From: Candidatus Tayloriibacteriota bacterium
GTDB lineage: Bacteria; Patescibacteriota; Minisyncoccia; Phycocordibacterales; HO2-43-120
Length of the DNA stretch: 64,000 nt
NCBI GenBank assembly: GCA_039934295.1
Contig: JBDTMN010000002.1
Coordinates: 26,725 to 90,724 of the forward strand
Reading direction: 5' to 3'
Below, piece by piece: positions 1 through 64,000 of the stretch. Numbering within the stretch: position 1 is the first letter of the stretch; each line of letters opens with the position of its first letter. A program made the position numbers and the translations under genes. The notes below the pieces were generated by a model. It did not search any database, had not been told where the DNA came from, and saw only the letters and a list, made by a program, of their open reading frames with translations.

Positions 1-288
1 TGGTTCTACAATGGCCATCTTGCCCAGCCGTAGCCCTTCAAAATTGAAAATCGCCCCAAAGACGACCACAACGCCTATGAGGGTAAGGAAAATCAGACTG
101 CTCCCGTCGAGTGCTGAAATTTCATTTACGACAAATGGAAAGAGCGCGATTGTGCCTATGATGCCGATGAAAAAAAGAGCCTTGGAGGAGCTTAGAGTTC
201 GAACAGTTTTTTGAATAAAAAAATCTCCAAAACCCCAGCAAACAAGGGCGGTGAGCGCGAAAACGATTCCAGTTTGGTAGAAGGTCAT
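1..288 (-). CDS. Polytopic membrane transporter, 5' part only (runs off window start), DMT/EamA-like guess
   Basis: Minus-strand ATG at 286-288 opens a hydrophobic ORF (MTFYQTGIVFALTALVCWGFGDFFIQK...LRLGKMAIVEP) continuing beyond coordinate 1. Not in the ORF track because it is truncated. Family assignment is from general N-terminal architecture only. Confidence 0.4.
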   Translation of the reverse strand, partial: MTFYQTGIVFALTALVCWGFGDFFIQKTVRTLSSSKALFFIGIIGTIALFPFVVNEISALDGSSLIFLTLIGVVVVFGAIFNFEGLRLGKMAIVEP

Positions 289-575
289 GGAAAAAGTAAA
301 AAGTGTAAAGTAAAATTATATCACGAAAAATCCAAACGTTTTTTAGTTTGATTTTAAGTTATTGACTCTAGTTCCCTCGCTTTAATAATTAACACCCAGT
401 GTTAATTCATTAGTGACCATTTGGTGTTGAGTAATTCGAGACAATGTGATAGTTTGTGATTCAGATGTTCCTCCCAAAGCATCGCGACAAACGACAACAA
501 TTAAGCGGCCAGGAACCGTTTTCTTAGGCACGAAGCCTTTTTGTCAATTCCGATGGGAAAAAAGAAAAATACAGT

Positions 576-1262
576 ATGAACACGCTTACATTGGCGACCC
601 TTGCAAGAAAAAAAAAGCAAGATAGATCTATCCTCATCAAGATGGTGGGGAGATGGAACGAGAAAAACTTCCACTACGTCTTTGGAGATCCGATATTCTG
701 CGCACTCGAGCTGAGGCCGATTCTTCTCGCAACCTTTCTCATTCCTATATTTGGATGGATTGTGGGGGGGGTTTTTTTGTATCCATTTCCGATTGCAATT
801 ATCCTTGTGGGTTTCCTTTCCACAACTCTCGGTTTGCTACTCGCGCCTCTCACCGCTTGGCTAGATGGCCGCCATCATCCGTTTCAACATCACATTTGGA
901 TGTGGCAGAGGGTCCAAAAGTTTTGCAGGTCGATATCGCTATTGGAGCAAAAGGCAGGAACGTTTAATCTTGATTGGTCAACCGAGAAGATTGCCAATAC
1001 GGCCACGGCCATCCTAAAGGATAAGGCCAGAGAGGTGAAGACGGCTGAGCAAAAGCTTGCGGAATTCATTAAGACTCACGAAAATGATTTAACATGGGAA
1101 AGACCGTATTCTAAACCCAAGGAATCGGAATTGCGCGATGCTGAAAAAGCCAAGAGGGACGAATTCAAGCGCTTGTACCACAAATGGATGTTTCCTATTG
1201 CTGACATCTCTGAAAACCACGCGATGTTTTTTGAAGACATGCCTCAAGTTGTGCGAGCATAA
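576..1262 (+). CDS. Hypothetical membrane protein (2 TM helices, charged coiled C-terminus)
   Basis: 228-aa ORF with two hydrophobic segments (ILLATFLIPIFGWIVGGVF / IAIILVGFLSTTLGLLLAPL) then a K/E-rich tail. No recognisable motif. Confidence 0.4.
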   Translation: MNTLTLATLARKKKQDRSILIKMVGRWNEKNFHYVFGDPIFCALELRPILLATFLIPIFGWIVGGVFLYPFPIAIILVGFLSTTLGLLLAPLTAWLDGRHHPFQHHIWMWQRVQKFCRSISLLEQKAGTFNLDWSTEKIANTATAILKDKAREVKTAEQKLAEFIKTHENDLTWERPYSKPKESELRDAEKAKRDEFKRLYHKWMFPIADISENHAMFFEDMPQVVRA

Positions 1263-1743
1263 CTGCGATGGTCCGACGTCTGCATTTTCATCCCTGCGCA
1301 TTCCGCGGGGATTTTATTTTGACAATTATGAAAATGCCAATATGAAATGAAGTTGCGAATAGTATGTAGAAAGTAGGCATTAGAAATTTTAGTCATTTCA
1401 CGAAAAATCCGATGTTTTCCACAGATGCATTTTTTGTTTTTTGAAAAAAGATGGTAAGATTGTTCTCGGCATTCATTCTAATGTTTTGAATTGAGTGCAG
1501 ATTTATCAGCAGAATTTTTTGCACTCATGAGTAAAATTCTTTTTGTTATTCTCGCGCCCATCTATGCGCCTATGGCACTTTTTTTAGGACTTACTTTTGA
1601 TTGGTGGATGGAACTTTGGGATTAACGCAGTCTTATCAAGCGAACCTCTTTGTAGGGAATAAAATGTTTCTCGGCGTATTTCCAAGCCAAAAAAGCAGAT
1701 TAGGTTGTTCTAACCAGCTTTTTAAACAATAAAATGACTACGA

Positions 1744-1998
1744 CTAGGTGAGATGCTTGGAAACAAGCTTCGTCATTTCAAACATATTCACTACCGCCTT
1801 CCCTCCGAATACCTTTTTCAAAGCCTCGTCGGCAATGATGTTTCTCTTATTTTTCGGATCCTGAAGATTCTTGCTCTTGATGTAGACCCAGAGCTTCTTT
1901 ACCACCTCGCTTCGAGGCATCGGCCCAGCACCTACCACCACAGCTAAATCGGCGCTCACCGTCATCGGCTTCATAAATGCGGAATTCACTTTTGCCAT
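1744..1998 (-). CDS. SWIB/MDM2 domain protein
   Basis: 84 aa. The segment PMPRSEVVKKLWVYIKSKNLQDPKNKRNIIADEALKKVFG is a typical SWIB domain core. Confidence 0.75.
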   Translation of the reverse strand: MAKVNSAFMKPMTVSADLAVVVGAGPMPRSEVVKKLWVYIKSKNLQDPKNKRNIIADEALKKVFGGKAVVNMFEMTKLVSKHLT

Positions 1999-2244
1999 AT
2001 ATTATTTGCCCGTCAAAATTTTCTCAAAGAAAATGTTGACGAAAGTTATCTATTAATAAATCGTTACTTAAGTATAGCACTTATCTTAAAAAAGACACCA
2101 ATGTACAGTTGCCCTTATAAGGTGATAGTCTTCATGAATCGGGATGACAACGGGTAACTAAAAAGTTATCCACATTCTAAGTCTATTCAGGTAATCACAT
2201 CAATGATAAAATACTTTTATTAGTAGTAAGATAACGTACTATTT

Positions 2245-2688
2245 ATGGAATCAAACGTGCAAAATGTAAATTTCACGCCATCCACTAAAAAAAGGAGGAC
2301 TTGGCCTTTGATCGTAGGTATCTTAGGTGGCATTGTCCTTCTGATCGTTGTCATTATCGGGGGTGCTTTGTGGATGACAAACGCTTCTGCAAAGGTAGCC
2401 ACGGATTTTATGAATTCCATCATCAGTCATAACATCACTCATGCATATGAGCTCGTTTCTCCTGAACTCAAAGAGGGCAAGGACGAGGCATCGTTTGAAG
2501 AATTTGTGCAAGGTGACTCAGTATTTTCTAAAGCCAATCATTATGAAATAAGTGGACGAGAAGTGCAGAATAATGTAGCCCAAATTACCGGGATCGTTAG
2601 CACTTCTGACGCTCAAACTTACGATATTAGTATTGTACTAGAAAAATCTAGCGGTAACTGGCTTGTCTCTGGGTGGGATATTAGGTGA
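2245..2688 (+). CDS. Hypothetical membrane-anchored protein
   Basis: 147 aa with an N-terminal TM helix (WPLIVGILGGIVLLIVVIIGGALW) followed by a soluble domain. No motif recognised. Confidence 0.45.
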   Translation: MESNVQNVNFTPSTKKRRTWPLIVGILGGIVLLIVVIIGGALWMTNASAKVATDFMNSIISHNITHAYELVSPELKEGKDEASFEEFVQGDSVFSKANHYEISGREVQNNVAQITGIVSTSDAQTYDISIVLEKSSGNWLVSGWDIR

Positions 2689-2831
2689 GCCTAATAATTT
2701 TTCTTTTCACGATGTACGCACCATTGCCTCTTAATTTTAGTCCGAAGAAAAAGCGGGAGTTTGATAAAAAAACGATGAACTAAATAGTATAGCCTACTGC
2801 CCAAAGAATCATTCTGTATTGGGTAAAGATG

Positions 2832-4670
2832 TTAAGACTTTTCCCGAAATAGTCTGGCGGAGTTAATGAGTGGGAAAAAGTCGCTCACAAAGTTGTAAAA
2901 TGCCGCCAATGCAGGACCGAGAACCCCGGTGAACACCAGCGCAAAGCCGATTACATTCGACGCAAACCAAATAATCATATCCCACCTAATAACCGACATA
3001 ACTTTTCGGCTATAAGAAATCGTGTCCGGCAGGCGGGATAAATCATCGTTTAAAATCACCACGTCGGCGGCTTCTACCGACACGGCCGCTCCACCCGAAC
3101 CCATTGCAATCCCTACATCTGCCCTAGCAAGAGCGGCAGCATCGTTTATTCCGTCGCCCACCATCGCCACAGGTCCCCCGCCAATAAGTTTTTCAAGTTC
3201 CCGAAGTTTTTCCTCCGGCTTCATTTCCGCGAGAACCTTGTCGATGCCGATCGCCCGAGCAATAGCGCCTGCAACCAATTTGTTGTCCCCTGTAAACATC
3301 TGGATATTATCCACGCCTAAACTCTGCAAATCAGCAATGCTCTCCCGCGCTTCAGGTCGGGGCATGTCACCCATTGAAAGGTATCCCCAGATTTTGCCGT
3401 TTCGAAATACAATCGCCCACGTTTTATCGCTCCCCTCAATCTTTTTCTTAATGCGAGACTTTTCCTCTTCGCTAAGAGCGATAGCAAGGTCAGAAATAAT
3501 GCTGAAATCCCCAATCGCAATCGCCTCTCCCTTGACACGAGCCGTAACACCGCTTCCCTTATACACCTTGAATTCCTCGGGGTCGGGAAAATCGCTCCCA
3601 TGTTTTATCGCTTCCTTAAAAATCGTCCTGCCGATAGGGTGCTCGGAAAACTTCTCTGTTACTCCTACCGCGCGCCAAAAATCGTCTGTGGAAATGCCCG
3701 GTTCGATCTCTATATCTTTAAGCTCAAACGAGCCATAGGTCAAAGTCCCGGTTTTATCGATAACAAGCGTCTTCAGTTTGCTTAATGTCTCTATCCACTC
3801 CCCTCCTTTCACAACCACACCGCGCTTGGCGGACCTGCCGAGAGCCGCCGTAATTGCAAGCGGTATGGCGACAGCCATGTCGTCGGCGCACGCTACCAAA
3901 AAAAGCGCGGCAGTCATCTCAATATTTCGAGTTATGACATAAGTGCCAATTCCCAGCGCGAGAACGATGGGAAGAAAAATCGTCGCAAATCTATCCGCCA
4001 ATTGTTCCGAATGAGATTTCTTTTTCGCCGCATCGGCAACAAGCGCGGCCATGCGTTCAATCGTAGAATCTTTTCCGACCCGTGTCGCCCGAATTTTTAT
4101 TAACCCCGATTCGTTGACCGTGGCGCTCAATACTTGATCGCCCACAACTTTCTCTACCGGCATTGATTCTCCGGTCACTGATGACTCATTTACAAGAGCT
4201 TTGCCAAATATCGTAATACCGTCCACGGGCACTCGGGACCCTTCTTTTATAAGGAGCGTATCCCCCATCGAAATAGCGTCAGTCGGAATCTCCTCGGTAT
4301 CGGCTCCTTTTTCCCTTAGCGCAGTCTGCGGTTTTAATTTAAAGAGTTCCTCGAGGGTTCGCCGGGTGCGCGACTCCGTATAGGCATTCAACATTCGAGC
4401 AAAAGCAAGCATGAGAATAATAAACGTTGCGGAATTCACGTCGCCATAGGCGAATGCCGCGCAAATGGCAAAGATATTGAACGAATCGATGCTAATGCGC
4501 GCCTTAAGCGTCGACTGGACGGCACCAATGAGCGTAGGCAGAGCGCCTAAAACCACTACCGGCCACAAAAAGTAAATCGCGGGAGGAAATAGAATTTTCA
4601 CCAAAAAGGCGATGACTATTGCAATCACCAAGGCAAAATCCATTTTCGTATTTACGTGCGCGTGGTTCAT
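2832..4670 (-). CDS. Cation-transporting P-type ATPase (HAD superfamily), no N-terminal metal-binding domain
   Basis: Actuator TGES (VTGESMPV), phosphorylation motif DKTGTLT and hinge MVGDGINDAAAL are all present. Multiple TM helices. No clear CPC/CPx motif seen, so ion specificity is uncertain. Confidence 0.85.
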   Translation of the reverse strand: MNHAHVNTKMDFALVIAIVIAFLVKILFPPAIYFLWPVVVLGALPTLIGAVQSTLKARISIDSFNIFAICAAFAYGDVNSATFIILMLAFARMLNAYTESRTRRTLEELFKLKPQTALREKGADTEEIPTDAISMGDTLLIKEGSRVPVDGITIFGKALVNESSVTGESMPVEKVVGDQVLSATVNESGLIKIRATRVGKDSTIERMAALVADAAKKKSHSEQLADRFATIFLPIVLALGIGTYVITRNIEMTAALFLVACADDMAVAIPLAITAALGRSAKRGVVVKGGEWIETLSKLKTLVIDKTGTLTYGSFELKDIEIEPGISTDDFWRAVGVTEKFSEHPIGRTIFKEAIKHGSDFPDPEEFKVYKGSGVTARVKGEAIAIGDFSIISDLAIALSEEEKSRIKKKIEGSDKTWAIVFRNGKIWGYLSMGDMPRPEARESIADLQSLGVDNIQMFTGDNKLVAGAIARAIGIDKVLAEMKPEEKLRELEKLIGGGPVAMVGDGINDAAALARADVGIAMGSGGAAVSVEAADVVILNDDLSRLPDTISYSRKVMSVIRWDMIIWFASNVIGFALVFTGVLGPALAAFYNFVSDFFPLINSARLFREKS

Positions 4671-4778
4671 TGGGTGTTTCGCTCATTTGCATTATAGCAG
4701 AGGCAAAAAAGAAATCACACAAAATACAAAGGAGTCCCCCTTAAATAGCCCGACAGCAACCATGCAAAATAAAATAGT

Positions 4779-4960
4779 GCTCGTCCTATCCCCGTAGCAG
4801 AGCTAGCGGGGTATTCGGCGAGCGCATTTTATTTTGAAAACCCCTCGGTTTTCAACGCTCGCCGACTCGCTGCTTTCCGCCACGGGGAAACTCCCGTTTC
4901 CCCGACCCCCTTCCCAAACTCCGCATTCATCCCCGCAGCAGAGCTGTGGGGAATTCTGCG
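4779..4960 (-). repeat. GC-rich hairpin-rich intergenic repeat, diverged inverted copy (copy 3 of family at 12411 and 21496)
   Basis: The reverse complement shares the blocks ctgcKgcggggatgaatg and cgaataccccgc...cggggataggacgag with the other two copies. The central long hairpin is replaced by a different hairpin (cggggaaactcccgtttccccg). GC is far above the surrounding sequence. Confidence 0.55.
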
Positions 4961-4966
4961 GATTTA

Positions 4967-6511
4967 TTAAACGAATCCGGGAAAATAGTCAGTTTTGATT
5001 TTAGAGCGTTTGACACCGATGCCTCGGAGAATTGCTTTGTACGAAGTTACCATCGCCTGCGGTCCTGAAATATAAAACTTTCGCTCCAGAAAATCAGGGA
5101 CTTCTCGTTTAACGGTTTGAGCAAAAAGCGCGGACAGCGCTTCCGGAGACAAGTGAACGCCGTCGTCGCTATATGAATAGACTGTTTTAATCCCGAGCTC
5201 CTTCTTTGCCCTTTCAAAAATATCCGAATATACGGCATCATTCGGAGTTTTATTGAAATACAAAAGAGTGATAGGGCGCGCCTCGCGGTTGTGAAGAAGA
5301 TACTGAATCATACTCCGAAACGGAGTGACCCCTATTCCCCCAGCGATGAAGACAAGCTTTTTATTTTTATTCTTTGGCAAGGTAAAATCGCCCGCGATCT
5401 CGGAAGCCACGATAGACTTCCCTGTGCTCATCGCGAGCATGGCTTTTTTGAATGTGCTTCCCGGTTCATAGAATTTCACCCCGATGGAAAGTTCTCGCTC
5501 GGTCGGAGAGGACGCAAGAGTAAAAAAACGCCTCACGCTCCGGCTATCGGGATGCGAGTGCGCAAGTGTCCACTCCATGTACTGCCCCGGCCGAAACGAA
5601 ACCGGCCTGTCTGACGCAAAAGCAAATTCATACACGTCTCGGGAAAGCCGAACTACTCGTTTCAGTTTCAAATTGAGCTTATATTTCGGGCTGACGAGAT
5701 ACGAAAATACATTTCCCACCAGAAGCGCGAGCTCGGGCGTGAAGTAGAAAGAACCGATGTTCACGTTCGGCAAAAACAGCAGGCCGACGAGAGCTCCGTA
5801 GAGTACACGCAATAATTTCGAGGGCGGAGTAGTCATCGGTTCCGTGAGCATAACCGTTGCAAAGAAAAACGTGGGAGCATAGAGCAACGCCTGACTTAAA
5901 GAACGCACGACATCAAGCCCTCTTCCAAAATAATAAAAGGCAATCCCCACAGTAAACACCCCTATGAAAGCAAACCACAAATCAAATCGTCGTATTTTCC
6001 GAACAATGAGAAGCCCCCCAATGAGCACAAACGGGACCATAGGAAGCGTCCCTATCCACCAACTAGCTGACAAGCCTAAAACAACGCTAGTAGCCGCCAC
6101 ACCGAAAGCGACGGGATTGAAAACATGCTTCTTTCGAATGGCTAAAATATATTTTGAGGCTATGGCAACTGCGGACGCCCAAAATGCGAGCGGAAGATAT
6201 TGCATATCGATCCAAAGAGTAGGGGGACTTATAATCAAAGCAAGAATGAGCGCGGTTATCCACGTTGATTCAGGATTCGAAGGAACCTCGAACATCCGAG
6301 CAAAAATTTTGTTCACAATCCAAGAAACAGAAAAAATAAAAGCCACCGAGAAAACAAGAAAAATAGGGTTTACCGGAAACACGCCAAAAAATCCCATGAT
6401 GAAGGCGACGAGCAAAAGAAAAGCAAGCTCGTACACCACGAGTCGGTACATCGTTATCCTATTTAATATTTTGTCGATTGCTTTTATCATCATGTATTTA
6501 AAAACCGGCAA
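4967..6511 (-). CDS. Membrane oxidoreductase: polytopic N-terminal domain (RnfD/NqrB-like by inference) fused to FNR-like FAD/NAD(P)H-binding domain
   Basis: The C-terminal half has an FAD-binding motif (RRFFTLASSP), an NAD-binding GGIGVTPFRSM motif and a C-terminal YxSGP-like segment (FYISGPQAM), as in the ferredoxin-NADP reductase family. The N-terminal 290 aa has about 8 TM helices with an HVFNPVAFG segment reminiscent of the RnfD/NqrB FNPA region. It overlaps the apbE end by 14 nt, so the two are co-transcribed. Confidence 0.7.
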   Translation of the reverse strand: MPVFKYMMIKAIDKILNRITMYRLVVYELAFLLLVAFIMGFFGVFPVNPIFLVFSVAFIFSVSWIVNKIFARMFEVPSNPESTWITALILALIISPPTLWIDMQYLPLAFWASAVAIASKYILAIRKKHVFNPVAFGVAATSVVLGLSASWWIGTLPMVPFVLIGGLLIVRKIRRFDLWFAFIGVFTVGIAFYYFGRGLDVVRSLSQALLYAPTFFFATVMLTEPMTTPPSKLLRVLYGALVGLLFLPNVNIGSFYFTPELALLVGNVFSYLVSPKYKLNLKLKRVVRLSRDVYEFAFASDRPVSFRPGQYMEWTLAHSHPDSRSVRRFFTLASSPTERELSIGVKFYEPGSTFKKAMLAMSTGKSIVASEIAGDFTLPKNKNKKLVFIAGGIGVTPFRSMIQYLLHNREARPITLLYFNKTPNDAVYSDIFERAKKELGIKTVYSYSDDGVHLSPEALSALFAQTVKREVPDFLERKFYISGPQAMVTSYKAILRGIGVKRSKIKTDYFPGFV

Positions 6512-7250
6512 CGGTAAAATCCAAAAATCCGCTCGTCATAACAGCAATACCATTTTTGTCTATTGCATATCCTTCAAAGTCTGAAATACTTTCGATAAAT
6601 TCAATCCCTCGATTGCCCATGGCAAACGCCGCAGTCGCAAAACGGTCCGCCTCGTATACGTCGGGTCCAATAACCGTCAAACTCACCATGTCGGTTTCCA
6701 CCGATTTTCCAGAATGAGGATTATAGATATGCTTGCCTCGAATATACACTCCCGAAGTTGCCACGCCTCGGCCTTTAGGATACACCACTTTAACTATTTC
6801 ATCACGATTGAATGGACTGCGGATACCGACGCTCCATTCTTTGCCCTCCTCATCGATACCTCGCGATTCAATGTCCCCTCCTACATCTACGAAGAAATTT
6901 TTACAGCCCATTTTTTTCAAGAGTTGTGCCGCATTTTTTATTGCCCAGCCTTTGACAATCCCCGAAGGGTCGTATGAGCCATCCGGTTTTTGTATGTCGA
7001 AATATCCAAGCGTTTCTTTTTTTGTTTTTTCAGAGAGAGTGAAAATTTCTTTCATTTCCTTGCTCAATTTTTCAGACGAAATTTCCCCCCTGTTAATTCT
7101 AGAAATTTCGCTATCATATTTGTAGGTGCTGAATTTTTCATCAACATGCTCGAGATAGTCGAACACGCGGTCAAAATATTCCTGACTTCCCGGAATGTCT
7201 GCAATGTTAACGGTTACTGGCATTCCCATTATGTCTCGAGTTTGTTTCAT
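6498..7250 (-). CDS. apbE: FAD:protein FMN transferase (ApbE family)
   Basis: 250 aa. The N-terminus MGMPVTVNI...FDRVFDYLEHVDEKFSTYKYDSEISRINRG is the characteristic ApbE opening. It lies between an FMN-binding domain gene and a flavoprotein gene. Confidence 0.8.
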   Translation of the reverse strand: MKQTRDIMGMPVTVNIADIPGSQEYFDRVFDYLEHVDEKFSTYKYDSEISRINRGEISSEKLSKEMKEIFTLSEKTKKETLGYFDIQKPDGSYDPSGIVKGWAIKNAAQLLKKMGCKNFFVDVGGDIESRGIDEEGKEWSVGIRSPFNRDEIVKVVYPKGRGVATSGVYIRGKHIYNPHSGKSVETDMVSLTVIGPDVYEADRFATAAFAMGNRGIEFIESISDFEGYAIDKNGIAVMTSGFLDFTVAGF

Positions 7251-7256
7251 TATTTT

Positions 7257-7862
7257 TTAAATTTTTGCCTGTGCAAGAGCATATGCGAGAGATTGACGGA
7301 ATGCGGCACTTATGTCGGTTGCCCCCGAAACAGTGCTCACTTTTGCGCTTTGCGCCTGTATCGCTTCGCTTACCAATCGGGGCATCGCACGGCTACTTAT
7401 ACTCCTCGATGTACTGCGGTCATTCGGATATTGAAGAAAAGATATGTCAGTAATTTTTCCTCCGGCAATAGTAACTGCCACCTCGACGTTTCCATAATAC
7501 GCATCGGCAATACTGCCATTGTACGAACCATCAACATACTGGCCAGCTGGTTTTGGTTTTGGAATGATTATAGGAGTAGGTATTGGAGTCGGAATTGGGG
7601 TTGGAGTTGGAGAGAAAATAATTAAAGGTGTCGGCTTAGGTTTGGGTAATGGCTTTGGCGAAATGGAAGGAGAGACGGTGAGCGTGGGAATCGGTGTTGA
7701 AGGAGTAGTCGGCACAACTATGACTCCGTTGTCATTGACGCGAGAAAGCGGAATCGGGACGGTAACGACAAATGCAGGCGAGCTCGGATAAGCCAACGCC
7801 CGATACATTCCATATGCGGCAAAAGCTACAATAAATATTGCTGACGTAATGAATTTTCTCAT
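7257..7862 (-). CDS. FMN-binding domain protein (NqrC/RnfG-like), membrane-anchored with Pro/Thr/Lys-rich linker
   Basis: N-terminal TM helix, then the linker PKPLPKPKPTPLIIFSPTPTPIPTPIPTPIIIPKPKP. The FMN_bind core reads YVDGSYNGSIADAYYGNVEVAVTIAGGKITDISF...VSTVSGATDIS. The SGAT threonine motif is the ApbE flavinylation site. Confidence 0.8.
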   Translation of the reverse strand: MRKFITSAIFIVAFAAYGMYRALAYPSSPAFVVTVPIPLSRVNDNGVIVVPTTPSTPIPTLTVSPSISPKPLPKPKPTPLIIFSPTPTPIPTPIPTPIIIPKPKPAGQYVDGSYNGSIADAYYGNVEVAVTIAGGKITDISFLQYPNDRSTSRSISSRAMPRLVSEAIQAQSAKVSTVSGATDISAAFRQSLAYALAQAKI

Positions 7863-7952
7863 AGGTATTTTTGTTTCGGGCCTAAAGCTTATGCCCTAGC
7901 TTTATACCTACTTATACGCACCGCCCGCGTATTTCTTTCACCTTACGTCCTT

Positions 7953-8681
7953 CTATTCTGATTCTCCAGAAGAAAATCTTCGGACGCCACTTGCCTCTAT
8001 TTCGTCGTCATCTTCGCCAAAAGAAGGCCCGAAAACATATACCTTATCGCCGATTTTGAGAAGTGGAGAATCTGGAGGAAGAATAACCTTGCGCGTTCCG
8101 TCATCTTCATCATGGTCCTTGTCGTCATGAGAAATGACAATAGTGTTCCCTTCCTTAGAAACAACACTCCCCCGAAATATTCCTTTCTCAGCGTGCGACT
8201 CGCGAATACGTCCATACGCTCCTCCAATCAAAGGCAATACCCCTTCGTCTGCGCGGTTCAAAAGAATTCTATTGAGCGGAGTATAATTGGCAAGAACGCC
8301 CAAAATGGCACTCGACGCAAATATAAAAAGAAAGATCGGGAGGAGAGGAATCCGGTAGCCGAATTTGAATGCCTGCAAGAGCCATTCAAGCAGGAACAGG
8401 AGCGCAATACCTAGGAGAAAAAATGCCCACGGGAAAAGCGAGAGGAAAACAAGCGCGCCTTGCCCCCCAAAGCCGAGTAAGAAGTGCTGTCCGCTTTCCT
8501 GAATGCTGAAAAAGATGAAGCTCGCGAGAAAAATGGAGAGGAGGAGAACAAGCGCCGAAGTAAAAATAATGCCCGCTATGCGCACAGCAAAAAATGCTTT
8601 CGACTTCATATGCACTTTGCTCTTACGAACTTTATCGAGCACCATATTCTGAATATTCTGTTCTATATTTTTTTCACTCAT
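7953..8681 (-). CDS. Putative anti-sigma factor / membrane protein partner of the ECF sigma
   Basis: The ORF overlaps the stop of the ECF sigma gene. The likely start is the internal Met (MSEKNIEQ...) at about 8681. There are several TM helices and a C-terminal soluble domain. The call rests on context only. Confidence 0.4.
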   Translation of the reverse strand: MSEKNIEQNIQNMVLDKVRKSKVHMKSKAFFAVRIAGIIFTSALVLLLSIFLASFIFFSIQESGQHFLLGFGGQGALVFLSLFPWAFFLLGIALLFLLEWLLQAFKFGYRIPLLPIFLFIFASSAILGVLANYTPLNRILLNRADEGVLPLIGGAYGRIRESHAEKGIFRGSVVSKEGNTIVISHDDKDHDEDDGTRKVILPPDSPLLKIGDKVYVFGPSFGEDDDEIEASGVRRFSSGESE

Positions 8682-9234
8682 TTTCTTTTTTGGGTAACAG
8701 CTTTTTAAGCGCCTCACGCGCCCGGGAAAGACGGATACCAACTGTGCCAATCGGTATATGCAAAATGTCACCTATCTCTTTGTAGCTGAAATTTTCGAAA
8801 TAGTAGAGACCGATGATTTCTCGATAGGAAGACGAGAGCCCCAGCAGGCTCTTCTCTAGTAGTACGCGCATTTCCTCCGCTTCTTTCTCTTTTTCAAGCG
8901 GGTCCTCATATTCCGCATGGGACATCACTCGGTCAAGGTCGAAAAAGTATAATGGCTCTTTGGCTTTTTTTCGAATTACATCAACAAACGCATTGTGCGC
9001 AATGCGGTAAATCCAGGGCGAAAAACGACGTGTTGAATCGAAATCCTGTATATTTTGATACACCGTCACAAAAACATCCTGCACAACATCGCCCACATTA
9101 TTTTCCTTTGAGAGAACCCTGCTTCCATACCGAAGCAACTTTCCTGTATAGCGTTCCATGAGAATAGCGAACGCCCGTTCATCCCCTTTCTGCACTTGTC
9201 TTGCAAGTTCTTCGTCCGAAGCAACATTATCCAT
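8674..9234 (-). CDS. RNA polymerase sigma-70 factor, ECF subfamily
   Basis: 186 aa with region 2 (YRIAHNAFVDVIRKK) and region 4 HTH (FSYKEIGDILHIPIGTVGIRLSRAREALKK). Confidence 0.85.
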   Translation of the reverse strand: MDNVASDEELARQVQKGDERAFAILMERYTGKLLRYGSRVLSKENNVGDVVQDVFVTVYQNIQDFDSTRRFSPWIYRIAHNAFVDVIRKKAKEPLYFFDLDRVMSHAEYEDPLEKEKEAEEMRVLLEKSLLGLSSSYREIIGLYYFENFSYKEIGDILHIPIGTVGIRLSRAREALKKLLPKKENE

Positions 9235-9267
9235 ACTCGTATTCTAAACCGAAAAAAAACTCACTTA

Positions 9268-9579
9268 TTAATCGTTCTTTTCTTGCTTATTCAATCCCCA
9301 TTGCCACTTCGGCTTTTCGCCCGTAAGATAGCAGATTCCAATTAGCGCGAGAACGAGAATTGCGGTTTGGGGAACAAAACTTATGAGAAAATCGCTTATT
9401 GAATTTTGCGTAGAATCAGTGCGAAAGAAATTGAGCGTAATGAGAGCAAGAAAAACCGCCAGGACCAGCCAGCCCTGCCACGTGGCAGGCGTCCAACCCC
9501 AACCGTAGAGCTTGGCTTTGAACCAGTATCCCTTCGGATTATCTTTCAAATATGCGATGTATTCTTTGAGCATACTCAA
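9268..9579 (-). CDS. Small membrane protein
   Basis: 103 aa with two TM helices and a W-rich segment YGWGWTPATWQGW. Confidence 0.4.
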   Translation of the reverse strand: MSMLKEYIAYLKDNPKGYWFKAKLYGWGWTPATWQGWLVLAVFLALITLNFFRTDSTQNSISDFLISFVPQTAILVLALIGICYLTGEKPKWQWGLNKQEKND

Positions 9580-9584
9580 TTACA

Positions 9585-9803
9585 TTACTGCTCGGAAGAC
9601 CGGTCATCGAGACCTCGTTCTCTTAGAAGCCTGTCATTAAGTGCCTCAAGACCTGCCTTATCATTAGTCTCTATGTCCGTCTGAATCACCGGACCGAGAG
9701 ACCCGTCTTGGTATCGTTCTCTCCACGTGCGTCGACCATCTTGTGAAGAGAAATTTATACCAATTGAAGTTTTACCTTCAATTTTTTCATTTTCATTTGA
9801 CAT
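9585..9803 (-). CDS. Small hypothetical protein
   Basis: 72-aa ORF directly upstream of the previous one. No motif recognised. Confidence 0.3.
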   Translation of the reverse strand: MSNENEKIEGKTSIGINFSSQDGRRTWRERYQDGSLGPVIQTDIETNDKAGLEALNDRLLRERGLDDRSSEQ

Positions 9804-9868
9804 ATAATTTTTTGAAAGCTACTAATGGGTTAATTATATCAGGTAATTTGCTTCCCCACATCGTGGGA

Positions 9869-10357
9869 CTACGTGGCAGAAAGAAACAATTTCAGAGTCT
9901 TCATAAACCCTCCCGTATATTTTTTTGGATTTACCTTCATATCTTCTGCTATGTCTTTTGGATTCGCCCAAAAGACCCTTTTCACCTCATCCTCCTTGAG
10001 CTTTACGGGAGTTGCCTTGCAAACATACACTCTAAACATATGCAATCTTTTAAAAATTTCCCCCTCACCTTGAGACCCTGCTAAACCAATATCTTGAAGG
10101 TCGACACCAAGAACACCCAGCTCTTCCTCCAATTCCCTCTTTGCCGCCTCAAGATAACTTTCCCCGACATCCACATGCCCGGCAGAAGAGTGATCAAGGT
10201 AGCCATCCTTTGCTCGTTCATTTACCAAAATCTCGCCTCTATCGTTTACAAGGTAAATCGCCGCCACTCTATGGAGCAGTCCTTCTTTATGCGCTTTTTC
10301 TCGATCCACTTCCCCAAGCACGGCATCATTTTCATCTACCCAAATGACATTACTCAT
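9869..10357 (-). CDS. NUDIX hydrolase
   Basis: Nudix box GHVDVGESYLEAAKRELEEELGV. The start is probably the internal Met (MSNVIWVDEND) at about 10357, which avoids overlap with the DoxX gene. Confidence 0.75.
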   Translation of the reverse strand: MSNVIWVDENDAVLGEVDREKAHKEGLLHRVAAIYLVNDRGEILVNERAKDGYLDHSSAGHVDVGESYLEAAKRELEEELGVLGVDLQDIGLAGSQGEGEIFKRLHMFRVYVCKATPVKLKEDEVKRVFWANPKDIAEDMKVNPKKYTGGFMKTLKLFLSAT

Positions 10358-10367
10358 AGCGGAAGAT

Positions 10368-10844
10368 TTATCCAAGCCAGTTTCGTAATTTGGGGAATTT
10401 TTTGCAGATGGGAAGACTGGCGCACCAATTTTCAAGCCCCCAAAAACGTCCGGCGCGAAGGCTAGCGAGAAGTAAAAGAGCAGTTATATAGATAATGTGC
10501 TCATCAACTATAAATGCGTGCTCGTTCGGATAGGGGAAATCGAGAAGGGGAAGATAGTAGAGGAGCATCAAAAGCGCTCCGCACACGGAACTCAAGCGGA
10601 CAAAAACGCCGAGAATAAGCGCGACACCGAGAAGCGTCAATCCCCATTCGTTGACAAAATTAATTACGGGCAAAATCTGCGGACTCGTGAGCCATAGATA
10701 GAATCCGGCAAAAGTTTTCGCGCCCTTCAAATACCCTCCCGCCGAACAACTCGGGTCGACGAGCTTTGTTATCCCCGCGTAGAAAAACATCCAGCCCAAG
10801 GATATTCGGAGTAAAAAAAGAGGAATTTTTATTGATTTGGTCAT
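10368..10844 (-). CDS. DoxX family membrane protein
   Basis: LRISLGWMFFYAGITKL opening and four TM helices, typical of DoxX. Confidence 0.6.
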   Translation of the reverse strand: MTKSIKIPLFLLRISLGWMFFYAGITKLVDPSCSAGGYLKGAKTFAGFYLWLTSPQILPVINFVNEWGLTLLGVALILGVFVRLSSVCGALLMLLYYLPLLDFPYPNEHAFIVDEHIIYITALLLLASLRAGRFWGLENWCASLPICKKFPKLRNWLG

Positions 10845-10876
10845 AAAGATAGCTATTAGTTGATAGTTAATAATTT

Positions 10877-11446
10877 TTAGTAAGTAATTTTTCTAATTTT
10901 TGGGACAAGATATTTTACAGATAGATATGCCACCACGACACCGATTGCGAACCCGCCCAAAATATCGGATGGGTAATGCACGCCGGCCATCACCCGGGCA
11001 ATGGTCATCAATAGTGTAACAAAAAATAGTGAAATACCCCATTTTTTATTGTAAAAATATATTGCCGTTGAGAAGGCAAAAAAGAAAGTAGCGTGAAGCG
11101 AAGGAAATGAATTCGAGGTCTCCAAAAATAGCGGCTCCAACCCGTAGCTAATGAAAGGTCGAGGATGAAAGTAGAATGTATGGATAAGAGTTGCAATGAT
11201 AAAACTGGAAACAAGAGCTGAAAAGAAAGCAACGCAGGCAATGCGTGTTTTCTCCCTCCGAGAATACCCGGAACGAAAAAGCAACACGAGAAATACTATG
11301 GGCAGGATAAAAGGCAAATACACGGCCAAAAAGGTAATTAACAAATCCCCCCACCCCGCTATCCCCGCAAAATTGTGGAGTAGAAAAAAAGCACTTGTGT
11401 CGAGATTCGTAAAAAATTGCATAGGGATATCTAGAGCTCCGTCCAA
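10877..11446 (-). CDS. PAP2-family phosphatase (phosphatidic acid / undecaprenyl-PP phosphatase-like)
   Basis: PAP2 motifs PSLHA and ARVMAGVHYPSDILGG, in a polytopic membrane protein. Confidence 0.75.
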   Translation of the reverse strand: MDGALDIPMQFFTNLDTSAFFLLHNFAGIAGWGDLLITFLAVYLPFILPIVFLVLLFRSGYSRREKTRIACVAFFSALVSSFIIATLIHTFYFHPRPFISYGLEPLFLETSNSFPSLHATFFFAFSTAIYFYNKKWGISLFFVTLLMTIARVMAGVHYPSDILGGFAIGVVVAYLSVKYLVPKIRKITY

Positions 11447-11456
11447 GAGTAAAAAA

Positions 11457-12334
<878 letters not shown>

Positions 12335-12381
12335 TTTGTCGGTCGGTTTTTCAAAAGGGTCTTCGAAGCCTGTTGAGTATG

Positions 12382-12413
12382 AGCCCCGACTTGCGTTGCA
12401 CGGGGCTTTTTTA
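12382..12413 (+). terminator. Rho-independent terminator after glnB
   Basis: agccccg-acttgcgttgca-cggggct hairpin followed by tttttt. Confidence 0.7.
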
Positions 12414-12693
12414 TTGGAAGCGGACAGAATACCTCGCGTCCCTCCTGCGGCGGGGATGTCATGCCTGAGGCAGATCCGTCCTGAGGCGGAAATGGCCGCA
12501 GTTGAATGAGAGCGAGCGCCCGCCCGAACGTAACCCGCCTGTACCGAAACGTTACGTTCGGGCGGGCGTTTCGGTACGGGCGGGGAGCTCGCTCTTCTCC
12601 AACAAAGTTTGCCCCGATGCCTCGCCTAATACCCCGCCGAGGTTTTGCGAGGGGACGGCTTGCCGCGGGGATAGGACGAGGCCAAACTTTATT
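12411..12693 (+). ncRNA. GC-rich structured repeat element, copy 1 (candidate ncRNA family)
   Basis: Starts ttattggaagcggacagaatacctcgcgtccctcctgcg and ends ggccaaactttat. Contains a long central hairpin (gagagcgagcgcccgcccg ... cgggcggggagctcgctcttc). Near-identical to 21496-21711 except for two insertions of about 31 nt. GC far above local background. Confidence 0.5.
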
Positions 12694-12783
12694 TCTTAAA
12701 TTTCCTAAGCACAACACCCTTACAAACTCCAGTTTGTAAGGATGTTGTGCAAGAGTTGCAGAATGCAGAGGCCTTTTCGATAG

Positions 12784-13680
12784 CTATTTCAGATTCCTAT
12801 AATATTCAAAAAGTGCTTTCGCCCCGGCAAGATTCCTCTCCCATTCGACAGTGCCGTGAGTGGAGAGCTCTACCGTAATCGCTGGAATGTTTATGGACGC
12901 GAGCCAACCTTCGGCGTCTCCGGTAATGGAGTACGCATCAAATGATTTAACCGCAGGATAGCCGGACGCTTTGGAGTAGACGTTCATGATGTCGAGAGTC
13001 CTCGGCAAAATACCTGCATTGCACTCCGACGCGTACACGGCATTAGACTGGCTATGCCAAAAAACGACTCCAACCGGTTTATCTTTGAGAACAAAATCGC
13101 GGAGTGCTTTCGCTTCCGGCTCGGAGAAAGCCTGTGTCCCAGCGCTTACCGTTTTTTCTCGCCATGTGCTTGTGGGCTTCCAGTTGCAGTCAAAGTTGCG
13201 ATTGAGATCGATATCGTGCGCGTTAAATCTCCCTAATCCGGGCGTGGTTTGCGGAGTCGTGGTCGGCACATCCGCGAGGACAAAGCGACCAACTTTCCCG
13301 ATTACCTTGAACACTCCGTCGGGATTCGCGGAAGGAATTACCGAAACAGTGAGACTCGCGGGCAGTGCCCCCGGATTCTGCGAGAGATAGTCGATGAATT
13401 GATACGAAAGAAGCACGCTGTTCCATTCATACCCTCCATGGATACCGCCCACAAATACGAGGTGCGTCGCCCCGCTTCCAAACGTGAATGCCTCGATGGA
13501 GCGACCTTCGACTGATGTGCCGATTACCGCGTGTTTTGTCCCAGATTCTTTCGGCTGTAACACGACCACCGGAGTCGAGACTGTTTCCACTTTGCGCAGT
13601 TTAACAAATGCAAACACACCTACGCCAAGCAAGACGAGAACAATACAGACCGCAATGACCCGCTTCGAGAACGTTCCCAT
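12784..13680 (-). CDS. M14-family zinc carboxypeptidase-like protein, secreted/anchored (paralog A)
   Basis: N-terminal TM helix. Motifs GGIHGGYEW, NAHDIDLNRNFDC and VFWHSQSNAVYAS match the M14 metallocarboxypeptidase pattern (HxxE, NRN, HS-Y). Confidence 0.65.
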   Translation of the reverse strand: MGTFSKRVIAVCIVLVLLGVGVFAFVKLRKVETVSTPVVVLQPKESGTKHAVIGTSVEGRSIEAFTFGSGATHLVFVGGIHGGYEWNSVLLSYQFIDYLSQNPGALPASLTVSVIPSANPDGVFKVIGKVGRFVLADVPTTTPQTTPGLGRFNAHDIDLNRNFDCNWKPTSTWREKTVSAGTQAFSEPEAKALRDFVLKDKPVGVVFWHSQSNAVYASECNAGILPRTLDIMNVYSKASGYPAVKSFDAYSITGDAEGWLASINIPAITVELSTHGTVEWERNLAGAKALFEYYRNLK

Positions 13681-14636
13681 TATTTAGAATAACTTTTTAG
13701 CACCGCTAAGATACCCGCTTTGTTATCAATCCATTCTACATCTTCATGGTTCGTGAGAAGCACACTTATTGCTGGAATGTTTTTCTTTGCAAGCCAATTT
13801 ACCATATCGCCGGTAATTTCATAGAAATCAAAATTCTCGTGAGCAGGATAGCCGGAAGCTTTCGAGTACATATCGGTAAGAGCGCTCGTGTCGGACGAAA
13901 CACCGTTGTGACAGCTCGAAGCATATACACCGCCCGCGGCGCTGTACCAAACAACAACCGCATTCGGCTTGTATAATTCCACATAATCTCGGATTGCCTG
14001 GCTCTCCGGCTCGGAGAATGCTTCGCTTCCTCCGCTTACCGTTTTGTTTTGCCATTTTGCGCTCGCCTGCCAGTCGCAGTCGAAGTTGCGATTGAGGTCA
14101 ACGGTATGCGCGTTGAAGCGTCCGGAGACGAGAGTTGTTTGTGAGGTGGACACATCCGCTTTAGCGAAAGGGCTTGTGGTGGTGCCCACAACCTTGCTCA
14201 AACCGTCCGGATTCAAAACCGGAATAACTGTCACTTCCACATTTTGAGGTATGACGTCAGGATTTTCCTTGAGAAAATCCCTAAGCTCATATGCCACGAG
14301 CGCTGTGTTCCATTCGTATCCTCCATGTATACCACCTATAAAGAGAAGCTTCGTGTCGCCCGTGCCGAAGTGGTATGCGAGAATATCGCGACCTTCGACA
14401 GACTTGCCGATGACTGTCATGTCTTTGTTTGCGGGCACTGGTATCGCGACTGTCGGCGATGGAGTCGGAGTAACAGTTGACACATTCTCTTTCTGCATCA
14501 GTTTGGTGTTAGAACTCCATGTTATAAAATAAATTCCGGCACCGAGAAGAATAATAACGACGATTGCGATGATTGTTTTTTTCATATACTTTTTATTAAC
14601 GCGACTTGTAAGTGTCAGATACTCTATATTGTCCAA
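13680..14636 (-). CDS. M14-family zinc carboxypeptidase-like protein (paralog B, tandem)
   Basis: Same motifs (GGIHGGYEWN, NAHTVDLNRNFDCDW, VVWYSAAGGVYASS). Clear paralog of the downstream gene. Stop and start are adjacent. Confidence 0.65.
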   Translation of the reverse strand: MDNIEYLTLTSRVNKKYMKKTIIAIVVIILLGAGIYFITWSSNTKLMQKENVSTVTPTPSPTVAIPVPANKDMTVIGKSVEGRDILAYHFGTGDTKLLFIGGIHGGYEWNTALVAYELRDFLKENPDVIPQNVEVTVIPVLNPDGLSKVVGTTTSPFAKADVSTSQTTLVSGRFNAHTVDLNRNFDCDWQASAKWQNKTVSGGSEAFSEPESQAIRDYVELYKPNAVVVWYSAAGGVYASSCHNGVSSDTSALTDMYSKASGYPAHENFDFYEITGDMVNWLAKKNIPAISVLLTNHEDVEWIDNKAGILAVLKSYSK

Positions 14637-15301
14637 TTATTTTTTGCAATTCCCCGAAGCTTGTATTCACCATTTTGGAGGTCAAAGACCAAATAAAGGG
14701 TGGTCCAGTCCATCCCCCCAAATTTCGGGTCAAACCCCTTGAAATGATAAGCGACAACAGTGCGGTTGCCAGAATCTTGGAGGATTGTGTTTACACTGTT
14801 TGATCCCCCGTCCAATATTTTATTTACTCCAACTTCGGGAGCGCTCGCGTAATCATGGTTGTAAATCCAGATGCTTAAATATTCGGAAATTGTCAAATAA
14901 ATTGGGTCGCCCTTGCCATCGGTGTAGCCAAATAAATATTTTTGCGGGTTGTTCGGTATGTTTGATATCTCGCTTGTTAAAATGTCATTTTTTGTCAAAT
15001 CAAGATTCGGTACTTCATTCCACGATAACCCGTCGGAACTTGTGAGATTTTCAAGTTTTTGATAATCCTTATTTTTGAAAGCTACCAAGACTTCTTTTGC
15101 GCTATCCATTACATTCTTTTGCGCATCTTTTTTCACTTTGACGACGGGGACTGCAATCGGTTCAGAAATTGAAAGAGAGATGGATTCTTGAGCTTTTTGA
15201 TACTGAACACCAATGTAAAAAGTGAGCAAAGGAAATACTCCCAAGAAAAATAGTATCGCAGCCAATTTCGAATACCAAGTAACCTCGTTGAGTTTTATCA
15301 T
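14624..15301 (-). CDS. Hypothetical secreted/anchored protein
   Basis: 225 aa with an N-terminal TM helix and no recognisable motif. Overlaps the next gene by 13 nt. Confidence 0.45.
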   Translation of the reverse strand: MIKLNEVTWYSKLAAILFFLGVFPLLTFYIGVQYQKAQESISLSISEPIAVPVVKVKKDAQKNVMDSAKEVLVAFKNKDYQKLENLTSSDGLSWNEVPNLDLTKNDILTSEISNIPNNPQKYLFGYTDGKGDPIYLTISEYLSIWIYNHDYASAPEVGVNKILDGGSNSVNTILQDSGNRTVVAYHFKGFDPKFGGMDWTTLYLVFDLQNGEYKLRGIAKNNWTI

Positions 15302-15414
15302 TAACCCTATTATAGGTCACAGAGGTAAAATTGCAAATAACTTTCTTTTTGAGAGTCTAAAGCCCGAATTCGAAAAAAAGCTCATTTCGGCAAGGTTTAA
15401 CCTTGACAGAAATT

Positions 15415-15693
15415 TCAATTTTTCTTTGTCTTTATAGTGATACTGACTTTCGTATCTATTAAATCTAATTTCTTTTCTCTACGCCAGCCCTGTATTTCTA
15501 ATTCTCGTCTGCGAGCTTTCTTAAGCGTTAAGAACCGTTCCGAATAAAGCAACTTCACCGGTCTGCGAATTTTCGTGTAATGAGCTCCCCTTTTAGAATA
15601 ATTATGCTGTTTCAAACGCCTTTCCAGATTGTTTGTGCAACCGACATACAAAGACGTATCGGCACATTCCAGTATATATGCAAAATAACTCAT
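15415..15693 (-). CDS. GIY-YIG nuclease family protein (UPF0213-like)
   Basis: YFAYILECADTSLYVGCTNNLERRLKQHN carries the GIY-YIG motifs. 92 aa. Confidence 0.75.
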   Translation of the reverse strand: MSYFAYILECADTSLYVGCTNNLERRLKQHNYSKRGAHYTKIRRPVKLLYSERFLTLKKARRRELEIQGWRREKKLDLIDTKVSITIKTKKN

Positions 15694-15863
15694 AGAAATT
15701 CTAGATCCTTCGTCAAAGATTCTCTTCGAGCCTGAAGCTTAGAGCCGAATGGTCTCGGGGACTTCTTCTCTTTGAGCCGGACAAAGACACTGTCTTTCAA
15801 GACCCTGAGGATCTTTCAGACCCGAACGGGATGAACCTTCGGCCTCGCGGAGGTAAAGAAGTG

Positions 15864-15936
15864 CTGGGGAGCTAGGGGTCGAACCTAGAGTCTTCTGCTC
15901 CAAAGGCAGACGTGTTACCAATTACACCACTCCCCA
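15864..15936 (-). tRNA. tRNA-Gln (anticodon UUG)
   Basis: The reverse complement TGGGGAGTGGTGTAATTGGTAACACGTCTGCCTTTGGAGCAGAAGACTCTAGGTTCGACCCCTAGCTCCCCAG folds as a cloverleaf. Acceptor is 7 bp with a U1-A72 pair, D-stem GTGT/ACAC, anticodon loop CTTTGGA and T-loop TTCGACC. No encoded CCA. Confidence 0.85.
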
Positions 15937-16188
15937 AAGTATTTAATTGTTCGGAAATAGCTCTAATCCATCCTGAAATTCTTCGGAGTAGTGTCGAGCT
16001 TTTTCTGACATTAATCTTTAAACAGCCATAATATAAGGCACCTTTATTACGCCGATGAGTCTTTGTATTATGCCTTTTATAATAGACTTTATCAAATTTT
16101 CTTATAGGTAACCCCGCCAAGTTTCCCCAAAACTTTTACCACCCAATCAACTACCCCGTCACAAGCGAGCGAGGTAAGCTAAGAATCT

Positions 16189-16623
16189 ATTCGCTTATTC
16201 TCACGAATAGGAGAATAGACTCATCCTCACACTTTTACGCTAAAAAGATCCCAGGAGAGAAGAGTGAGAGGGGTGAGAGAAGAAAGCAATAATTAGAGAA
16301 TAGAAAGTATATGTTTTGATGCGAGTTTCTGTGTTTGAGAAAGCGAAAAATACATTTCCAATCCCCTTTGTTCTTTTTGGACAATCTCCGAGTACGATAA
16401 TACAGACAAATGTCGCGACGTAGACTTGAACGACAAGTTGATCCGTTCGGCCAATTCTCCAACCGTTAGTTCTTTATTGTCCCGAAGCAACTTGAGAATT
16501 GCGAGCCTCCTTCGGTTCGCTAATGCTTTTAATGTTTTTTCCAAGTCGTTCCTTTTAATCATTACATTTTGATCTCTTCATTCCTCTTTAATCTATTCTC
16601 CTATTCTCACGAATAAGCGAATT
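16189..16623. repeat. Pair of 31-bp inverted repeats bracketing an ArsR-family gene
   Basis: Left arm attcgcttattctcacgaataggagaatagac at 16189-16220. Right arm tctattctcctattctcacgaataagcgaat at 16593-16623. They are reverse-complementary apart from an internally palindromic core. Confidence 0.6.
16293..16562 (-). CDS. ArsR/SmtB-family HTH transcriptional regulator
   Basis: 89 aa. LANRRRLAILKLLRDNKELTVGELAERINLSFKSTSRHLSVL is a classic ArsR winged helix. Confidence 0.75.
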   Translation of the reverse strand: MIKRNDLEKTLKALANRRRLAILKLLRDNKELTVGELAERINLSFKSTSRHLSVLSYSEIVQKEQRGLEMYFSLSQTQKLASKHILSIL

Positions 16624-16737
16624 ATACCAGACTGTATCAAGAAGTAAAATCTGTATTCCAAAACAAAACCAAATCCGAAACCGAATCCAAAACCGACATC
16701 TGAAATCTGAAATCCATGTTATAAAATCCATCTGTAT

Positions 16738-19014
16738 CTATTCTTCTTTACCGCAAAGCTTGATAAGAGCGAGCTCGAGCGGGAGCTGGGGAAGGTACGA
16801 GAAGCCCACTTTGTCCAGAGCATTGAGAAGCACAATGACCGTTTTGGATGAAATTTTCAAGGTCGGGTTTGCGCTCATTTTTTTGAGAAAATTAAAATCG
16901 TTCTGCCCTGTCTCCTCCTTGATTTCCTCTTCCATCTCCTTGGCGTATTTCAAAAGCAGGATGAGACGGACTTTGAAAAGGACGAGCTTCACATAGGTTT
17001 TCATGTCGATATTTGCCTCAGCGGCATTTCGAACGGCGCTCAAGCCTCGCTCTATATTTTGCTCCTCTATGGCCTCGATACATTCGTTCACAAGCTCCGC
17101 GCGAGGCGCGCCGGTGACCATTTCCACCTCGTCATGAGTGATTTTTTTGTCCTTCGAGAAACTCAACACCTTCTGCAAAATCCCCTGCGTGTCCCGAAAT
17201 GACCCTTCGCCCAAAAGTGCGATGAGCTCGAGCGAAGGCGCCTCGAGCGAATAGCCTTCCTTTTTGGAGATGACGGACACCACGTCCCGTAAAACTTCGA
17301 GCGATGGCTTTTTGAAATTAAAAACCTGACAGCGAGAGATAATGGTCTCGGGCAATTTCTCCATTTCGGTTGTGGCTAGAATAAAAACAACATGCTCCGG
17401 TGGCTCTTCCAAAGTTTTTAAAAGAGCATTATTAGCTTCCTTTGTAAGCATATGGCAGTTAGAAGAACATATTCCATTTGCAATAAAAGTATGCGTATCT
17501 TCGACGGTAAAATCGTATACTCTTGCATTCTCCTCTAATCTTTCAATAGTAAGTATTTTTTCGTATCGAAATTGTAAATACGGATTAAATTCCGGTGCTT
17601 CAGCTACCTTTATAAATTCTTTCACGGTCTCACGCATAAGACCCTGAAATTGATCGAGGTATATACCATGTTGATTCAATATCATATGGCTAAGGCGTAA
17701 TTCTTTTCGTCTCGCAAGAAAAGGGACTTGGAGAGGAATACTATCTTGCTTCTCTGCATGGTCAAATTGATTTTTAAGTACATCTGCTTTTCTTTGAATA
17801 GACAACCCAATAGAATTTTGAAAAATTCTTAGATCATATCCCGTAATGTTCAAGCGATATACTGTCTGATGCTTTATATTTTTTCGCTTGATTTCCATTG
17901 CACCGCTTCCGATGCCGAATTTTTTTAACAGAAGTTGAAGTTTTTTGGAAAAAATAGGAGAGCAAGAGTTAAAACTTAATTTAAAAAGTCTTGTCGATTT
18001 TGTAAATGTTGCATCACCCTCGCAGCAAAAACATGTATCAATATAAGCTCTTATGCTTTCAAGAGGTGCTTGGAAAATCGCATCAGGAATATCGATAGAA
18101 TTACTTTTTTTTCCCGAAGGACAGAGTAATTTGATGAGTTCCTTTTTTAGTTGCGGTGAATACGACCTTAGCAATGTAGTACCCCGTTTCGTCTTCGTAA
18201 TAGTCACTTCCCCACCACAATTCCATGCTTTGCATCCATTTGTAAAAGAGGAAATGAAATATTGGACATCTTTTGAGATCTCAACTTGAATTGTGCAAGA
18301 ATCTTTCGAAATATGACCATCACATTGTATCAGTGCGAGAAAAGCAGCTTGATCTTTTGTCAATAGATTTTTCGCTTTATGAGGCAAACTTGCAGGACTT
18401 ATAAGAAAATCTGAAAAATTTATATCTTCTGCCTTAACAAGAGAAAATGCTCCCTTTCTCATCACCCATAATTTATGCGTTGGAGTACATTTTAATGTTG
18501 ATTGAGGTGTACGAATACTGATTAGTTCTTTGGTTTTGCGTGAAAACCAATTAGAGATTTTTTTAAATACAATCGTTCCCGAATTTAAATCGACTGAGGC
18601 GACTTCATCCCCATTTTTTATTTCAGCGATAGATTTAACTGCTCCGTCTGCAAGCTGGATTAAATGATCAGATGTTAGACATTCGTCCACTATGTATACT
18701 TTGTGCTTTGAATCAAAGGGCAGAGTGCTCACCCCTTCGCGAAGTTCGCGCACGTCGTCAATCCCGCGATTCGACGCGGCATCAATTTCATAGAGGTCGT
18801 TGTCGGAGGTGCCGATTTCTCGCGCAAAAATCCTCGCAATCGAAGTTTTTCCGGTCCCCCGAGAGCCCTCGAAAAGATAGGCATGAGAAATTTTGCCTGC
18901 TTCAATAGAGCCCTTCAACACCTTCACGATATGGTCCTGCCCCAAGACATCTCGGAATGATTGAGGGCGGTATTTGCGATAGAGGGCTAATTTGCCCTTT
19001 TTTTCCTCTCCCAT
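16738..19014 (-). CDS. dnaX: DNA polymerase III subunit gamma/tau, interrupted by an intein
   Basis: Walker A GSRGTGKTS. The box KVYIVDE is followed by about 408 aa starting CLTSDHLIQLADG and ending HTFIANGICSSN, then CHMLTKEANNALLKTLEEPPEHVVF resumes the DnaX sensor region. The exteins sum to about 350 aa, a normal DnaX size. Confidence 0.85.
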   Translation of the reverse strand: MGEEKKGKLALYRKYRPQSFRDVLGQDHIVKVLKGSIEAGKISHAYLFEGSRGTGKTSIARIFAREIGTSDNDLYEIDAASNRGIDDVRELREGVSTLPFDSKHKVYIVDECLTSDHLIQLADGAVKSIAEIKNGDEVASVDLNSGTIVFKKISNWFSRKTKELISIRTPQSTLKCTPTHKLWVMRKGAFSLVKAEDINFSDFLISPASLPHKAKNLLTKDQAAFLALIQCDGHISKDSCTIQVEISKDVQYFISSFTNGCKAWNCGGEVTITKTKRGTTLLRSYSPQLKKELIKLLCPSGKKSNSIDIPDAIFQAPLESIRAYIDTCFCCEGDATFTKSTRLFKLSFNSCSPIFSKKLQLLLKKFGIGSGAMEIKRKNIKHQTVYRLNITGYDLRIFQNSIGLSIQRKADVLKNQFDHAEKQDSIPLQVPFLARRKELRLSHMILNQHGIYLDQFQGLMRETVKEFIKVAEAPEFNPYLQFRYEKILTIERLEENARVYDFTVEDTHTFIANGICSSNCHMLTKEANNALLKTLEEPPEHVVFILATTEMEKLPETIISRCQVFNFKKPSLEVLRDVVSVISKKEGYSLEAPSLELIALLGEGSFRDTQGILQKVLSFSKDKKITHDEVEMVTGAPRAELVNECIEAIEEQNIERGLSAVRNAAEANIDMKTYVKLVLFKVRLILLLKYAKEMEEEIKEETGQNDFNFLKKMSANPTLKISSKTVIVLLNALDKVGFSYLPQLPLELALIKLCGKEE
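17457..18681 (-). mobile_element. Intein in dnaX (about 408 aa) with LAGLIDADG-like homing endonuclease segment
   Basis: Begins with Cys, ends ...SSN with Cys at +1. An internal LALIQCDGHIS block resembles a LAGLIDADG motif. The boundaries come from extein motif continuity. Confidence 0.7.
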
Positions 19015-19051
19015 GTAAAAAGTATAGCAGATTTTGGATGAATAGTTGAAA

Positions 19052-19082
19052 GGCGGATTCGTGAGACGAATCCGCCTTTTTT
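19052..19082. terminator. Palindromic hairpin with T-run between dus and dnaX
   Basis: ggcggattcg-tgaga-cgaatccgcc followed by tttttt on the + strand. Both flanking genes are minus-strand, so it may act bidirectionally or terminate antisense transcription. Confidence 0.5.
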
Positions 19083-19238
19083 GATTGGCTCATTCGGGCT
19101 CGTTTATCCGAACTTACGCCTGATCACCTCCCTTTGCGAATGACCGATTCGAAGTGGTTTGCATAATCAAGTTTGATTTCATTATTTTTTATGGACAATC
19201 ACCTCGAGTCAGTTTGGCCAAGAAACAACAGCCGAACA

Positions 19239-20297
19239 TTATTTTATCGTAAAAGCCTCTACAATTCTAGAGACCTCATCTGCGTCCTTTGCTTCCATCA
19301 AGCGTGCTCGGAGTTCGGCCGCGCCGTCGAAGCCTTGCACATATGCTTTGTAATGTTTCTTCATGATGGCGAAATTTTTCTTTCCATGAAAAAGCTTTTC
19401 AAAAAGCCTGGTGTGCTCAACAAGGGCGCGGAGCTTTTGGGAAAGTGAGATTTCGTTTAAGAAACTTTGTCCCTCGGATGCCTCGGGACGTTTCTGCCCT
19501 TCACCCTGTTCAGGACGTTCCTTTTCTCGAATCTGTTCCAGATTCGAGAAAAGGAACGGATTCCCGAAAATTGCTCGGCCGAGCATCACTCCATCTGCCC
19601 CGCTCTCTTCCGCCTTAGCGAAAGCATCGGCAATTGTCGCAACATCGCCATTGCCGAAAATGAGCGTTTTGGATTTAAGACGATTGCGGATGTCGACTGC
19701 TTCTCGAACGTCCTCCCACCGCGCGGGAACTTTGGACATCTCTTTCCGAGTGCGTGCGTGAAGAGTTATAACTGCGGGCTCTTCGGCGAGAAGCTCTGGA
19801 AGCCATGTCAGAAGCTCATTTTTGTTGTAGCCCAAGCGAGTCTTTATCGATATGGGAATTTTGCTACCTGCAGATTCGAGACCTTCTCTTGCCGCACGAA
19901 CAATGGCTCTCGCAAGCGACGGGTTTTTCATCAGGGCAGCTCCAGCACACTGTTTCTCGATGGCTCTGTCGGGACAGCCCATATTGATATCAAGCCCATC
20001 AAAGCCTAATGTCGCGACTAATTTTGAAGCTTCACGAATCGTGTCAGGGTTGCCCCCAAAAATCTGCGCGACAATCGGCCTCTCTGCTTCAGTGTACATA
20101 AAGTCGAGCAGGAGTTTTTCCCTACCTTCTTTTGGTGCCCGAATAAGCCCGTCAGCAGAGACGAACTCTGTCCACATTACATCCGGTTTCCCGTGCGTTG
20201 CAATAACCCTCCGAAACGCCGCATCGGTAACGTTAGCCATGGGTGCCAAAGCAATTACGGGCTTCTCTAGTTTTTCCCAGAATCCTAAATTTATCAT
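19239..20297 (-). CDS. tRNA-dihydrouridine synthase
   Basis: ALAPMANVTDAAFRRV, INMGCP and a TIM-barrel Dus layout with the C-terminal helical domain. Confidence 0.8.
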   Translation of the reverse strand: MINLGFWEKLEKPVIALAPMANVTDAAFRRVIATHGKPDVMWTEFVSADGLIRAPKEGREKLLLDFMYTEAERPIVAQIFGGNPDTIREASKLVATLGFDGLDINMGCPDRAIEKQCAGAALMKNPSLARAIVRAAREGLESAGSKIPISIKTRLGYNKNELLTWLPELLAEEPAVITLHARTRKEMSKVPARWEDVREAVDIRNRLKSKTLIFGNGDVATIADAFAKAEESGADGVMLGRAIFGNPFLFSNLEQIREKERPEQGEGQKRPEASEGQSFLNEISLSQKLRALVEHTRLFEKLFHGKKNFAIMKKHYKAYVQGFDGAAELRARLMEAKDADEVSRIVEAFTIK

Positions 20298-20359
20298 GAC
20301 TTAGAGAATAGCACGAAAAAACGCCTTGCGAGCATTGGAAAACTATGCTGAGCAAACCT

Positions 20360-21481
20360 TTAATAGATGTCCATTTCTCGGTCGGAAGTTGTCGGTGCAG
20401 GAATATCCGGAAAGGTAAAATTCTCCGCAAGATAATTTACAATGGCGGCAATGTCTGTGTTTCGATCCTCGCTTTTAAGCACTACCACCACCACATTTCT
20501 GTTCACCCCATTTTTTTGCGGAATGTTCCATAGAGATACCGCGGTTCTATCCGCCTCGTCGGTGTAACCATTCTTCCCCCCAAGATAGGAAGGCACTCTC
20601 AAGAAAAGCGCGGAATTTGTCCAGGTGTGAGTCTTAGTAGTGTAAGACGACAACTTCGTAATATCGAAAATAATTTTCTCTTTTTTATAGATAAACTCCG
20701 CGATTTTAAAAAGGTCGAGAGAGGTTGAAGTATTGCGAGGAGAGAGCCCGGACGCGTCGGAAAATGCAGTGTGGGTAGCACCCATCGCGAGCACGGCCTC
20801 ATTCATGGCATCAAGAAATGCCACTCGACCATGGATTCTTGCCAGAGTCTCTGCCGCATCATTTGATGATTCAAATAGAAGAGGGTATAGGAGATCGCCT
20901 ACTCGAATTTTCTCGCCTGACTTAAGCTCGCCTGTCTCGCCATACGTGTCAGTGGCGCTTTTTGGAATCGTTATGATTTCGTCCTGTTTAAGATTCTGGA
21001 GAGAAACATAAGCGGTAACGAGTTTTGTGACAGAAGCTATCGGGAGCACCTCGTCCTTGTTCTTCTCGAGAAAGATTTCCCCCGAATCCAAATCGGCCGC
21101 GACGTATGAGAAGGCGGTCGTTTTCAGTTCGATTTTCTTAGGCAGGCTCTCTTCAATTTTTTTGATAAGATTTTTCTCGTCCGCTCCCGCCACCGCCTCA
21201 TTAGTATCAAAAGTGTCCTGAAGCTCGATGGCGGAAGATTCTGCTCTGTCGGATTCTTTGTTCTCATTTCCTTTCTCCGCGAGAGAAGTAACAGCGGAAG
21301 CTATTCCAGTAACCGCTTCCCTGTCTTCTCCCGAGTTCATCACGTAAGTCCGCCCATGTTCAAAAAAATTCTCATACGCAATTTTTGCTCCCGTAACTGC
21401 CCCCCACGCCAAAGCCCCCCCAAAAAGGAGAGGCGAAAATATCCAAAAAATATAATAAAAAATTGAGCGCTTGGAATACAT
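20360..21481 (-). CDS. D-alanyl-D-alanine carboxypeptidase (serine peptidase S11, PBP5/6-like)
   Basis: SxxK (IASVTK), SxN (FESSNDAAE) and KTG-like (GGKNGYT) motifs. N-terminal TM or signal sequence. Confidence 0.8.
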   Translation of the reverse strand: MYSKRSIFYYIFWIFSPLLFGGALAWGAVTGAKIAYENFFEHGRTYVMNSGEDREAVTGIASAVTSLAEKGNENKESDRAESSAIELQDTFDTNEAVAGADEKNLIKKIEESLPKKIELKTTAFSYVAADLDSGEIFLEKNKDEVLPIASVTKLVTAYVSLQNLKQDEIITIPKSATDTYGETGELKSGEKIRVGDLLYPLLFESSNDAAETLARIHGRVAFLDAMNEAVLAMGATHTAFSDASGLSPRNTSTSLDLFKIAEFIYKKEKIIFDITKLSSYTTKTHTWTNSALFLRVPSYLGGKNGYTDEADRTAVSLWNIPQKNGVNRNVVVVVLKSEDRNTDIAAIVNYLAENFTFPDIPAPTTSDREMDIY

Positions 21482-21495
21482 TTTTAGCGAATATG

Positions 21496-21711
21496 TTTAT
21501 TGGAAGCGGACAGAATACCTCGCGTCCCTCCTGCGACGAGGATGAATGGCCGCAGTGGAATGAGAGCGAGCGCCCGCCCGAACGTAACGTTTCGGTACGG
21601 GCGGGGAGCTCGCTCTTCTTGAACTATGTTTCCCTGATGCCTCGCCTAATACCCTGCCGAGGTACTCCGAGGGGACAGCTTGCTGCGGGGGTAGGACGAG
21701 GCCAAACTTTA
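21496..21711 (+). ncRNA. GC-rich structured repeat element, copy 2
   Basis: Same 5' (ttattggaagcggacag...) and 3' (...taggacgaggccaaactttat) ends and the same central hairpin as copy 1 at 12411. It lies between the ftsQ stop and the DD-carboxypeptidase start. Confidence 0.5.
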
Positions 21712-21746
21712 TTATACTTTAAAAAAGCATTTCCCATACTTACCTT

Positions 21747-22589
21747 TTATTTGAATTTGTAGAAGACCCTGTTGCCAAAGCGCAAATCAATGTAGTCTAT
21801 ATTCGTGGGAGAATTTTTTACATCTTTTTTAAACGAGTCCGACTCGAGAAGTGTCTTGAGGTGCTCGACAGTTTTTGCAAATGCTTCTCTTTCATTTACT
21901 AACACGCGGTTGTTATCCGAAAGAACAACTTCGTACTCCCCTCCACCTTTGGAAAGAAGCCGTGTGGCTGAAATTCTATTGTTTTCAAGTTCCTTAATGA
22001 AGCCGGACACCTTTTGAAAATCAGCTAGAGGAAGATACTGCGACCCGATTGGGTCAGACTCCGCAATAGCTCCGAAGAAACGAAAATAGACATTTTCGGA
22101 AAAAAGAGGAGCTTTCGAAAACACATACCCGGTGTCATCCATGAAAAAGCAATCCGAAACTTTGACCTCCGCAGACATTTTTTCACCGCACCAGAGAAAC
22201 ATCGCCTTTTTTTCAGTCACGGAAATGGCGAGCGCCGAGAGACCGACTCTCTCAATTTTCACCGAATCGATCCGTTTCCACGTATCCTTCATCTTCTCTT
22301 CAATGAGCCTTTTGGGATAGATAAAAATATTTCTTTTGGAAAAAATTTCATAGTAGCTTCCGTCAAGTTCGCCCTCCACGAGAGAAAGAATGTCATCCTC
22401 GGTTACCGCAGAATTGCCCTCAACCGTGATATCCGAAATGGCAACTTGTTGAAGTTTCGAAAGGTATGAAAGCGAGTAAATCAAAAGGGCGCACAGGATA
22501 ATCAGAAATATTATTTTAATCCAAAAAAATTTCCTCTTTTTTTTAGCGTATTTTTTTGACCTTAGTCTGGATCGTTTGAAGATAGACAT
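21747..22589 (-). CDS. ftsQ: Cell division protein FtsQ/DivIB-like (POTRA domain)
   Basis: Basic N-terminus, single TM helix, then VAISDITVEGNSAVTEDDILSL, which is POTRA-like. Confidence 0.65.
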   Translation of the reverse strand: MSIFKRSRLRSKKYAKKKRKFFWIKIIFLIILCALLIYSLSYLSKLQQVAISDITVEGNSAVTEDDILSLVEGELDGSYYEIFSKRNIFIYPKRLIEEKMKDTWKRIDSVKIERVGLSALAISVTEKKAMFLWCGEKMSAEVKVSDCFFMDDTGYVFSKAPLFSENVYFRFFGAIAESDPIGSQYLPLADFQKVSGFIKELENNRISATRLLSKGGGEYEVVLSDNNRVLVNEREAFAKTVEHLKTLLESDSFKKDVKNSPTNIDYIDLRFGNRVFYKFK

Positions 22590-22697
22590 ACAAATGACTT
22601 ATAACTTATCACTGAATAACAAATAGCTGAATGACTCGAAGCAAAAATTCATTTTTGGTTATTCAGTCATAGAGTTTAGAGTCATGAGTTATCTGTA

Positions 22698-23993
22698 TTA
22701 TTTCTGTATCAGCTTTTTGCCGTTCATATAGGGCGTGAGTGCCTCGGGAATTTTAATTGAGCCGTCTTCCTGCTGATAGTTTTCAATAATTACTGCGAGC
22801 ATCCTCCCCATAGCAACAAGCGTTGCATCATTCATGTGTAAGGGTTCGCTCTTGCCGTCCTTTCGCTTCACTTTGGCATTCAATCTTCGAGACTGAAAAC
22901 TTGCCGTCAAATCAGCAGAATGTGTTTCGCGATAGTTGTTTTCCCCCGGCATCCACGTCTCGATATCAATCTGGCGATAGTCGGGAAAAGCCATGTCGCC
23001 AGTGCAGACAGCAACAACACGGTACGGCAGTTTGAGAGAACGCAAAATATATTCCTGGATAGCGACGAGAAAATCCTGTTCAGCGAGAGAATGTTCCGGC
23101 AGGCAAAACGTTTCCATTTCGAGTTTGTCGAACTGGTGCTGGCGCAAGATGCCCTTTGTGTCCTTGCCTGCAGCTCCCGCTTCTCTCCGAAATGCCGATG
23201 AATAGCCCGCGAGGCGTATGGGCAAATCCTGCTCATTCACTGTTGCGTCCATGTACATTGGTCCCAAAGTGTGCTCTGCGCTCCCCACCAGCATCAGGTC
23301 ATCATTCGGAAAAAGGTAATGTTCCTCGGGCGTCAAAAAGCGCGCCATTCTGTTTTGGACCGCAGGCTTCACAAAAACGGGCGGAAGAACCGGAGTGAAT
23401 GCCGTGACGACAACCGAAAGTTTGGCATCTTTGGCAATCTCCTCTAACTTCGCTTTATCGGTGAGCACCCCGAGACAAAACTGCAAAAGTCCGAACTGGA
23501 GTAGAACCGCGTCACCTTTTAGGTATGCAAAACGAGAACCGGATACAGTGCCCGCGGTTTCCGTATCAATTATCCCTAAGGCGACGCCAAGCTCGTGATG
23601 GTCCTTCGGAGTAAAAGCGAATTGTGGTTTCTCTCCCCATTGCCTCACGACTTTGTTTTGGCTTGCATCAGCGCCTACTGGAGTATCCACCGAGGGAATA
23701 TTCGGAATTTTGAGCATTAATGCAAGATATTTTTTGTCCACATCGGCAAACTCCGCCTCAACGGATTCCACTTCCCTTTTGAGCGCAAGACCCTTTTCGA
23801 TATCGCGAAAACGCGCGGCCTCGTTACGCTTTTGGTTTATTTCATCAATCTTCTGCCTTTTAGCTTTCCGGTCTGCATACAATTGCAGCAATTGGTCAAG
23901 ATCCACTTCACGATTCTTGTTTTTGATCGCGGAAGCGACAATATCTTTGTTTTCTTGGATGAATTTAATGTCTAACATAATAGTGCGATACAA
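22698..23993 (-). CDS. serS: Serine--tRNA ligase
   Basis: N-terminal coiled-coil arm (MLDIKFIQENKD...) and class II core motifs. 431 aa. Confidence 0.9.
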   Translation of the reverse strand: MYRTIMLDIKFIQENKDIVASAIKNKNREVDLDQLLQLYADRKAKRQKIDEINQKRNEAARFRDIEKGLALKREVESVEAEFADVDKKYLALMLKIPNIPSVDTPVGADASQNKVVRQWGEKPQFAFTPKDHHELGVALGIIDTETAGTVSGSRFAYLKGDAVLLQFGLLQFCLGVLTDKAKLEEIAKDAKLSVVVTAFTPVLPPVFVKPAVQNRMARFLTPEEHYLFPNDDLMLVGSAEHTLGPMYMDATVNEQDLPIRLAGYSSAFRREAGAAGKDTKGILRQHQFDKLEMETFCLPEHSLAEQDFLVAIQEYILRSLKLPYRVVAVCTGDMAFPDYRQIDIETWMPGENNYRETHSADLTASFQSRRLNAKVKRKDGKSEPLHMNDATLVAMGRMLAVIIENYQQEDGSIKIPEALTPYMNGKKLIQK

Positions 23994-24039
23994 ATCATCG
24001 AATGCACGCGAATCTACGAATAAAAATCTTTATTCGTTT

Positions 24040-24074
24040 CATTCGCTGACTTATTCGTATATTCGCATCGTGCT
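24040..24074 (+). promoter_or_regulatory. 35-nt conserved intergenic element with iterated ATTCG motifs (copy 1 of 3)
   Basis: cattcgctgacttattcgtatattcgcatcgtgct recurs at 41712-41746 (same orientation) and 25777-25812 (inverted). This copy sits in the divergent serS/dprA promoter region. Confidence 0.45.
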
Positions 24075-24107
24075 TGATTTTCTAAATCATAACAGAATTG
24101 CTACAAT

Positions 24108-24983
24108 TTGGGAATGGAACACCCAATATTCGAACTTGCTCCCGATCATTTTCCGCCACTTTTGAAAGAAATTCCCGACCCTCCAAAAAAACTTTATGTG
24201 AGAGGGGCGCTTCCCGATTGGAATTCGCTCAAATTTCTCACCGTTGTGGGCTCACGAAAGTTCACAAACTACGGCCGAGAAGCCTGCGAAAAGCTCATTT
24301 GGGGACTCCGAGGATACCCCGTTGCAATAGTCTCCGGACTGGCCCTCGGCATGGACGCGATCGCCCACCAGACTGCGCTCGAAGCGGGACTCACCACTCT
24401 TGCTTTCCCCGGTTCCGGCCTTGACCCGAAAGTTTTGTACCCCGCGACGAATTCCAGGCTCGCCCAGGACATTTTAGAATCGGGCGGAGCATTGCTATCA
24501 GAATTTGAGCCCAATTTCAAAGCGACCCCCTACAGTTTTCCCCGCCGAAACAGGCTCATGGCAGGAATGTCAAACGCAGTTCTCATCGTCGAAGCGGAAA
24601 TAAAATCCGGCACATTAATCACCTCAAAGTTCGCCACGGAATACAACCGCGACGTGTTCACTATTCCCGGATCTATTTTTTCCAAAAATTCAGAAGGCCC
24701 CCACATGCTACTTCGCCTCGGCGCCACTCCCATTACAAAGGAAGCCGACCTCCTTGAAGCGCTCGGATTTTCAGATGAAAACAAAGAGCAATCTTTGGAA
24801 TTAAAATACAAGGACTGCTCGAGTGATGAGCTTAAAGTTATCGAAATTTTGCGAGAGCCCCTGAGCCGGGAAGACCTGCTCGCAACTCTTGCGATGCCGA
24901 TTCACAAGGCAAACACCCTTCTCTCTGTGATGGAAATCAAGGAGATGATTAAGGAGACGATGGGAGAGATGAGACTCATGTAA
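24108..24983 (+). CDS. dprA: DNA processing protein DprA
   Basis: VVGSRKFTNYGREA...VSGLALGMDAIAHQ...GSGLDPKVLYP...RNRLMAGMS are the DprA Rossmann-domain signatures. Confidence 0.9.
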   Translation: MGMEHPIFELAPDHFPPLLKEIPDPPKKLYVRGALPDWNSLKFLTVVGSRKFTNYGREACEKLIWGLRGYPVAIVSGLALGMDAIAHQTALEAGLTTLAFPGSGLDPKVLYPATNSRLAQDILESGGALLSEFEPNFKATPYSFPRRNRLMAGMSNAVLIVEAEIKSGTLITSKFATEYNRDVFTIPGSIFSKNSEGPHMLLRLGATPITKEADLLEALGFSDENKEQSLELKYKDCSSDELKVIEILREPLSREDLLATLAMPIHKANTLLSVMEIKEMIKETMGEMRLM

Positions 24984-25082
24984 TACGTAACTTATAACCC
25001 ATAACTGAATGACAGAATAACCAGAACAAAATTTAGATTTTTGTTATGAGTTATTCAGTTATTAGTTATTCAGTCATCAGTC

Positions 25083-25775
25083 CTACCACCCCTTCTTCTT
25101 CAACCCATTCTCGGCCGCTTTTTGTTCCGCTTCCTGTTTTGACTTTCCATCGCCACTTGCAATCAGAGCGTCGCGCAAGTAAACGCCGACTGTAAAAAAC
25201 TTGTCGTGGTCTGGACCGAGCTCTTTCGATACTTTGTACATGGGTGTGATTCCCTCAATCTCCTGGGATTTTTCCTGAAAAAGACTCTTCGCGTCAATCC
25301 ATGTTCCCTTGACCACGATATCATCGATATGGGGGGTAATATATTTGTTGATAAAATTTTCCGCCTCCTTATATCCCTGATCCAAAAATATCGCGCCGAT
25401 CAAGGCCTCCATCGTATTCGCTAAGATAATCTGTCTTGCTTTGCCCTTATCTTTGCTCTCGCCTTTCGAAAGAAGGAGAAAGTCGTCCATGTTGAGCTCT
25501 ACTGCGATGGAAGAAAGAATAATGGCGTTTACCAAAGCCGAGCGGTAGGAGGTAAGGTCGCCTTCGTTTTTGTTTGGGTATTTCTTATACAAATAAACCG
25601 TAGAAACAAGCTCCAGAACTGCGTCTCCCAGAAATTCCAGCCGTTCATTATGCTCCAGAGTCATCCTCTTGTTTTCATTGATGAAAGAGCGATGAGTAAA
25701 AGCCTGCTTCAAAAGGCCCTTGTTTTTAAAAGAGACTCCTATTTTTTTTTCAAATTGTTCGAAATCCATATACAC
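25083..25775 (-). CDS. rnc: Ribonuclease III
   Basis: RNase III signature ERLEFLGDAVLELV plus a C-terminal dsRBD. Confidence 0.9.
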   Translation of the reverse strand: MYMDFEQFEKKIGVSFKNKGLLKQAFTHRSFINENKRMTLEHNERLEFLGDAVLELVSTVYLYKKYPNKNEGDLTSYRSALVNAIILSSIAVELNMDDFLLLSKGESKDKGKARQIILANTMEALIGAIFLDQGYKEAENFINKYITPHIDDIVVKGTWIDAKSLFQEKSQEIEGITPMYKVSKELGPDHDKFFTVGVYLRDALIASGDGKSKQEAEQKAAENGLKKKGW

Positions 25776-25776
25776 G

Positions 25777-25812
25777 ATGCGAATTTACGAATAAATCAGC
25801 GAATGCTACGAA
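25777..25812 (-). promoter_or_regulatory. 35-nt ATTCG-iterated element, inverted copy, abutting the rnc start
   Basis: cacgatgcgaatttacgaataaatcagcgaatg is the reverse complement of the 24040 element with 3 mismatches. Confidence 0.4.
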
Positions 25813-25869
25813 TAAATGATTCAACTTCTTCCATTTGTTGATTCGCATGCATTTGTAGATTGGCATCGC

Positions 25870-26766
25870 TTATTTTTTTAGTAAAATACTGACTGCCTTC
25901 GTCACAATCGGCAAAATGTCGTTATATAGGTTAAGCTCGATGATCTCGTCAATTTTAAACCATCGGGCGTCGTTGAGACCCCCCGACTCCCCAAGAGTAA
26001 TCGGCGTATACTTCGATTCTCCCAGAAAATAGTGGACCTCTTTTCTGATTTTGCCTTTCTCGGGGTCCGATGCGATATATTCATTCTTGCCCAAATCTTC
26101 TTTTATCTCAATGTCGAGGCTGAGCTCTTCTTTAATCTCTCGTATTGTCCCCAATTTTACGTCTTCATCCCCTTCGAGCTTGCCTTTGGAAAGGGTCCAA
26201 TGTCCGAAAATATCGTGGACAAAAGCAAGATAGATGGTTTTTTTGCTTTTAGCGAAAACAACAGCCCCGCCCAATTTGATTATCGTCATGTCCTCGTAAG
26301 CGATTTCGGGACGAATTTTCTTCTTTGAAACCTCATCTTTCCCCGGCTCCCCCATTTCCTTATACACAGAGCCGAGCACGCCGTTTACAAATTTGCCACT
26401 ATTTTCTCCGCCAAATTTTTTTGCGAGCTCAATTGCCTCATTAATTGCAACTTTGGCAGGCACTTCAGCTCGGTCCGAAAACAGTAGCTCAAAAAGCCCG
26501 ATGCGAAGGACATTGCGATCCACGTATGAAATTTTGGCGATCGGCCATTCGGGAGCGGCTTTTTCGATTACCTGATCCAAATCTGCTCTCTTTTTTAATA
26601 TATCTTTTGCAAGCGAGACCACGAAAGACAAATCACCGATGCCTGGAGCGAATTCCTTGGCATTTCTCGCTAATATCTCATCAATATCGCTCTCTTTTCT
26701 TTGGGCAAAATCCCACTCGAAGAGCGATTGGAGAACTATTGATCTTGAAAGGTGCCTGTTGGCCAT
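25870..26766 (-). CDS. nusB: NusB transcription antitermination factor fused to a C-terminal NUDIX hydrolase domain
   Basis: The N-terminal 140 aa has a NusB fold pattern (RSIVLQSLFEWDF...NEAIELAKKFGGE). The C-terminal 150 aa carries the Nudix box GKLEGDEDVKLGTIREIKEELSLDI. Confidence 0.75.
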   Translation of the reverse strand: MANRHLSRSIVLQSLFEWDFAQRKESDIDEILARNAKEFAPGIGDLSFVVSLAKDILKKRADLDQVIEKAAPEWPIAKISYVDRNVLRIGLFELLFSDRAEVPAKVAINEAIELAKKFGGENSGKFVNGVLGSVYKEMGEPGKDEVSKKKIRPEIAYEDMTIIKLGGAVVFAKSKKTIYLAFVHDIFGHWTLSKGKLEGDEDVKLGTIREIKEELSLDIEIKEDLGKNEYIASDPEKGKIRKEVHYFLGESKYTPITLGESGGLNDARWFKIDEIIELNLYNDILPIVTKAVSILLKK

Positions 26767-26784
26767 TTTACATAGAACATGTAA

Positions 26785-26850
26785 CGCGTAACATATAACA
26801 TTTAAGATCGTATCCTCTTGTGTTACAAGTTGCGTGTTGCGTGTTGTGTG
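26785..26850. repeat. Heptanucleotide GTAAC-core tandem arrays in inverted pair (downstream of rpmF, upstream of nusB)
   Basis: gtaacgc gtaacat ataacat ... then gttacaa gttgcgt gttgcgt gttgtgt. The two arms can form an imperfect long hairpin. Confidence 0.55.
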
Positions 26851-26852
26851 TT

Positions 26853-27101
26853 CTACTTCTTGGGTTCTACCCCCAATGCTTTATTCTTGTCTTTCATCCT
26901 TTGTTCTTTTCTTGCGGTTTTTGCTTCCATATCGATGATCTGCACGCCTCGGTATTTTCCACAGTTCGCGCAAACACGGTGGCGAAGATGCAATTGTCCG
27001 CAATCCTTACACGTCGAAAGACGCGGCTCCCCGAGCGCGTGGTGGCTACGGCGATTTGCCGTGTGAGATCGCGTGTGCCTCATTCGAACTACCATGGGCA
27101 A
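26853..27101 (-). CDS. rpmF: 50S ribosomal protein L32
   Basis: RMRHTRSHTANRRSHHAL...C..C...LRHRVCANCGKYRG matches the bL32 zinc-ribbon pattern. Confidence 0.8.
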   Translation of the reverse strand: MPMVVRMRHTRSHTANRRSHHALGEPRLSTCKDCGQLHLRHRVCANCGKYRGVQIIDMEAKTARKEQRMKDKNKALGVEPKK

Positions 27102-27127
27102 TAGTATACCTAAGTAGGAAGAAAAGG

Positions 27128-27225
27128 CAAGAATGTGTAACGCAAAACGTGTAACGTATAACGCCTGAAAAAATATCCCTTTTTCTTCCGTTACACGTTA
27201 TACGCTACACGCTACACATTTTTCA
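27128..27225. repeat. Inverted pair of heptamer (GTAACR-like) arrays upstream of rpmF forming a long imperfect hairpin
   Basis: Left arm tgtgtaacgcaaaacgtgtaacgtataacg, right arm cgttacacgttatacgctacacgctacaca, separated by a 25-nt loop. Confidence 0.55.
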
Positions 27226-27844
27226 GAAAGCTCCTCCTATGTATCTTAGAGAGACCCCATTTTCGCAGGAGCTTATAGTGCTCTTTCGTGCCATATCCTT
27301 TATGACTCTCAAAAGCGTAGTTCTCATATTTCTTCGACAAACGAACCATAATCCTGTCTCGGGACACTTTTGCCACAATCGAAGCGAGACCGATTATTTT
27401 GATTTTTTCGTCTCCCCTTACAATCGTCTTCTGATTTGTAAATTCTTTTGGCGCCTTGAGTCCGCCGTCAAGGAGAACTTCGCACTCGCAGGGATTTACT
27501 TCGAGCTTGTCGAGACATCTTTTGACCGCAACCTTGATGGCTTTCGAAAGCCCTATCGTATCCAAAACATTCGGAGCAATATGCGATATCGAAAAATCAA
27601 GCGCCCCATTTTTTCTCTCCCGCATTATTTTCTTAAACCATTCCTCGCGCCTCAAGGGAGAAAGTTTTTTTGAATCTTTTGAACCTCGAAATTGAAAAAA
27701 CTTCTCTGATGCCGGCGCTTTAAGAGCGCAGAACGTCAAAGGTCCAGCGATAGGACCACGCCCTACTTCATCGATGCCTATTATATACTTCGAGACCATT
27801 GAAAATGCGTGGCAAGCACTAGACAAAAAAGAAGAAAATCGCAA
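27212..27844 (-). CDS. rnhB: Ribonuclease HII
   Basis: IIGIDEVGRGPIAGPL catalytic motif. The true start is probably the internal Met near 27799. Confidence 0.85.
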   Translation of the reverse strand: MRFSSFLSSACHAFSMVSKYIIGIDEVGRGPIAGPLTFCALKAPASEKFFQFRGSKDSKKLSPLRREEWFKKIMRERKNGALDFSISHIAPNVLDTIGLSKAIKVAVKRCLDKLEVNPCECEVLLDGGLKAPKEFTNQKTIVRGDEKIKIIGLASIVAKVSRDRIMVRLSKKYENYAFESHKGYGTKEHYKLLRKWGLSKIHRRSFLKNV

Positions 27845-28053
27845 TCGCCAAAATAAAGTTCACAACCACAACTGTGAGCAAGATGCCTTTAGCCTGACTT
27901 TCTTCTTTGATGATTCCTTTTTTAAGAAGCCACGCAGTCATAGGAGGCACCTGGTTTGAGGGGTAAGACTGCGCTCCATTATTTTCATCGAATTCTACGT
28001 TTGACATAAAAAATGTAAATAGCGATTAATAATCTATTTTACCACTCTGGTTC

Positions 28054-29703
28054 TTATTCCGCAACGATATGGTCTTTGAAATAGCGGAGGGTACTACCGA
28101 CTTTCTTGCCTGGGTTCAGAATGTTTTGCGGGTCAAAAATGTTTTTTACCTCCTTGAAAAGCGCCATGATTTCTTCTCCATACATCTTTGGAAGATAGGG
28201 TGTCCGCACAATGCCGTCTCCATGCTCGGCCGTGATCGAGCCCTTGTATTCTAAGACCAACTTATAGACTTCGCTTGAGACGTTCATAATAATCCCCTTT
28301 TCACGCGGGTCGCGCATGTCCATAAGGGGAATAATATGGAAGTTGCCGTTGCCTACATGCCCCGCAATGGTATAGACGAGTTTGTATCTGTCCAAAATTT
28401 CCGTTAGCTTCGGCATGAATTCGGGCAGGTGTTCGGGTCGAACAATAATGTCGTCGATGAAGGGCGCCGTTCTGCGATTCTTCACATGTTTGCGAAGGAG
28501 ATTGAAACTCTCACGGCGGATCGTCCAATACTTTTTTGATTCTTCCTCCGACGCAGTCACGCGAGTTTTTAAATGAAATGGCGCAAGATGTGCGTCAAGT
28601 TTCTGCATCTTGTCGTTCACGGCAGACTCGGAATCGTCCGCAAATTCGACGAGCACCACGAGCTTGGGCATCCCGCCTGTCACCATCATCCACGCTTCAG
28701 GAAGAAAACTCCACATAAGCTTCAAGAAACTGGTTTTCATCGTGCGCACCATGTCCGGCATAAATTTGATAGCTAGCATTAGAGTGTGGTCATCGTATGA
28801 TTCGAAACTCTCCGGCTTAAAGGGTAAAATTTCATTCACAAGCTTCGCGACAGGGTCGAGGCTTTTTAGGAAGATGACGTATAGTTTTGAATATTTCTTC
28901 ACCGGCACGAGCTTGAAAGTAATTTCGGTCGTAATCGCCAAAGTCCCCTGCGAGCCGACCAAAAGCTTATTCAAATCAAACGTCACTCCATCCCAGACAT
29001 TCCAAAGAAAGTATCCGGCGGAATTCTTGGAAACTTTGGGCTTCGCGCTCGCAAGCAAGTCTTTGTTTTTTTCGACGAGTTCAAAAACGCGTTTGTAGAT
29101 ACTACCTTCAAAATCGTTCTGCGACATTTTGATGTCGAGTTCGGGTTTTGCAAGTGGTTTAACAACATACTCGTTGCCGTCAGAAAAAATCACTTTGAGC
29201 TTATTAATGTAATCTTCCGTTTTTCCATAAGCGAGCGTTTTTTCCCCTCCCGAATTATTGCCTACCATTCCTCCTACGGCGCACAATTCTTTCGAGGCGG
29301 TATAGGAAGGCAGAAACACGCCTTTCTCCAACGTCTTCTTTTCAAAATCCCTATAGAATGTTCCGGGGAGAACAACAGCTTCTTCGTGGCCGGCTTCGGC
29401 AGAAACAGAAAGAGTCCCCTGCATGTATTTGTTGACATCGAGAATAATTGAGTCATTCAAAGGTCCTCCCGACATGCACGTGCCAGCCGCCCTCGGCGTT
29501 ATCGAGAGCGTCGGATTTTCTTTTTTGCGGTCTCGAACAAATCTGACAAGATTTTTTATATCCTCGACATCTTTTGGAAAGACGACTAGCTCCGGCGTCA
29601 CTTCAAGGAGACTCGCGTCGTGGCTGTATTTTTTGAGCGATTCCTCATCGTCCGCCACATCGCCTTTCACAAATTGTTTTATTTCTTCTTTCATGATATT
29701 CAA
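28054..29703 (-). CDS. FAD-linked oxidase (GlcD / D-lactate dehydrogenase-like, PCMH-type FAD-binding domain)
   Basis: 549 aa with an N-terminal FAD-binding segment (RAAGTCMSGG) and the typical C-terminal FAD-oxidase tail IFDPQNILNPGKKV. Confidence 0.7.
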   Translation of the reverse strand: MNIMKEEIKQFVKGDVADDEESLKKYSHDASLLEVTPELVVFPKDVEDIKNLVRFVRDRKKENPTLSITPRAAGTCMSGGPLNDSIILDVNKYMQGTLSVSAEAGHEEAVVLPGTFYRDFEKKTLEKGVFLPSYTASKELCAVGGMVGNNSGGEKTLAYGKTEDYINKLKVIFSDGNEYVVKPLAKPELDIKMSQNDFEGSIYKRVFELVEKNKDLLASAKPKVSKNSAGYFLWNVWDGVTFDLNKLLVGSQGTLAITTEITFKLVPVKKYSKLYVIFLKSLDPVAKLVNEILPFKPESFESYDDHTLMLAIKFMPDMVRTMKTSFLKLMWSFLPEAWMMVTGGMPKLVVLVEFADDSESAVNDKMQKLDAHLAPFHLKTRVTASEEESKKYWTIRRESFNLLRKHVKNRRTAPFIDDIIVRPEHLPEFMPKLTEILDRYKLVYTIAGHVGNGNFHIIPLMDMRDPREKGIIMNVSSEVYKLVLEYKGSITAEHGDGIVRTPYLPKMYGEEIMALFKEVKNIFDPQNILNPGKKVGSTLRYFKDHIVAE

Positions 29704-29804
29704 TGGAAATGTATGAGCTTGACTTTTTTCTTTGATTAGCTATTATAGTAATACAAATGCCTTCGGGCTCGCCCTCTCACGAGGGAGAAAAATAAGAAAG
29801 ACCG

Positions 29805-30266
29805 TCAGAGTATATCTTTGACGGTTTTTCTTATTCCTTCCCTCCCCTCCTCAGTTGAGGAGGGGTTAGGGGTGGTGCTGCCCAAAACTTCTTGCATCTT
29901 TATCAAAACTCCGTTTAGGTTTGTATTTACTTCATTATTCCAGAACCTTAGAACGTCACATCCTATGCTATTAAAAAACTTTGTCCTCCTAAAATCATAT
30001 TCTTTATTGTTATCGTCATCATGCTGACTACCGTCGATTTCAATGACAAGTTTCTTTTGTGAACAATAAAAATCCACGATGTATTGACCGACACTGTGTT
30101 GTCTTCTGAATTTATATCCGAGTTGTCCATTTTTCAACCTTGACCAGAGAATAATTTCTTGAGGTGTCGCGCTACTTCGCAAAGATTTTCGCATATCTTT
30201 AAGGATATTAAGATTATGAACAGTTCGCATATAAAAATTTTCACACCACCCCGCCGCGGACGGCAC
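29805..30266 (-). CDS. DUF559 (Vsr-like) endonuclease domain protein
   Basis: ATPQEIILWSRLKNGQLGYKFRRQHSVGQYIVDFYC....LVIEIDGSQHD matches the DUF559 pattern. The N- and C-terminal extensions are translated from flanking GGGAGG hairpins. Confidence 0.7.
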   Translation of the reverse strand: MPSAAGWCENFYMRTVHNLNILKDMRKSLRSSATPQEIILWSRLKNGQLGYKFRRQHSVGQYIVDFYCSQKKLVIEIDGSQHDDDNNKEYDFRRTKFFNSIGCDVLRFWNNEVNTNLNGVLIKMQEVLGSTTPNPSSTEEGREGIRKTVKDIL

Positions 30267-30293
30267 CCCTCCTCATCCGAGGATGGGAGGAGG
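29845..30293. mobile_element. DUF559 gene unit bounded by C/G-rich hairpins and short terminal inverted repeats (ggggtggtg / caccaccc), putatively mobile
   Basis: Left hairpin cccctcctc-agttg-aggagggg (29845-29868) plus ggggtggtg (29870-29878). Right caccaccc (30245-30252) plus hairpin cccctcctcatcc-gagg-atgggaggagg (30265-30293). A solo remnant of the same hairpin/TIR lies at 41571-41664. Confidence 0.35.
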
Positions 30294-30306
30294 AAAATAA
30301 ACTAAT

Positions 30307-31173
30307 TTACATCTTATTAAACAACTTCAGCCGAGCCTCCGCCACCCTCTCCACTTCCTCCATGGGTAATTTCATATATTTATACGGCGCGACCTCTTCG
30401 GGATTTTCCGCCAGGGACTTTTTGATTCCGTTTACGAATGCGACCCGAAGCTCGGTGGAAATGTGCGTGATTGAAATCCCGGCGTCAATTGCAGAAACTA
30501 AATCTTCGTCCACCGTTCCCGAGCCTCCATGAAGAACGAGGGGGATGCCCGACGCAACTCTAATATCTTTGATTCTCTTTATGTCGAGGCGGGGGTCATG
30601 TCCCACTCGCATCATGCCGTGGACGTTCCCCACCGCCGGAGCCAGAAGATCGATTCCCGTCATTTCAACAAATTTTTTCGCAACGTCCGGATGGGTAAGG
30701 TCATCACCCGTAACTTTTACGCCCTCGGGAAGCGCGTCCAATACTTTGGACGACTGACCGATGTATCCAAGCTCCCCCTCAATTAAAATATCGGGGCGGA
30801 CACTTTTTGCATATTCAACGCACTTCTTTGTCATCGCCACATTTTCATCGAAAGAAAGCTTCGCCCCGTCAATGATTGCAAGATCAAACCCTGCATCTAT
30901 CGCTTCCTTCACCCGCTCAAAACTATACGTGTGGTCAGCATTCAAAAAGACCGGGAAATTCGCTTCTTCCCGAAGACTTCGAACAACCGCCACAATTTGC
31001 TTTACTCCAAAAAAAGCGCGTTCACCTTCCGATGCTCCAATAATGACGGGAACACCGAGCTTCTTAGCCGCTGTGAACACCGCTTGAACCATCTCGATGT
31101 TTGAAATATTAAAATGTCCGATTGCGACCTTATTTTTTTCCGCCTCGGCAATGTATTCAAGAAGCGTTTTCAT
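30307..31173 (-). CDS. fba: Class II fructose/tagatose-bisphosphate aldolase
   Basis: MKTLLEYIAEAEKNKVAIGHFN... and LVLHGGSG match class II FBA. Confidence 0.85.
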   Translation of the reverse strand: MKTLLEYIAEAEKNKVAIGHFNISNIEMVQAVFTAAKKLGVPVIIGASEGERAFFGVKQIVAVVRSLREEANFPVFLNADHTYSFERVKEAIDAGFDLAIIDGAKLSFDENVAMTKKCVEYAKSVRPDILIEGELGYIGQSSKVLDALPEGVKVTGDDLTHPDVAKKFVEMTGIDLLAPAVGNVHGMMRVGHDPRLDIKRIKDIRVASGIPLVLHGGSGTVDEDLVSAIDAGISITHISTELRVAFVNGIKKSLAENPEEVAPYKYMKLPMEEVERVAEARLKLFNKM

Positions 31174-31356
31174 GGGGATATTGTATCACAATCCATCGGT
31201 ATGGAAAATTCGAAATTCGAAGAGCGAAATTCGAAAAAATTCAGAATAATTAACTGAAAGATCAGTTGCTTGAATTTAGAATTTTTTCACATTTTTTCGA
31301 ATTTCGAATTTCGGATTTCGTGCTTATATTTTTGCTTTTTGCTATACTATTCGAAT

Positions 31357-32346
31357 ATGAGAAACATGGACTTCCTCGCCATCGGTGACGTTACCACCGA
31401 CGCGTTCATCCGAATCAAGGACGCGAGCGTAACCTGCGACCTGGACCGCCGTAATTGCAAGCTCTCTTTGAATTTCGCCGACAAAGTGCCCTACGAATCG
31501 GTGACAGAACTTCCAGGAGTCGGAAACAGCCCTAACGCCGCCGTCTGCGCCGCCCGACTCGGACTCTCTTCGGCAATTGTTACGAATGTGGGCGATGATG
31601 AAAACGGGAAAGCTTGTGAAAAAGCTTTGAAGCAAAACGGGGTTAAGGCCAACTACCTCACCCGAGAAAAAGGCAGAAAAACAAATTACCACTACGCCCT
31701 TTGGTATGAAGACGAACGAACGATTTTAGTAAAACATGAGGAATTCAACTATTCCCTTCCAAAAATACAGACTCCTTCCTGGGCATATGTGAGCTCTCTC
31801 GGGTCAAACTCATTCAACTACCATTTGGAAATTATTGAGTTTCTAAAGAAAAATCCGGAGGTGAAACTTGTTTTTCAGCCCGGAACATTCCAAATGAAGC
31901 TCGGTCGGGAGAAACTAAAAGATATTTACGCGCGGTCAGAAATTTTTATCTGTAATGTTGAAGAAGCGCAGAGAATACTTGACATGCCAAACGGAGAAAT
32001 AAAAGCACTGCTGGCAAAGATGCACACGCTTGGACCGAAAATTGTTTCAATAACCGACGGTCCGAAAGGCGCCTACGCTTCCGACGGAAAAGCGCAGTGG
32101 TTCATGCCGATCTACCCCGACCCAAAACCCCCTCTTGAGAGAACAGGTTGCGGAGACTCCTTTGCCGCTACCCTTACGGTGGCAATTTCTCTAGGCAAAA
32201 GCTTAGAAGAAGCTCTCCTGTGGGCGCCGATTAACCCCATGTCTGTGGTACAATATGTGGGGGCGCAGGAAGGGCTTTTGAGCCGAAAAGCGCTAGAGGA
32301 TCTCTTAGCGAGGGCACCTGCCGATTATAAACCTAGAAAAATATGA
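31357..32346 (+). CDS. PfkB-family carbohydrate kinase (ribokinase-like)
   Basis: DFLAIGDVTTD at the N-terminus and the PfkB signature TGCGDSFAATLT. The start is taken at the internal ATG 31357 (MRNMDFLAIGD). Confidence 0.8.
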   Translation: MRNMDFLAIGDVTTDAFIRIKDASVTCDLDRRNCKLSLNFADKVPYESVTELPGVGNSPNAAVCAARLGLSSAIVTNVGDDENGKACEKALKQNGVKANYLTREKGRKTNYHYALWYEDERTILVKHEEFNYSLPKIQTPSWAYVSSLGSNSFNYHLEIIEFLKKNPEVKLVFQPGTFQMKLGREKLKDIYARSEIFICNVEEAQRILDMPNGEIKALLAKMHTLGPKIVSITDGPKGAYASDGKAQWFMPIYPDPKPPLERTGCGDSFAATLTVAISLGKSLEEALLWAPINPMSVVQYVGAQEGLLSRKALEDLLARAPADYKPRKI

Positions 32347-32678
32347 ATGAAGCCGAAAAAACGGAATTTCTTGAGGACGTGGCGGCTGAAAAAATAGCTT
32401 TCGCGTCAGAAGACCAAGAAAAAGTGGCGCACGAGCTCAAAATCCTTCAGACAAAATTGCGCAAACGTTTCAGTATGAACGATCGAGCTTTGATTGCGGG
32501 AGCGGAAGAAATGACGATGAATAGCGGGCAGAAGGAAGAAGCTTGGAAAGAATTGCGAACGATTCAGAGTGACATTTCTAAAATGCTCGCCGATAGATCC
32601 AGCGGACGAGAAGAGCTTAAAAGAATTGAGAAACGTATTCAATCGCTTGAGTCCATTCTTTCTCCAGAGAATCAATGA
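32343..32678 (+). CDS. Hypothetical coiled-coil protein, translationally coupled to the kinase gene
   Basis: 111 aa, charged and helical, with 4-nt overlap on the upstream stop. Confidence 0.4.
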   Translation: MNEAEKTEFLEDVAAEKIAFASEDQEKVAHELKILQTKLRKRFSMNDRALIAGAEEMTMNSGQKEEAWKELRTIQSDISKMLADRSSGREELKRIEKRIQSLESILSPENQ

Positions 32679-32755
32679 GTCGGTCTCGGAAATGACTTTT
32701 TTCACATCTCCAAACGCGTGTTGGAGATTTTTTCTACACTTTCAAATCGCCATTC

Positions 32756-33145
32756 TTATTCTTCCTTAAAAATGTCAAGTTTCGACAATAATTCTGTTTT
32801 GATTTCTTCAGGAGTGTTCACTAGATATTTATCTCTGACGTATGCTTGACGTTTGAGCAGGGCTTGTAAGTTTGCATTCGCTTGTTTGTATTGTTCTTCA
32901 AATTCCTTCGGAAATAATCCTTCTAATATTTGAAAGTATGCGAAAATTACGGAGAGAGTACTGCCGTAACAAGCGATCCACGGGTTACGACTTCCACCTT
33001 TCAATTCATTATCAATGTTAGCGGGCGCTTGACTGATTGCTTTCTTGATAATTTTTATTATCCCTTCCTCGGTATTCTCATCATTTTCGTTTGAGTTATC
33101 ACCTCCTTCAGTATTTAGTACACCTTTTTCAAGTAGATTTGTCAT
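32756..33145 (-). CDS. Hypothetical protein
   Basis: 129-aa ORF with an acidic N-terminus and no motif. Confidence 0.35.
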   Translation of the reverse strand: MTNLLEKGVLNTEGGDNSNENDENTEEGIIKIIKKAISQAPANIDNELKGGSRNPWIACYGSTLSVIFAYFQILEGLFPKEFEEQYKQANANLQALLKRQAYVRDKYLVNTPEEIKTELLSKLDIFKEE

Positions 33146-33155
33146 TTTTTTGATG

Positions 33156-34151
33156 CTATTTTCTTTTTAAAACTTTATTGACCGCATCTCTAATATCTTT
33201 TTCGCCCATTCCATAATGCTCGAGAAGTTCCTCTGGCTTTCCTGATTGACCGAATTCATCTTTCACTCCTACAAACTCTTGTGGAACGGGATAATTTTTG
33301 GCCAAGAATTCTGCAACAGCGGAGCCCATTCCGCCAGCTATTTGATGCTCCTCTACAGTGACAATTCTTCCCGTCTCTTTAGCAAGACGCAGTATGGCAT
33401 GTTCGTCCAAGGGCTTAATGGTTGAGAGATTAAGAACTTTCACTCCTATCTTCTCTTTCTCCAATTCCTTGGCGACTTTGAGCGCTTTGTGAAGAAGCGC
33501 GCCTGTCGCGATAATACCCACTTCTGCCTTTCCTACAATTGGTTCGAAGAAAACGTGCGCTTTTCCTACCTCAAATGGAGTATCCTCCGTAGTTATAACA
33601 GGAGTTTTATCGCGTGCGAGCCGAAGATAAACCGGCTTCCCCATCTTCGCCACAGCTTGGGTTGCCTTCTTGGCTTCTATTGCATCGCATGGCGAAATTA
33701 CAACCATGTTGGGAATAACCCGAGTGATGGCAATGTCTTCAATCGCCTGATGCGTCCCCCCATCGGGACCCACAGAAATTCCAGCGTGTGAGCCCGCTAT
33801 AATTACCGCTCTGTCGTTGTAACAAATCGTTGTGCGAATCTGCTCCCAGTTTCTGCCCGGAGAAAACATGGCGTAAGAGGAAATGAACGGGATTTTCCCC
33901 ATTGCTGACATCCCCGAAGCCACGCTAGCCAAATTCTGCTCGGCCACCCCCATTTCGATAAACCTCTCTGGAAATTTATTTTTGAAAAGATGCATCTTGG
34001 TGCTCTCTGTTAGGTCAGCGCAAAGGCCCACGACCCTTTTGTCCGCTTCTCCCGCGAGCACCAAACCTTCCCCGAACCCTTTACGGATTTCGGCCAATTC
34101 GACATCATTGTCAAAGAGTTTGGAATTGAGTTTTTGAGATTGGCTTAACAT
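33156..34151 (-). CDS. Transketolase, C-terminal (pyrimidine-binding) subunit
   Basis: FIEMGVAEQNLASVASGMSAMGKIPF pyrimidine-binding domain. 331 aa. Confidence 0.85.
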   Translation of the reverse strand: MLSQSQKLNSKLFDNDVELAEIRKGFGEGLVLAGEADKRVVGLCADLTESTKMHLFKNKFPERFIEMGVAEQNLASVASGMSAMGKIPFISSYAMFSPGRNWEQIRTTICYNDRAVIIAGSHAGISVGPDGGTHQAIEDIAITRVIPNMVVISPCDAIEAKKATQAVAKMGKPVYLRLARDKTPVITTEDTPFEVGKAHVFFEPIVGKAEVGIIATGALLHKALKVAKELEKEKIGVKVLNLSTIKPLDEHAILRLAKETGRIVTVEEHQIAGGMGSAVAEFLAKNYPVPQEFVGVKDEFGQSGKPEELLEHYGMGEKDIRDAVNKVLKRK

Positions 34152-34414
34152 TATAGCAGTCCTTTTATTTTAAGAATCCCGAAGCTAATCGAAGATATAA
34201 CTAAAATTATTCCTTCAATCCTTCTTAGTGAATAGTCTCGCAAGGTCTGCGGGTAGTCGTAACTGGCTTTTTTATTGAAAAGGAGCGTAATACCCAGAAG
34301 AAAGCTCACAGCTATGAATAGATAAATCCAGGTCGGCTGAAGCAACTTGCTGAACCAGAGCGTAATAGCCAAGAGAAGAAAAACTATTTTTAATATTATT
34401 TCTATATACCTCAT
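34151..34414 (-). CDS. Small membrane protein inserted between the transketolase halves
   Basis: 87 aa starting at the internal Met (MRYIEIILKIVFLLLAITLWF...), with 2-3 TM helices. Confidence 0.35.
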   Translation of the reverse strand: MRYIEIILKIVFLLLAITLWFSKLLQPTWIYLFIAVSFLLGITLLFNKKASYDYPQTLRDYSLRRIEGIILVISSISFGILKIKGLL

Positions 34415-34457
34415 CGTTGTTATTTTTAAAGCTAAAACCTGACAGCTAATAGCTTCC

Positions 34458-35324
34458 CTACTCATGTTCACTCCTAATCTTTCCTCCCAGCGTTCGGAGC
34501 GCGTGAAGAGCAATCTTTTTCTCCTCCGGAGTGGTCGGAGGCTTGCCATGCCATTCGAATTTTCCTTCAAATTCTGGAATGCCCTTTGATGGAATCGTGT
34601 GAGCTATAATTACCGATGGCTTCTCGCTCACCGCCCGTGCTTGCCCAACCGCCTCGTCAATTGCCCGAAAGTTATGCCCATCCACCTCCTGCACATGCCA
34701 GTTGAATGACCTCCATTTGTCCACAATGGGCTCTAAAGGCATGATGTCCTCGGTGAAGCCGTCTATCTGAATGTTGTTGCGGTCCACTATCGCCGTCAGG
34801 TTTTGCAATTTTTCTTTCCCGGCAAGAAGTATCGCCTCCCACGTTTGGCCTTCATCATGCTCGCCATCGGACATAAGGCAATAAAATTGCTTTCCGCTTG
34901 AGCGCCCGTTGTCCATGCGGTCTGCAAGCGCCATACCTACAGCTTGTGAGAGACCTGCGCCGAGTGGTCCCGACGAGGTTTCAAGCGAGGGAAGCCATTC
35001 TCGGTGTGGATGCCCCTGAAGACGTGTGCCGAATTTGCGAAGCGTCTTCAATTCCGAGACGGGAAAATATCCGGCGTGGGCCATCGTAGCGTAGAGAACC
35101 GGACAAATGTGGCCGTTTGAAAGCACAAGTCGGTCTCGCTCCGACCAGTCCGGCTTTTTTGGGTCATGCTTCAACGCGTAAAAATAGAGGTATGTAAAAA
35201 TATCGGTCATGCCAAGTGGCCCCGCCGTGTGTCCCGAGCCAGCCTCGATGAGCATCTCAATAATCGAGGTGCGGATTTGGTTGGCTGTGAGTTCAAGTTC
35301 GTGAATTTTTTTGTCATCCAACAT
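34458..35324 (-). CDS. Transketolase, N-terminal (TPP-binding) subunit
   Basis: GSGHTAGPLGMTDIFTYLYF and SNGHICPVLYA are transketolase N-terminal motifs. Confidence 0.85.
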   Translation of the reverse strand: MLDDKKIHELELTANQIRTSIIEMLIEAGSGHTAGPLGMTDIFTYLYFYALKHDPKKPDWSERDRLVLSNGHICPVLYATMAHAGYFPVSELKTLRKFGTRLQGHPHREWLPSLETSSGPLGAGLSQAVGMALADRMDNGRSSGKQFYCLMSDGEHDEGQTWEAILLAGKEKLQNLTAIVDRNNIQIDGFTEDIMPLEPIVDKWRSFNWHVQEVDGHNFRAIDEAVGQARAVSEKPSVIIAHTIPSKGIPEFEGKFEWHGKPPTTPEEKKIALHALRTLGGKIRSEHE

Positions 35325-35403
35325 GGTAGTTTAGTATGATAGTAAGTTAGTATATTAGTATGCCAGAAACTAGAATTCTTCTAAAATACCAACTTACTAT
35401 CTA

Positions 35404-36078
35404 CTAGCTTACTTTCTTAAACTCCTCAACCGTTTCCACAAGATTTTCGCTCTCGAATATCGCCGAGCCCACCACGAGCCGGTCTGCGCCTTCTTCTTTT
35501 AAAAGCTTCGCATTCTCCAAATTTACCCCTCCATCAACTGACACCAAAATCTCCGGATGATTGTTCTTGAATTCCCTGATTTTACCATAGACTCTCTCGT
35601 CAAGCTCTTCTCCCTGGAAGCCAATCTTCGCAATTCCCATAAATTGCACGAATTGAATGTTCTCGAGATAAGGCAAAATGGCATCATTCGGCGTATCGGG
35701 ATTAAGAGCAATCCCCAGTTCAACCACATCTTGAGTTGCAGAAAATATCGAACTTATCTCATTTTTTAGCGCTTCAACATGAATAATAATGCGCGATGCC
35801 CCTGCGCTTATCCAATCGGAAACAACCGCCTCGGGATTCAGGACCATCAAATCAACTTCAAAATCAAGCTCTTTCCAATAGGGCATTCCTTCGTCCTCTT
35901 TCAAAATCTTCTCGAAATCGACGCTGTATTTTCCCTTTACATATGGCCAGCTCTCCCTCGGCACAAATTTCCCGTCACAGACGTCAATCTGCACTAAAGG
36001 AACGAGACCTTTCACTTGCGAGAGATGCTCCTCTAAATCTTCGAAATTTTTGGGGATGATGGCGGGGATTATGGTCAT
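35404..36078 (-). CDS. rpe: Ribulose-phosphate 3-epimerase
   Basis: IIPAIIPKNFEDLEE...LVQIDVCDGKFVP and the RPE barrel pattern. Confidence 0.85.
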   Translation of the reverse strand: MTIIPAIIPKNFEDLEEHLSQVKGLVPLVQIDVCDGKFVPRESWPYVKGKYSVDFEKILKEDEGMPYWKELDFEVDLMVLNPEAVVSDWISAGASRIIIHVEALKNEISSIFSATQDVVELGIALNPDTPNDAILPYLENIQFVQFMGIAKIGFQGEELDERVYGKIREFKNNHPEILVSVDGGVNLENAKLLKEEGADRLVVGSAIFESENLVETVEEFKKVS

Positions 36079-36150
36079 GAAAAAAGCTTTTAGCTTCTAG
36101 CTGTTAGCTACTAGCTTTAAAATTAAAAGCTGACAGCTAATAGCTCTAAG

Positions 36151-36612
36151 TTAGCTAATGTTGTCTAACATCGCATTCCTCTTCATATGCCTCTCGTCGG
36201 CTGAAAACGGTGTCGCGAGCCACATATCAACTGCCTGTTTCGCTTCGGAAAAAGGCACAAAGTCCGCGCCTAACGCAAGGACATTAGCATCATTGTGTTC
36301 TCTTCCGAGACGGACAACTTCCAAATTCCCGCCATCATACACAATCGCTCGCACCCCGGGAAACCGATTGCACACTATGGCTTCGCCTTGCCCCGATTTG
36401 CCTATTACAATTCCCCTATTCTTCTCCGGATTTTGAGCTATCGTAAACGCAAGTGGAGTCAAAATTTCCGGGTAATCATCTCCCTCCACATATTTTTTCG
36501 CTCCAAAATCTTCCACGTCGAAATCCTTGCCGAGAAGATATTTCTTAAGCTCCTCTTTCAATGCAAATCCCGCGTGATCGGACCCGATAAAAATTTTAGA
36601 TGATTTCTGCAT
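36151..36612 (-). CDS. rpiB: Ribose-5-phosphate isomerase B
   Basis: KIFIGSDHAGFALKEELKKYL is the RpiB/LacAB signature. Confidence 0.85.
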   Translation of the reverse strand: MQKSSKIFIGSDHAGFALKEELKKYLLGKDFDVEDFGAKKYVEGDDYPEILTPLAFTIAQNPEKNRGIVIGKSGQGEAIVCNRFPGVRAIVYDGGNLEVVRLGREHNDANVLALGADFVPFSEAKQAVDMWLATPFSADERHMKRNAMLDNIS

Positions 36613-36676
36613 GGAACTAGTATATCACTAAGTCTCGGGTTTTGATAAGAATCCTGCCTCGTCTTTTAAAATGTCT

Positions 36677-36702
36677 TAAAAAAAGCTGTCATTTCTGACA
36701 GC
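36677..36702 (-). terminator. Rho-independent terminator downstream of the sigma-70 gene
   Basis: gctgtca-tttc-tgacagc hairpin preceded on the + strand by aaaaaaa, which is the U-run on the minus strand. Confidence 0.7.
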
Positions 36703-36723
36703 CATGACGTCCTCCCTACATTC

Positions 36724-37626
36724 TCAGTCCAATACCGAGGGCTCTACACCCAAACGTTTGAGTTTGAGGCGAAGACTTCGAAGAGCTTTGTTTTGGATTT
36801 GACGAATCCTTTCCCTAGTGACTCTTAGCAGTGGAGCGATTTCTTCCAGCGTTTTCTCATCTTGGCCATCAAGTCCAAAACGCGCAGTTAAGATTGTCGC
36901 CTCTCTTTTAGACAGTGTGCTCACCAAGCGTCGAAGCACGGCGTACTCGACCTTCACTTCCACTTCTACATCTGGAGGTAAAACACTACTGTCGGGAATC
37001 ATTTGCTCGAGGATAAAAGAATCTTCGTCAGTTTCCATCGGCACTTGGAGCGAGGTCGTTCCGGTTACAGCAAGACGAAGTTTCCTAACACGGAGAGCTG
37101 TGATGCCGAGTTCTCCAGCAATTTCTTCATCGGTTGGTTCTCGGCCAAGTTGGCGGTGAAGCTCTTCATCGACTCGACCCAACTTGGAGAACGTTTCGAA
37201 CACGTGCGGAGGCAATCTAATGGTTCTTCCCTGGCTTGATAAAGCGCGCATGATTGCTTGCCTAATCCACCAACGGGCATAATTCGATAGCTTACCCCCT
37301 TTTCCGAGTTCAAACTTATCGACCGCTTTCATGAGACCAATATTACCCTCATTAATAAGATCAAGTAATGGCATTCCAAGATCTTCGAAATCGCGAGCAA
37401 TTTTTATGACCAACCGAAGATTGGCCTTAATCATATGTTCTCGAGCCCGTGGACGATCTTTCTCCGGACCATGTATGATTTGATTAAAAAGCTCCAATTC
37501 TTCAGCCGGGGTGAGCACTTGAACCAGCCCGACTTCTTTCATATACAAACGGAGTGCGGAACTATCCTTCGCACCCCCGCCCATTTCTGTGGACACGGAT
37601 GCAATCGGTAATTCAACATCGTTCAT
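36724..37626 (-). CDS. RNA polymerase sigma-70 family factor (primary-like, lacks region 1.1)
   Basis: Region 2 LRLVIKIARDFEDLGMPLLDLINEGNIGLMKAVDKFELGKGGKLSNYARWWIRQAI. Region 4 LTARFGLDGQDEKTLEEIAPLLRVTRERIRQIQNKAL. Confidence 0.85.
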   Translation of the reverse strand: MNDVELPIASVSTEMGGGAKDSSALRLYMKEVGLVQVLTPAEELELFNQIIHGPEKDRPRAREHMIKANLRLVIKIARDFEDLGMPLLDLINEGNIGLMKAVDKFELGKGGKLSNYARWWIRQAIMRALSSQGRTIRLPPHVFETFSKLGRVDEELHRQLGREPTDEEIAGELGITALRVRKLRLAVTGTTSLQVPMETDEDSFILEQMIPDSSVLPPDVEVEVKVEYAVLRRLVSTLSKREATILTARFGLDGQDEKTLEEIAPLLRVTRERIRQIQNKALRSLRLKLKRLGVEPSVLD

Positions 37627-37852
37627 AGAAGTTTCCTGTCTCTGTTTTCTGATTCACGTTGTTCTGTCTGGCTAAAATAGTATTCCAAGAACAATAGTTG
37701 TCAATCTTTCGATATTTCATTTTTTACTATGTAAAATTGTCTGTAAAATTATCCCACTCGTCTTAATTACTTTTTTTGAAAAATCAGCCAAAAAACTCGC
37801 CGAAGCCCCGCCTTGCTAGACCTTGATATCGGGGAAACGGACCCAATCCCAA

Positions 37853-37878
37853 TGTCAAGGTTTAACCTTGCCGAAGAC
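37853..37878. promoter_or_regulatory. Perfect palindrome tgtcaaggtttaaccttgccgaa upstream of the sigma-70 gene (a second copy at 15385-15410)
   Basis: 15-nt perfect palindrome caaggtttaaccttg with conserved flanks. The identical 23-mer occurs in inverted orientation at 15385-15410. Confidence 0.45.
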
Positions 37879-38017
37879 CCTTTAAATAACTTGACTATTA
37901 CATAGCATGTATGTTATAGTAGCGAAAGAAGATCGATTCATCTAGATTAGCTATTCAATTGCTACCCCTTGCCACAATCAGTGGACTCATAAATGCGTAC
38001 CGATAGTACGGAGTTAA

Positions 38018-38488
38018 ATGAATTGGTTGTCTGAACCTATGAAAATCAAGTTATGTTTCGATGTCAGATTCCTCTTTAAAGAGAAGGATCACGAGAAAGC
38101 GGATCGGGAGGGATATTACGAGCGCGCTTTCGTAGGTGACCTCTACTACTCCTTCTCAAGGACAATATCGCTACCTTGTTTGCCTTTAAAAGGTCAAACC
38201 TACCAGCTAAGATACGACCCAGTGACCGACAGCCCGAACGCTGTCGGAGACAATATGCACTATCGTGTTCGAGATTCTGGATTCATTGAGCAAGACGAGA
38301 AGGAGAATATATTTCCGTATTTCGTTATTTCAGACGACAAGTCGTTCAGTGAATGGCTGGATGAAAATCCTACCCAAAAAAATGTAGGAGCGACCAATCA
38401 GTACGCAGAGTGGGAAAGTGAAGTAGAGCGAGGAATGGTCGAACTGACCAAAACATTCAAGCAACATGGCTGGGAACAAGAGCTATAA
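38018..38488 (+). CDS. Hypothetical protein
   Basis: 156-aa ORF with no motif. Part of a low-density hypothetical islet. Confidence 0.4.
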   Translation: MNWLSEPMKIKLCFDVRFLFKEKDHEKADREGYYERAFVGDLYYSFSRTISLPCLPLKGQTYQLRYDPVTDSPNAVGDNMHYRVRDSGFIEQDEKENIFPYFVISDDKSFSEWLDENPTQKNVGATNQYAEWESEVERGMVELTKTFKQHGWEQEL

Positions 38489-38611
38489 ATTGATCCACCG
38501 GCTTGATAAACAGAAGGAGTGCCCATCCGGGACGCTCTTTTTTTATTCACATGCTCAACCACGTATATCTTAGCTCGTTGTCGTACCAAGTCATCGACTC
38601 ACTTATATTCT

Positions 38612-38797
38612 CTATCCATTCCCTATAACATTTAATCCTACCAAAAGTAAGAAAATTGCTAATAAGACCGAAACTATAAGCAAGTATATCTCAGTAAAAT
38701 CAAAAACGTAGTTATTTATTAATCCTAAGACTATTAACAACCCTAGACCTATCATGCCTATCCAGCTCAGGTGTTTTCTATTTTTAGAGATAAACAT
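38612..38797 (-). CDS. Small membrane protein
   Basis: 61 aa with two TM helices. Confidence 0.3.
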   Translation of the reverse strand: MFISKNRKHLSWIGMIGLGLLIVLGLINNYVFDFTEIYLLIVSVLLAIFLLLVGLNVIGNG

Positions 38798-38893
38798 TTT
38801 GTTCTTATGTTAATTTACCAGCTTCAATCACATGCCTTACTAACGTATGAGTATACCCTAGTTCATTACTGTACCGTGTTAGCTTCGTCCAAC

Positions 38894-39241
38894 TTATTCA
38901 TCAAGTTGAAATGACTTTACGTCGGAGATGGTATAGCCGGATGAACGTAGGCTGTCTAAAATACGTAACGGTCTCGCGGCAAAGAAGATTAGTAGTTTTG
39001 GCAGGTTTGGATTTGAATGGTGGATTCTAATCGCAAACCAGGTCGGGTAATTTTTGATATTTATCTGCGACTTTAGTAATTCGACTTGACTATTTCTATT
39101 AATAACCAATTTATTATCCGAAACCGTTATGGAATGAACTCCTGTATATCTGAGAATCAATCGCAACGTAGATATAAGGGTTAACATCCACCAATTAGAA
39201 GCGAATATTCCTTTGAATTCTTTTTCCATAAATGAATACAC
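38894..39241 (-). CDS. Hypothetical protein downstream of Fic
   Basis: 115-aa ORF with a 10-nt gap to the Fic stop. Confidence 0.35.
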   Translation of the reverse strand: MYSFMEKEFKGIFASNWWMLTLISTLRLILRYTGVHSITVSDNKLVINRNSQVELLKSQINIKNYPTWFAIRIHHSNPNLPKLLIFFAARPLRILDSLRSSGYTISDVKSFQLDE

Positions 39242-39250
39242 TATTTATAA

Positions 39251-39790
39251 TCAATCCACTTCTTCATAATAATACGACTGCTCCACACCCTTCATGAAAA
39301 CTTCGCGGTCATCGATCCTATCGGTCAATGCGGAGCGCAAAAGTTCACGAATCTCAAGATCCTTCACCGGGCTGCGCTCCATAGCGTTCAAATAATCGGA
39401 TTTATCTATCTTGACCCAATCAATACATTGTTTGAGATTTTTTTTCAGAATCAAATCGAGCCAGACCCTCATACTCCGTCCGTTGCCTTCCATAAACGGA
39501 TGAGCGATATTCATTTCCACATATTTGGCAACGATGTTCTCAAAAGTACTTTCCTGCATTTCATCGATCTTTTTTAAACTTTCTTCCAGATATAAACAAG
39601 AAGCAAATCGGAAGCCACCTTTGCTTATATCTTTCACACGAATCTGGCCAGCAAAATCGTAAAGCCCTCCAAATAAATATTCATGAATTTGTTGCAAGCC
39701 TCTAGTCGTGCCAACCTCAAAACTCTCAATTTCCCGACTACCAAAAAGTTCCTTGGCCCGTTCTTTGCTCGTTTGATCAACATTTTTCAT
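39251..39790 (-). CDS. Fic-family protein (AMPylase/Doc-like toxin fold)
   Basis: Complete Fic motif [12 protein letters not shown] (HxFx[DE]GNGRxxR). 179 aa, similar in layout to small bacterial Fic proteins. Confidence 0.8.
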
Positions 39791-39935
39791 TGTTTTATTA
39801 TACCATTTTTACAGATATTTTTCCACAACAGTACCCCCCATAAAAATCAAATTTATCCCCCCACCCTTATAACATGCTCACCAAGAGTGCGACATAATAT
39901 TTATCTAGGAAATTCTTTGCTACGCCATATTCATT

Positions 39936-40445
39936 TTACTGAGGTGAGATAGTGAAATAATTATCACTTTCATCACATTTTGTGACTCCCGTATCTACTT
40001 CATCACAGACCTTGATTTTGTAATTCTTGTTGGTCTGAATTTTCGCATCACCAACAAACGATGATGCAAACACTCCATTACCCAAGGGATTTACCTTAAT
40101 AAAATCACTTCTAACTACTGCATTATTTGCATCTATCAAGTAAGCTGCGAATTTTCGAGTAGGTGTATAATTTGCACCCTGTGATTTCCAAGTAAATCCA
40201 AGATCTCCTGCTATCACAATATTTCCATATGGAATCTTCTCTCCACCATTTGGAGAAACAACCACTAGTCCGGGATATTTACCGCCTGACATATTTGGGT
40301 TAGTTGTAACTTCTGGCACTGAGGTCGTTTGTCGATAAATAGTTGTCGGCTTTTTTTTGAATGCAAAGTATCCAAAAGTAGTCACAAGAATAATGATTAT
40401 TACAATTAACCAAATATTTACTGGACCTTTTTGAAAATTTCTCAT
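39936..40445 (-). CDS. Hypothetical secreted/anchored protein
   Basis: 169 aa with an N-terminal TM helix (IWLIVIIIILVTTFGYF). Confidence 0.4.
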   Translation of the reverse strand: MRNFQKGPVNIWLIVIIIILVTTFGYFAFKKKPTTIYRQTTSVPEVTTNPNMSGGKYPGLVVVSPNGGEKIPYGNIVIAGDLGFTWKSQGANYTPTRKFAAYLIDANNAVVRSDFIKVNPLGNGVFASSFVGDAKIQTNKNYKIKVCDEVDTGVTKCDESDNYFTISPQ

Positions 40446-40471
40446 GTTTGAAATCTAAATTATTTTTAAAG

Positions 40472-41497
40472 TTATACAAGCCTACCAGCCTTTATCACAT
40501 GCTCCACCAACGTATACGTATACCCCATTTCGTTGTCATACCACGCGAGGACTTTAACAAGATTGCCGTCGACGACACGGGTAAATTTGAGGTCTGCGAT
40601 AGAGGCGTGGGAGTCGCCCAAAATATCGGAGGAGACGAGGTCTTCTTCGGTGACGGCGAAGGTGTCTTTCCAACGCTCCAAGGTAGCGGCAGCACGCAAA
40701 ATCTCATTCACCTCTTCTACTGACGTCGTCTTCTTTGAAATAAACGTAATGTCGGCAATAGAGCCGGCAACGACTGGCACGCGTAAGGAAATTCCGTCAA
40801 ATTTTCCCGCAAGATCGGTGATTGCCATCGTAGTCGCGATTGCGGCACCTGTCGAAGAAGGGACGATATTTTGCGCTGCCGCTCTTCCCTCTCGAAAATC
40901 TTTCTTATTCGGCCCGTCGACAAGTCCTTGGCTCGCCGTGTATCCATGCACTGTGCTCAAAATCGCCTTTTCTACCCCCAGTTTCTCATGCAAAATCGCC
41001 AAAAGAGGAGAAGCCGCGTTTGTGGTACACGAAGCGTTTGATGTTATTGGGCATTTGCCAAATTTTTCTTCGTTTACACCGAGAAGTATTGTGTCCGCAG
41101 ACTGCGCCGCTCCCTTTTCATCTTTTGCCGGAGCGGAAATCACGACAAGCCTTGCTCCCGCATCAAGATGAAATTTGGCTTTCTCGAAGCTGGTAAAGAG
41201 GCCCGTAGACTCGACAACAACATCAATCTCAAGCTCTTTCCAAGGCAATTTCGTGCCATCTTTTTCAGAAAGATAGGTTACTTCTTTCCCCTCAATTATT
41301 AATTTTGACCCCTGAATTTTGACTTCTAAACCGCTTCTTCCGTACACGGTATCGTATTTCAAAAGATACGCCATATTGTGTATGTCGCCCAAATCGTTCA
41401 CCGCCACAACTTCAATTTCTTTCCTGTCTTTTGCAATTTTATAAAAAGCTCTGCCAATTCTACCAAAACCATTTATCGCAACTCGAATTTTTTTCAT
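40472..41497 (-). CDS. gap: Glyceraldehyde-3-phosphate dehydrogenase
   Basis: INGFGRIGR NAD-binding motif and the active site SNASCTTNAASP. Confidence 0.9.
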   Translation of the reverse strand: MKKIRVAINGFGRIGRAFYKIAKDRKEIEVVAVNDLGDIHNMAYLLKYDTVYGRSGLEVKIQGSKLIIEGKEVTYLSEKDGTKLPWKELEIDVVVESTGLFTSFEKAKFHLDAGARLVVISAPAKDEKGAAQSADTILLGVNEEKFGKCPITSNASCTTNAASPLLAILHEKLGVEKAILSTVHGYTASQGLVDGPNKKDFREGRAAAQNIVPSSTGAAIATTMAITDLAGKFDGISLRVPVVAGSIADITFISKKTTSVEEVNEILRAAATLERWKDTFAVTEEDLVSSDILGDSHASIADLKFTRVVDGNLVKVLAWYDNEMGYTYTLVEHVIKAGRLV

Positions 41498-41711
41498 AGA
41501 GATGTATATTAATTAGTGTTCAAATTATATCATAAACGCAATGCCAATCCACGAATAAAAATAAACCCCTCTCCTCGAAGACTCGTTTCTCCCCTTGGAA
41601 ATGGGAGAAGGATCCCTCCCCTCCTTGCTAAGGAGGGGAGTCGAGTCTGCGAGACGGGGTGGTAATTATTATTCGCATGCTCTACTCGTAAGGGTTCCTA
41701 ACCATTCGTAT

Positions 41712-41746
41712 CATTCGCCGACTTATTCGTATATTCGCATCGTGCT
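41712..41746 (+). promoter_or_regulatory. 35-nt ATTCG-iterated element (copy 3), abutting the gatB stop, upstream of gap
   Basis: cattcgccgacttattcgtatattcgcatcgtgct differs by 1 nt from the 24040 copy. Confidence 0.45.
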
Positions 41747-41747
41747 A

Positions 41748-43172
41748 CTATTTTAATTGCGATTTGAACAACTCCTGCAAAGTCTTAGGATTGGCGGAGC
41801 CTTTCGTCTCTTTCATCGCCTGGCCGATAAGAAACTGCAAGCTCGCCTCTTTGCCTGCCTTGTAATCCGCGACTACCTTGGGATTGCCTGCAATTATCCC
41901 CTCAATAATTTTCTTCAAGGCTTCAGGGTCATTTTTTTGAAGCAGTCCTCGTTCCTCGGCAATTTTTTCCGCGCTTCCGCCTCCATTAAACATTATGGCA
42001 AGAATATCTTTTGCTGCCCGAGACGAGAGCTTTCCTTCATGAATCATTGAAATGAGAGACGCAAAATCATCCGCCGGAATCGGATTTGTCTTCCATGCGT
42101 TCGGCTCTTTTTTTATTAGCCCAAGCAAGTCCGAACTCAAGTAGTTTGCCGAAAGCTGAACAAGCTTTTTATCGCCTTTAAATCCCTCAATCGTCTTTTC
42201 AAAATAATCCGCCCACGCGACGTCATTTACAAAAATATCAATGTCCCCTGCTTTGAGCTCAAACTTTGTCTTATATCTCTCTCGTCTCTCCCAGGGAAGC
42301 TCCGGCAATTCTGCTTTGAGCTTTGCATGAGAAAATTCAGGAATTTCGCTCAACATTAATTTGGGCAAATCTGGGTCGGGAAAATATCGATAGTCATGTG
42401 AGTCCTCTTTCGCCCTCTGCGAGAAGGTGGCTTCTTTGTTTTCGTCCCAACCACGAGTTTCTTGAATTACTTTCTCTCCTTTTTCCAAAAGCTCAATATG
42501 TCGGGCCACCTCGTACTCGATAGCTTTCTCCACAGTTTTAAACGAGTTTAAGTTTTTAACTTCAACCTTGATTCCAAAATCTTTTGTATCTGAAACTGAA
42601 ATATTCGCTTCGACACGCATCTCCCCCTTCTCCATATTCGCCTCGCCTGCGCCAAGATACTGAAGAAGAAGCTGTAATTCTCTTGCAAAGTCACCCGCCT
42701 CTTTTGCGCTATGTATCACAGGCTCCGTGACAAGCTCCATCAAAGGAAGTCCTGAACGGTTAAAATCTACTAAACTACAATCATTTGATTCATGCGATGA
42801 TCGTGCCGTGTCTTCTTCGAGATGAATTCGAGTAAGAGCCACACCACTCAATTTTCCTCCTTTAATGAGAGGAAACTGGTACTGTGAAAGCTGATAGCCC
42901 TTCGGAATATCAGGATAGAAATAATTTTTGCGGTCAAATTCGGTAAAATCGGCAATCTCGCCCCCGACAGCAACTCCCATGGACAGCACATGCTTTACCG
43001 CCTGCTTGTTGATGACGGGAAGCGTGCCAGGGTAACCCATGCAGACAGGACAAATATTCACGTTCGGCTTTTTCTCATCCGGGTCATTTTTGGAATTGCA
43101 AAACATCTTCGTCACGGTTTTTAGCTCGGCGTGAATTTCAAGTCCAATAGTTGTTTTGTATTTTTCACTCAT
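41748..43172 (-). CDS. gatB: Asp-tRNA(Asn)/Glu-tRNA(Gln) amidotransferase subunit B
   Basis: YKTTIGLEIHAELKTVTKMFC N-terminal signature. 474 aa with a GatB/YqeY tail. Confidence 0.9.
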   Translation of the reverse strand: MSEKYKTTIGLEIHAELKTVTKMFCNSKNDPDEKKPNVNICPVCMGYPGTLPVINKQAVKHVLSMGVAVGGEIADFTEFDRKNYFYPDIPKGYQLSQYQFPLIKGGKLSGVALTRIHLEEDTARSSHESNDCSLVDFNRSGLPLMELVTEPVIHSAKEAGDFARELQLLLQYLGAGEANMEKGEMRVEANISVSDTKDFGIKVEVKNLNSFKTVEKAIEYEVARHIELLEKGEKVIQETRGWDENKEATFSQRAKEDSHDYRYFPDPDLPKLMLSEIPEFSHAKLKAELPELPWERRERYKTKFELKAGDIDIFVNDVAWADYFEKTIEGFKGDKKLVQLSANYLSSDLLGLIKKEPNAWKTNPIPADDFASLISMIHEGKLSSRAAKDILAIMFNGGGSAEKIAEERGLLQKNDPEALKKIIEGIIAGNPKVVADYKAGKEASLQFLIGQAMKETKGSANPKTLQELFKSQLK

Positions 43173-43203
43173 TGTCTTACGTCTTAAACTAACAGTAAAA
43201 AAC

Positions 43204-43884
43204 TCACTTCGAAGGTCGTTTTAAAATGAGCTCCTCTGGATTCTCTTTTTCTAAATTAGTTACAAGACGTTCTGATACGACACCTGCATCTAAAAAGTCC
43301 CCGAAATTTTCTGGTTTCTGCTCATCAAAAAGATGAGTCTGCATCCCACCCGGGTAAACTCCTATTACCTTTATTGACCCGCCCTTCACCTCCTCTCTTA
43401 AGGAGTCCGTAAATCCTTTTGCCGCATATTTACTGGCCGCATAACCTGACGCAGATGGTCGGCCAGAAAGCGCGCTCGTGGAAATAATATTCATAATGAT
43501 TCCGAAATTTTGTTTTTTCATTTGGATGAGCGCCGCTTTCGATCCGTACATTGTTCCCAGCACATTTACCTCAAAAAGATCGCGCACACGATCAATATCA
43601 AGATCTTCTACTTTGGCAGGAGGTTGCCAAATTCCAGCATTATTTACCCAGATATCTACGCGACCAAAATGCGCAATTGTTTCTTGGAGTAATTTTTTTA
43701 TTTCTTTTTCCTTTGTCACATCAGCAGAGATAGCAAGGCCATTGATCTCCTTGGCTATTTCCTCAATCTCTTTTTGAGTTCGGGCTGAAACTACAACTTT
43801 CGCCCCCCGCCTTGAAAAAGCGACAGCGAGCGCTTTCCCGAGACCTCGGCTTGCGCCAGTAATTACTACAACTTTATCTTTCAT
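43204..43884 (-). CDS. SDR-family short-chain dehydrogenase/reductase
   Basis: TGASRGLGKA cofactor motif and the catalytic YAASKYAAKG. Confidence 0.8.
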   Translation of the reverse strand: MKDKVVVITGASRGLGKALAVAFSRRGAKVVVSARTQKEIEEIAKEINGLAISADVTKEKEIKKLLQETIAHFGRVDIWVNNAGIWQPPAKVEDLDIDRVRDLFEVNVLGTMYGSKAALIQMKKQNFGIIMNIISTSALSGRPSASGYAASKYAAKGFTDSLREEVKGGSIKVIGVYPGGMQTHLFDEQKPENFGDFLDAGVVSERLVTNLEKENPEELILKRPSK

Positions 43885-43894
43885 ACGGTCAATA

Positions 43895-44866
43895 TTACAC
43901 GCTCCTAAATATTTTTACCAACTCGTCTCCAAATTTTTTAATTGAAACATCGTCGTAAACAGAGACAGACAGAACAAGAGGGTTGAGTTTCTTCATCTCT
44001 TTTATAGTCTTCCCCAAATGTTTTGCGTCCACGACATCCGTTTTTGTGAGAATAATAATTTCTTTCTTCTCGGCCAAATCTTTGTCATAGTCTTCAAGCT
44101 CTTTGCGGATTATTTTGTACGCTCCCTGCAAATCCTCATTTTCAAGCGAAATGCAATGAAGGAGAATTTTTGTTCTTTTTATGTGCCGTAGAAATTTATC
44201 TCCCAAACCCTTTCCCTTTGAAGCTCCCTCAATGAGCCCGGGAATGTCGGCTAGAATGAATCCGAAAAAATCTCCGAGATTTGGCTCTAACGTAGTGAAT
44301 GCATAGGACCCGACCTTGGCGTCCGCATTGGTAAGAACATTCAAAAGACTCGATTTTCCGGCATTCGGGAGTCCAATAATCCCCGCATCAACAAGCAATC
44401 GAAGTTCCACAAAAAAGTCCGCCGCTTCGCCTATTTTCCCCTCCGTGAACTGCCGCGGACTTCTGTTGGTGGACGCTTTGAAATGTTCGTTTCCTAACCC
44501 GCCTCGCCCGCCCTTCAAAATAAGGGTAGTCTCTCCGTCTTGCAACAGCTCGTGAACCGTGCCATCGCTCAAGTTGGTAATAAGTGACCCAAGAGGAAAA
44601 TCAATGACAAGATCGGGCGCGTTTTTTCCATACATATTTTTTTCCATTCCGTCCTGTCCATCTTCTGCCTTAAACTCTCTTTTATTGCGATATTTTGCCA
44701 AAACGCCCAAATCGCGAATAGCCCGAGCATAAATGCCTCCGCCATTCCCGCCGTTCCCTCCCGCAGGTCCCATCCTGTCCTTGCCTTTCTCCTGAAGCCA
44801 GCGCACCACGCCGTCTCCCCCGTCACCCGCCTTCATATGTATTTTTAGTTCGTCGATGAAAGCCAT
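43895..44866 (-). CDS. obg: GTPase Obg (no C-terminal TGS/OCT domain)
   Basis: MAFIDELKIHMKAGDGGDG, the Gly-rich GGNGGNGGG, and G1 GLPNAGKSSL. Confidence 0.85.
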   Translation of the reverse strand: MAFIDELKIHMKAGDGGDGVVRWLQEKGKDRMGPAGGNGGNGGGIYARAIRDLGVLAKYRNKREFKAEDGQDGMEKNMYGKNAPDLVIDFPLGSLITNLSDGTVHELLQDGETTLILKGGRGGLGNEHFKASTNRSPRQFTEGKIGEAADFFVELRLLVDAGIIGLPNAGKSSLLNVLTNADAKVGSYAFTTLEPNLGDFFGFILADIPGLIEGASKGKGLGDKFLRHIKRTKILLHCISLENEDLQGAYKIIRKELEDYDKDLAEKKEIIILTKTDVVDAKHLGKTIKEMKKLNPLVLSVSVYDDVSIKKFGDELVKIFRSV

Positions 44867-44914
44867 AAATAGTTATAAAGTAGAAAGTTATAAGGTTATA
44901 AAGTAAAGACTCGA

Positions 44915-45259
44915 TTAAATTTTCTTTATGAATGCGGACAATAATCTGGAAACTTCAAGTGCCATATCACGCAAGGTACGGAAATCTGATTCATGCAGAT
45001 ACTTTAATTCAAAAGCGAGATAAAGCAAAGAACGAACTTCGCCAGATGACCCTTTTGCTATATAAAGAAAATTTCTTAATTCAGCATTTGTGTGTCGCTC
45101 AAAACCCTCAGCAATATTGTTCATAATTGAAACTGAAGCACGTTGTATCTGATCCTTAAAAGCATAATCTCTATTGTTGGCAAAAAGTTTATACAAAAGT
45201 AAAGTTAACGTTTTTGACTTCTGCCAAGCAATAATTTCCTCAAAAGATGTAATCCTCAT
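44915..45259 (-). CDS. Four-helix-bundle protein (23S rRNA IVS-protein-like family)
   Basis: FEEIIAWQKSKTLTLLLYKL...IMNNIAEGFERHTNAELRNFLYIAKGSSGEVRS is the typical pattern. Confidence 0.65.
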   Translation of the reverse strand: MRITSFEEIIAWQKSKTLTLLLYKLFANNRDYAFKDQIQRASVSIMNNIAEGFERHTNAELRNFLYIAKGSSGEVRSLLYLAFELKYLHESDFRTLRDMALEVSRLLSAFIKKI

Positions 45260-45292
45260 TTCTTAACTTTAAAACTTTATAACCTTATAACT

Positions 45293-46213
45293 TTACAAAC
45301 TTAAGATTGCTCGCTTTGCGAGCTCGATTGCTCCTTCTTTCGACTTCGCCACAACCAAAAAGCGGTTGTTGTGGCAAAAGATGGCGTCGGCCACTCCGGT
45401 CGCTTTTGCGAGCTCCTCGTTTCTTTTTCCCGCCCAAGCCTCTGGCATGTCTTTTCGGCTTACAAACTGCGCCAAAGAATCCCTGACCGCTTTTACGCCG
45501 TATGTACCATCGGCGCGGTGATACACCACAAAAAGAGGTTCGGGCAATTTCGATAAAACCTCCTGCCAAAAATATTCCTTCTCAAGAACCACAATTCTTT
45601 TGTCCTCTGATTTCCTATAATCTTCAAGGACTCTCTTTTCCCCTTCCATTTCGTCTTGCAAAAACTTGACAGCTCGCGAGAGAATCTTTTTGCAGAGGCG
45701 CACAGTTTCCTCAAATTTCGCAAAAGCCGTGTCGCTTTCTTCTTTCCAGGTGGGGTTCGACATCAAGACAAACTGATGCAAGGAATAGGAGTTGATATCG
45801 GGGAAAATTGGCTTTGAAAGAGCCACTCCGTTGTCATGGGCATCGAAAGGAGCCACGAGCTCAAGGTCGATTCTTTGAGCGACCTCAATTGAGCCTCCGC
45901 AGATTTCCCTTCCAAACTTCTTCCACACCAACCCGAATGCGGCAAAGGGAATTTCGTTTTCTCTTCTTCCCGCCCCGCCTTTCTGATGGTGGTCAAAACG
46001 ATTCTTTTTTTCATCGTAGACATCCCCTACGTCAACGACATATTCTCCCCTTTCCCAGTCCTTCGGGTTTCGACTTCTTACTATCTCGACTTCTTGAGCT
46101 TCTTTTTTCAAGTGAAGAAGAAGAGTGGCCACGGCAAAACAGTCATCCGTATGGAATGTTCCTGTGTGAGTCACAATGACGGGCTTGTTAGTTTTAGAAT
46201 TTTTCTCTTCCAT
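45293..46213 (-). CDS. MYG1/UPF0160 family metal-dependent hydrolase
   Basis: VTHTGTFHTDDCFAVATLLL...DVGDVYDEKKNRFDHHQ is the UPF0160 signature. Confidence 0.7.
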   Translation of the reverse strand: MEEKNSKTNKPVIVTHTGTFHTDDCFAVATLLLHLKKEAQEVEIVRSRNPKDWERGEYVVDVGDVYDEKKNRFDHHQKGGAGRRENEIPFAAFGLVWKKFGREICGGSIEVAQRIDLELVAPFDAHDNGVALSKPIFPDINSYSLHQFVLMSNPTWKEESDTAFAKFEETVRLCKKILSRAVKFLQDEMEGEKRVLEDYRKSEDKRIVVLEKEYFWQEVLSKLPEPLFVVYHRADGTYGVKAVRDSLAQFVSRKDMPEAWAGKRNEELAKATGVADAIFCHNNRFLVVAKSKEGAIELAKRAILSL

Positions 46214-46742
46214 AATTGAGGGTTTTTACGTGCCAGACCAGATCATCAATAAATTTCTCAACGCGCTCGTCATATTTTTTATCCAGAATATTTCCTTTCT
46301 TATCAAAAAGTTCCTCAACATTGCCGAAATAAAGAGTGTTGAGCGATACCACCAACCCAAGTTTTCGAAACACGTGTATCAACAACTCCACCATTCTTGC
46401 TCCTCCAAAAATCCCGTTTGAGACCGCAGCCACGGCAACCGGCTTTCGTTTGTACTCTCCGTATGCCGAATCCAAGATAATTTTGAGTTCCCCGGGAAAT
46501 CCGTGATTGTACTCGGGAGAAACAATAATAAATCCCTCCGCTCTCTTTGCAATTTCTCTCCATCGCGTTACTTTTGGATCATCTTCCCACGAAGGAATGG
46601 TCCGACCAAAAAGGTGGTCCCGAACATCAATAAGTTCCGTTTCAATATCTTTTCTTTTTTGGATGCGGGGTAGGATATAATGGGCTACTTTCTCCGAGAA
46701 TCTTCCCTTCCTCGCTGTACCTAACAATATGGGTATATACAT
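46194..46742 (-). CDS. NADPH-dependent FMN reductase (flavodoxin-like fold)
   Basis: IPILLGTARKGRFSEKV...FIIVSPEYNHGFPGELK matches the NADPH-dependent FMN reductase family. Confidence 0.7.
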   Translation of the reverse strand: MYIPILLGTARKGRFSEKVAHYILPRIQKRKDIETELIDVRDHLFGRTIPSWEDDPKVTRWREIAKRAEGFIIVSPEYNHGFPGELKIILDSAYGEYKRKPVAVAAVSNGIFGGARMVELLIHVFRKLGLVVSLNTLYFGNVEELFDKKGNILDKKYDERVEKFIDDLVWHVKTLNYGREKF

Positions 46743-46913
46743 AACAGTTTAGTACTTACGTTTTTTTCTCTTACACCGCTTGCTAGCGGTGTCCTCATTT
46801 TTACAGCTACTCTAGGACTCGCAGGTAAAAATGGGAACTGCACTCAAACGCGCAAGCTCTTGATAAACAAGGATAAATTGATTATTACATGAAAAAGCTT
46901 GAGAGCATAGGGC

Positions 46914-46956
46914 AAAGAAAGTCGCCGAGCACCTCCGGTGCTCGGCGACTTTCTTT
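46914..46956 (-). terminator. Bidirectional-type terminator hairpin immediately after the rplU stop
   Basis: aaagaaagtcgccgagcacc-tccg-gtgctcggcgactttcttt is a perfect 20-bp stem whose A-run and U-run arms pair. Confidence 0.6.
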
Positions 46957-47273
46957 TAGCTCAGCGACTGAATAGAAACTTTAAAGTAGGGCTGACGGTG
47001 GCCGTATTTTTTGAAATATCGGCTCTTCTGCTTGTATTTGATAACATCCACCGTTTTGTGGCGCAATGCTTCTTCAAAAATGCCGGTTACCTTTGCTCCA
47101 GGAATATAGGGCATGCCAATAGTGGTTTCCTCGCCTTTATCAACCAAAAGCACCCTATCGAATATAATTTTGTCTCCTTTTTTAAATTCGCCCTGAAGTT
47201 TCTCAATGGAAATAACGTCTCCCTTCGAGACCTGATACTGCTTACCTCCTGTTAATATAATTGCAAATTCCAT
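46956..47273 (-). CDS. rplU: 50S ribosomal protein L21
   Basis: MEFAIILTGGKQYQVSKGDVISIEKL... matches bL21. Start taken at the internal Met (ORF track starts 47309). Confidence 0.85.
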   Translation of the reverse strand: MEFAIILTGGKQYQVSKGDVISIEKLQGEFKKGDKIIFDRVLLVDKGEETTIGMPYIPGAKVTGIFEEALRHKTVDVIKYKQKSRYFKKYGHRQPYFKVSIQSLS

Positions 47274-47339
47274 AGTGGACAAGTATACACGAACATATTT
47301 TTTTCGCAAGAAATATCTATTTAATGCGACTCAACCTAG

Positions 47340-48512
47340 TTATTCGTCCTCGCCCACATCTGGCTTCTCGAGCGCTAAAGGCTCAAAGTCGCTCGCTTTG
47401 CCGGTGATGCGAACGACATCTTTGTTTATCTTGCCAAACTCTTTGTCCGATGTATTGAAATGGCTAACCACAGTTGCAAGCGAGTTGCCGAGCTTGCCAT
47501 GATACTCTTGATAGGAGCGGAGATGCTTCTGGAGAGCCTCCACATTTTTGCGAATATCTTTTGCCGATTCTTCTATCTGGAGTGCCTTCAAGCCTTGTAA
47601 CACAGTCTGGAGAAATGCCAGGAATGAAGTCGGAGACACAATCAGCACATGCTTGTCCTTAAAGGCATATTCAATGAGGTCGCGGGTATTGATTTTCATC
47701 CCACCCACTTCTGCGACCAAAAGGTCATAATAAATTGCTTCGTGCGGAATAAACATGAACGCAAAATCCATCGTGCCTTGCGAAGGCTGAACGTATTTTG
47801 CCGTTTCATCAATGCGATTTTTGAGATCGCCTTTAAACGCCTTCTCGAGACGCTCGCGCTCCGCCGGGTCTTTCTCCGCAACAAGACGATTGTAATTTTC
47901 AAGCGAAAACTTCGAGTCAATCGGAATAATTTTGTCTTTCACGTGCACGACCGCATCCACAATCGTGCCATCCTTGAATGGATACTGCATTTCGAAGCTC
48001 CCCGGAGGCAGAACATTTTTGAGCAATGTCTCAAGATAGTATTCGCCAAGTATTCCTCTCTGTTTTGGATTTTTCAAAATGTCCTGCAGGTTTTGTAACT
48101 GGTCGGCAAAGGATACCACCTGCTTGTTGGTCTCGTCGAGCTTGGTCAAGCCCTGTGTCACGTCGCGGATAAGCTTTGCCGACTCGCTAAACTGGGTACG
48201 GACAGAATCGCTCATCTGCTTTGACCCTTCGGTCATTTTGGCGTCCACGGTTTTTCCCAAATCACTCATTTTTGAGTCCACCGTCCTCCCAAGCTCATTT
48301 AGCTGATTCAATAGCAATGTGAGCCCTTGACCGTCTTCCTTCGGCTTATCCCTTTTTCTCAAAAAAAAGAAAAGTAAAGCGCCATTTCCCACGAGGAAAA
48401 TAACCAAAATCAGGACAAGAACGTAGATATTAATTTGCATGGGGGTATTATACCAGAGAACGTGTAACATATAACATGTAACATTTAACGGGTAACGGGT
48501 AACGGGTAACAT
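47340..48512 (-). CDS. rmuC: DNA recombination protein RmuC
   Basis: N-terminal TM helix, coiled coil, then the RmuC core ILGEYYLETLLKNVLPPGSFEMQYPFKDGTIVDAVVHVKDKIIPIDSKF. The true start may be Met-25 (about 48440), because the first 18 codons of the ORF are encoded by a heptamer repeat array. Confidence 0.75.
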   Translation of the reverse strand: MLPVTRYPLNVTCYMLHVLWYNTPMQINIYVLVLILVIFLVGNGALLFFFLRKRDKPKEDGQGLTLLLNQLNELGRTVDSKMSDLGKTVDAKMTEGSKQMSDSVRTQFSESAKLIRDVTQGLTKLDETNKQVVSFADQLQNLQDILKNPKQRGILGEYYLETLLKNVLPPGSFEMQYPFKDGTIVDAVVHVKDKIIPIDSKFSLENYNRLVAEKDPAERERLEKAFKGDLKNRIDETAKYVQPSQGTMDFAFMFIPHEAIYYDLLVAEVGGMKINTRDLIEYAFKDKHVLIVSPTSFLAFLQTVLQGLKALQIEESAKDIRKNVEALQKHLRSYQEYHGKLGNSLATVVSHFNTSDKEFGKINKDVVRITGKASDFEPLALEKPDVGEDE

Positions 48513-48513
48513 C
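48465..48513. repeat. Seven tandem heptamers: gtaacat ataacat gtaacat ttaacgg gtaacgg gtaacgg gtaacat
   Basis: Directly readable at 48465-48513. It abuts or overlaps the annotated rmuC start and precedes a TGgTATAAT extended -10-like element on the minus strand. Confidence 0.6.
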
Positions 48514-48536
48514 TGATAGGAAACTTAAATTTTTTC

Positions 48537-48580
48537 TGACATACGTTATAATCTTGCTATAGCTAGATTATAACGTATGT
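48537..48580. promoter_or_regulatory. Perfect 17-bp inverted repeat with 10-nt spacer in the divergent rmuC / 48582 promoter region
   Basis: gacatacgttataatct-tgctatagct-agattataacgtatgtc. Confidence 0.5.
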
Positions 48581-48581
48581 C

Positions 48582-48971
48582 TTGAATCTAAGAGAGGTTG
48601 GAAGAGTATTTGAGATGACGCATTACAATTTATTCATTTCGAGTTATAATAGCTATATGAAAAAAAGATATTGGTTGAAGGGAGGAGTTATAGGATTTTT
48701 GACTCCCATAATTTTTATACCCTTAGGATATAGTCCCGTTGGTTTTGTAACTGGCCTTCTATTGACTCCTGTTGTCTTTATAACCAAAATGATTTTTGGG
48801 AGTTCAATCCTGGAAGAAAATACTGTGGATGGGACCGTAGTTTCAAATAGTATAGCTTCCGTGTTTCGCTTAGCTGCTGTGTTTTCCCCAATTTTTTGGT
48901 TTTTCATTGGTGCAATTTTAGGTTGGTTTTATGGCAAAATTAAAAACCGAAACTCTAAATCTATAAGCTAA
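48582..48971 (+). CDS. Hypothetical membrane protein
   Basis: 129 aa with 3-4 TM helices. Confidence 0.4.
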   Translation: MNLREVGRVFEMTHYNLFISSYNSYMKKRYWLKGGVIGFLTPIIFIPLGYSPVGFVTGLLLTPVVFITKMIFGSSILEENTVDGTVVSNSIASVFRLAAVFSPIFWFFIGAILGWFYGKIKNRNSKSIS

Positions 48972-48996
48972 CAGCTAATAGCTAACAGCTACTCTT

Positions 48997-49452
48997 ATGT
49001 CCCTCCAATCCCAAATAAAAAACGAAATTAAAGAAGCGATGCTTGCAAAAGATGCCGACAGGCTCGGGGTTGTTCGGGGTCTGACTGCCGCGTTTGTAAA
49101 CGAGCTAGTGGCAAAGGGCAGAAAACCGCAAGAGGAACTTTCCGACGAAGATGCCCTCGCTGTCATCCGGCGAGCGGTCAAACAAAGGAAAGATTCAATC
49201 GAACAGTTCAAAGCGGGGGGAAGAAACGACCTTGTCAAATCCGAAACAAAAGAACTCGTAATTTTAGAAACATATCTGCCCCAGATGATGAGCAAGAGCG
49301 ACATCCTCAAAATTGCAAAAGAAAAAAAATCGACAATGGGCATCACTGAAAAATCAAAAATGGGACAGTTCATGGGAGTACTGATGAAGGAGCTCAAAGG
49401 TAAAGCTGACGGTGGAGATGTGAAGGAAGTAGTAGAAAAATTATTTAGTTAA
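48997..49452 (+). CDS. GatB/YqeY domain protein
   Basis: LQSQIKNEIKEAMLAKDADRLGVVRGL...LETYLP matches the YqeY family. Confidence 0.7.
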   Translation: MSLQSQIKNEIKEAMLAKDADRLGVVRGLTAAFVNELVAKGRKPQEELSDEDALAVIRRAVKQRKDSIEQFKAGGRNDLVKSETKELVILETYLPQMMSKSDILKIAKEKKSTMGITEKSKMGQFMGVLMKELKGKADGGDVKEVVEKLFS

Positions 49453-49459
49453 AAAAAAG

Positions 49460-49678
49460 ATGAACCCTGAGAAGCCAGATTCCGGCAAACGATTTCAATC
49501 CATGCGCGACGTTGTAGCTGGTAAAATCTCCCAAGAAGAGGTGGAAAAAGCCGAAATGGACGCTCGTATTTTAGAAGCAGGACAAAAAAAGGGAAAGAAA
49601 AAACTGAGAAAAGTCGGGGTAAATCCTCAAATTAATTTGAACCTTTCCTCTCCTGAAGAGAAAAAAGAAAGCGAATAG
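49460..49678 (+). CDS. Small hypothetical protein
   Basis: 72-aa ORF 8 nt after the yqeY stop. Lys/Glu-rich. Confidence 0.3.
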   Translation: MNPEKPDSGKRFQSMRDVVAGKISQEEVEKAEMDARILEAGQKKGKKKLRKVGVNPQINLNLSSPEEKKESE

Positions 49679-50015
49679 ATCTAACTATTTAATTTTTTCT
49701 CGTAAATTTCGCTTCATCCCCGCACCTATCGAATAGATGCGGTGATGTATTTTTTCCCTTATGTAAGGTATAATTTTCCTTGGCTGCACAAAACGTGTAG
49801 TTAAAACAAAACATACTCCTATGGCAAAAACACTTAGCAGTGGTGGCGAAATCAGTTCGAAGACAGGTTTCGGCTGGAATGTTGAAAATAGTCTGGTTGC
49901 GGAGCCAGATGATGAAAAAACCTCCGCAGGAAGAAGACCCAACACTGGGTCGAAAAAAGATTTGAAACCCCCGCTCATCAAAAAGCGCCATGGTGGGACA
50001 TTCCCACGCCGTGAA

Positions 50016-50627
50016 TCAATGATTTTGTCGCAACGATAATTCGCGTCTCAACTCACTTCGCGCCCGAGCTCGCTCGGGCTTTTTTCTACCCATGTCAAGG
50101 GGAGTCCTGTCAACGAGCGCAAATCTCCAAAGTTTTTTTGACCACACGGGACCTGCATAGTCCACTCCTATTCGAGGAGTTTTTTTAATATTTTTTTTCA
50201 CCACTTTCACTCCCCTGTCCTCGAACCACAGTCCCGATTTTCTAGCCGCGCTTTTTCCGTTCAAACTTTTGTCGATTTGCAAGAATTTTGTAATTCTTCC
50301 AGGCCCATTTTTCCCTTCAACCCCCCGAATCAAAACTGCTGACGGATAACCCTTGTCACCCGTCACGACGTTCAACATGTAGTGCATTCCGTAGGTAAAA
50401 TACACATAAAAGACCCCGCCTTTCTCGTACATGACTTCTGTCCGAGAAGTTTTTCCCCTCGAAGCATGGCAAGCCAAATCACCTTCTCCATCATACATTT
50501 CGGTTTCCGTGATTTTGTAGGCAACCTCCTTTCCTTCGATTCTACGGACAAGATATTTGCCCAAGAGTTCCGGAGCAACCTTCGCCACCAGCCTCGTGAA
50601 GAATGATTGGGGTAACACCTTTTTCAT
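50016..50627 (-). CDS. DNA-3-methyladenine glycosylase (AAG/Mpg family)
   Basis: FFTRLVAKVAPELLGKYLV...ITETEMYDGEGDLACHASRGKTSRTEVMYEKGGVFYVYFTYGMHYMLNVVT is the Mpg family signature. Confidence 0.8.
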   Translation of the reverse strand: MKKVLPQSFFTRLVAKVAPELLGKYLVRRIEGKEVAYKITETEMYDGEGDLACHASRGKTSRTEVMYEKGGVFYVYFTYGMHYMLNVVTGDKGYPSAVLIRGVEGKNGPGRITKFLQIDKSLNGKSAARKSGLWFEDRGVKVVKKNIKKTPRIGVDYAGPVWSKKLWRFALVDRTPLDMGRKKPERARARSELRRELSLRQNH

Positions 50628-50755
50628 TCTTCAATTGTACCCGTTTTTTCGGCAATACAATAAGAGTTTAAAAATTTGCTGCAAAGCTTGTTTTCTGTTA
50701 CTTTAATTCCAGTTTGAAAACCTCATACACCGAAATCACCTGACCCCTAACTAAT

Positions 50756-51667
50756 ATGACTGACTACTGCTCGTCTCTGGAGAAGATCCAGGGAGTCCTC
50801 CCCCGCTCAACCCTCACGTTCATTCACAACTGCCCGCCCCAAAATTCAATCACCTGCTCCTGCCCCTTGCTCTTTATTCCTGGAATGGGCGGAAGCGCGG
50901 AACAGTTCGAACTATCGACAAATATCGCGCTTCGGTTCGGACTGGAAACATACGCACTCAATTTGAGAGACCACGGTCCGGGAGAAACTCCGCAAGCTTC
51001 TTCGATTCACGATTATGCTAACGATATAGTCTGCATGCTCCTGCATATTGGACGCCCGACGATTATCGTCGGACACTCGATTGCGGGACTCGCCGCGCAA
51101 ATGGTGGCAGAAAAATTCAGCACGAGCATGGATGACTCAAGTGAAGCCCTCGTAAAAGGTCTCGTCCTTTTATCATCGAGTCCGCCCGCAGGCATCCCGT
51201 TCTTCATTCGTCGGATGCTCTACCTGCCATATCTTTGGGCATGGCTCATACCTCCATACAGCACTTTCCGGATGAAGGAGAAACACGTCCTCAAGTTGTT
51301 CATGAATCAAACCCCCAACGCCAACAAATACGCTCAAAATTTGAAACTCGCTTCAGGTCTGGCAGTTTGGGAACTTGCCATGGGGAAAATCAGCGTGGAC
51401 GAGAAAAAAGTTTGCTGTCCTAGCCTTGTCATCGCTCCGACAGAAGACAGGGCGGTTTCCCTGAAAATTCAAAGAGCGGTTGCGGTAAAATACCGTCCCA
51501 ATTCTGCGTACTGCGAAGTACCAGGCGACCACATGGCTTTCATGTGGTCGAACGGGCCGATAGACGAGGTCATTCGGTGGGTGCAATTGCAAAAGTGGTT
51601 CTATCCCGGCGTGGACGTGTTTCCGCGAGTAGAGCCCGCCCGGGAACCGCAGGTTACGCGTAAATAA
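50756..51667 (+). CDS. Alpha/beta-hydrolase fold protein
   Basis: Nucleophile elbow GHSIAGL. 303 aa. Confidence 0.6.
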   Translation: MTDYCSSLEKIQGVLPRSTLTFIHNCPPQNSITCSCPLLFIPGMGGSAEQFELSTNIALRFGLETYALNLRDHGPGETPQASSIHDYANDIVCMLLHIGRPTIIVGHSIAGLAAQMVAEKFSTSMDDSSEALVKGLVLLSSSPPAGIPFFIRRMLYLPYLWAWLIPPYSTFRMKEKHVLKLFMNQTPNANKYAQNLKLASGLAVWELAMGKISVDEKKVCCPSLVIAPTEDRAVSLKIQRAVAVKYRPNSAYCEVPGDHMAFMWSNGPIDEVIRWVQLQKWFYPGVDVFPRVEPAREPQVTRK

Positions 51668-51809
51668 CCGTAATCATTCGTTCTTCTCATCACAACAGAG
51701 CCCCAAGGTTTCGGCCTCGGGGTTTTTCTTTTTTTGTCATTTATCCAAAAAATGCTATATTTCTTAGATTGGAAATTAGATATTAGTAATTAGAAATTTC
51801 TGCATGTTT

Positions 51810-51881
51810 GGCCCTATCGTCTATCGGCTAGGACGGAGCCTTCTCAAGGCTCAAAGCAGGGTTCGACTCCCTGTAGGGTCA
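51810..51881 (+). tRNA. tRNA-Glu (anticodon CUC)
   Basis: GGCCCTATCGTCTATCGGCTAGGACGGAGCCTTCTCAAGGCTCAAAGCAGGGTTCGACTCCCTGTAGGGTCA. Acceptor is 7 bp including one G-U. D-loop has GG. Anticodon loop TTCTCAA. T-loop TTCGACT. Discriminator A. Manual fold. Confidence 0.7.
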
Positions 51882-52424
51882 CAGATTTTTGCGTAGCATA
51901 AAAAGCTGTGACACTAAGCAGAGCTGGGGGCTCTGCGTCAGGGAGTCGAAGCCCGATTGAGCATTTTTTTTGAGTTTGCTTCAAACGAGGAAAAAATCCA
52001 ATCGGGGTACTGAACATGTAATGTTCGACTCCCTGTAGGGTCACAAAAATAATGAGGACAATGCGGAGCATTGGCTGAGTATAATTTTGTAGATTCTACA
52101 GGGAGTCGAAAGACGGAGCGGGCACCCGTTCACCAGAACGGGTCGCGAGTCGGGGTCGCGGCTTTTGTGAGACGGCGGTCGAACAAAAAGCTGTGACCGA
52201 CTCCCTGTAGGGTCACAAATTTTTTTAAAGCGAGCAAACTGCTTTGCTCGTGAAAAATTTGTGAAGGCACAGGCCTAGTTCGCGAGTACGCGAACAGCCG
52301 AGCCGGGGTCGGCAAGTACTTACATTTTTTGTGATTTTAAGAAACAAAAAATTTAGTAACTTGTGACCACATAAACTTTGAGTGCGTAGCACACAATTAT
52401 GACCGACTCCCTGTAGGGTCACAG
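51861..52424 (+). repeat. Array of four direct copies (plus two inverted partial copies) of the tRNA-Glu 3' end (T-loop plus acceptor 3' strand)
   Basis: Direct copies (g/a)(t/c)cgactccctgtagggtcaca at 51861-51883 (in the tRNA), 52023-52045, 52197-52219 and 52401-52423. Inverted partial copies agggagtcgaa at 51941-51951 and 52101-52111. Spacings 162, 174 and 204 nt. Confidence 0.7.
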
Positions 52425-52432
52425 ATTTTCGC

Positions 52433-55400
52433 TCACAATAAGTTCTGTAACATCTCGATTATCCATCGCAAAATTTTATACAACGTGTTCCAAAACTCTT
52501 GCAAAATGCCCATGAAAGATGCGCTGAGTGCCTTCAAGACCCCTGCAGTAACATTGACGGGAGAAACCGAGTCGGTATTTGTTTTGATACTTACGCTTAC
52601 GCCCGGAGCTTCCTGGCCAGGATGATTGAAGCGGTAGCCGGCGGGAATATTGTCAGCGGTTTGAGCAGCGTTTGTTGGAGAATATGGCGGCCAGGAGAGT
52701 GAGCCGAACCATGCGGGTTTGGAGGAAAGGTAGAGAGAATTTGGCAGAGTCTGTCCTCCCGTCAAGGCTTCATTTGCAGGAATGCCTTTGCCGAAAATAT
52801 AGTTCTGTTTCCTGATGAACGTGAGTCCGACATCCATATCAAGTTCCTGGAATCCTTCTGATCTCGGCCAAAGACCTATGGCAGTTCCCTGTGCCGGAAG
52901 TGGGTCTAGGTATCCTCCGGTAAGAGAAACAGCATTGCCGGAAAAAGCAGTCGTATGCATGCCTATTCGAGCGCCATTGCTCCATTGCGTTGTAATCGCC
53001 GGACAATTTCCTCCAAAAGCCTGGCAGTATCCTAGCAGTCGCGAAGTTCCGGCGCTCAAGGTTACGACACCGCTTGAACCATCAGATGCGCGACTAGTGA
53101 GGGTACCTTTGATGCCGAGCCCGGCGACAGGGCTCCAGTCTAGCCAATATATGCCTTGGCTCGGTAGGGCAAATCCCGTGGAGGCTCCATTGCCGATGTT
53201 CGGCTGGCCGAGACTATATGCACCTACGACATTACCGATGGCACTAAAATTCCTGGAAAAACGCTTGAAGGCAAGAAAGCCCGATGTCCAGTTCCTAAAG
53301 AACATTTCTTCCGAATCGCTTCCAAAATAGCCGTCTGATTTGAATTCGCCTCCCTGCAAATAATTTCCTTCATATAGATTGTAGCTATTATGAGAACCAT
53401 GGTTGACGTTCACACTGCCGTCAGGCATATAATTGTAGGCGAAAACATTACCTACGGAACTAAAGTTTATTTCAAGAAGCGGGAATGATTTGTAAACGAT
53501 GTTATCTTCAAACAGACATCCGGTATTTCCTCCGCTCAAAAATCCAGAGCCATTTGTACCGCCATGGTTGAGCTCGTCGAGGAAGGAATGTCTGACCTCG
53601 CACCCCAAGCTATCATTAAAACTTATCGAGTAATTACTCATGTGTCTGACTTTGACATTCTTGACCCATGAAGCGTATGTGCCTCCAGCGCTTATTCCAA
53701 ATTGAGTGGTGGCATTTGACCCGTCAATGGTCAGGTCTTCAATACCGACATACCTTGAGGTTGCATAATTCGGCGCAGTGATGCTTGGCTGTCTCCCTGA
53801 AAAATCAACGATAAGAGGCGGGGAGAAGCTAAGGGCGCTACCTGACTTCCCAGTCAGAACCACAATCTGGGATTGGATATTTTCGTAGCCCGAGACTGAT
53901 ATAGTCGGTAGAGATGTTTTATTTTTTCCGCTTATTTTGACTATATTTCCAACTGTATATGGTGATGAGTCAGAAACGCTGACTTGAGTGCTTCCCTTCG
54001 AAGCGCCTGAAAGGACCGGCACGGCAGAAACATTGTAAAATTCAGATCCGCGTATATTCACACAGACGCTTGGAACATAACAATCAAGAATAGTACTCGC
54101 TCCTGCTCCGCGAAGCGTTATATTACTCTTAAAAGATGCGACGATCTGGGTCAAGATCTTATAGGTTCCCGCGGGCAAATAAACAATATCATTTGCCACC
54201 GCGGCGGTGATGGCACTATTTATGGCTGGAGCGGCATCGGTAGCTCCAGTTTTATCCGCATTGTAGGGCGCTTGGGTGACATCAATGAGATGAGTGCGAT
54301 TTGTCGGAATCCCTCCAGTAACGCCTGCGGTAACTCCAGGAATCCAGTTGGCCAAACGGTTTGAAGGTATCAAAGCAGATGATCCGCCTGGAGTGGTTGC
54401 TGCAACACCTGCCGACGGAGGCGAGACATTTCCGCCGTTATCTGTAGCCGTCACTGTGTATGTATACGTCGTACCTGGGGAGACGGTGAAGTCCTGGTAG
54501 TACTGCTGTTCCGTATCATGATACGGAGCTTGGTACGGTATGTGCGCAATAGTCCCTATCTGGGTTCCATTCCTATATATAGTATACGAAGTAATGGTTC
54601 CGGTTGTTGGCGTTGAGCGCAACCAGATAAGGCTGATTTGGTCTGGCGCCACGCCGGCAGCCGATACATAGGTCGGCGCGGGCACGCCACTTACTGAAGA
54701 TAAGTTGAATGTTGCTGTAACTGTCGTATTTGAAGCTACAGTGACTACACATGTCCCCGTTCCACTACATCCTCCTCCAGACCAACCGGTGAAGGTAGAG
54801 CCCGAAGTAGCTACAGCGGTAAGAGTTGAAACTGTGCCAGAGGTGAGGCCTGAAGCCGAACAGGTACTGCCACAACTCACAGATCCTCCTGTGGAAGTCA
54901 CCGTACCTCCTCCCGTGCCTGCCTTGGTGATCGTAAGAGTAAATGTTGTTGGCGTCGCTACTCCACTAGTAGTAACCGATAAAGCGGCTGACGGAACGGA
55001 GTTATTGGGAGCTCCCGCGTTGTCATAGGATGATATAGTGTATGAATATGTGGTGCTTGCCACAAGACCAGAGTTGGCGAAAGAGGTACCGGATGTTACC
55101 GTGCCCACTTGAGCCCCTCCTCTCCATACTTTGTATCCCGCCACGTTTCCTCCCCCAGTATCAGTCGAAGCTGTCCATGAAATAGTTGCTCCTGTTTGGG
55201 TTACGTTTGATGACGAAAGATTTGTAGGTACGGACGGAGCTTGTGTGTCTGAAGGAGAGCCGGAACCACTACCATCTGTAGCGGTAACACTTCTAAATCC
55301 GTAGTCAGTATCCGCGCCTCCATATGCCCTGAGCCAGCCTATGCCGGGTGCACCACTGGCAAAGGTGCTGTCAGTAGTCGTAAGTATGGAAACATTGTTG

Positions 55401-57745
55401 ACGTAAAGGGTGATGGTATTGCCGATCATCGTGCCTTTGATGGTACTGTTGTCAGTAAGAAATGGGGCTCCCTGTGCGGCACTCAAATTGGCCAATACCG
55501 TGAAGTTACCTAACGCACCATTCCAGCGAACGATAGAATAATATTGAGTACCAGTTGGACTGAGACCGTAGGTCAACTCATAGCCAGTATTGGAATGGGC
55601 TGAGATACTGCTACGTAGACGAATCTCGAGTTCCTCAACAGCACTTCCTGTAGGATTCACCGTATGCACAACAGCAGTGACTGTTTGATCTGGACCCCAA
55701 GTGCCGGAGAGTATAGCGGTAGAATCATCATAGCCACCTGAGGGCGGCTGTGTGCCATATACCAATCCATTTGCCATACGCATATCAGTCCAGTCTAGAC
55801 CTGTCGCCTTGCCGTTGATCCAGTTGCCGGATTCTGATAGAGGATTTTCTGCGCCACCGGAGAAAGTTGTGACATAGGTACGGGGATTGCCTGCTGAAAC
55901 CGCCTGCGTGGTTGCGCTCGCGGAAGATGATTGGGCCGATGGATTCCCTGCCGCGTCTTGCGCTAAGACTGTATATGAATATGAGGTGTTTGCGGTAAGA
56001 CCAGTACTCGAATACGAATTGGTGCTTGGTGTAGCTACTTGTGTGCCGTTTCTAAATACTTTGTATCCTGTAACCCCTACATTGTCTGTTGAAGCAGTCC
56101 AGGATAGGTTTATCTGGCTCGAAGATACCGCGGAAGCCGAAAGGTTCGTAGGGGTCGAAGGTGCGGTGGTGTCTGGGACAACAGAGATAGTCTCAGAGCA
56201 GGAGGCAGTGGTTCCTCCGTTTGATCCGGTACAACTCCAGAGACGCGCAGTCGAGGTGTCAGTAACATCTGCGAATGTGCCCGATGTGCACTGGTTGAGA
56301 GTGGTTGAACACAGACCGTTGACCGCTGTCCCCCCTCCTCCCCCCACTGCATTCAATAGCTCGGTGATTTCTTGAGCAGAGAGTGCTCGGCTGTAGATGC
56401 GGACTTCGTCAATAGAGCCGTTAAAGACCCAGTTCGGACCGAAGATGTTGTTTATAATGACAGATTTACTATTTGCATCAGTGGTCCCACTAGCGGCGGC
56501 TTCAGATTTTTTGACACCGTCCACCCAGATGCTGACTTTTGAACCGTCATACATACCGACAAGATGGTGCCAATTTGAATCAGTTATGGTTGGAGCCGCT
56601 CCGGATGAGTACTTCACCCCTCCGCTTGTGATTTGAAATTGTGGATTGAACGCATAGTTGTCAGAATACAAGCTCCATTCTATAGTTGCATAAGGACTTC
56701 CTTTTGTGACCAGATATTTCAATTGACCCACTTCATTATTACTCACTTGCTTAATCCATACTGAAACAGTCATGGCGTTTAACCCATCGAGTGCGTTAAT
56801 GTCTTTCGCATCGACATAATCATCCACCCCGTCAAACTTCAATCCCTGCCCGATCTTTCCCGTGGTAAATGTCGGTCCGTTTATGAGTGTGCCGGTATTT
56901 GATCCCACGGAGTCGTTAGCGTTACCGTCGAAGGCCCAGTAGCTTATGAGTTTGCCAACGGAGGTCGGTGGGGGCGGAGTAGGAGTGACTCCTCCACCTG
57001 TGGAGTTGTATATGTCGGTGATTTCTTGAGCAGAGAGTGCTCGGCTGTAGATGCGGACTTCGTCAATAGAGCCGTTAAAGACCCAGTTCGGACCGAAGAT
57101 GTTGTTTATAATGACAGATTTACTATTTGCATCAGTGGTCCCACTAGCGGCGGCTTCAGATTTTTTGACACCGTCCACCCAGATGCTGACTTTTGAACCG
57201 TCATACATACCGACAAGATGGTGCCAATTTGAATCAGTTATGGTTGGAGCCGCTCCGGATGAGTACTTCACCCCTCCGCTTGTGATTTGAAATTGTGGAT
57301 TGAACGCATAGTTGTCAGAATACAAGCTCCATTCTATAGTTGCATAAGGACTTCCTTTTGTGACCAGATATTTCAATTGACCCACTTCATTATTACTCAC
57401 TTGCTTAATCCATACTGAAACAGTCATGGCGTTTAACCCATCGAGTGCGTTAATGTCTTTCGCATCGACATAATCATCCACCCCGTCAAACTTCAATCCC
57501 TGCCCGATCTTTCCCGTGGTAAATGTCGGTCCGTTTATGAGTGTGCCGGTATTTGATCCCACGGAGTCGTTAGCGTTACCGTCGAAGGCCCAGTAGCTTA
57601 TGAGGTTACTTGAGGGAATAGCTTGAGCGCGCTGGGAAGAAGTGTAGACGTTATTAATTTGCTTGTTGAGTGTGGAAAAACTTAAAACTGCTACTAATAA
57701 AAGAAACGCTGTGGCAATAATGCCAAGAATGTGTTTTTTATACAT
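52433..57745 (-). CDS. Giant secreted/anchored surface protein (1770 aa): two identical LamG/ConA-like lectin domains, fibronectin-III-like domains, Thr/Ser/Gly-rich linkers, C-terminal right-handed beta-helix-like region
   Basis: N-terminal signal anchor. Duplicated about 196-aa segment LISYWAFDGNANDSVGSNTGTLINGPTFTTGKIGQGLKFDGVDDYVDAKD... (LamG-like). FN3-like PSTPTNLSASAVSSSQINLSWTASTDNVGVTGYKVFRNG. A later region with NxxG / parallel beta-helix-like repeats. Confidence 0.7.
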   Translation of the reverse strand: MYKKHILGIIATAFLLLVAVLSFSTLNKQINNVYTSSQRAQAIPSSNLISYWAFDGNANDSVGSNTGTLINGPTFTTGKIGQGLKFDGVDDYVDAKDINALDGLNAMTVSVWIKQVSNNEVGQLKYLVTKGSPYATIEWSLYSDNYAFNPQFQITSGGVKYSSGAAPTITDSNWHHLVGMYDGSKVSIWVDGVKKSEAAASGTTDANSKSVIINNIFGPNWVFNGSIDEVRIYSRALSAQEITDIYNSTGGGVTPTPPPPTSVGKLISYWAFDGNANDSVGSNTGTLINGPTFTTGKIGQGLKFDGVDDYVDAKDINALDGLNAMTVSVWIKQVSNNEVGQLKYLVTKGSPYATIEWSLYSDNYAFNPQFQITSGGVKYSSGAAPTITDSNWHHLVGMYDGSKVSIWVDGVKKSEAAASGTTDANSKSVIINNIFGPNWVFNGSIDEVRIYSRALSAQEITELLNAVGGGGGTAVNGLCSTTLNQCTSGTFADVTDTSTARLWSCTGSNGGTTASCSETISVVPDTTAPSTPTNLSASAVSSSQINLSWTASTDNVGVTGYKVFRNGTQVATPSTNSYSSTGLTANTSYSYTVLAQDAAGNPSAQSSSASATTQAVSAGNPRTYVTTFSGGAENPLSESGNWINGKATGLDWTDMRMANGLVYGTQPPSGGYDDSTAILSGTWGPDQTVTAVVHTVNPTGSAVEELEIRLRSSISAHSNTGYELTYGLSPTGTQYYSIVRWNGALGNFTVLANLSAAQGAPFLTDNSTIKGTMIGNTITLYVNNVSILTTTDSTFASGAPGIGWLRAYGGADTDYGFRSVTATDGSGSGSPSDTQAPSVPTNLSSSNVTQTGATISWTASTDTGGGNVAGYKVWRGGAQVGTVTSGTSFANSGLVASTTYSYTISSYDNAGAPNNSVPSAALSVTTSGVATPTTFTLTITKAGTGGGTVTSTGGSVSCGSTCSASGLTSGTVSTLTAVATSGSTFTGWSGGGCSGTGTCVVTVASNTTVTATFNLSSVSGVPAPTYVSAAGVAPDQISLIWLRSTPTTGTITSYTIYRNGTQIGTIAHIPYQAPYHDTEQQYYQDFTVSPGTTYTYTVTATDNGGNVSPPSAGVAATTPGGSSALIPSNRLANWIPGVTAGVTGGIPTNRTHLIDVTQAPYNADKTGATDAAPAINSAITAAVANDIVYLPAGTYKILTQIVASFKSNITLRGAGASTILDCYVPSVCVNIRGSEFYNVSAVPVLSGASKGSTQVSVSDSSPYTVGNIVKISGKNKTSLPTISVSGYENIQSQIVVLTGKSGSALSFSPPLIVDFSGRQPSITAPNYATSRYVGIEDLTIDGSNATTQFGISAGGTYASWVKNVKVRHMSNYSISFNDSLGCEVRHSFLDELNHGGTNGSGFLSGGNTGCLFEDNIVYKSFPLLEINFSSVGNVFAYNYMPDGSVNVNHGSHNSYNLYEGNYLQGGEFKSDGYFGSDSEEMFFRNWTSGFLAFKRFSRNFSAIGNVVGAYSLGQPNIGNGASTGFALPSQGIYWLDWSPVAGLGIKGTLTSRASDGSSGVVTLSAGTSRLLGYCQAFGGNCPAITTQWSNGARIGMHTTAFSGNAVSLTGGYLDPLPAQGTAIGLWPRSEGFQELDMDVGLTFIRKQNYIFGKGIPANEALTGGQTLPNSLYLSSKPAWFGSLSWPPYSPTNAAQTADNIPAGYRFNHPGQEAPGVSVSIKTNTDSVSPVNVTAGVLKALSASFMGILQEFWNTLYKILRWIIEMLQNLL
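56361..57604. repeat. Apparently perfect 590-bp tandem duplication (56361-56950 and 57015-57604) with a 64-nt linker, inside the giant gene
   Basis: The ORF track shows two identical 79-aa + strand ORFs 654 nt apart. My read of the nucleotides shows identity from tcggtgatttcttgagcagag to cccagtagcttatgag in both blocks. Confidence 0.8.
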
Positions 57746-57916
57746 GCGATAATAATACAGAAAAAATTTTTCTTAGACTACAAAGATATCCACAGATACA
57801 TTATACGCAATAGATTACGCATGTTTGTCAAAAGTAATTCGCCGGATGAAATTTCATTCTATCTAAAAAAAATTCCGGAACTTTCCTAAATTAAAGCAGA
57901 GAAAGATGCTTTTTCA

Positions 57917-60793
57917 CTACCGAATAATCCCTACATATTTAAGCCAACCGAGGAAAGCACCCGCAACGCCTGCCCAATAGGAAGTCGACTGGGTTGTCGG
58001 TGCCGCGGTTATGGTAATCTCACCAACTTTGTATCGGCTGTTCCCTGCATCAGACACCCCAGATCCGGGAGTGAAGACGAGGCGTTCAGAACCGACGTAC
58101 ATACCAACGAGAACGTCGTATGATCCAACTGGGATATCATCGATGGATTTGGATGATGGAGTAGACATGGTTCCTGCTGACCACTGATCGGTCGGAGGAT
58201 TTGGGAAGAAGCCGAAGCTAACTACTTTGCTCCGATCAACTTTGTTGTTCAGGAATACGAATACCGACCAGCTTTGCTTTCCTAGAGAAAGTCTGTACGG
58301 TCCTCCAGACCAGTTCAGAGTGTAATTGAGGGTTTGGCCGACTTGGATGCTCGAAGGAGCATTCCAAGGAAGAACGGTGGGTTGAGTTTGAACCTGTTGA
58401 ATAGCTGGAACTGAAACTGCCAAATCTCTAGAGACTGAAGCGCCTGCACTGTTTCTGCACGTGAGCGTATAGTTGGCATTTGAAGTCAACACTCCTGTAT
58501 TGATAGCCTCGCTAGCTCTGTATGAAGCGTTGCTGAAGTTTGGACCATTCAGAGTACAGCCCGTTGCATTTGTCGCCGACCATACCAATGTCGTAGATCG
58601 GACATCGTTGGTGATAGGTTGTGAAGTTCTAAAATCAGTTATCGAAGGAGCAGGTGCATTAGTAGTGTTTGGAGCCGCCGTAACCGTAATCTCCCCGACC
58701 TTGTATCGACTGCTACCTGCATCAGATACTCCGGACCCTGGAGCAAAGACCAGACGTTCCGAGCCGACGTACATACCAACAAGGACGTCATATGAACCGG
58801 GAGGAATGTCAGAAGTAGACTTGGATGATGGAGTAGACATGGTTCCTGCAGGCCACTGCGCCGTTGGTGGATTTGGGAAGAAGCCAAAGTTAACTTCTTT
58901 GCTCCGATCAGCTTTGTTGCGCAAGAATACGAATACCGACCAGTTTTGCTTTGCTAGAGAAAGTCTGTACGGTCCTCCAGACCAATTCAAAGTATAGTTC
59001 AGAGTCTGACCAGCTTGGATAGTAGAAGGCGCATTCCAAGGGAGGACGGTGGGGGTTCCGGCTGCTGGGTTGGTAGTAACGGGAGGAAGTGTCGTAGTTG
59101 GAGGAGGATTGGTTGTTGCGGGGGGATTGGCGGGAACAGGTGTTACCGGAGGGTTTGAAGGGGTTACTGGTGTAACCGTTGTTGGCACATACCTAAAGAC
59201 TACCTTTGATACTTGGCCAGCAGTTATATTCACTGGCACCGAACAAAAACCAAGAGAGCAGGTAACATTGGTTTTTGAATATGATGATTGACTGCCGATG
59301 AGACACTCTGTCCCCTGATTGTTGAGGCCTCCGCCTGCAAATGTGCACGAAGCCGAGTATTCATCATATCCAAAAAGATCGGTGGCGTATGCGGTGTGTT
59401 GACCTACTGACGGATTAAATTGCCCTGCTCCTGTGCCGGAGCCTAGAGAAACTGTATACGGGTTTGCTGCTCCTACGGAAGAAATACTGTCCACGGTCGC
59501 CTGTGTTCCGGAAATAGGATTGAGATCGGCATCTACTCGCTTGATGATGAGGTTGGGAGAAAATGTGGACACGGTCCCAGCCCCAGAACCGGTACTTATA
59601 AAACTTGCCCTACTTGCACCTACAAATGGCGCAGTTGAAGGAGAAACTCCGCTCTGCTGACCATTGTAGACTATCACGTCAGTCGAACCGCTGAACCTAA
59701 CCCCGTCGGAAGAAATCTTGACTTGGTATTTTGTGCCGTTCGTAGAACCAACCATGTCGTTTGGTAGATCTATAGAAAGAAACCATTGGGCCGACGTAGA
59801 TTGGTTGTCGATGGTAAGAGTCTTTGTGTAGTTTTTACCGGTAATATTGACATAATATCTAGCGATGGAAGGGTCTATGATAATAGCGTCTCGCGGCCAC
59901 ACATTATACGGTGCAGTTGGGGAGAAATTTTGTATGTAGACCTTAGATAGAGTACACGAAGATGTATTGGTCTCTGACGGACACGTACGCACAGCATACT
60001 GATAATCCCTCACTACCTTGTGGGATGTCTGATACAGTCTCATCGATGAGAGGTTCGGACTAACTATCTTCAAGGTAGATGGCGGGCTCCAAGTCTTTTC
60101 CCCATCTATGGAATAACTCACTTGAATAGACGAGCCGACGACGGCATTGGCGGAAACAGTAAATGGAGTGGCGGGAACCGAAGTGAAATCCACTTGTCCA
60201 TTGCCTATAGATCCACCTATAGTTCCAGAAAATATTCTGGTAGTGCTTAGATTGCTCAATGTCACCGTATTGGTCGGATAGACAACGCGGACTGAAGAAG
60301 TTTTCACTGTAGAAAGAGCTCCCAGTAAAATATACATCTGTTCACCGCGATAGGCGGTTTTGGTCGATGCTGCAAAAGCTTCAAGCACGATGAACTCTGG
60401 AGCTTTCGGTGTGACCTGTGTAGCTGTTTGTCCGCCTTGTACACCACCAGTGGCTGTAGAGGTGACTTTGTCCAAATATCGCTCTTCAACCCAACCCGTG
60501 CCTGCATAATCAAAGTCAACCGCCCATGACCAAGTACCGAGACTATTGGACAGTGCTGGAACATTCGGTCGTATTGTACCGACAAAGTCTTTTTTGGCAG
60601 TGTTTCCATTTGTTAGTTCAACAGAAACGTTGGAATTGATCTTAACGCGATCACCTGTCTTAAACTTGGTTGAAATCTGAGAAGCTGTCGGTGTAACCCC
60701 TTGAGCATGAATCGGGTTAGCTACTATAAAGGTGAAGGCCAGTACAATCGCCGACAAAGCTAAGAAACGTGCATATGTTTTCATAAAAATCAA
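57917..60793 (-). CDS. Giant secreted surface protein (958 aa) with internal 130-aa repeats and a Pro/Thr-rich linker
   Basis: Signal peptide MIFMKTYARFLALSAIVLAFTFIVANPIHA, linker PVTPSNPPVTPVPANPPATTNPPPTTTLPPVTTNP, two diverged copies of TVLPWNAPS(T/S)IQ(A/V)GQTLNYTLNWSGGPYRLSL... and a hydrophobic C-terminus. Confidence 0.65.
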   Translation of the reverse strand: MIFMKTYARFLALSAIVLAFTFIVANPIHAQGVTPTASQISTKFKTGDRVKINSNVSVELTNGNTAKKDFVGTIRPNVPALSNSLGTWSWAVDFDYAGTGWVEERYLDKVTSTATGGVQGGQTATQVTPKAPEFIVLEAFAASTKTAYRGEQMYILLGALSTVKTSSVRVVYPTNTVTLSNLSTTRIFSGTIGGSIGNGQVDFTSVPATPFTVSANAVVGSSIQVSYSIDGEKTWSPPSTLKIVSPNLSSMRLYQTSHKVVRDYQYAVRTCPSETNTSSCTLSKVYIQNFSPTAPYNVWPRDAIIIDPSIARYYVNITGKNYTKTLTIDNQSTSAQWFLSIDLPNDMVGSTNGTKYQVKISSDGVRFSGSTDVIVYNGQQSGVSPSTAPFVGASRASFISTGSGAGTVSTFSPNLIIKRVDADLNPISGTQATVDSISSVGAANPYTVSLGSGTGAGQFNPSVGQHTAYATDLFGYDEYSASCTFAGGGLNNQGTECLIGSQSSYSKTNVTCSLGFCSVPVNITAGQVSKVVFRYVPTTVTPVTPSNPPVTPVPANPPATTNPPPTTTLPPVTTNPAAGTPTVLPWNAPSTIQAGQTLNYTLNWSGGPYRLSLAKQNWSVFVFLRNKADRSKEVNFGFFPNPPTAQWPAGTMSTPSSKSTSDIPPGSYDVLVGMYVGSERLVFAPGSGVSDAGSSRYKVGEITVTAAPNTTNAPAPSITDFRTSQPITNDVRSTTLVWSATNATGCTLNGPNFSNASYRASEAINTGVLTSNANYTLTCRNSAGASVSRDLAVSVPAIQQVQTQPTVLPWNAPSSIQVGQTLNYTLNWSGGPYRLSLGKQSWSVFVFLNNKVDRSKVVSFGFFPNPPTDQWSAGTMSTPSSKSIDDIPVGSYDVLVGMYVGSERLVFTPGSGVSDAGNSRYKVGEITITAAPTTQSTSYWAGVAGAFLGWLKYVGIIR

Positions 60794-61052
60794 AATTAAT
60801 TACAGCTTCTAAATGATACAGAAAGTATACAGTATTGACTTCCGCATACCAAGATAGTTATACACAAGCATATTGCTAAAAGTTGAACGGTCGGAGACAT
60901 TTTCTATCACAGCGATGCATCATCGAAGCGCGTTTGTATAGCAAATGAAGTAAATTTCATCCCACAAGGGCAACTTTCTGAACTCTCCCAAAGAAAAAAG
61001 GATGTCCACTTGGAACATCCTCGATGTAACTGACTGAAACTTTGACGACCGT

Positions 61053-61418
61053 CTACCAGGTCCAGGACGGACGATGACCCGCAAAATTGCGGCGGACCCA
61101 GGAGGCAAACTCGCCAAACGTGAAGTGGCAGTAGATAGACTGCGCTTCCTGCGCAATCCTTCGCCATTTTTTTTCGCCGAGGCGAAGCCACGCCAGCGTT
61201 AACCGCTGGAGATTCGCCTTTTCCTCGCTAATCAAGCCGAGGCCGTATTTGAACGCTATCAGACACGCCTTTGCAAGTGAAATCCGGTTTACAAAAACCT
61301 TCATCACCACCCCCTTCCTCATTGTCTTGGAGAGCATGTCTCCTCGTGCGAATGCCGACGTTGCATCGGCTTTTGAGTGGATGGTTGATGTGGATTCCGT
61401 CTTGCCTGTTTTTTTCAT
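61053..61418 (-). CDS. Hypothetical ORF in a GC-elevated patch (uncertain)
   Basis: 121-aa ORF in a 0.8-kb region of locally high GC with no other convincing gene. Could be a gene remnant or an RNA. Confidence 0.2.
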   Translation of the reverse strand: MKKTGKTESTSTIHSKADATSAFARGDMLSKTMRKGVVMKVFVNRISLAKACLIAFKYGLGLISEEKANLQRLTLAWLRLGEKKWRRIAQEAQSIYCHFTFGEFASWVRRNFAGHRPSWTW

Positions 61419-61597
61419 GGAGTTCTACCTTTACCGTTGTACTGCTGTTTGTTTTTGTTGGTCGGAGAGGAATAGGCCAACATACAAGAACACGACTCCC
61501 ATTTCCTGTAGGAGAACAGCTCCAAGAAGGAATCTACCATAAAGAAAATTAAATAGCAACCCCCCGCCCCCGCCATATGGGGAAAAACCTCATTTCT

Positions 61598-62023
61598 TTA
61601 AAACTGCGCTATTTCATTCGAAGAAACGATACTCCAAATGCCTCCGGTTTCTTTTGCCAGCGTCTCCACATTGGAATAGGTATTTTGGAATCGAGAACGG
61701 GTCCGAATGAGCAAATCCACTCCCTGGGGCATTATTGAAAAAATCGTGCATTTGTGCTCGGTCTCCGTTTCCGAAAGTGAAATCTCATCTCCTCCAGATG
61801 ACGGCGAATATGCGCTATTTGTTGATAATTTTAAAAGCGCGATGTCTCTGCAACTTTTCGCAAATGACGAGCTCATCTCCTTAAATTCAGAATCTAAAAC
61901 ATTGAACCTCGCCGAGAATCCCCCGAGATTCAGCGTGAAAACAATGGTCGTCATAATAAGAGAGATGAGAATGACCGAAATCAGCGCGATGAACCCTTTT
62001 TCTTTTTTAGATGAACACGTCAT
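61598..62023 (-). CDS. Prepilin-like / pseudopilin protein
   Basis: N-terminus KKEKG|FIALISVILISLIM has a prepilin-type cleavage site G-F and a hydrophobic helix, but no Glu5. 4-nt overlap with the upstream gene. Confidence 0.55.
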   Translation of the reverse strand: MTCSSKKEKGFIALISVILISLIMTTIVFTLNLGGFSARFNVLDSEFKEMSSSFAKSCRDIALLKLSTNSAYSPSSGGDEISLSETETEHKCTIFSIMPQGVDLLIRTRSRFQNTYSNVETLAKETGGIWSIVSSNEIAQF

Positions 62024-62538
62024 TGAATCAATTTGATTAACTCATATACTTCTCCTTTAATCGTAAGGAAAACTTTCACGAATTCTTTTCCGTTCGCGCT
62101 CTCGTGTTCAAATGATAGAGCGTCAATGGAAACAAAATCGCTATTCAATTTATTTTCGGGTGATGCTCCTCTTCTTAGCATGATACTTTTTCCCGCTGGG
62201 TCAAAACTCAACGTTAAAGAAATTCCGGACCCGCGCAGAGAGAGCGTTGACCCAGAACTACCCAATGCGGGCACTGATACAGACGTAACTCCGGCAAACA
62301 AGGAATCAATCTTTTTGAGCAAGAAATTTGTCTCTTCAATGAGCAGGACTTTTTCGCTCATGGCATTTTCGTTTGCAATAACCTGATATGCAGTCTGAAG
62401 AAAACTTCCCATGATAAGAGCAAGAAGGGCAATGTAAATGAGAGACTCGATGAGGGTGAAGCCGCGGGAATATGTAACATGTAACTTGTAACATGAAACA
62501 TGGAAAAATCTTTTTTGCATTTTTGATTTCATGGTCAA
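62020..62538 (-). CDS. Type IV pilin-like protein with long leader
   Basis: SRG|FTLIESLIYIALLALIMG is the canonical prepilin N-methylation/cleavage motif with Glu5. The leader is 20-26 aa depending on which Met is used. Confidence 0.7.
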   Translation of the reverse strand: MTMKSKMQKRFFHVSCYKLHVTYSRGFTLIESLIYIALLALIMGSFLQTAYQVIANENAMSEKVLLIEETNFLLKKIDSLFAGVTSVSVPALGSSGSTLSLRGSGISLTLSFDPAGKSIMLRRGASPENKLNSDFVSIDALSFEHESANGKEFVKVFLTIKGEVYELIKLIQ

Positions 62539-62560
62539 ATGTTAAATGTTACATGCTACA
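62471..62560. repeat. Inverted pair of heptamer GTAACA-type arrays. One arm is inside the pilin leader-coding region, the other in its 5' UTR
   Basis: atgtaacatgtaacttgtaacatgaaacat (62471-62500) and aatgttaaatgttacatgctacatgc (62537-62562) are mutually reverse-complementary heptamer runs flanking the start codon region. Confidence 0.5.
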
Positions 62561-62575
62561 TGCTTCCTGTCATTC

Positions 62576-63937
62576 CTAGTTTCCTTTTACAAATATTATT
62601 TTGTTTGGAGTTGCAACATACATTGTATTCCCCTCGCAGTCGAGGCTTATGCCGTCTCCATTCAAGTTGATGTCTCCAATTTTTACAATGTTGCTCGGGT
62701 CTTTCACATTCCATATTTGAAATTCTTCCGCCCCAACTAGTGTTGCAAGAAATGCCTTGTCGCTTCGAACAAAAATGTCATTCACACTCTTCCCTATTTT
62801 TTCCGACCCAACCGAGCTCTCAGATTTTGTATCAATAATGTGCAATTCATGATTAGACGCGATCGTTCCTCCATAAGTTCTTCCGAGATAAACCGTATCC
62901 CCCAATGGATAAAGACTCTTCCCGCTCTGGGTTAGAAATTGAGTCAATGTAATACTTCCGATTTCCTTGATATCACTGGGATCATTCACATCCAAAATTC
63001 TCATTTGTTTACTGCTGGCGGTAGCTAGATACGCCTTCGCTCCGACAACATAGATGTCGTTTACTACATTCCCTATCTCAAAGCTTCCGAGCAATGAGGG
63101 ACTAAGAGGGTCAGAGACATCTATAACGGAGAATTCAGGGTAGCTCGGTGAATTATTTGTTCCGAGAAACACTTTTTTATTCGAATAGAAAATGCTACTC
63201 GAAGTTCTATTGTCATTTATTCCTACAATGGAAGGCAACTTCAATTCTTTTTTAAGCAATGGATTAGAAGAATCAGACACATCAATAATCTGAAGTTGCG
63301 CGTTTATGCTTCCATTTGCAACATACGCGTAATCTCCTGCTACATGCAGAGCGTTGAGACCTGGGCCCGTGGTTATACTCGATACTATTTGAATATCTGA
63401 ATGATTAGAAATATCCACAATGTGAAAATCGGGTTGAAGCGGAGTGCTTGAATTCGTCGTCACATATATTTTATTATTGAGAACATCAATTTGGGTGATG
63501 TCAGTGAGACTTGAAATAGACGCAATTTCGCTTGGATTACTCCAATCATCGGTTAGAAACATGTCGCAGGTATCCGTTCCGAGAGCGTTTTCTGAATTCG
63601 TCGCAATTCTTGATAGTACCACTTGGTGTTTTCCACCATCCCAACTGACAGCGCTTTCTACAGATTTCGCAAAATTCGTTATCGGTTCAACAGTAATTGT
63701 TTTTTCAAAAATCCCGTCGGCAACCAAAGTGTTTTGCAGAGAATAGAAATCTTCGAGTAGAAAGATTTCGAGTCCTGATTTTGCTTTTGCGAGAGCGATT
63801 AGCGACAGTTCCGCCTGCAAAATCATGCTCCTGCTCCCGAAAGAAACCAAAATCACGGCAGTTATAACCAAAATACCCACTGAAAAAGCAACAAGTATTT
63901 CAAGCGTGCTCATGCCTTGTGAAGATTGTTCGTTCAT
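62576..63937 (-). CDS. Pilin-like N-terminus fused to an LVIVD-repeat beta-propeller (putative minor pilin / adhesin)
   Basis: QG|MSTLEILVAFSVGILVI is a prepilin motif with Glu5. At least four LVIVD-type repeats follow (YAYVANGSINAQLQIIDVSDSSNP, KVFLGTNNSPSYPEFSVIDVSDPLSP, KAYLATASSKQMRILDVNDPSDI, KAFLATLVGAEEFQIWNVKDPSNI). Confidence 0.65.
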   Translation of the reverse strand: MNEQSSQGMSTLEILVAFSVGILVITAVILVSFGSRSMILQAELSLIALAKAKSGLEIFLLEDFYSLQNTLVADGIFEKTITVEPITNFAKSVESAVSWDGGKHQVVLSRIATNSENALGTDTCDMFLTDDWSNPSEIASISSLTDITQIDVLNNKIYVTTNSSTPLQPDFHIVDISNHSDIQIVSSITTGPGLNALHVAGDYAYVANGSINAQLQIIDVSDSSNPLLKKELKLPSIVGINDNRTSSSIFYSNKKVFLGTNNSPSYPEFSVIDVSDPLSPSLLGSFEIGNVVNDIYVVGAKAYLATASSKQMRILDVNDPSDIKEIGSITLTQFLTQSGKSLYPLGDTVYLGRTYGGTIASNHELHIIDTKSESSVGSEKIGKSVNDIFVRSDKAFLATLVGAEEFQIWNVKDPSNIVKIGDINLNGDGISLDCEGNTMYVATPNKIIFVKGN

Positions 63938-64000
63938 TTGATTTCACCAGTTGATCGTTCCTTCATCTCCAATTGAAATTGACTTTGTTTGACCGTCCTC

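Follow-up and report, generated by a model that had tools for sequence, protein, structure and literature searches.

Three minus-strand genes lie close to the end of the window (the whole stretch of 64,000 nucleotides that was analysed), on a contig of Candidatus Taylorbacteria; all three ORFs were found at the positions named in an earlier sequence-only reading of this DNA, and the ORF list bears out that they are adjacent or overlapping. The propeller pilin gene (62576–63937, minus strand) has a 453-aa product that is 100% identical to NCBI ABI430_01030 of Candidatus Taylorbacteria. It is followed by a canonical small pilin gene (172-aa ORF; 62020–62538, minus strand) and by a gene for a pilin-like protein without Glu5 (141-aa ORF; 61598–62023, minus strand). 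Between the stop of the 453-aa gene and the earliest start codon available to the 172-aa gene lie 37 nt; the stop of the 172-aa gene overlaps the start of the 141-aa gene in the sequence ATGA. On the upstream side, the window takes in the 3' end of a further pilin gene (63944–64000, minus strand; last 18 codons and stop), which terminates 6 nt before the start of the propeller pilin gene. No convincing intrinsic terminator was identified 3' of the 141-aa gene, and no major-pilin gene follows the operon within the window.

The window was extended by approximately 1.6 kb past position 64000 by one identical public contig (Logan L001, 3 kb), and an exact-DNA scan of JGI metagenomes for contig DNA past this position gave no match, nor did exact-protein look-ups with the 141-aa product and a 958-aa product. 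On L001, the upstream gene is complete (1199–1639, identical to the window over the shared part) and encodes a 146-aa pilin with the N-terminus AG|FTLIEILVV (Pfam N_methyl, E = 1.2e-6), which scores best with ComGD (9.4e-6) and GspH (1.6e-5). Beyond it lies a platform gene of the GspF/PilC type (T2SSF, 4.5e-53; GspF, 5e-84), and in the closest relative (L085; 60% identical) the C-terminus of an ATPase is encoded 5' of the platform gene. The operon therefore continues past the window end, as the sequence-only reading had proposed. Of the components that this reading proposed to look for further upstream, the platform gene (on L001) and the ATPase (in L085) were located, but a prepilin peptidase was not: neither a related locus annotated with Pfam (L002) nor 18 further window ORFs scanned against Pfam contain a prepilin peptidase (Peptidase_A24), PilT, or PilMNO. 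Likewise, there is no comEC or comEA among the flanking genes examined (L002 and window ORFs). A 230-aa membrane protein inserted in the operons of Jorgensenbacteria was considered as a candidate prepilin peptidase and rejected, having no Pfam or NCBIfam match.

Two tandem arrays of GTTACAT-like heptamers (62472–62564, minus strand; identified by TRF and pattern statistics) are also present at the locus. Array 1 (62537–62564) lies between the stop of the propeller pilin gene and the next start, and array 2 (62472–62502) falls within the leader-encoding segment of the 172-aa gene; both are absent from the 60%-identical relative. A slipped-strand on/off switch operated by the leader array of the 172-aa gene was considered; the heptamer copies are imperfect, and similar arrays occur 5' of housekeeping genes.

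The 172-aa ORF carries the motif RG|FTLIESLI, with a predicted cut after ORF residue 26; the start of this pilin is likely the ATG at 62532 or 62520. The protein scores above the cut-offs of both Pfam N_methyl (8.7e-6; 25.5 bits against 21.2) and TIGR02532, and 66 orthologs carry G|FTLIET. Its matches to PDB profiles are weak and confined to the N-terminal helix of pilins. In the 141-aa protein, the N-terminus (KG|FIALISVIL) comprises Gly10 followed by Phe and then a hydrophobic helix, with no Glu5. Because the absence of an acidic residue at +5 is kept in 67 orthologs (the gene is present in 67 loci), we regard this N-terminus as non-canonical rather than as a standard prepilin motif. Gly10, Cys58, and Cys92 are conserved in the alignment of this family, both cysteines invariantly, and the family has no match in Pfam, NCBIfam, or PDB. 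The proposal that all three genes start with prepilin-type N-termini is thus upheld for the 453-aa and 172-aa proteins and needs qualifying for the 141-aa protein, which has the prepilin-like Gly and hydrophobic helix and is missing Glu5.

The 453-aa protein begins MNEQSSQG|MSTLEILVAF, in which the first eight residues form a class III (prepilin) leader (63914–63937, minus strand; assigned by motif conservation) with a predicted cut after Gly8, so that Gly8 is at position −1, Met9 at +1, and Glu13 at +5. In an alignment of 43 homologs, Gly(−1) and Glu(+5) are each at least 90% conserved. Among 87 locus copies of the propeller pilin, the prepilin motif is found in 78 (71 of these with Gly at −1); the +5 residue is Glu in 68 copies and Asp in 10, and the +1 residue is Gln in 34, Phe in 20, Met in 5, and Ser in 5. 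The N-terminus of the family aligns with that of the neighboring canonical pilin family, with Gly and Glu in register (hhalign, E = 6.8e-5). The protein itself has no Pfam N_methyl or TIGR02532 match at E ≤ 1, although N_methyl matches 10 of the 43 homologs (best 2e-5), and a PDB sequence-profile search gave weak pilin matches (E = 0.07–0.2). On this evidence the largest gene does have the prepilin-type N-terminus claimed for it, and is set apart from ordinary signal anchors by the conservation of Gly(−1) and Glu(+5).

In the AlphaFold2 model, the leader is followed by a long alpha-1 helix (residues 9–61; 63755–63913, minus strand; DSSP assignment, 11–61 in a model of the module alone), the hydrophobic N-terminal half of which would provide the membrane anchor and the filament core. 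This helix leads into a four-stranded antiparallel sheet (residues 70–113; 63599–63730, minus strand) with strands at 70–74, 77–87, 90–99, and 104–113, on which the module-only model agrees. As modelled, a long alpha-1 helix with a four-stranded sheet fits the pilin topology. A Foldseek search of PDB with the pilin module alone retrieved no solved pilin, the best match (E = 0.04) being to tyrosine-phosphatase fragments, which are unrelated folds. This lack of a structural match, together with the failure of the 453-aa protein to reach the N_methyl models, would fit a protein that is not a pilin but a signal-anchored surface beta-propeller that merely adjoins pilin genes. We consider that explanation highly improbable, given the fixed spacing of the conserved Gly and Glu before a hydrophobic helix, the register with canonical pilin N-termini, the N_methyl matches among the homologs, the predicted topology, and a fixed place between pilin genes in approximately 60 loci.

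The remainder of the 453-aa protein consists of a linker (residues 114–135) and a seven-bladed LVIVD beta-propeller (residues 136–451; 62585–63532, minus strand), the pilin module being residues 1–113. Pfam LVIVD matches the protein at 9e-12 (44.6 bits; cut-off 20.2) and Beta_propel at 2.5e-6, and LVIVD is matched in 41 of the 43 homologs. The blade motif x-x-I-(I/V)-D-(V/I)-S is clear six times, at residues 171, 215, 269, 312, 365, and 406, and degenerate in the seventh blade. AlphaFold2 predicts 28 propeller strands, corresponding to seven blades (pLDDT 92.5 and pTM 0.86 for the whole protein; pLDDT > 90 over the propeller domain), so the structure prediction that had been proposed as a check gives a pilin stalk bearing a seven-bladed propeller. 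The sequence-only reading was accordingly right about the repeats, but its count of at least four was an underestimate, since there are six clear motifs and a degenerate seventh. In Foldseek searches, the model matches generic seven-bladed propellers of the WD40 type (E ~1e-10; TM-scores 0.7–0.78). The protein has just two cysteines, one in the linker (Cys124) and one in blade 7 (Cys434). Across the 43 homologs both are present in 25, neither in 15, and one in 3, and because they co-vary, a Cys124–Cys434 disulfide clasp of the kind expected of an extracytoplasmic protein is likely.

The gene order at this locus is widely shared. Loci were scanned using an alignment of 10 sequences as the query, and neighboring gene families were identified by single-pass phmmer; the best genome match is 40% identical. 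Approximately 60 of 80 related Patescibacteria loci, from many lineages, share the order ATPase, platform, H-like pilin, LVIVD pilin, pilin, and pilin without Glu5, and in most relatives a conserved major pilin of the PulG-like type (KGFTLIELLVVIGIIAILA) comes last, after the pilin without Glu5. All seven genes are present in 41 loci. The ATPase of the related loci is of the short GspE/PilB type, with one T2SSE-type match per locus. Pilus machinery thus accompanies these pilins, both in the platform gene that adjoins them and in the ATPase encoded in L085 and in the majority of related loci. By this order, the window would hold pilin genes two, three, and four of a type IV filament operon. Neither the ATPase nor the platform protein reaches an NCBIfam equivalog cut-off, and the best scores of the minor pilins are also far below theirs (ComGD, 26 vs. 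70; GspH, 25 vs. 80; ComGE, 22.7 vs. 49; GspI, 18 vs. 44). Because no member reaches an equivalog cut-off, slots are assigned by order and size only; by position, the 172-aa pilin corresponds to the GspJ/PilW slot and the 141-aa protein to the GspK/PilX/ComGG slot.

Besides a single ATPase and a single platform protein, the seven-gene loci encode a major pilin and four minor pilins but no PilT or PilMNO, which in number and type matches comGA-GG. The operon could accordingly specify a Com-like DNA-uptake pilus or a short pseudopilus, on which the propeller would capture DNA or other cargo. ComGD and GspH are the best-scoring models for the first pilin, ComGE matches are found in the 172-aa pilin and in 2 of the 43 propeller-pilin homologs, and the single ATPase match per locus and the lack of PilM/N/O and PilT families in L002 also fit such a system. 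However, the NCBIfam scores favor GspE/PilB over ComGA for the ATPase (517 vs. 242 bits) and GspF/PilC over ComGB for the platform (275–283 vs. 142–148 bits); no DNA-binding feature was detected; the flanking genes examined hold no comEC or comEA; and the propeller-pilin system of TM7x did not add to competence (PMC11623550). We therefore judge a DNA-uptake function to be very unlikely.

The reading that we consider probable is that a Patescibacteria cell here encodes a type IV filament in a compact operon and that the 453-aa protein serves as a modular minor pilin, with a tip-exposed propeller as its binding module. Prepilin peptidase would cut the propeller pilin after Gly8, and the alpha-1 helix, with its Glu5, would then dock this protein and the three other minor pilins in a priming complex on the platform, following the GspHIJK, FimU-PilVWX, and ComGD-GG paradigms. 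The priming complex would come to lie at the tip of the filament. A propeller of ~35 kDa would not fit into the filament body, so this module would be exposed at the tip, where it may bind a host-cell or other surface ligand, as suggested by Streptococcus sanguinis PilB and TM7x PilX2. The earlier proposal of a minor pilin or tip adhesin is supported to this extent: motif, synteny, and model speak for the pilin part, and the tip location and adhesin role would follow by analogy.

The pattern of conservation bears on what the propeller might do. Median identity is 0.48 for the propeller pilin, compared with 0.45 for the platform protein and 0.30–0.37 for the other minor pilins, and the conserved residues in the 43-homolog alignment are mostly at blade-framework positions. 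That the other minor pilins are less conserved than the propeller pilin counts against a host-specific, fast-evolving adhesin, and both observations are in line with a different explanation, by which the filament is of the same kind but the propeller is not an adhesin. It would instead be a structural or regulatory module, a cis-fused functional analogue of the conserved C-terminal propeller of PilY1/PilC, that primes assembly, caps the filament, or opposes retraction, possibly in a metal-dependent manner. The conserved "carrier" part of PilY1 is its propeller, which touches the minor-pilin tip complex (PMC8179133). Nevertheless, this alternative seems unlikely: the 453-aa protein has no PilC/PilY1 Pfam match at E ≤ 1, its Foldseek matches are to generic WD40-type propellers, no retraction ATPase is encoded nearby to oppose, and TM7x PilX2 is dispensable for filament extrusion but needed for host binding (PMC11623550).

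A more specific form of the modular-pilin reading can be put forward tentatively. The LVIVD pilin may occupy the second slot (the GspI/PilV position) among the core minor pilins of a seven-gene minimal filament system of ComG size, which carries a PilY1-like tip propeller fused in cis, is widespread in Paceibacteria-type Patescibacteria, and has no PilT or PilMNO of its own. We give this version a less than even chance. If it is true, conservation at the level of the platform protein would point to one ligand that the lineages have in common, for instance a shared cell-wall glycan or DNA, and not to host-specific recognition, and the system would offer a handle on the attachment or feeding of uncultivated Paceibacteria.

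For the ultrasmall, host-dependent Patescibacteria, no device for attachment and motility is better supported than type IV pili. To our knowledge, experimental study of Patescibacteria pili is limited to Saccharibacteria. For the uncultivated Paceibacteria-type lineages, a much larger group, a compact operon of conserved order together with a propeller pilin modelled with confidence makes the latter the obvious candidate for a tip module. Its residues 115–453, with one predicted disulfide, also offer ligand screens, antibody work, and cryo-ET labelling a concrete target.

The principle is not new, in that modular pilins, including uncharacterised pilin–LVIVD proteins, were catalogued in a 2021 survey (PMC8179133); proteins of the pilin–LVIVD type are widespread. 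Raynaud et al. (2021) define a modular pilin by an N-terminal pilin module, a short linker, and a domain not specific to pilus biology (PMC8179133), a definition that the layout of the 453-aa protein matches. Modular pilins are predicted to be exposed at the tip; in S. sanguinis, PilB carries a vWA module and PilC a lectin module (PMC8179133). The S. sanguinis proteins and the protein described here alike consist of a small pilin module, a short linker, and a bulky module for which the tip is the only predicted place; they differ in the grafted module, which is vWA or lectin in S. sanguinis and a propeller here. The LVIVD class is already represented in that survey under InterPro identifiers. 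We take IPR013211 to be the LVIVD repeat. [quoted passage not shown]

The closest counterpart is PilX2 of TM7x (Nanosynbacter lyticus; T4P-2 system), a minor pilin that bears a heptabladed propeller, is a proposed tip adhesin, and on deletion lowers host binding (PMC11623550). Both are Patescibacteria proteins with a pilin module, of lollipop form in PilX2 and predicted to be so here, and a C-terminal seven-bladed propeller, and both are encoded among minor-pilin genes. As compared by description, however, the PilX2 propeller is built of RCC1 repeats and that of the 453-aa protein of LVIVD repeats. The 453-aa protein has no RCC1 match in Pfam at E ≤ 1, and the presence of LVIVD instead points to a graft of another propeller family, independent of that in PilX2. 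Moreover, the signal peptide of PilX2 is reported to be non-canonical (PMC11623550), whereas Gly(−1) and Glu5 are conserved in the propeller pilin. PilX2 belongs to Saccharibacteria, whereas the propeller pilin belongs to a Paceibacteria-type lineage and to a self-contained unit of ATPase, platform, and pilins.

PilY1/PilC of the T4aP of Pseudomonas and Neisseria likewise places a seven-bladed propeller at the tip together with four core minor pilins, and the two arrangements would work alike. PilY1 is a non-pilin docked non-covalently on the minor pilins, whereas here a covalent fusion joins the predicted tip propeller to a pilin, an arrangement that PilX2 shares but with a different propeller family. 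With no Pfam family corresponding to the PilY1/PilC signature (IPR008707) at E ≤ 1, the 453-aa protein is not a member of the PilY1/PilC family, although it may work like PilY1.

Among the LVIVD proteins (PF08309), first described as cell-surface proteins of Methanosarcina (PMC2447325), the shared features are repeats of 42 residues and a surface-protein context; most carry an ordinary signal peptide or are giants with multiple propellers, unlike the single propeller on a pilin described here.

The operon as a whole resembles the core minor-pilin sets GspH-I-J-K, FimU-PilV-W-X, and ComGD-GE-GF-GG, with four minor-pilin genes in tandem after those for the ATPase and the platform, and JGI annotation labels homologs of the propeller pilin PilV or PulG. 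GspK and PilX are without Glu5, as is the last minor pilin here. The operon differs from these sets in that its second-slot pilin bears a propeller and in that the major pilin, if present, is encoded last rather than first.

The best-supported reading of the 453-aa product (62576–63937, minus strand, from ORF calling) is a modular minor pilin, in which a pilin module carries an LVIVD beta-propeller; the sequence-only reading had proposed such a fusion, and the feature is real and was correctly interpreted. The window DNA derives from Patescibacteria, and the protein is 100% identical to NCBI protein ABI430_01030 from a Candidatus Taylorbacteria MAG. Pfam recognizes LVIVD (9e-12) and Beta_propel (2.5e-6), and the at least four repeats originally counted become six clear motifs (FHIVDIS, LQIIDVS, FSVIDVS, MRILDVN, LHIIDTK, and FQIWNVK) plus a degenerate seventh blade. 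The AlphaFold2 model, built with a 43-sequence alignment (pLDDT 92.5, pTM 0.86), comprises a helix (residues 9–61), four antiparallel strands (70–113), a linker, and 28 strands (136–451) that form seven four-stranded blades; structure prediction thus agrees with a pilin-like stalk and sheet bearing a propeller. The stalk-plus-sheet is also recovered when residues 1–128 are modelled alone (pLDDT 87.4). In Foldseek searches of the PDB, the full model matches generic propellers of the seven-bladed WD40 type (E about 1e-10, TM 0.7–0.78) and no pilus-specific structure, and the 1–128 model matches no solved pilin. Because of this, and because PDB profile matches of the protein to pilins are weak, membership of the pilin fold is topological rather than statistical. 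The only two cysteines, one in the linker (C124) and one in the last blade (C434), co-vary over homologs (both in 25, neither in 15, one in 3); they probably form a disulfide clasp that closes the propeller ring, which would also fit an extracytoplasmic location.

Comparison across the family clearly argues for a prepilin-type N-terminus of the 453-aa protein. The prepilin HMMs (N_methyl, TIGR02532) are silent on the window sequence itself, and N_methyl matches 10 of 43 homologs. Across 43 full-length homologs with the consensus G↓xSTLEILIA (the arrow marks the predicted cleavage site), conservation of Gly8 and Glu13 is 90% or higher, and the N-terminus is in register with that of the 172-aa family (hhalign E 6.8e-5). 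The motif is present in 78 of 87 locus copies of the LVIVD pilin, where position −1 is almost always G, and position +5 is E in 68 copies and D in 10. At position +1 of these 78 copies, Q occurs 34 times, F 20 times, and M and S 5 times each; Gln is therefore commonest, rather than the Phe that usually follows the cleavage site, and the window protein has Met. The 172-aa product (62020–62538, minus strand) has a canonical RG↓FTLIESLI (N_methyl 25.5 bits vs. a cut-off of 21.2; TIGR02532 above cut-off). In the 141-aa product (61598–62023, minus strand), Gly10 is followed by (F/Y)IAL(I/T)S and a hydrophobic helix; across 67 loci, its family has two invariant cysteines and never an acidic +5 residue. 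GspK and PilX are Glu5-less minor pilins with this same pattern, and Pfam, NCBIfam, and PDB profile searches gave no match to the 141-aa protein. Of the three prepilin-type N-termini originally claimed, those of the 172-aa and 453-aa proteins hold, and that of the 141-aa protein lacks the acidic +5.

These three minus-strand ORFs are tightly packed. The likelier starts of the 172-aa ORF are in-frame ATGs at 62532 and 62520, and the ATG of the 141-aa ORF overlaps the stop of the preceding gene in ATGA. The tail of an upstream gene (64000–63944, minus strand; ending in EDGQTKSISIGDEGTINW and a stop codon) terminates 6 bases before the 453-aa start. A 3-kb public contig of identical sequence (L001) extends past the window and completes this gene, which encodes a 146-aa pilin with the N-terminus MLHVKCTAG↓FTLIEILVV (Pfam N_methyl 1.2e-6). 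Ahead of it lies the gene of a platform protein, which matches T2SSF in Pfam (4.5e-53) and GspF (5e-84) and PilC (7e-71) in NCBIfam. Because L001 carries both genes, the operon runs beyond base 64000, as had been anticipated, and includes pilus machinery. A Pfam scan of 18 additional window ORFs yielded housekeeping genes or surface proteins and no further pilus genes, and an adjacent major-pilin gene was found neither in the window nor in another Taylorbacteria locus (L005).

The pilin genes are followed directly, on their own strand, by the genes of two very large putative surface proteins. The first (52433–57745, minus strand; 1770 aa) combines two Laminin_G_3 lectin-like domains with fn3 domains, and its gene contains a 654-bp tandem duplication (56335–56634 vs. 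56989–57288, with 96% identity across 300 compared nt). The second (57917–60793, minus strand; 958 aa) has no Pfam match, and its gene contains an internal 672-bp repeat of 82% identity (57999–58298 and 58671–58970). Elsewhere, a DNA polymerase III gamma/tau-type gene (16738–19014, minus strand; DNA_pol3_delta2, AAA) is interrupted by an intein (Intein_splicing 8.6e-20) with a LAGLIDADG homing-endonuclease domain (LAGLIDADG_3 3e-7).

Two GTTACAT-like heptamer arrays (62537–62564 and 62472–62502) lie next to or inside the 5′ end of the 172-aa gene, and the same heptamer encodes the leader of the upstream 146-aa pilin (L001 1192–1215); the array-encoded leaders are ...CYKLHVTYSRG↓ and MLHVKCTAG↓, respectively. 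A 60%-identical relative (L085) has short leaders and no arrays. Since a 7-bp unit does not span a whole number of codons, adding or losing a single copy within the 172-aa gene would shift the frame between start codon and pilin body, and this array, whose copies in the leader are imperfect, is possibly a putative on/off switch; in the upstream pilin there is an ATG in every unit, which always leaves one of them in frame. Similar 7–8-bp arrays abut many window start codons, including those of housekeeping genes. In all, such short tandem arrays were noted at 25043–25074, 26770–26852, 27138–27217, 31206–31343, 35331–35419, 36085–36117, 44871–44904, 45265–45302, 48459–48512, 48966–48991, and 51768–51798, besides the two at the 172-aa gene; the relatives L005 and L085 lack them. 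Units are of 7 bp (some 8 bp), differ in sequence, and occur in 2.5–5 copies per array; about half of the arrays end 3–7 nt from, or enter, the downstream ORF start. The pattern GTTACNNGTTACNNGTTA has 18 matches in the window vs. 0.26 expected. At 48512–48440 (minus strand), eight heptamers run into TATAAT-ACCCCC-ATG, with TATAAT 6 nt before the likely RmuC start, which suggests the promoter of a leaderless mRNA. The arrays could represent a form of promoter architecture, an element that is expanding in this lineage, or a means of phase variation.

Scanning one genome per GTDB species gave 87 relatives; 80 loci were retained, and their ORFs were labelled by phmmer. By record title nearly all are Patescibacteria, a few being labelled otherwise, and the groups include Taylor-, Azam-, Vogel-, Brenner-, Terry-, Lipton-, Jorgensen-, Wolfe-, Nomura-, Doudna-, Uhr-, and Dojkabacteria. 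A single gene order recurs in about 60 of the 80 loci. It begins with an ATPase of about 410 aa and a platform protein of about 360 aa, continues with a pilin of about 150 aa, the LVIVD pilin of about 470 aa, a pilin of about 165 aa, and the Glu5-less pilin of about 135 aa, and usually ends with a PulG/PilA-like pilin of about 155 aa that is highly conserved (KG↓FTLIELLVVIGIIAILA...); 41 loci hold all seven. L085 runs from the ATPase C-terminus through platform, pilin, LVIVD pilin, and pilin to the Glu5-less pilin. Among NCBIfam models, the first pilin scores best with ComGD or GspH, and the ATPase with GspE or PilB, although it lacks the N-terminal 95–170 residues of these two models. Given a single T2SSE-type match per locus (64 in 64 loci), and no PilM/N/O, PilT, or Peptidase_A24 within 10 kb at a Pfam-annotated Jorgensenbacteria locus (L002), the operon content resembles a comG operon or the T2SS E-F-G-H-I-J-K core. 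A Com-like function of the operon in DNA uptake is a rival reading, ranked second behind a PilY1-like role of the propeller. By order and size, the propeller pilin appears to occupy the GspI/PilV slot; JGI annotates its homologs as PilV or PulG.

In Jorgensenbacteria operons, the first pilin and the propeller pilin are separated by an additional multi-pass membrane protein of 230 aa (L002 9312–10004; also L003, L004, and L033), and L022 and L069 encode a homolog of it downstream of the operon. This protein matches no Pfam or NCBIfam family and is a candidate divergent prepilin peptidase or assembly factor. ORFs of 673–1315 aa fill the Glu5-less slot in L049, L076, and L077, and ORFs of 782, 729, 813, and 711 aa the propeller-pilin slot in L028, L061, L071, and L079; thus more than one operon slot accepts extra modules. 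In L062 and L066, the major-pilin gene is followed by another LVIVD-pilin gene (463 and 504 aa), suggesting paralogous, possibly alternative, tip modules.

A first search with the 453-aa protein returned 372 homologs, most spanning 96–98% of the query. When 1.84 billion cluster representatives were searched exhaustively with a profile, 11,375 proteins matched at E ≤1e-30, many being giant multi-propeller LVIVD proteins. About 100 of the best 150 matches are 440–550 aa and align end to end from the N-terminus, and therefore have the same pilin-plus-propeller architecture. The profile also matches giants of 3,000–6,000 aa with 12–25 matched stretches each (P0121–P0131 and others), and P0124 (1,998 aa) has a pilin-like beginning (profile positions 9–459 at residues 3–482) followed by more propellers.

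The cleavage and docking/priming steps proposed for the propeller pilin come from type IV filament biology. Prepilin peptidase would cleave after Gly8; the protein would dock on the platform via alpha-1 and Glu5, with three other minor pilins, and the docked complex would prime an ATPase-driven filament. This complex would stay at the filament tip with the propeller exposed, a placement based on the model in which the bulky vWA pilin PilB is at the tip (Raynaud et al., PMC8179133). Median pairwise identity is 0.48 for the propeller, 0.34 for its own pilin module, 0.30–0.37 for neighbouring minor pilins, and 0.45 for the platform; the propeller is thus more conserved than its pilin module and neighbouring minor pilins, and about equal to the platform. 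This conservation (0.48 vs. 0.30–0.37 in minor pilins) counts against a host-specific adhesin, and suggests either that many lineages share the ligand or that the propeller has a structural or regulatory role like that of PilY1. The latter is the main rival to a binding role, and is favoured by the higher identity of the propeller than of the pilin module and minor pilins.

We take IPR013211 to be the LVIVD repeat. IPR012902–IPR013211 architectures with 1, 2, 5, and up to 12 copies, including a Falkowbacteria protein, are present in Dataset S1 of Raynaud et al., where the motif is called ‘of unknown function’ (PMC8179133). The pilin-plus-LVIVD kind is already known, and modular pilins are widespread. 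In our literature search, LVIVD and pilins were discussed together nowhere, except for incidental co-occurrence in one unrelated preprint. New here are the confident model, the putative Cys clasp, the conserved seven-gene operon and slot position, and the conservation pattern. The nearest experimental analogue of the modular minor pilin described here is TM7x PilX2, a minor pilin with a heptabladed propeller, deletion of which halved host binding without abolishing filaments (PMC11623550); by analogy, a binding role is supported for the propeller of the 453-aa protein. The characterised propeller-bearing minor pilin of Saccharibacteria uses RCC1 repeats, whereas the 453-aa protein uses LVIVD repeats, and PilY1 is a non-pilin propeller, whereas here the propeller is borne on a pilin.
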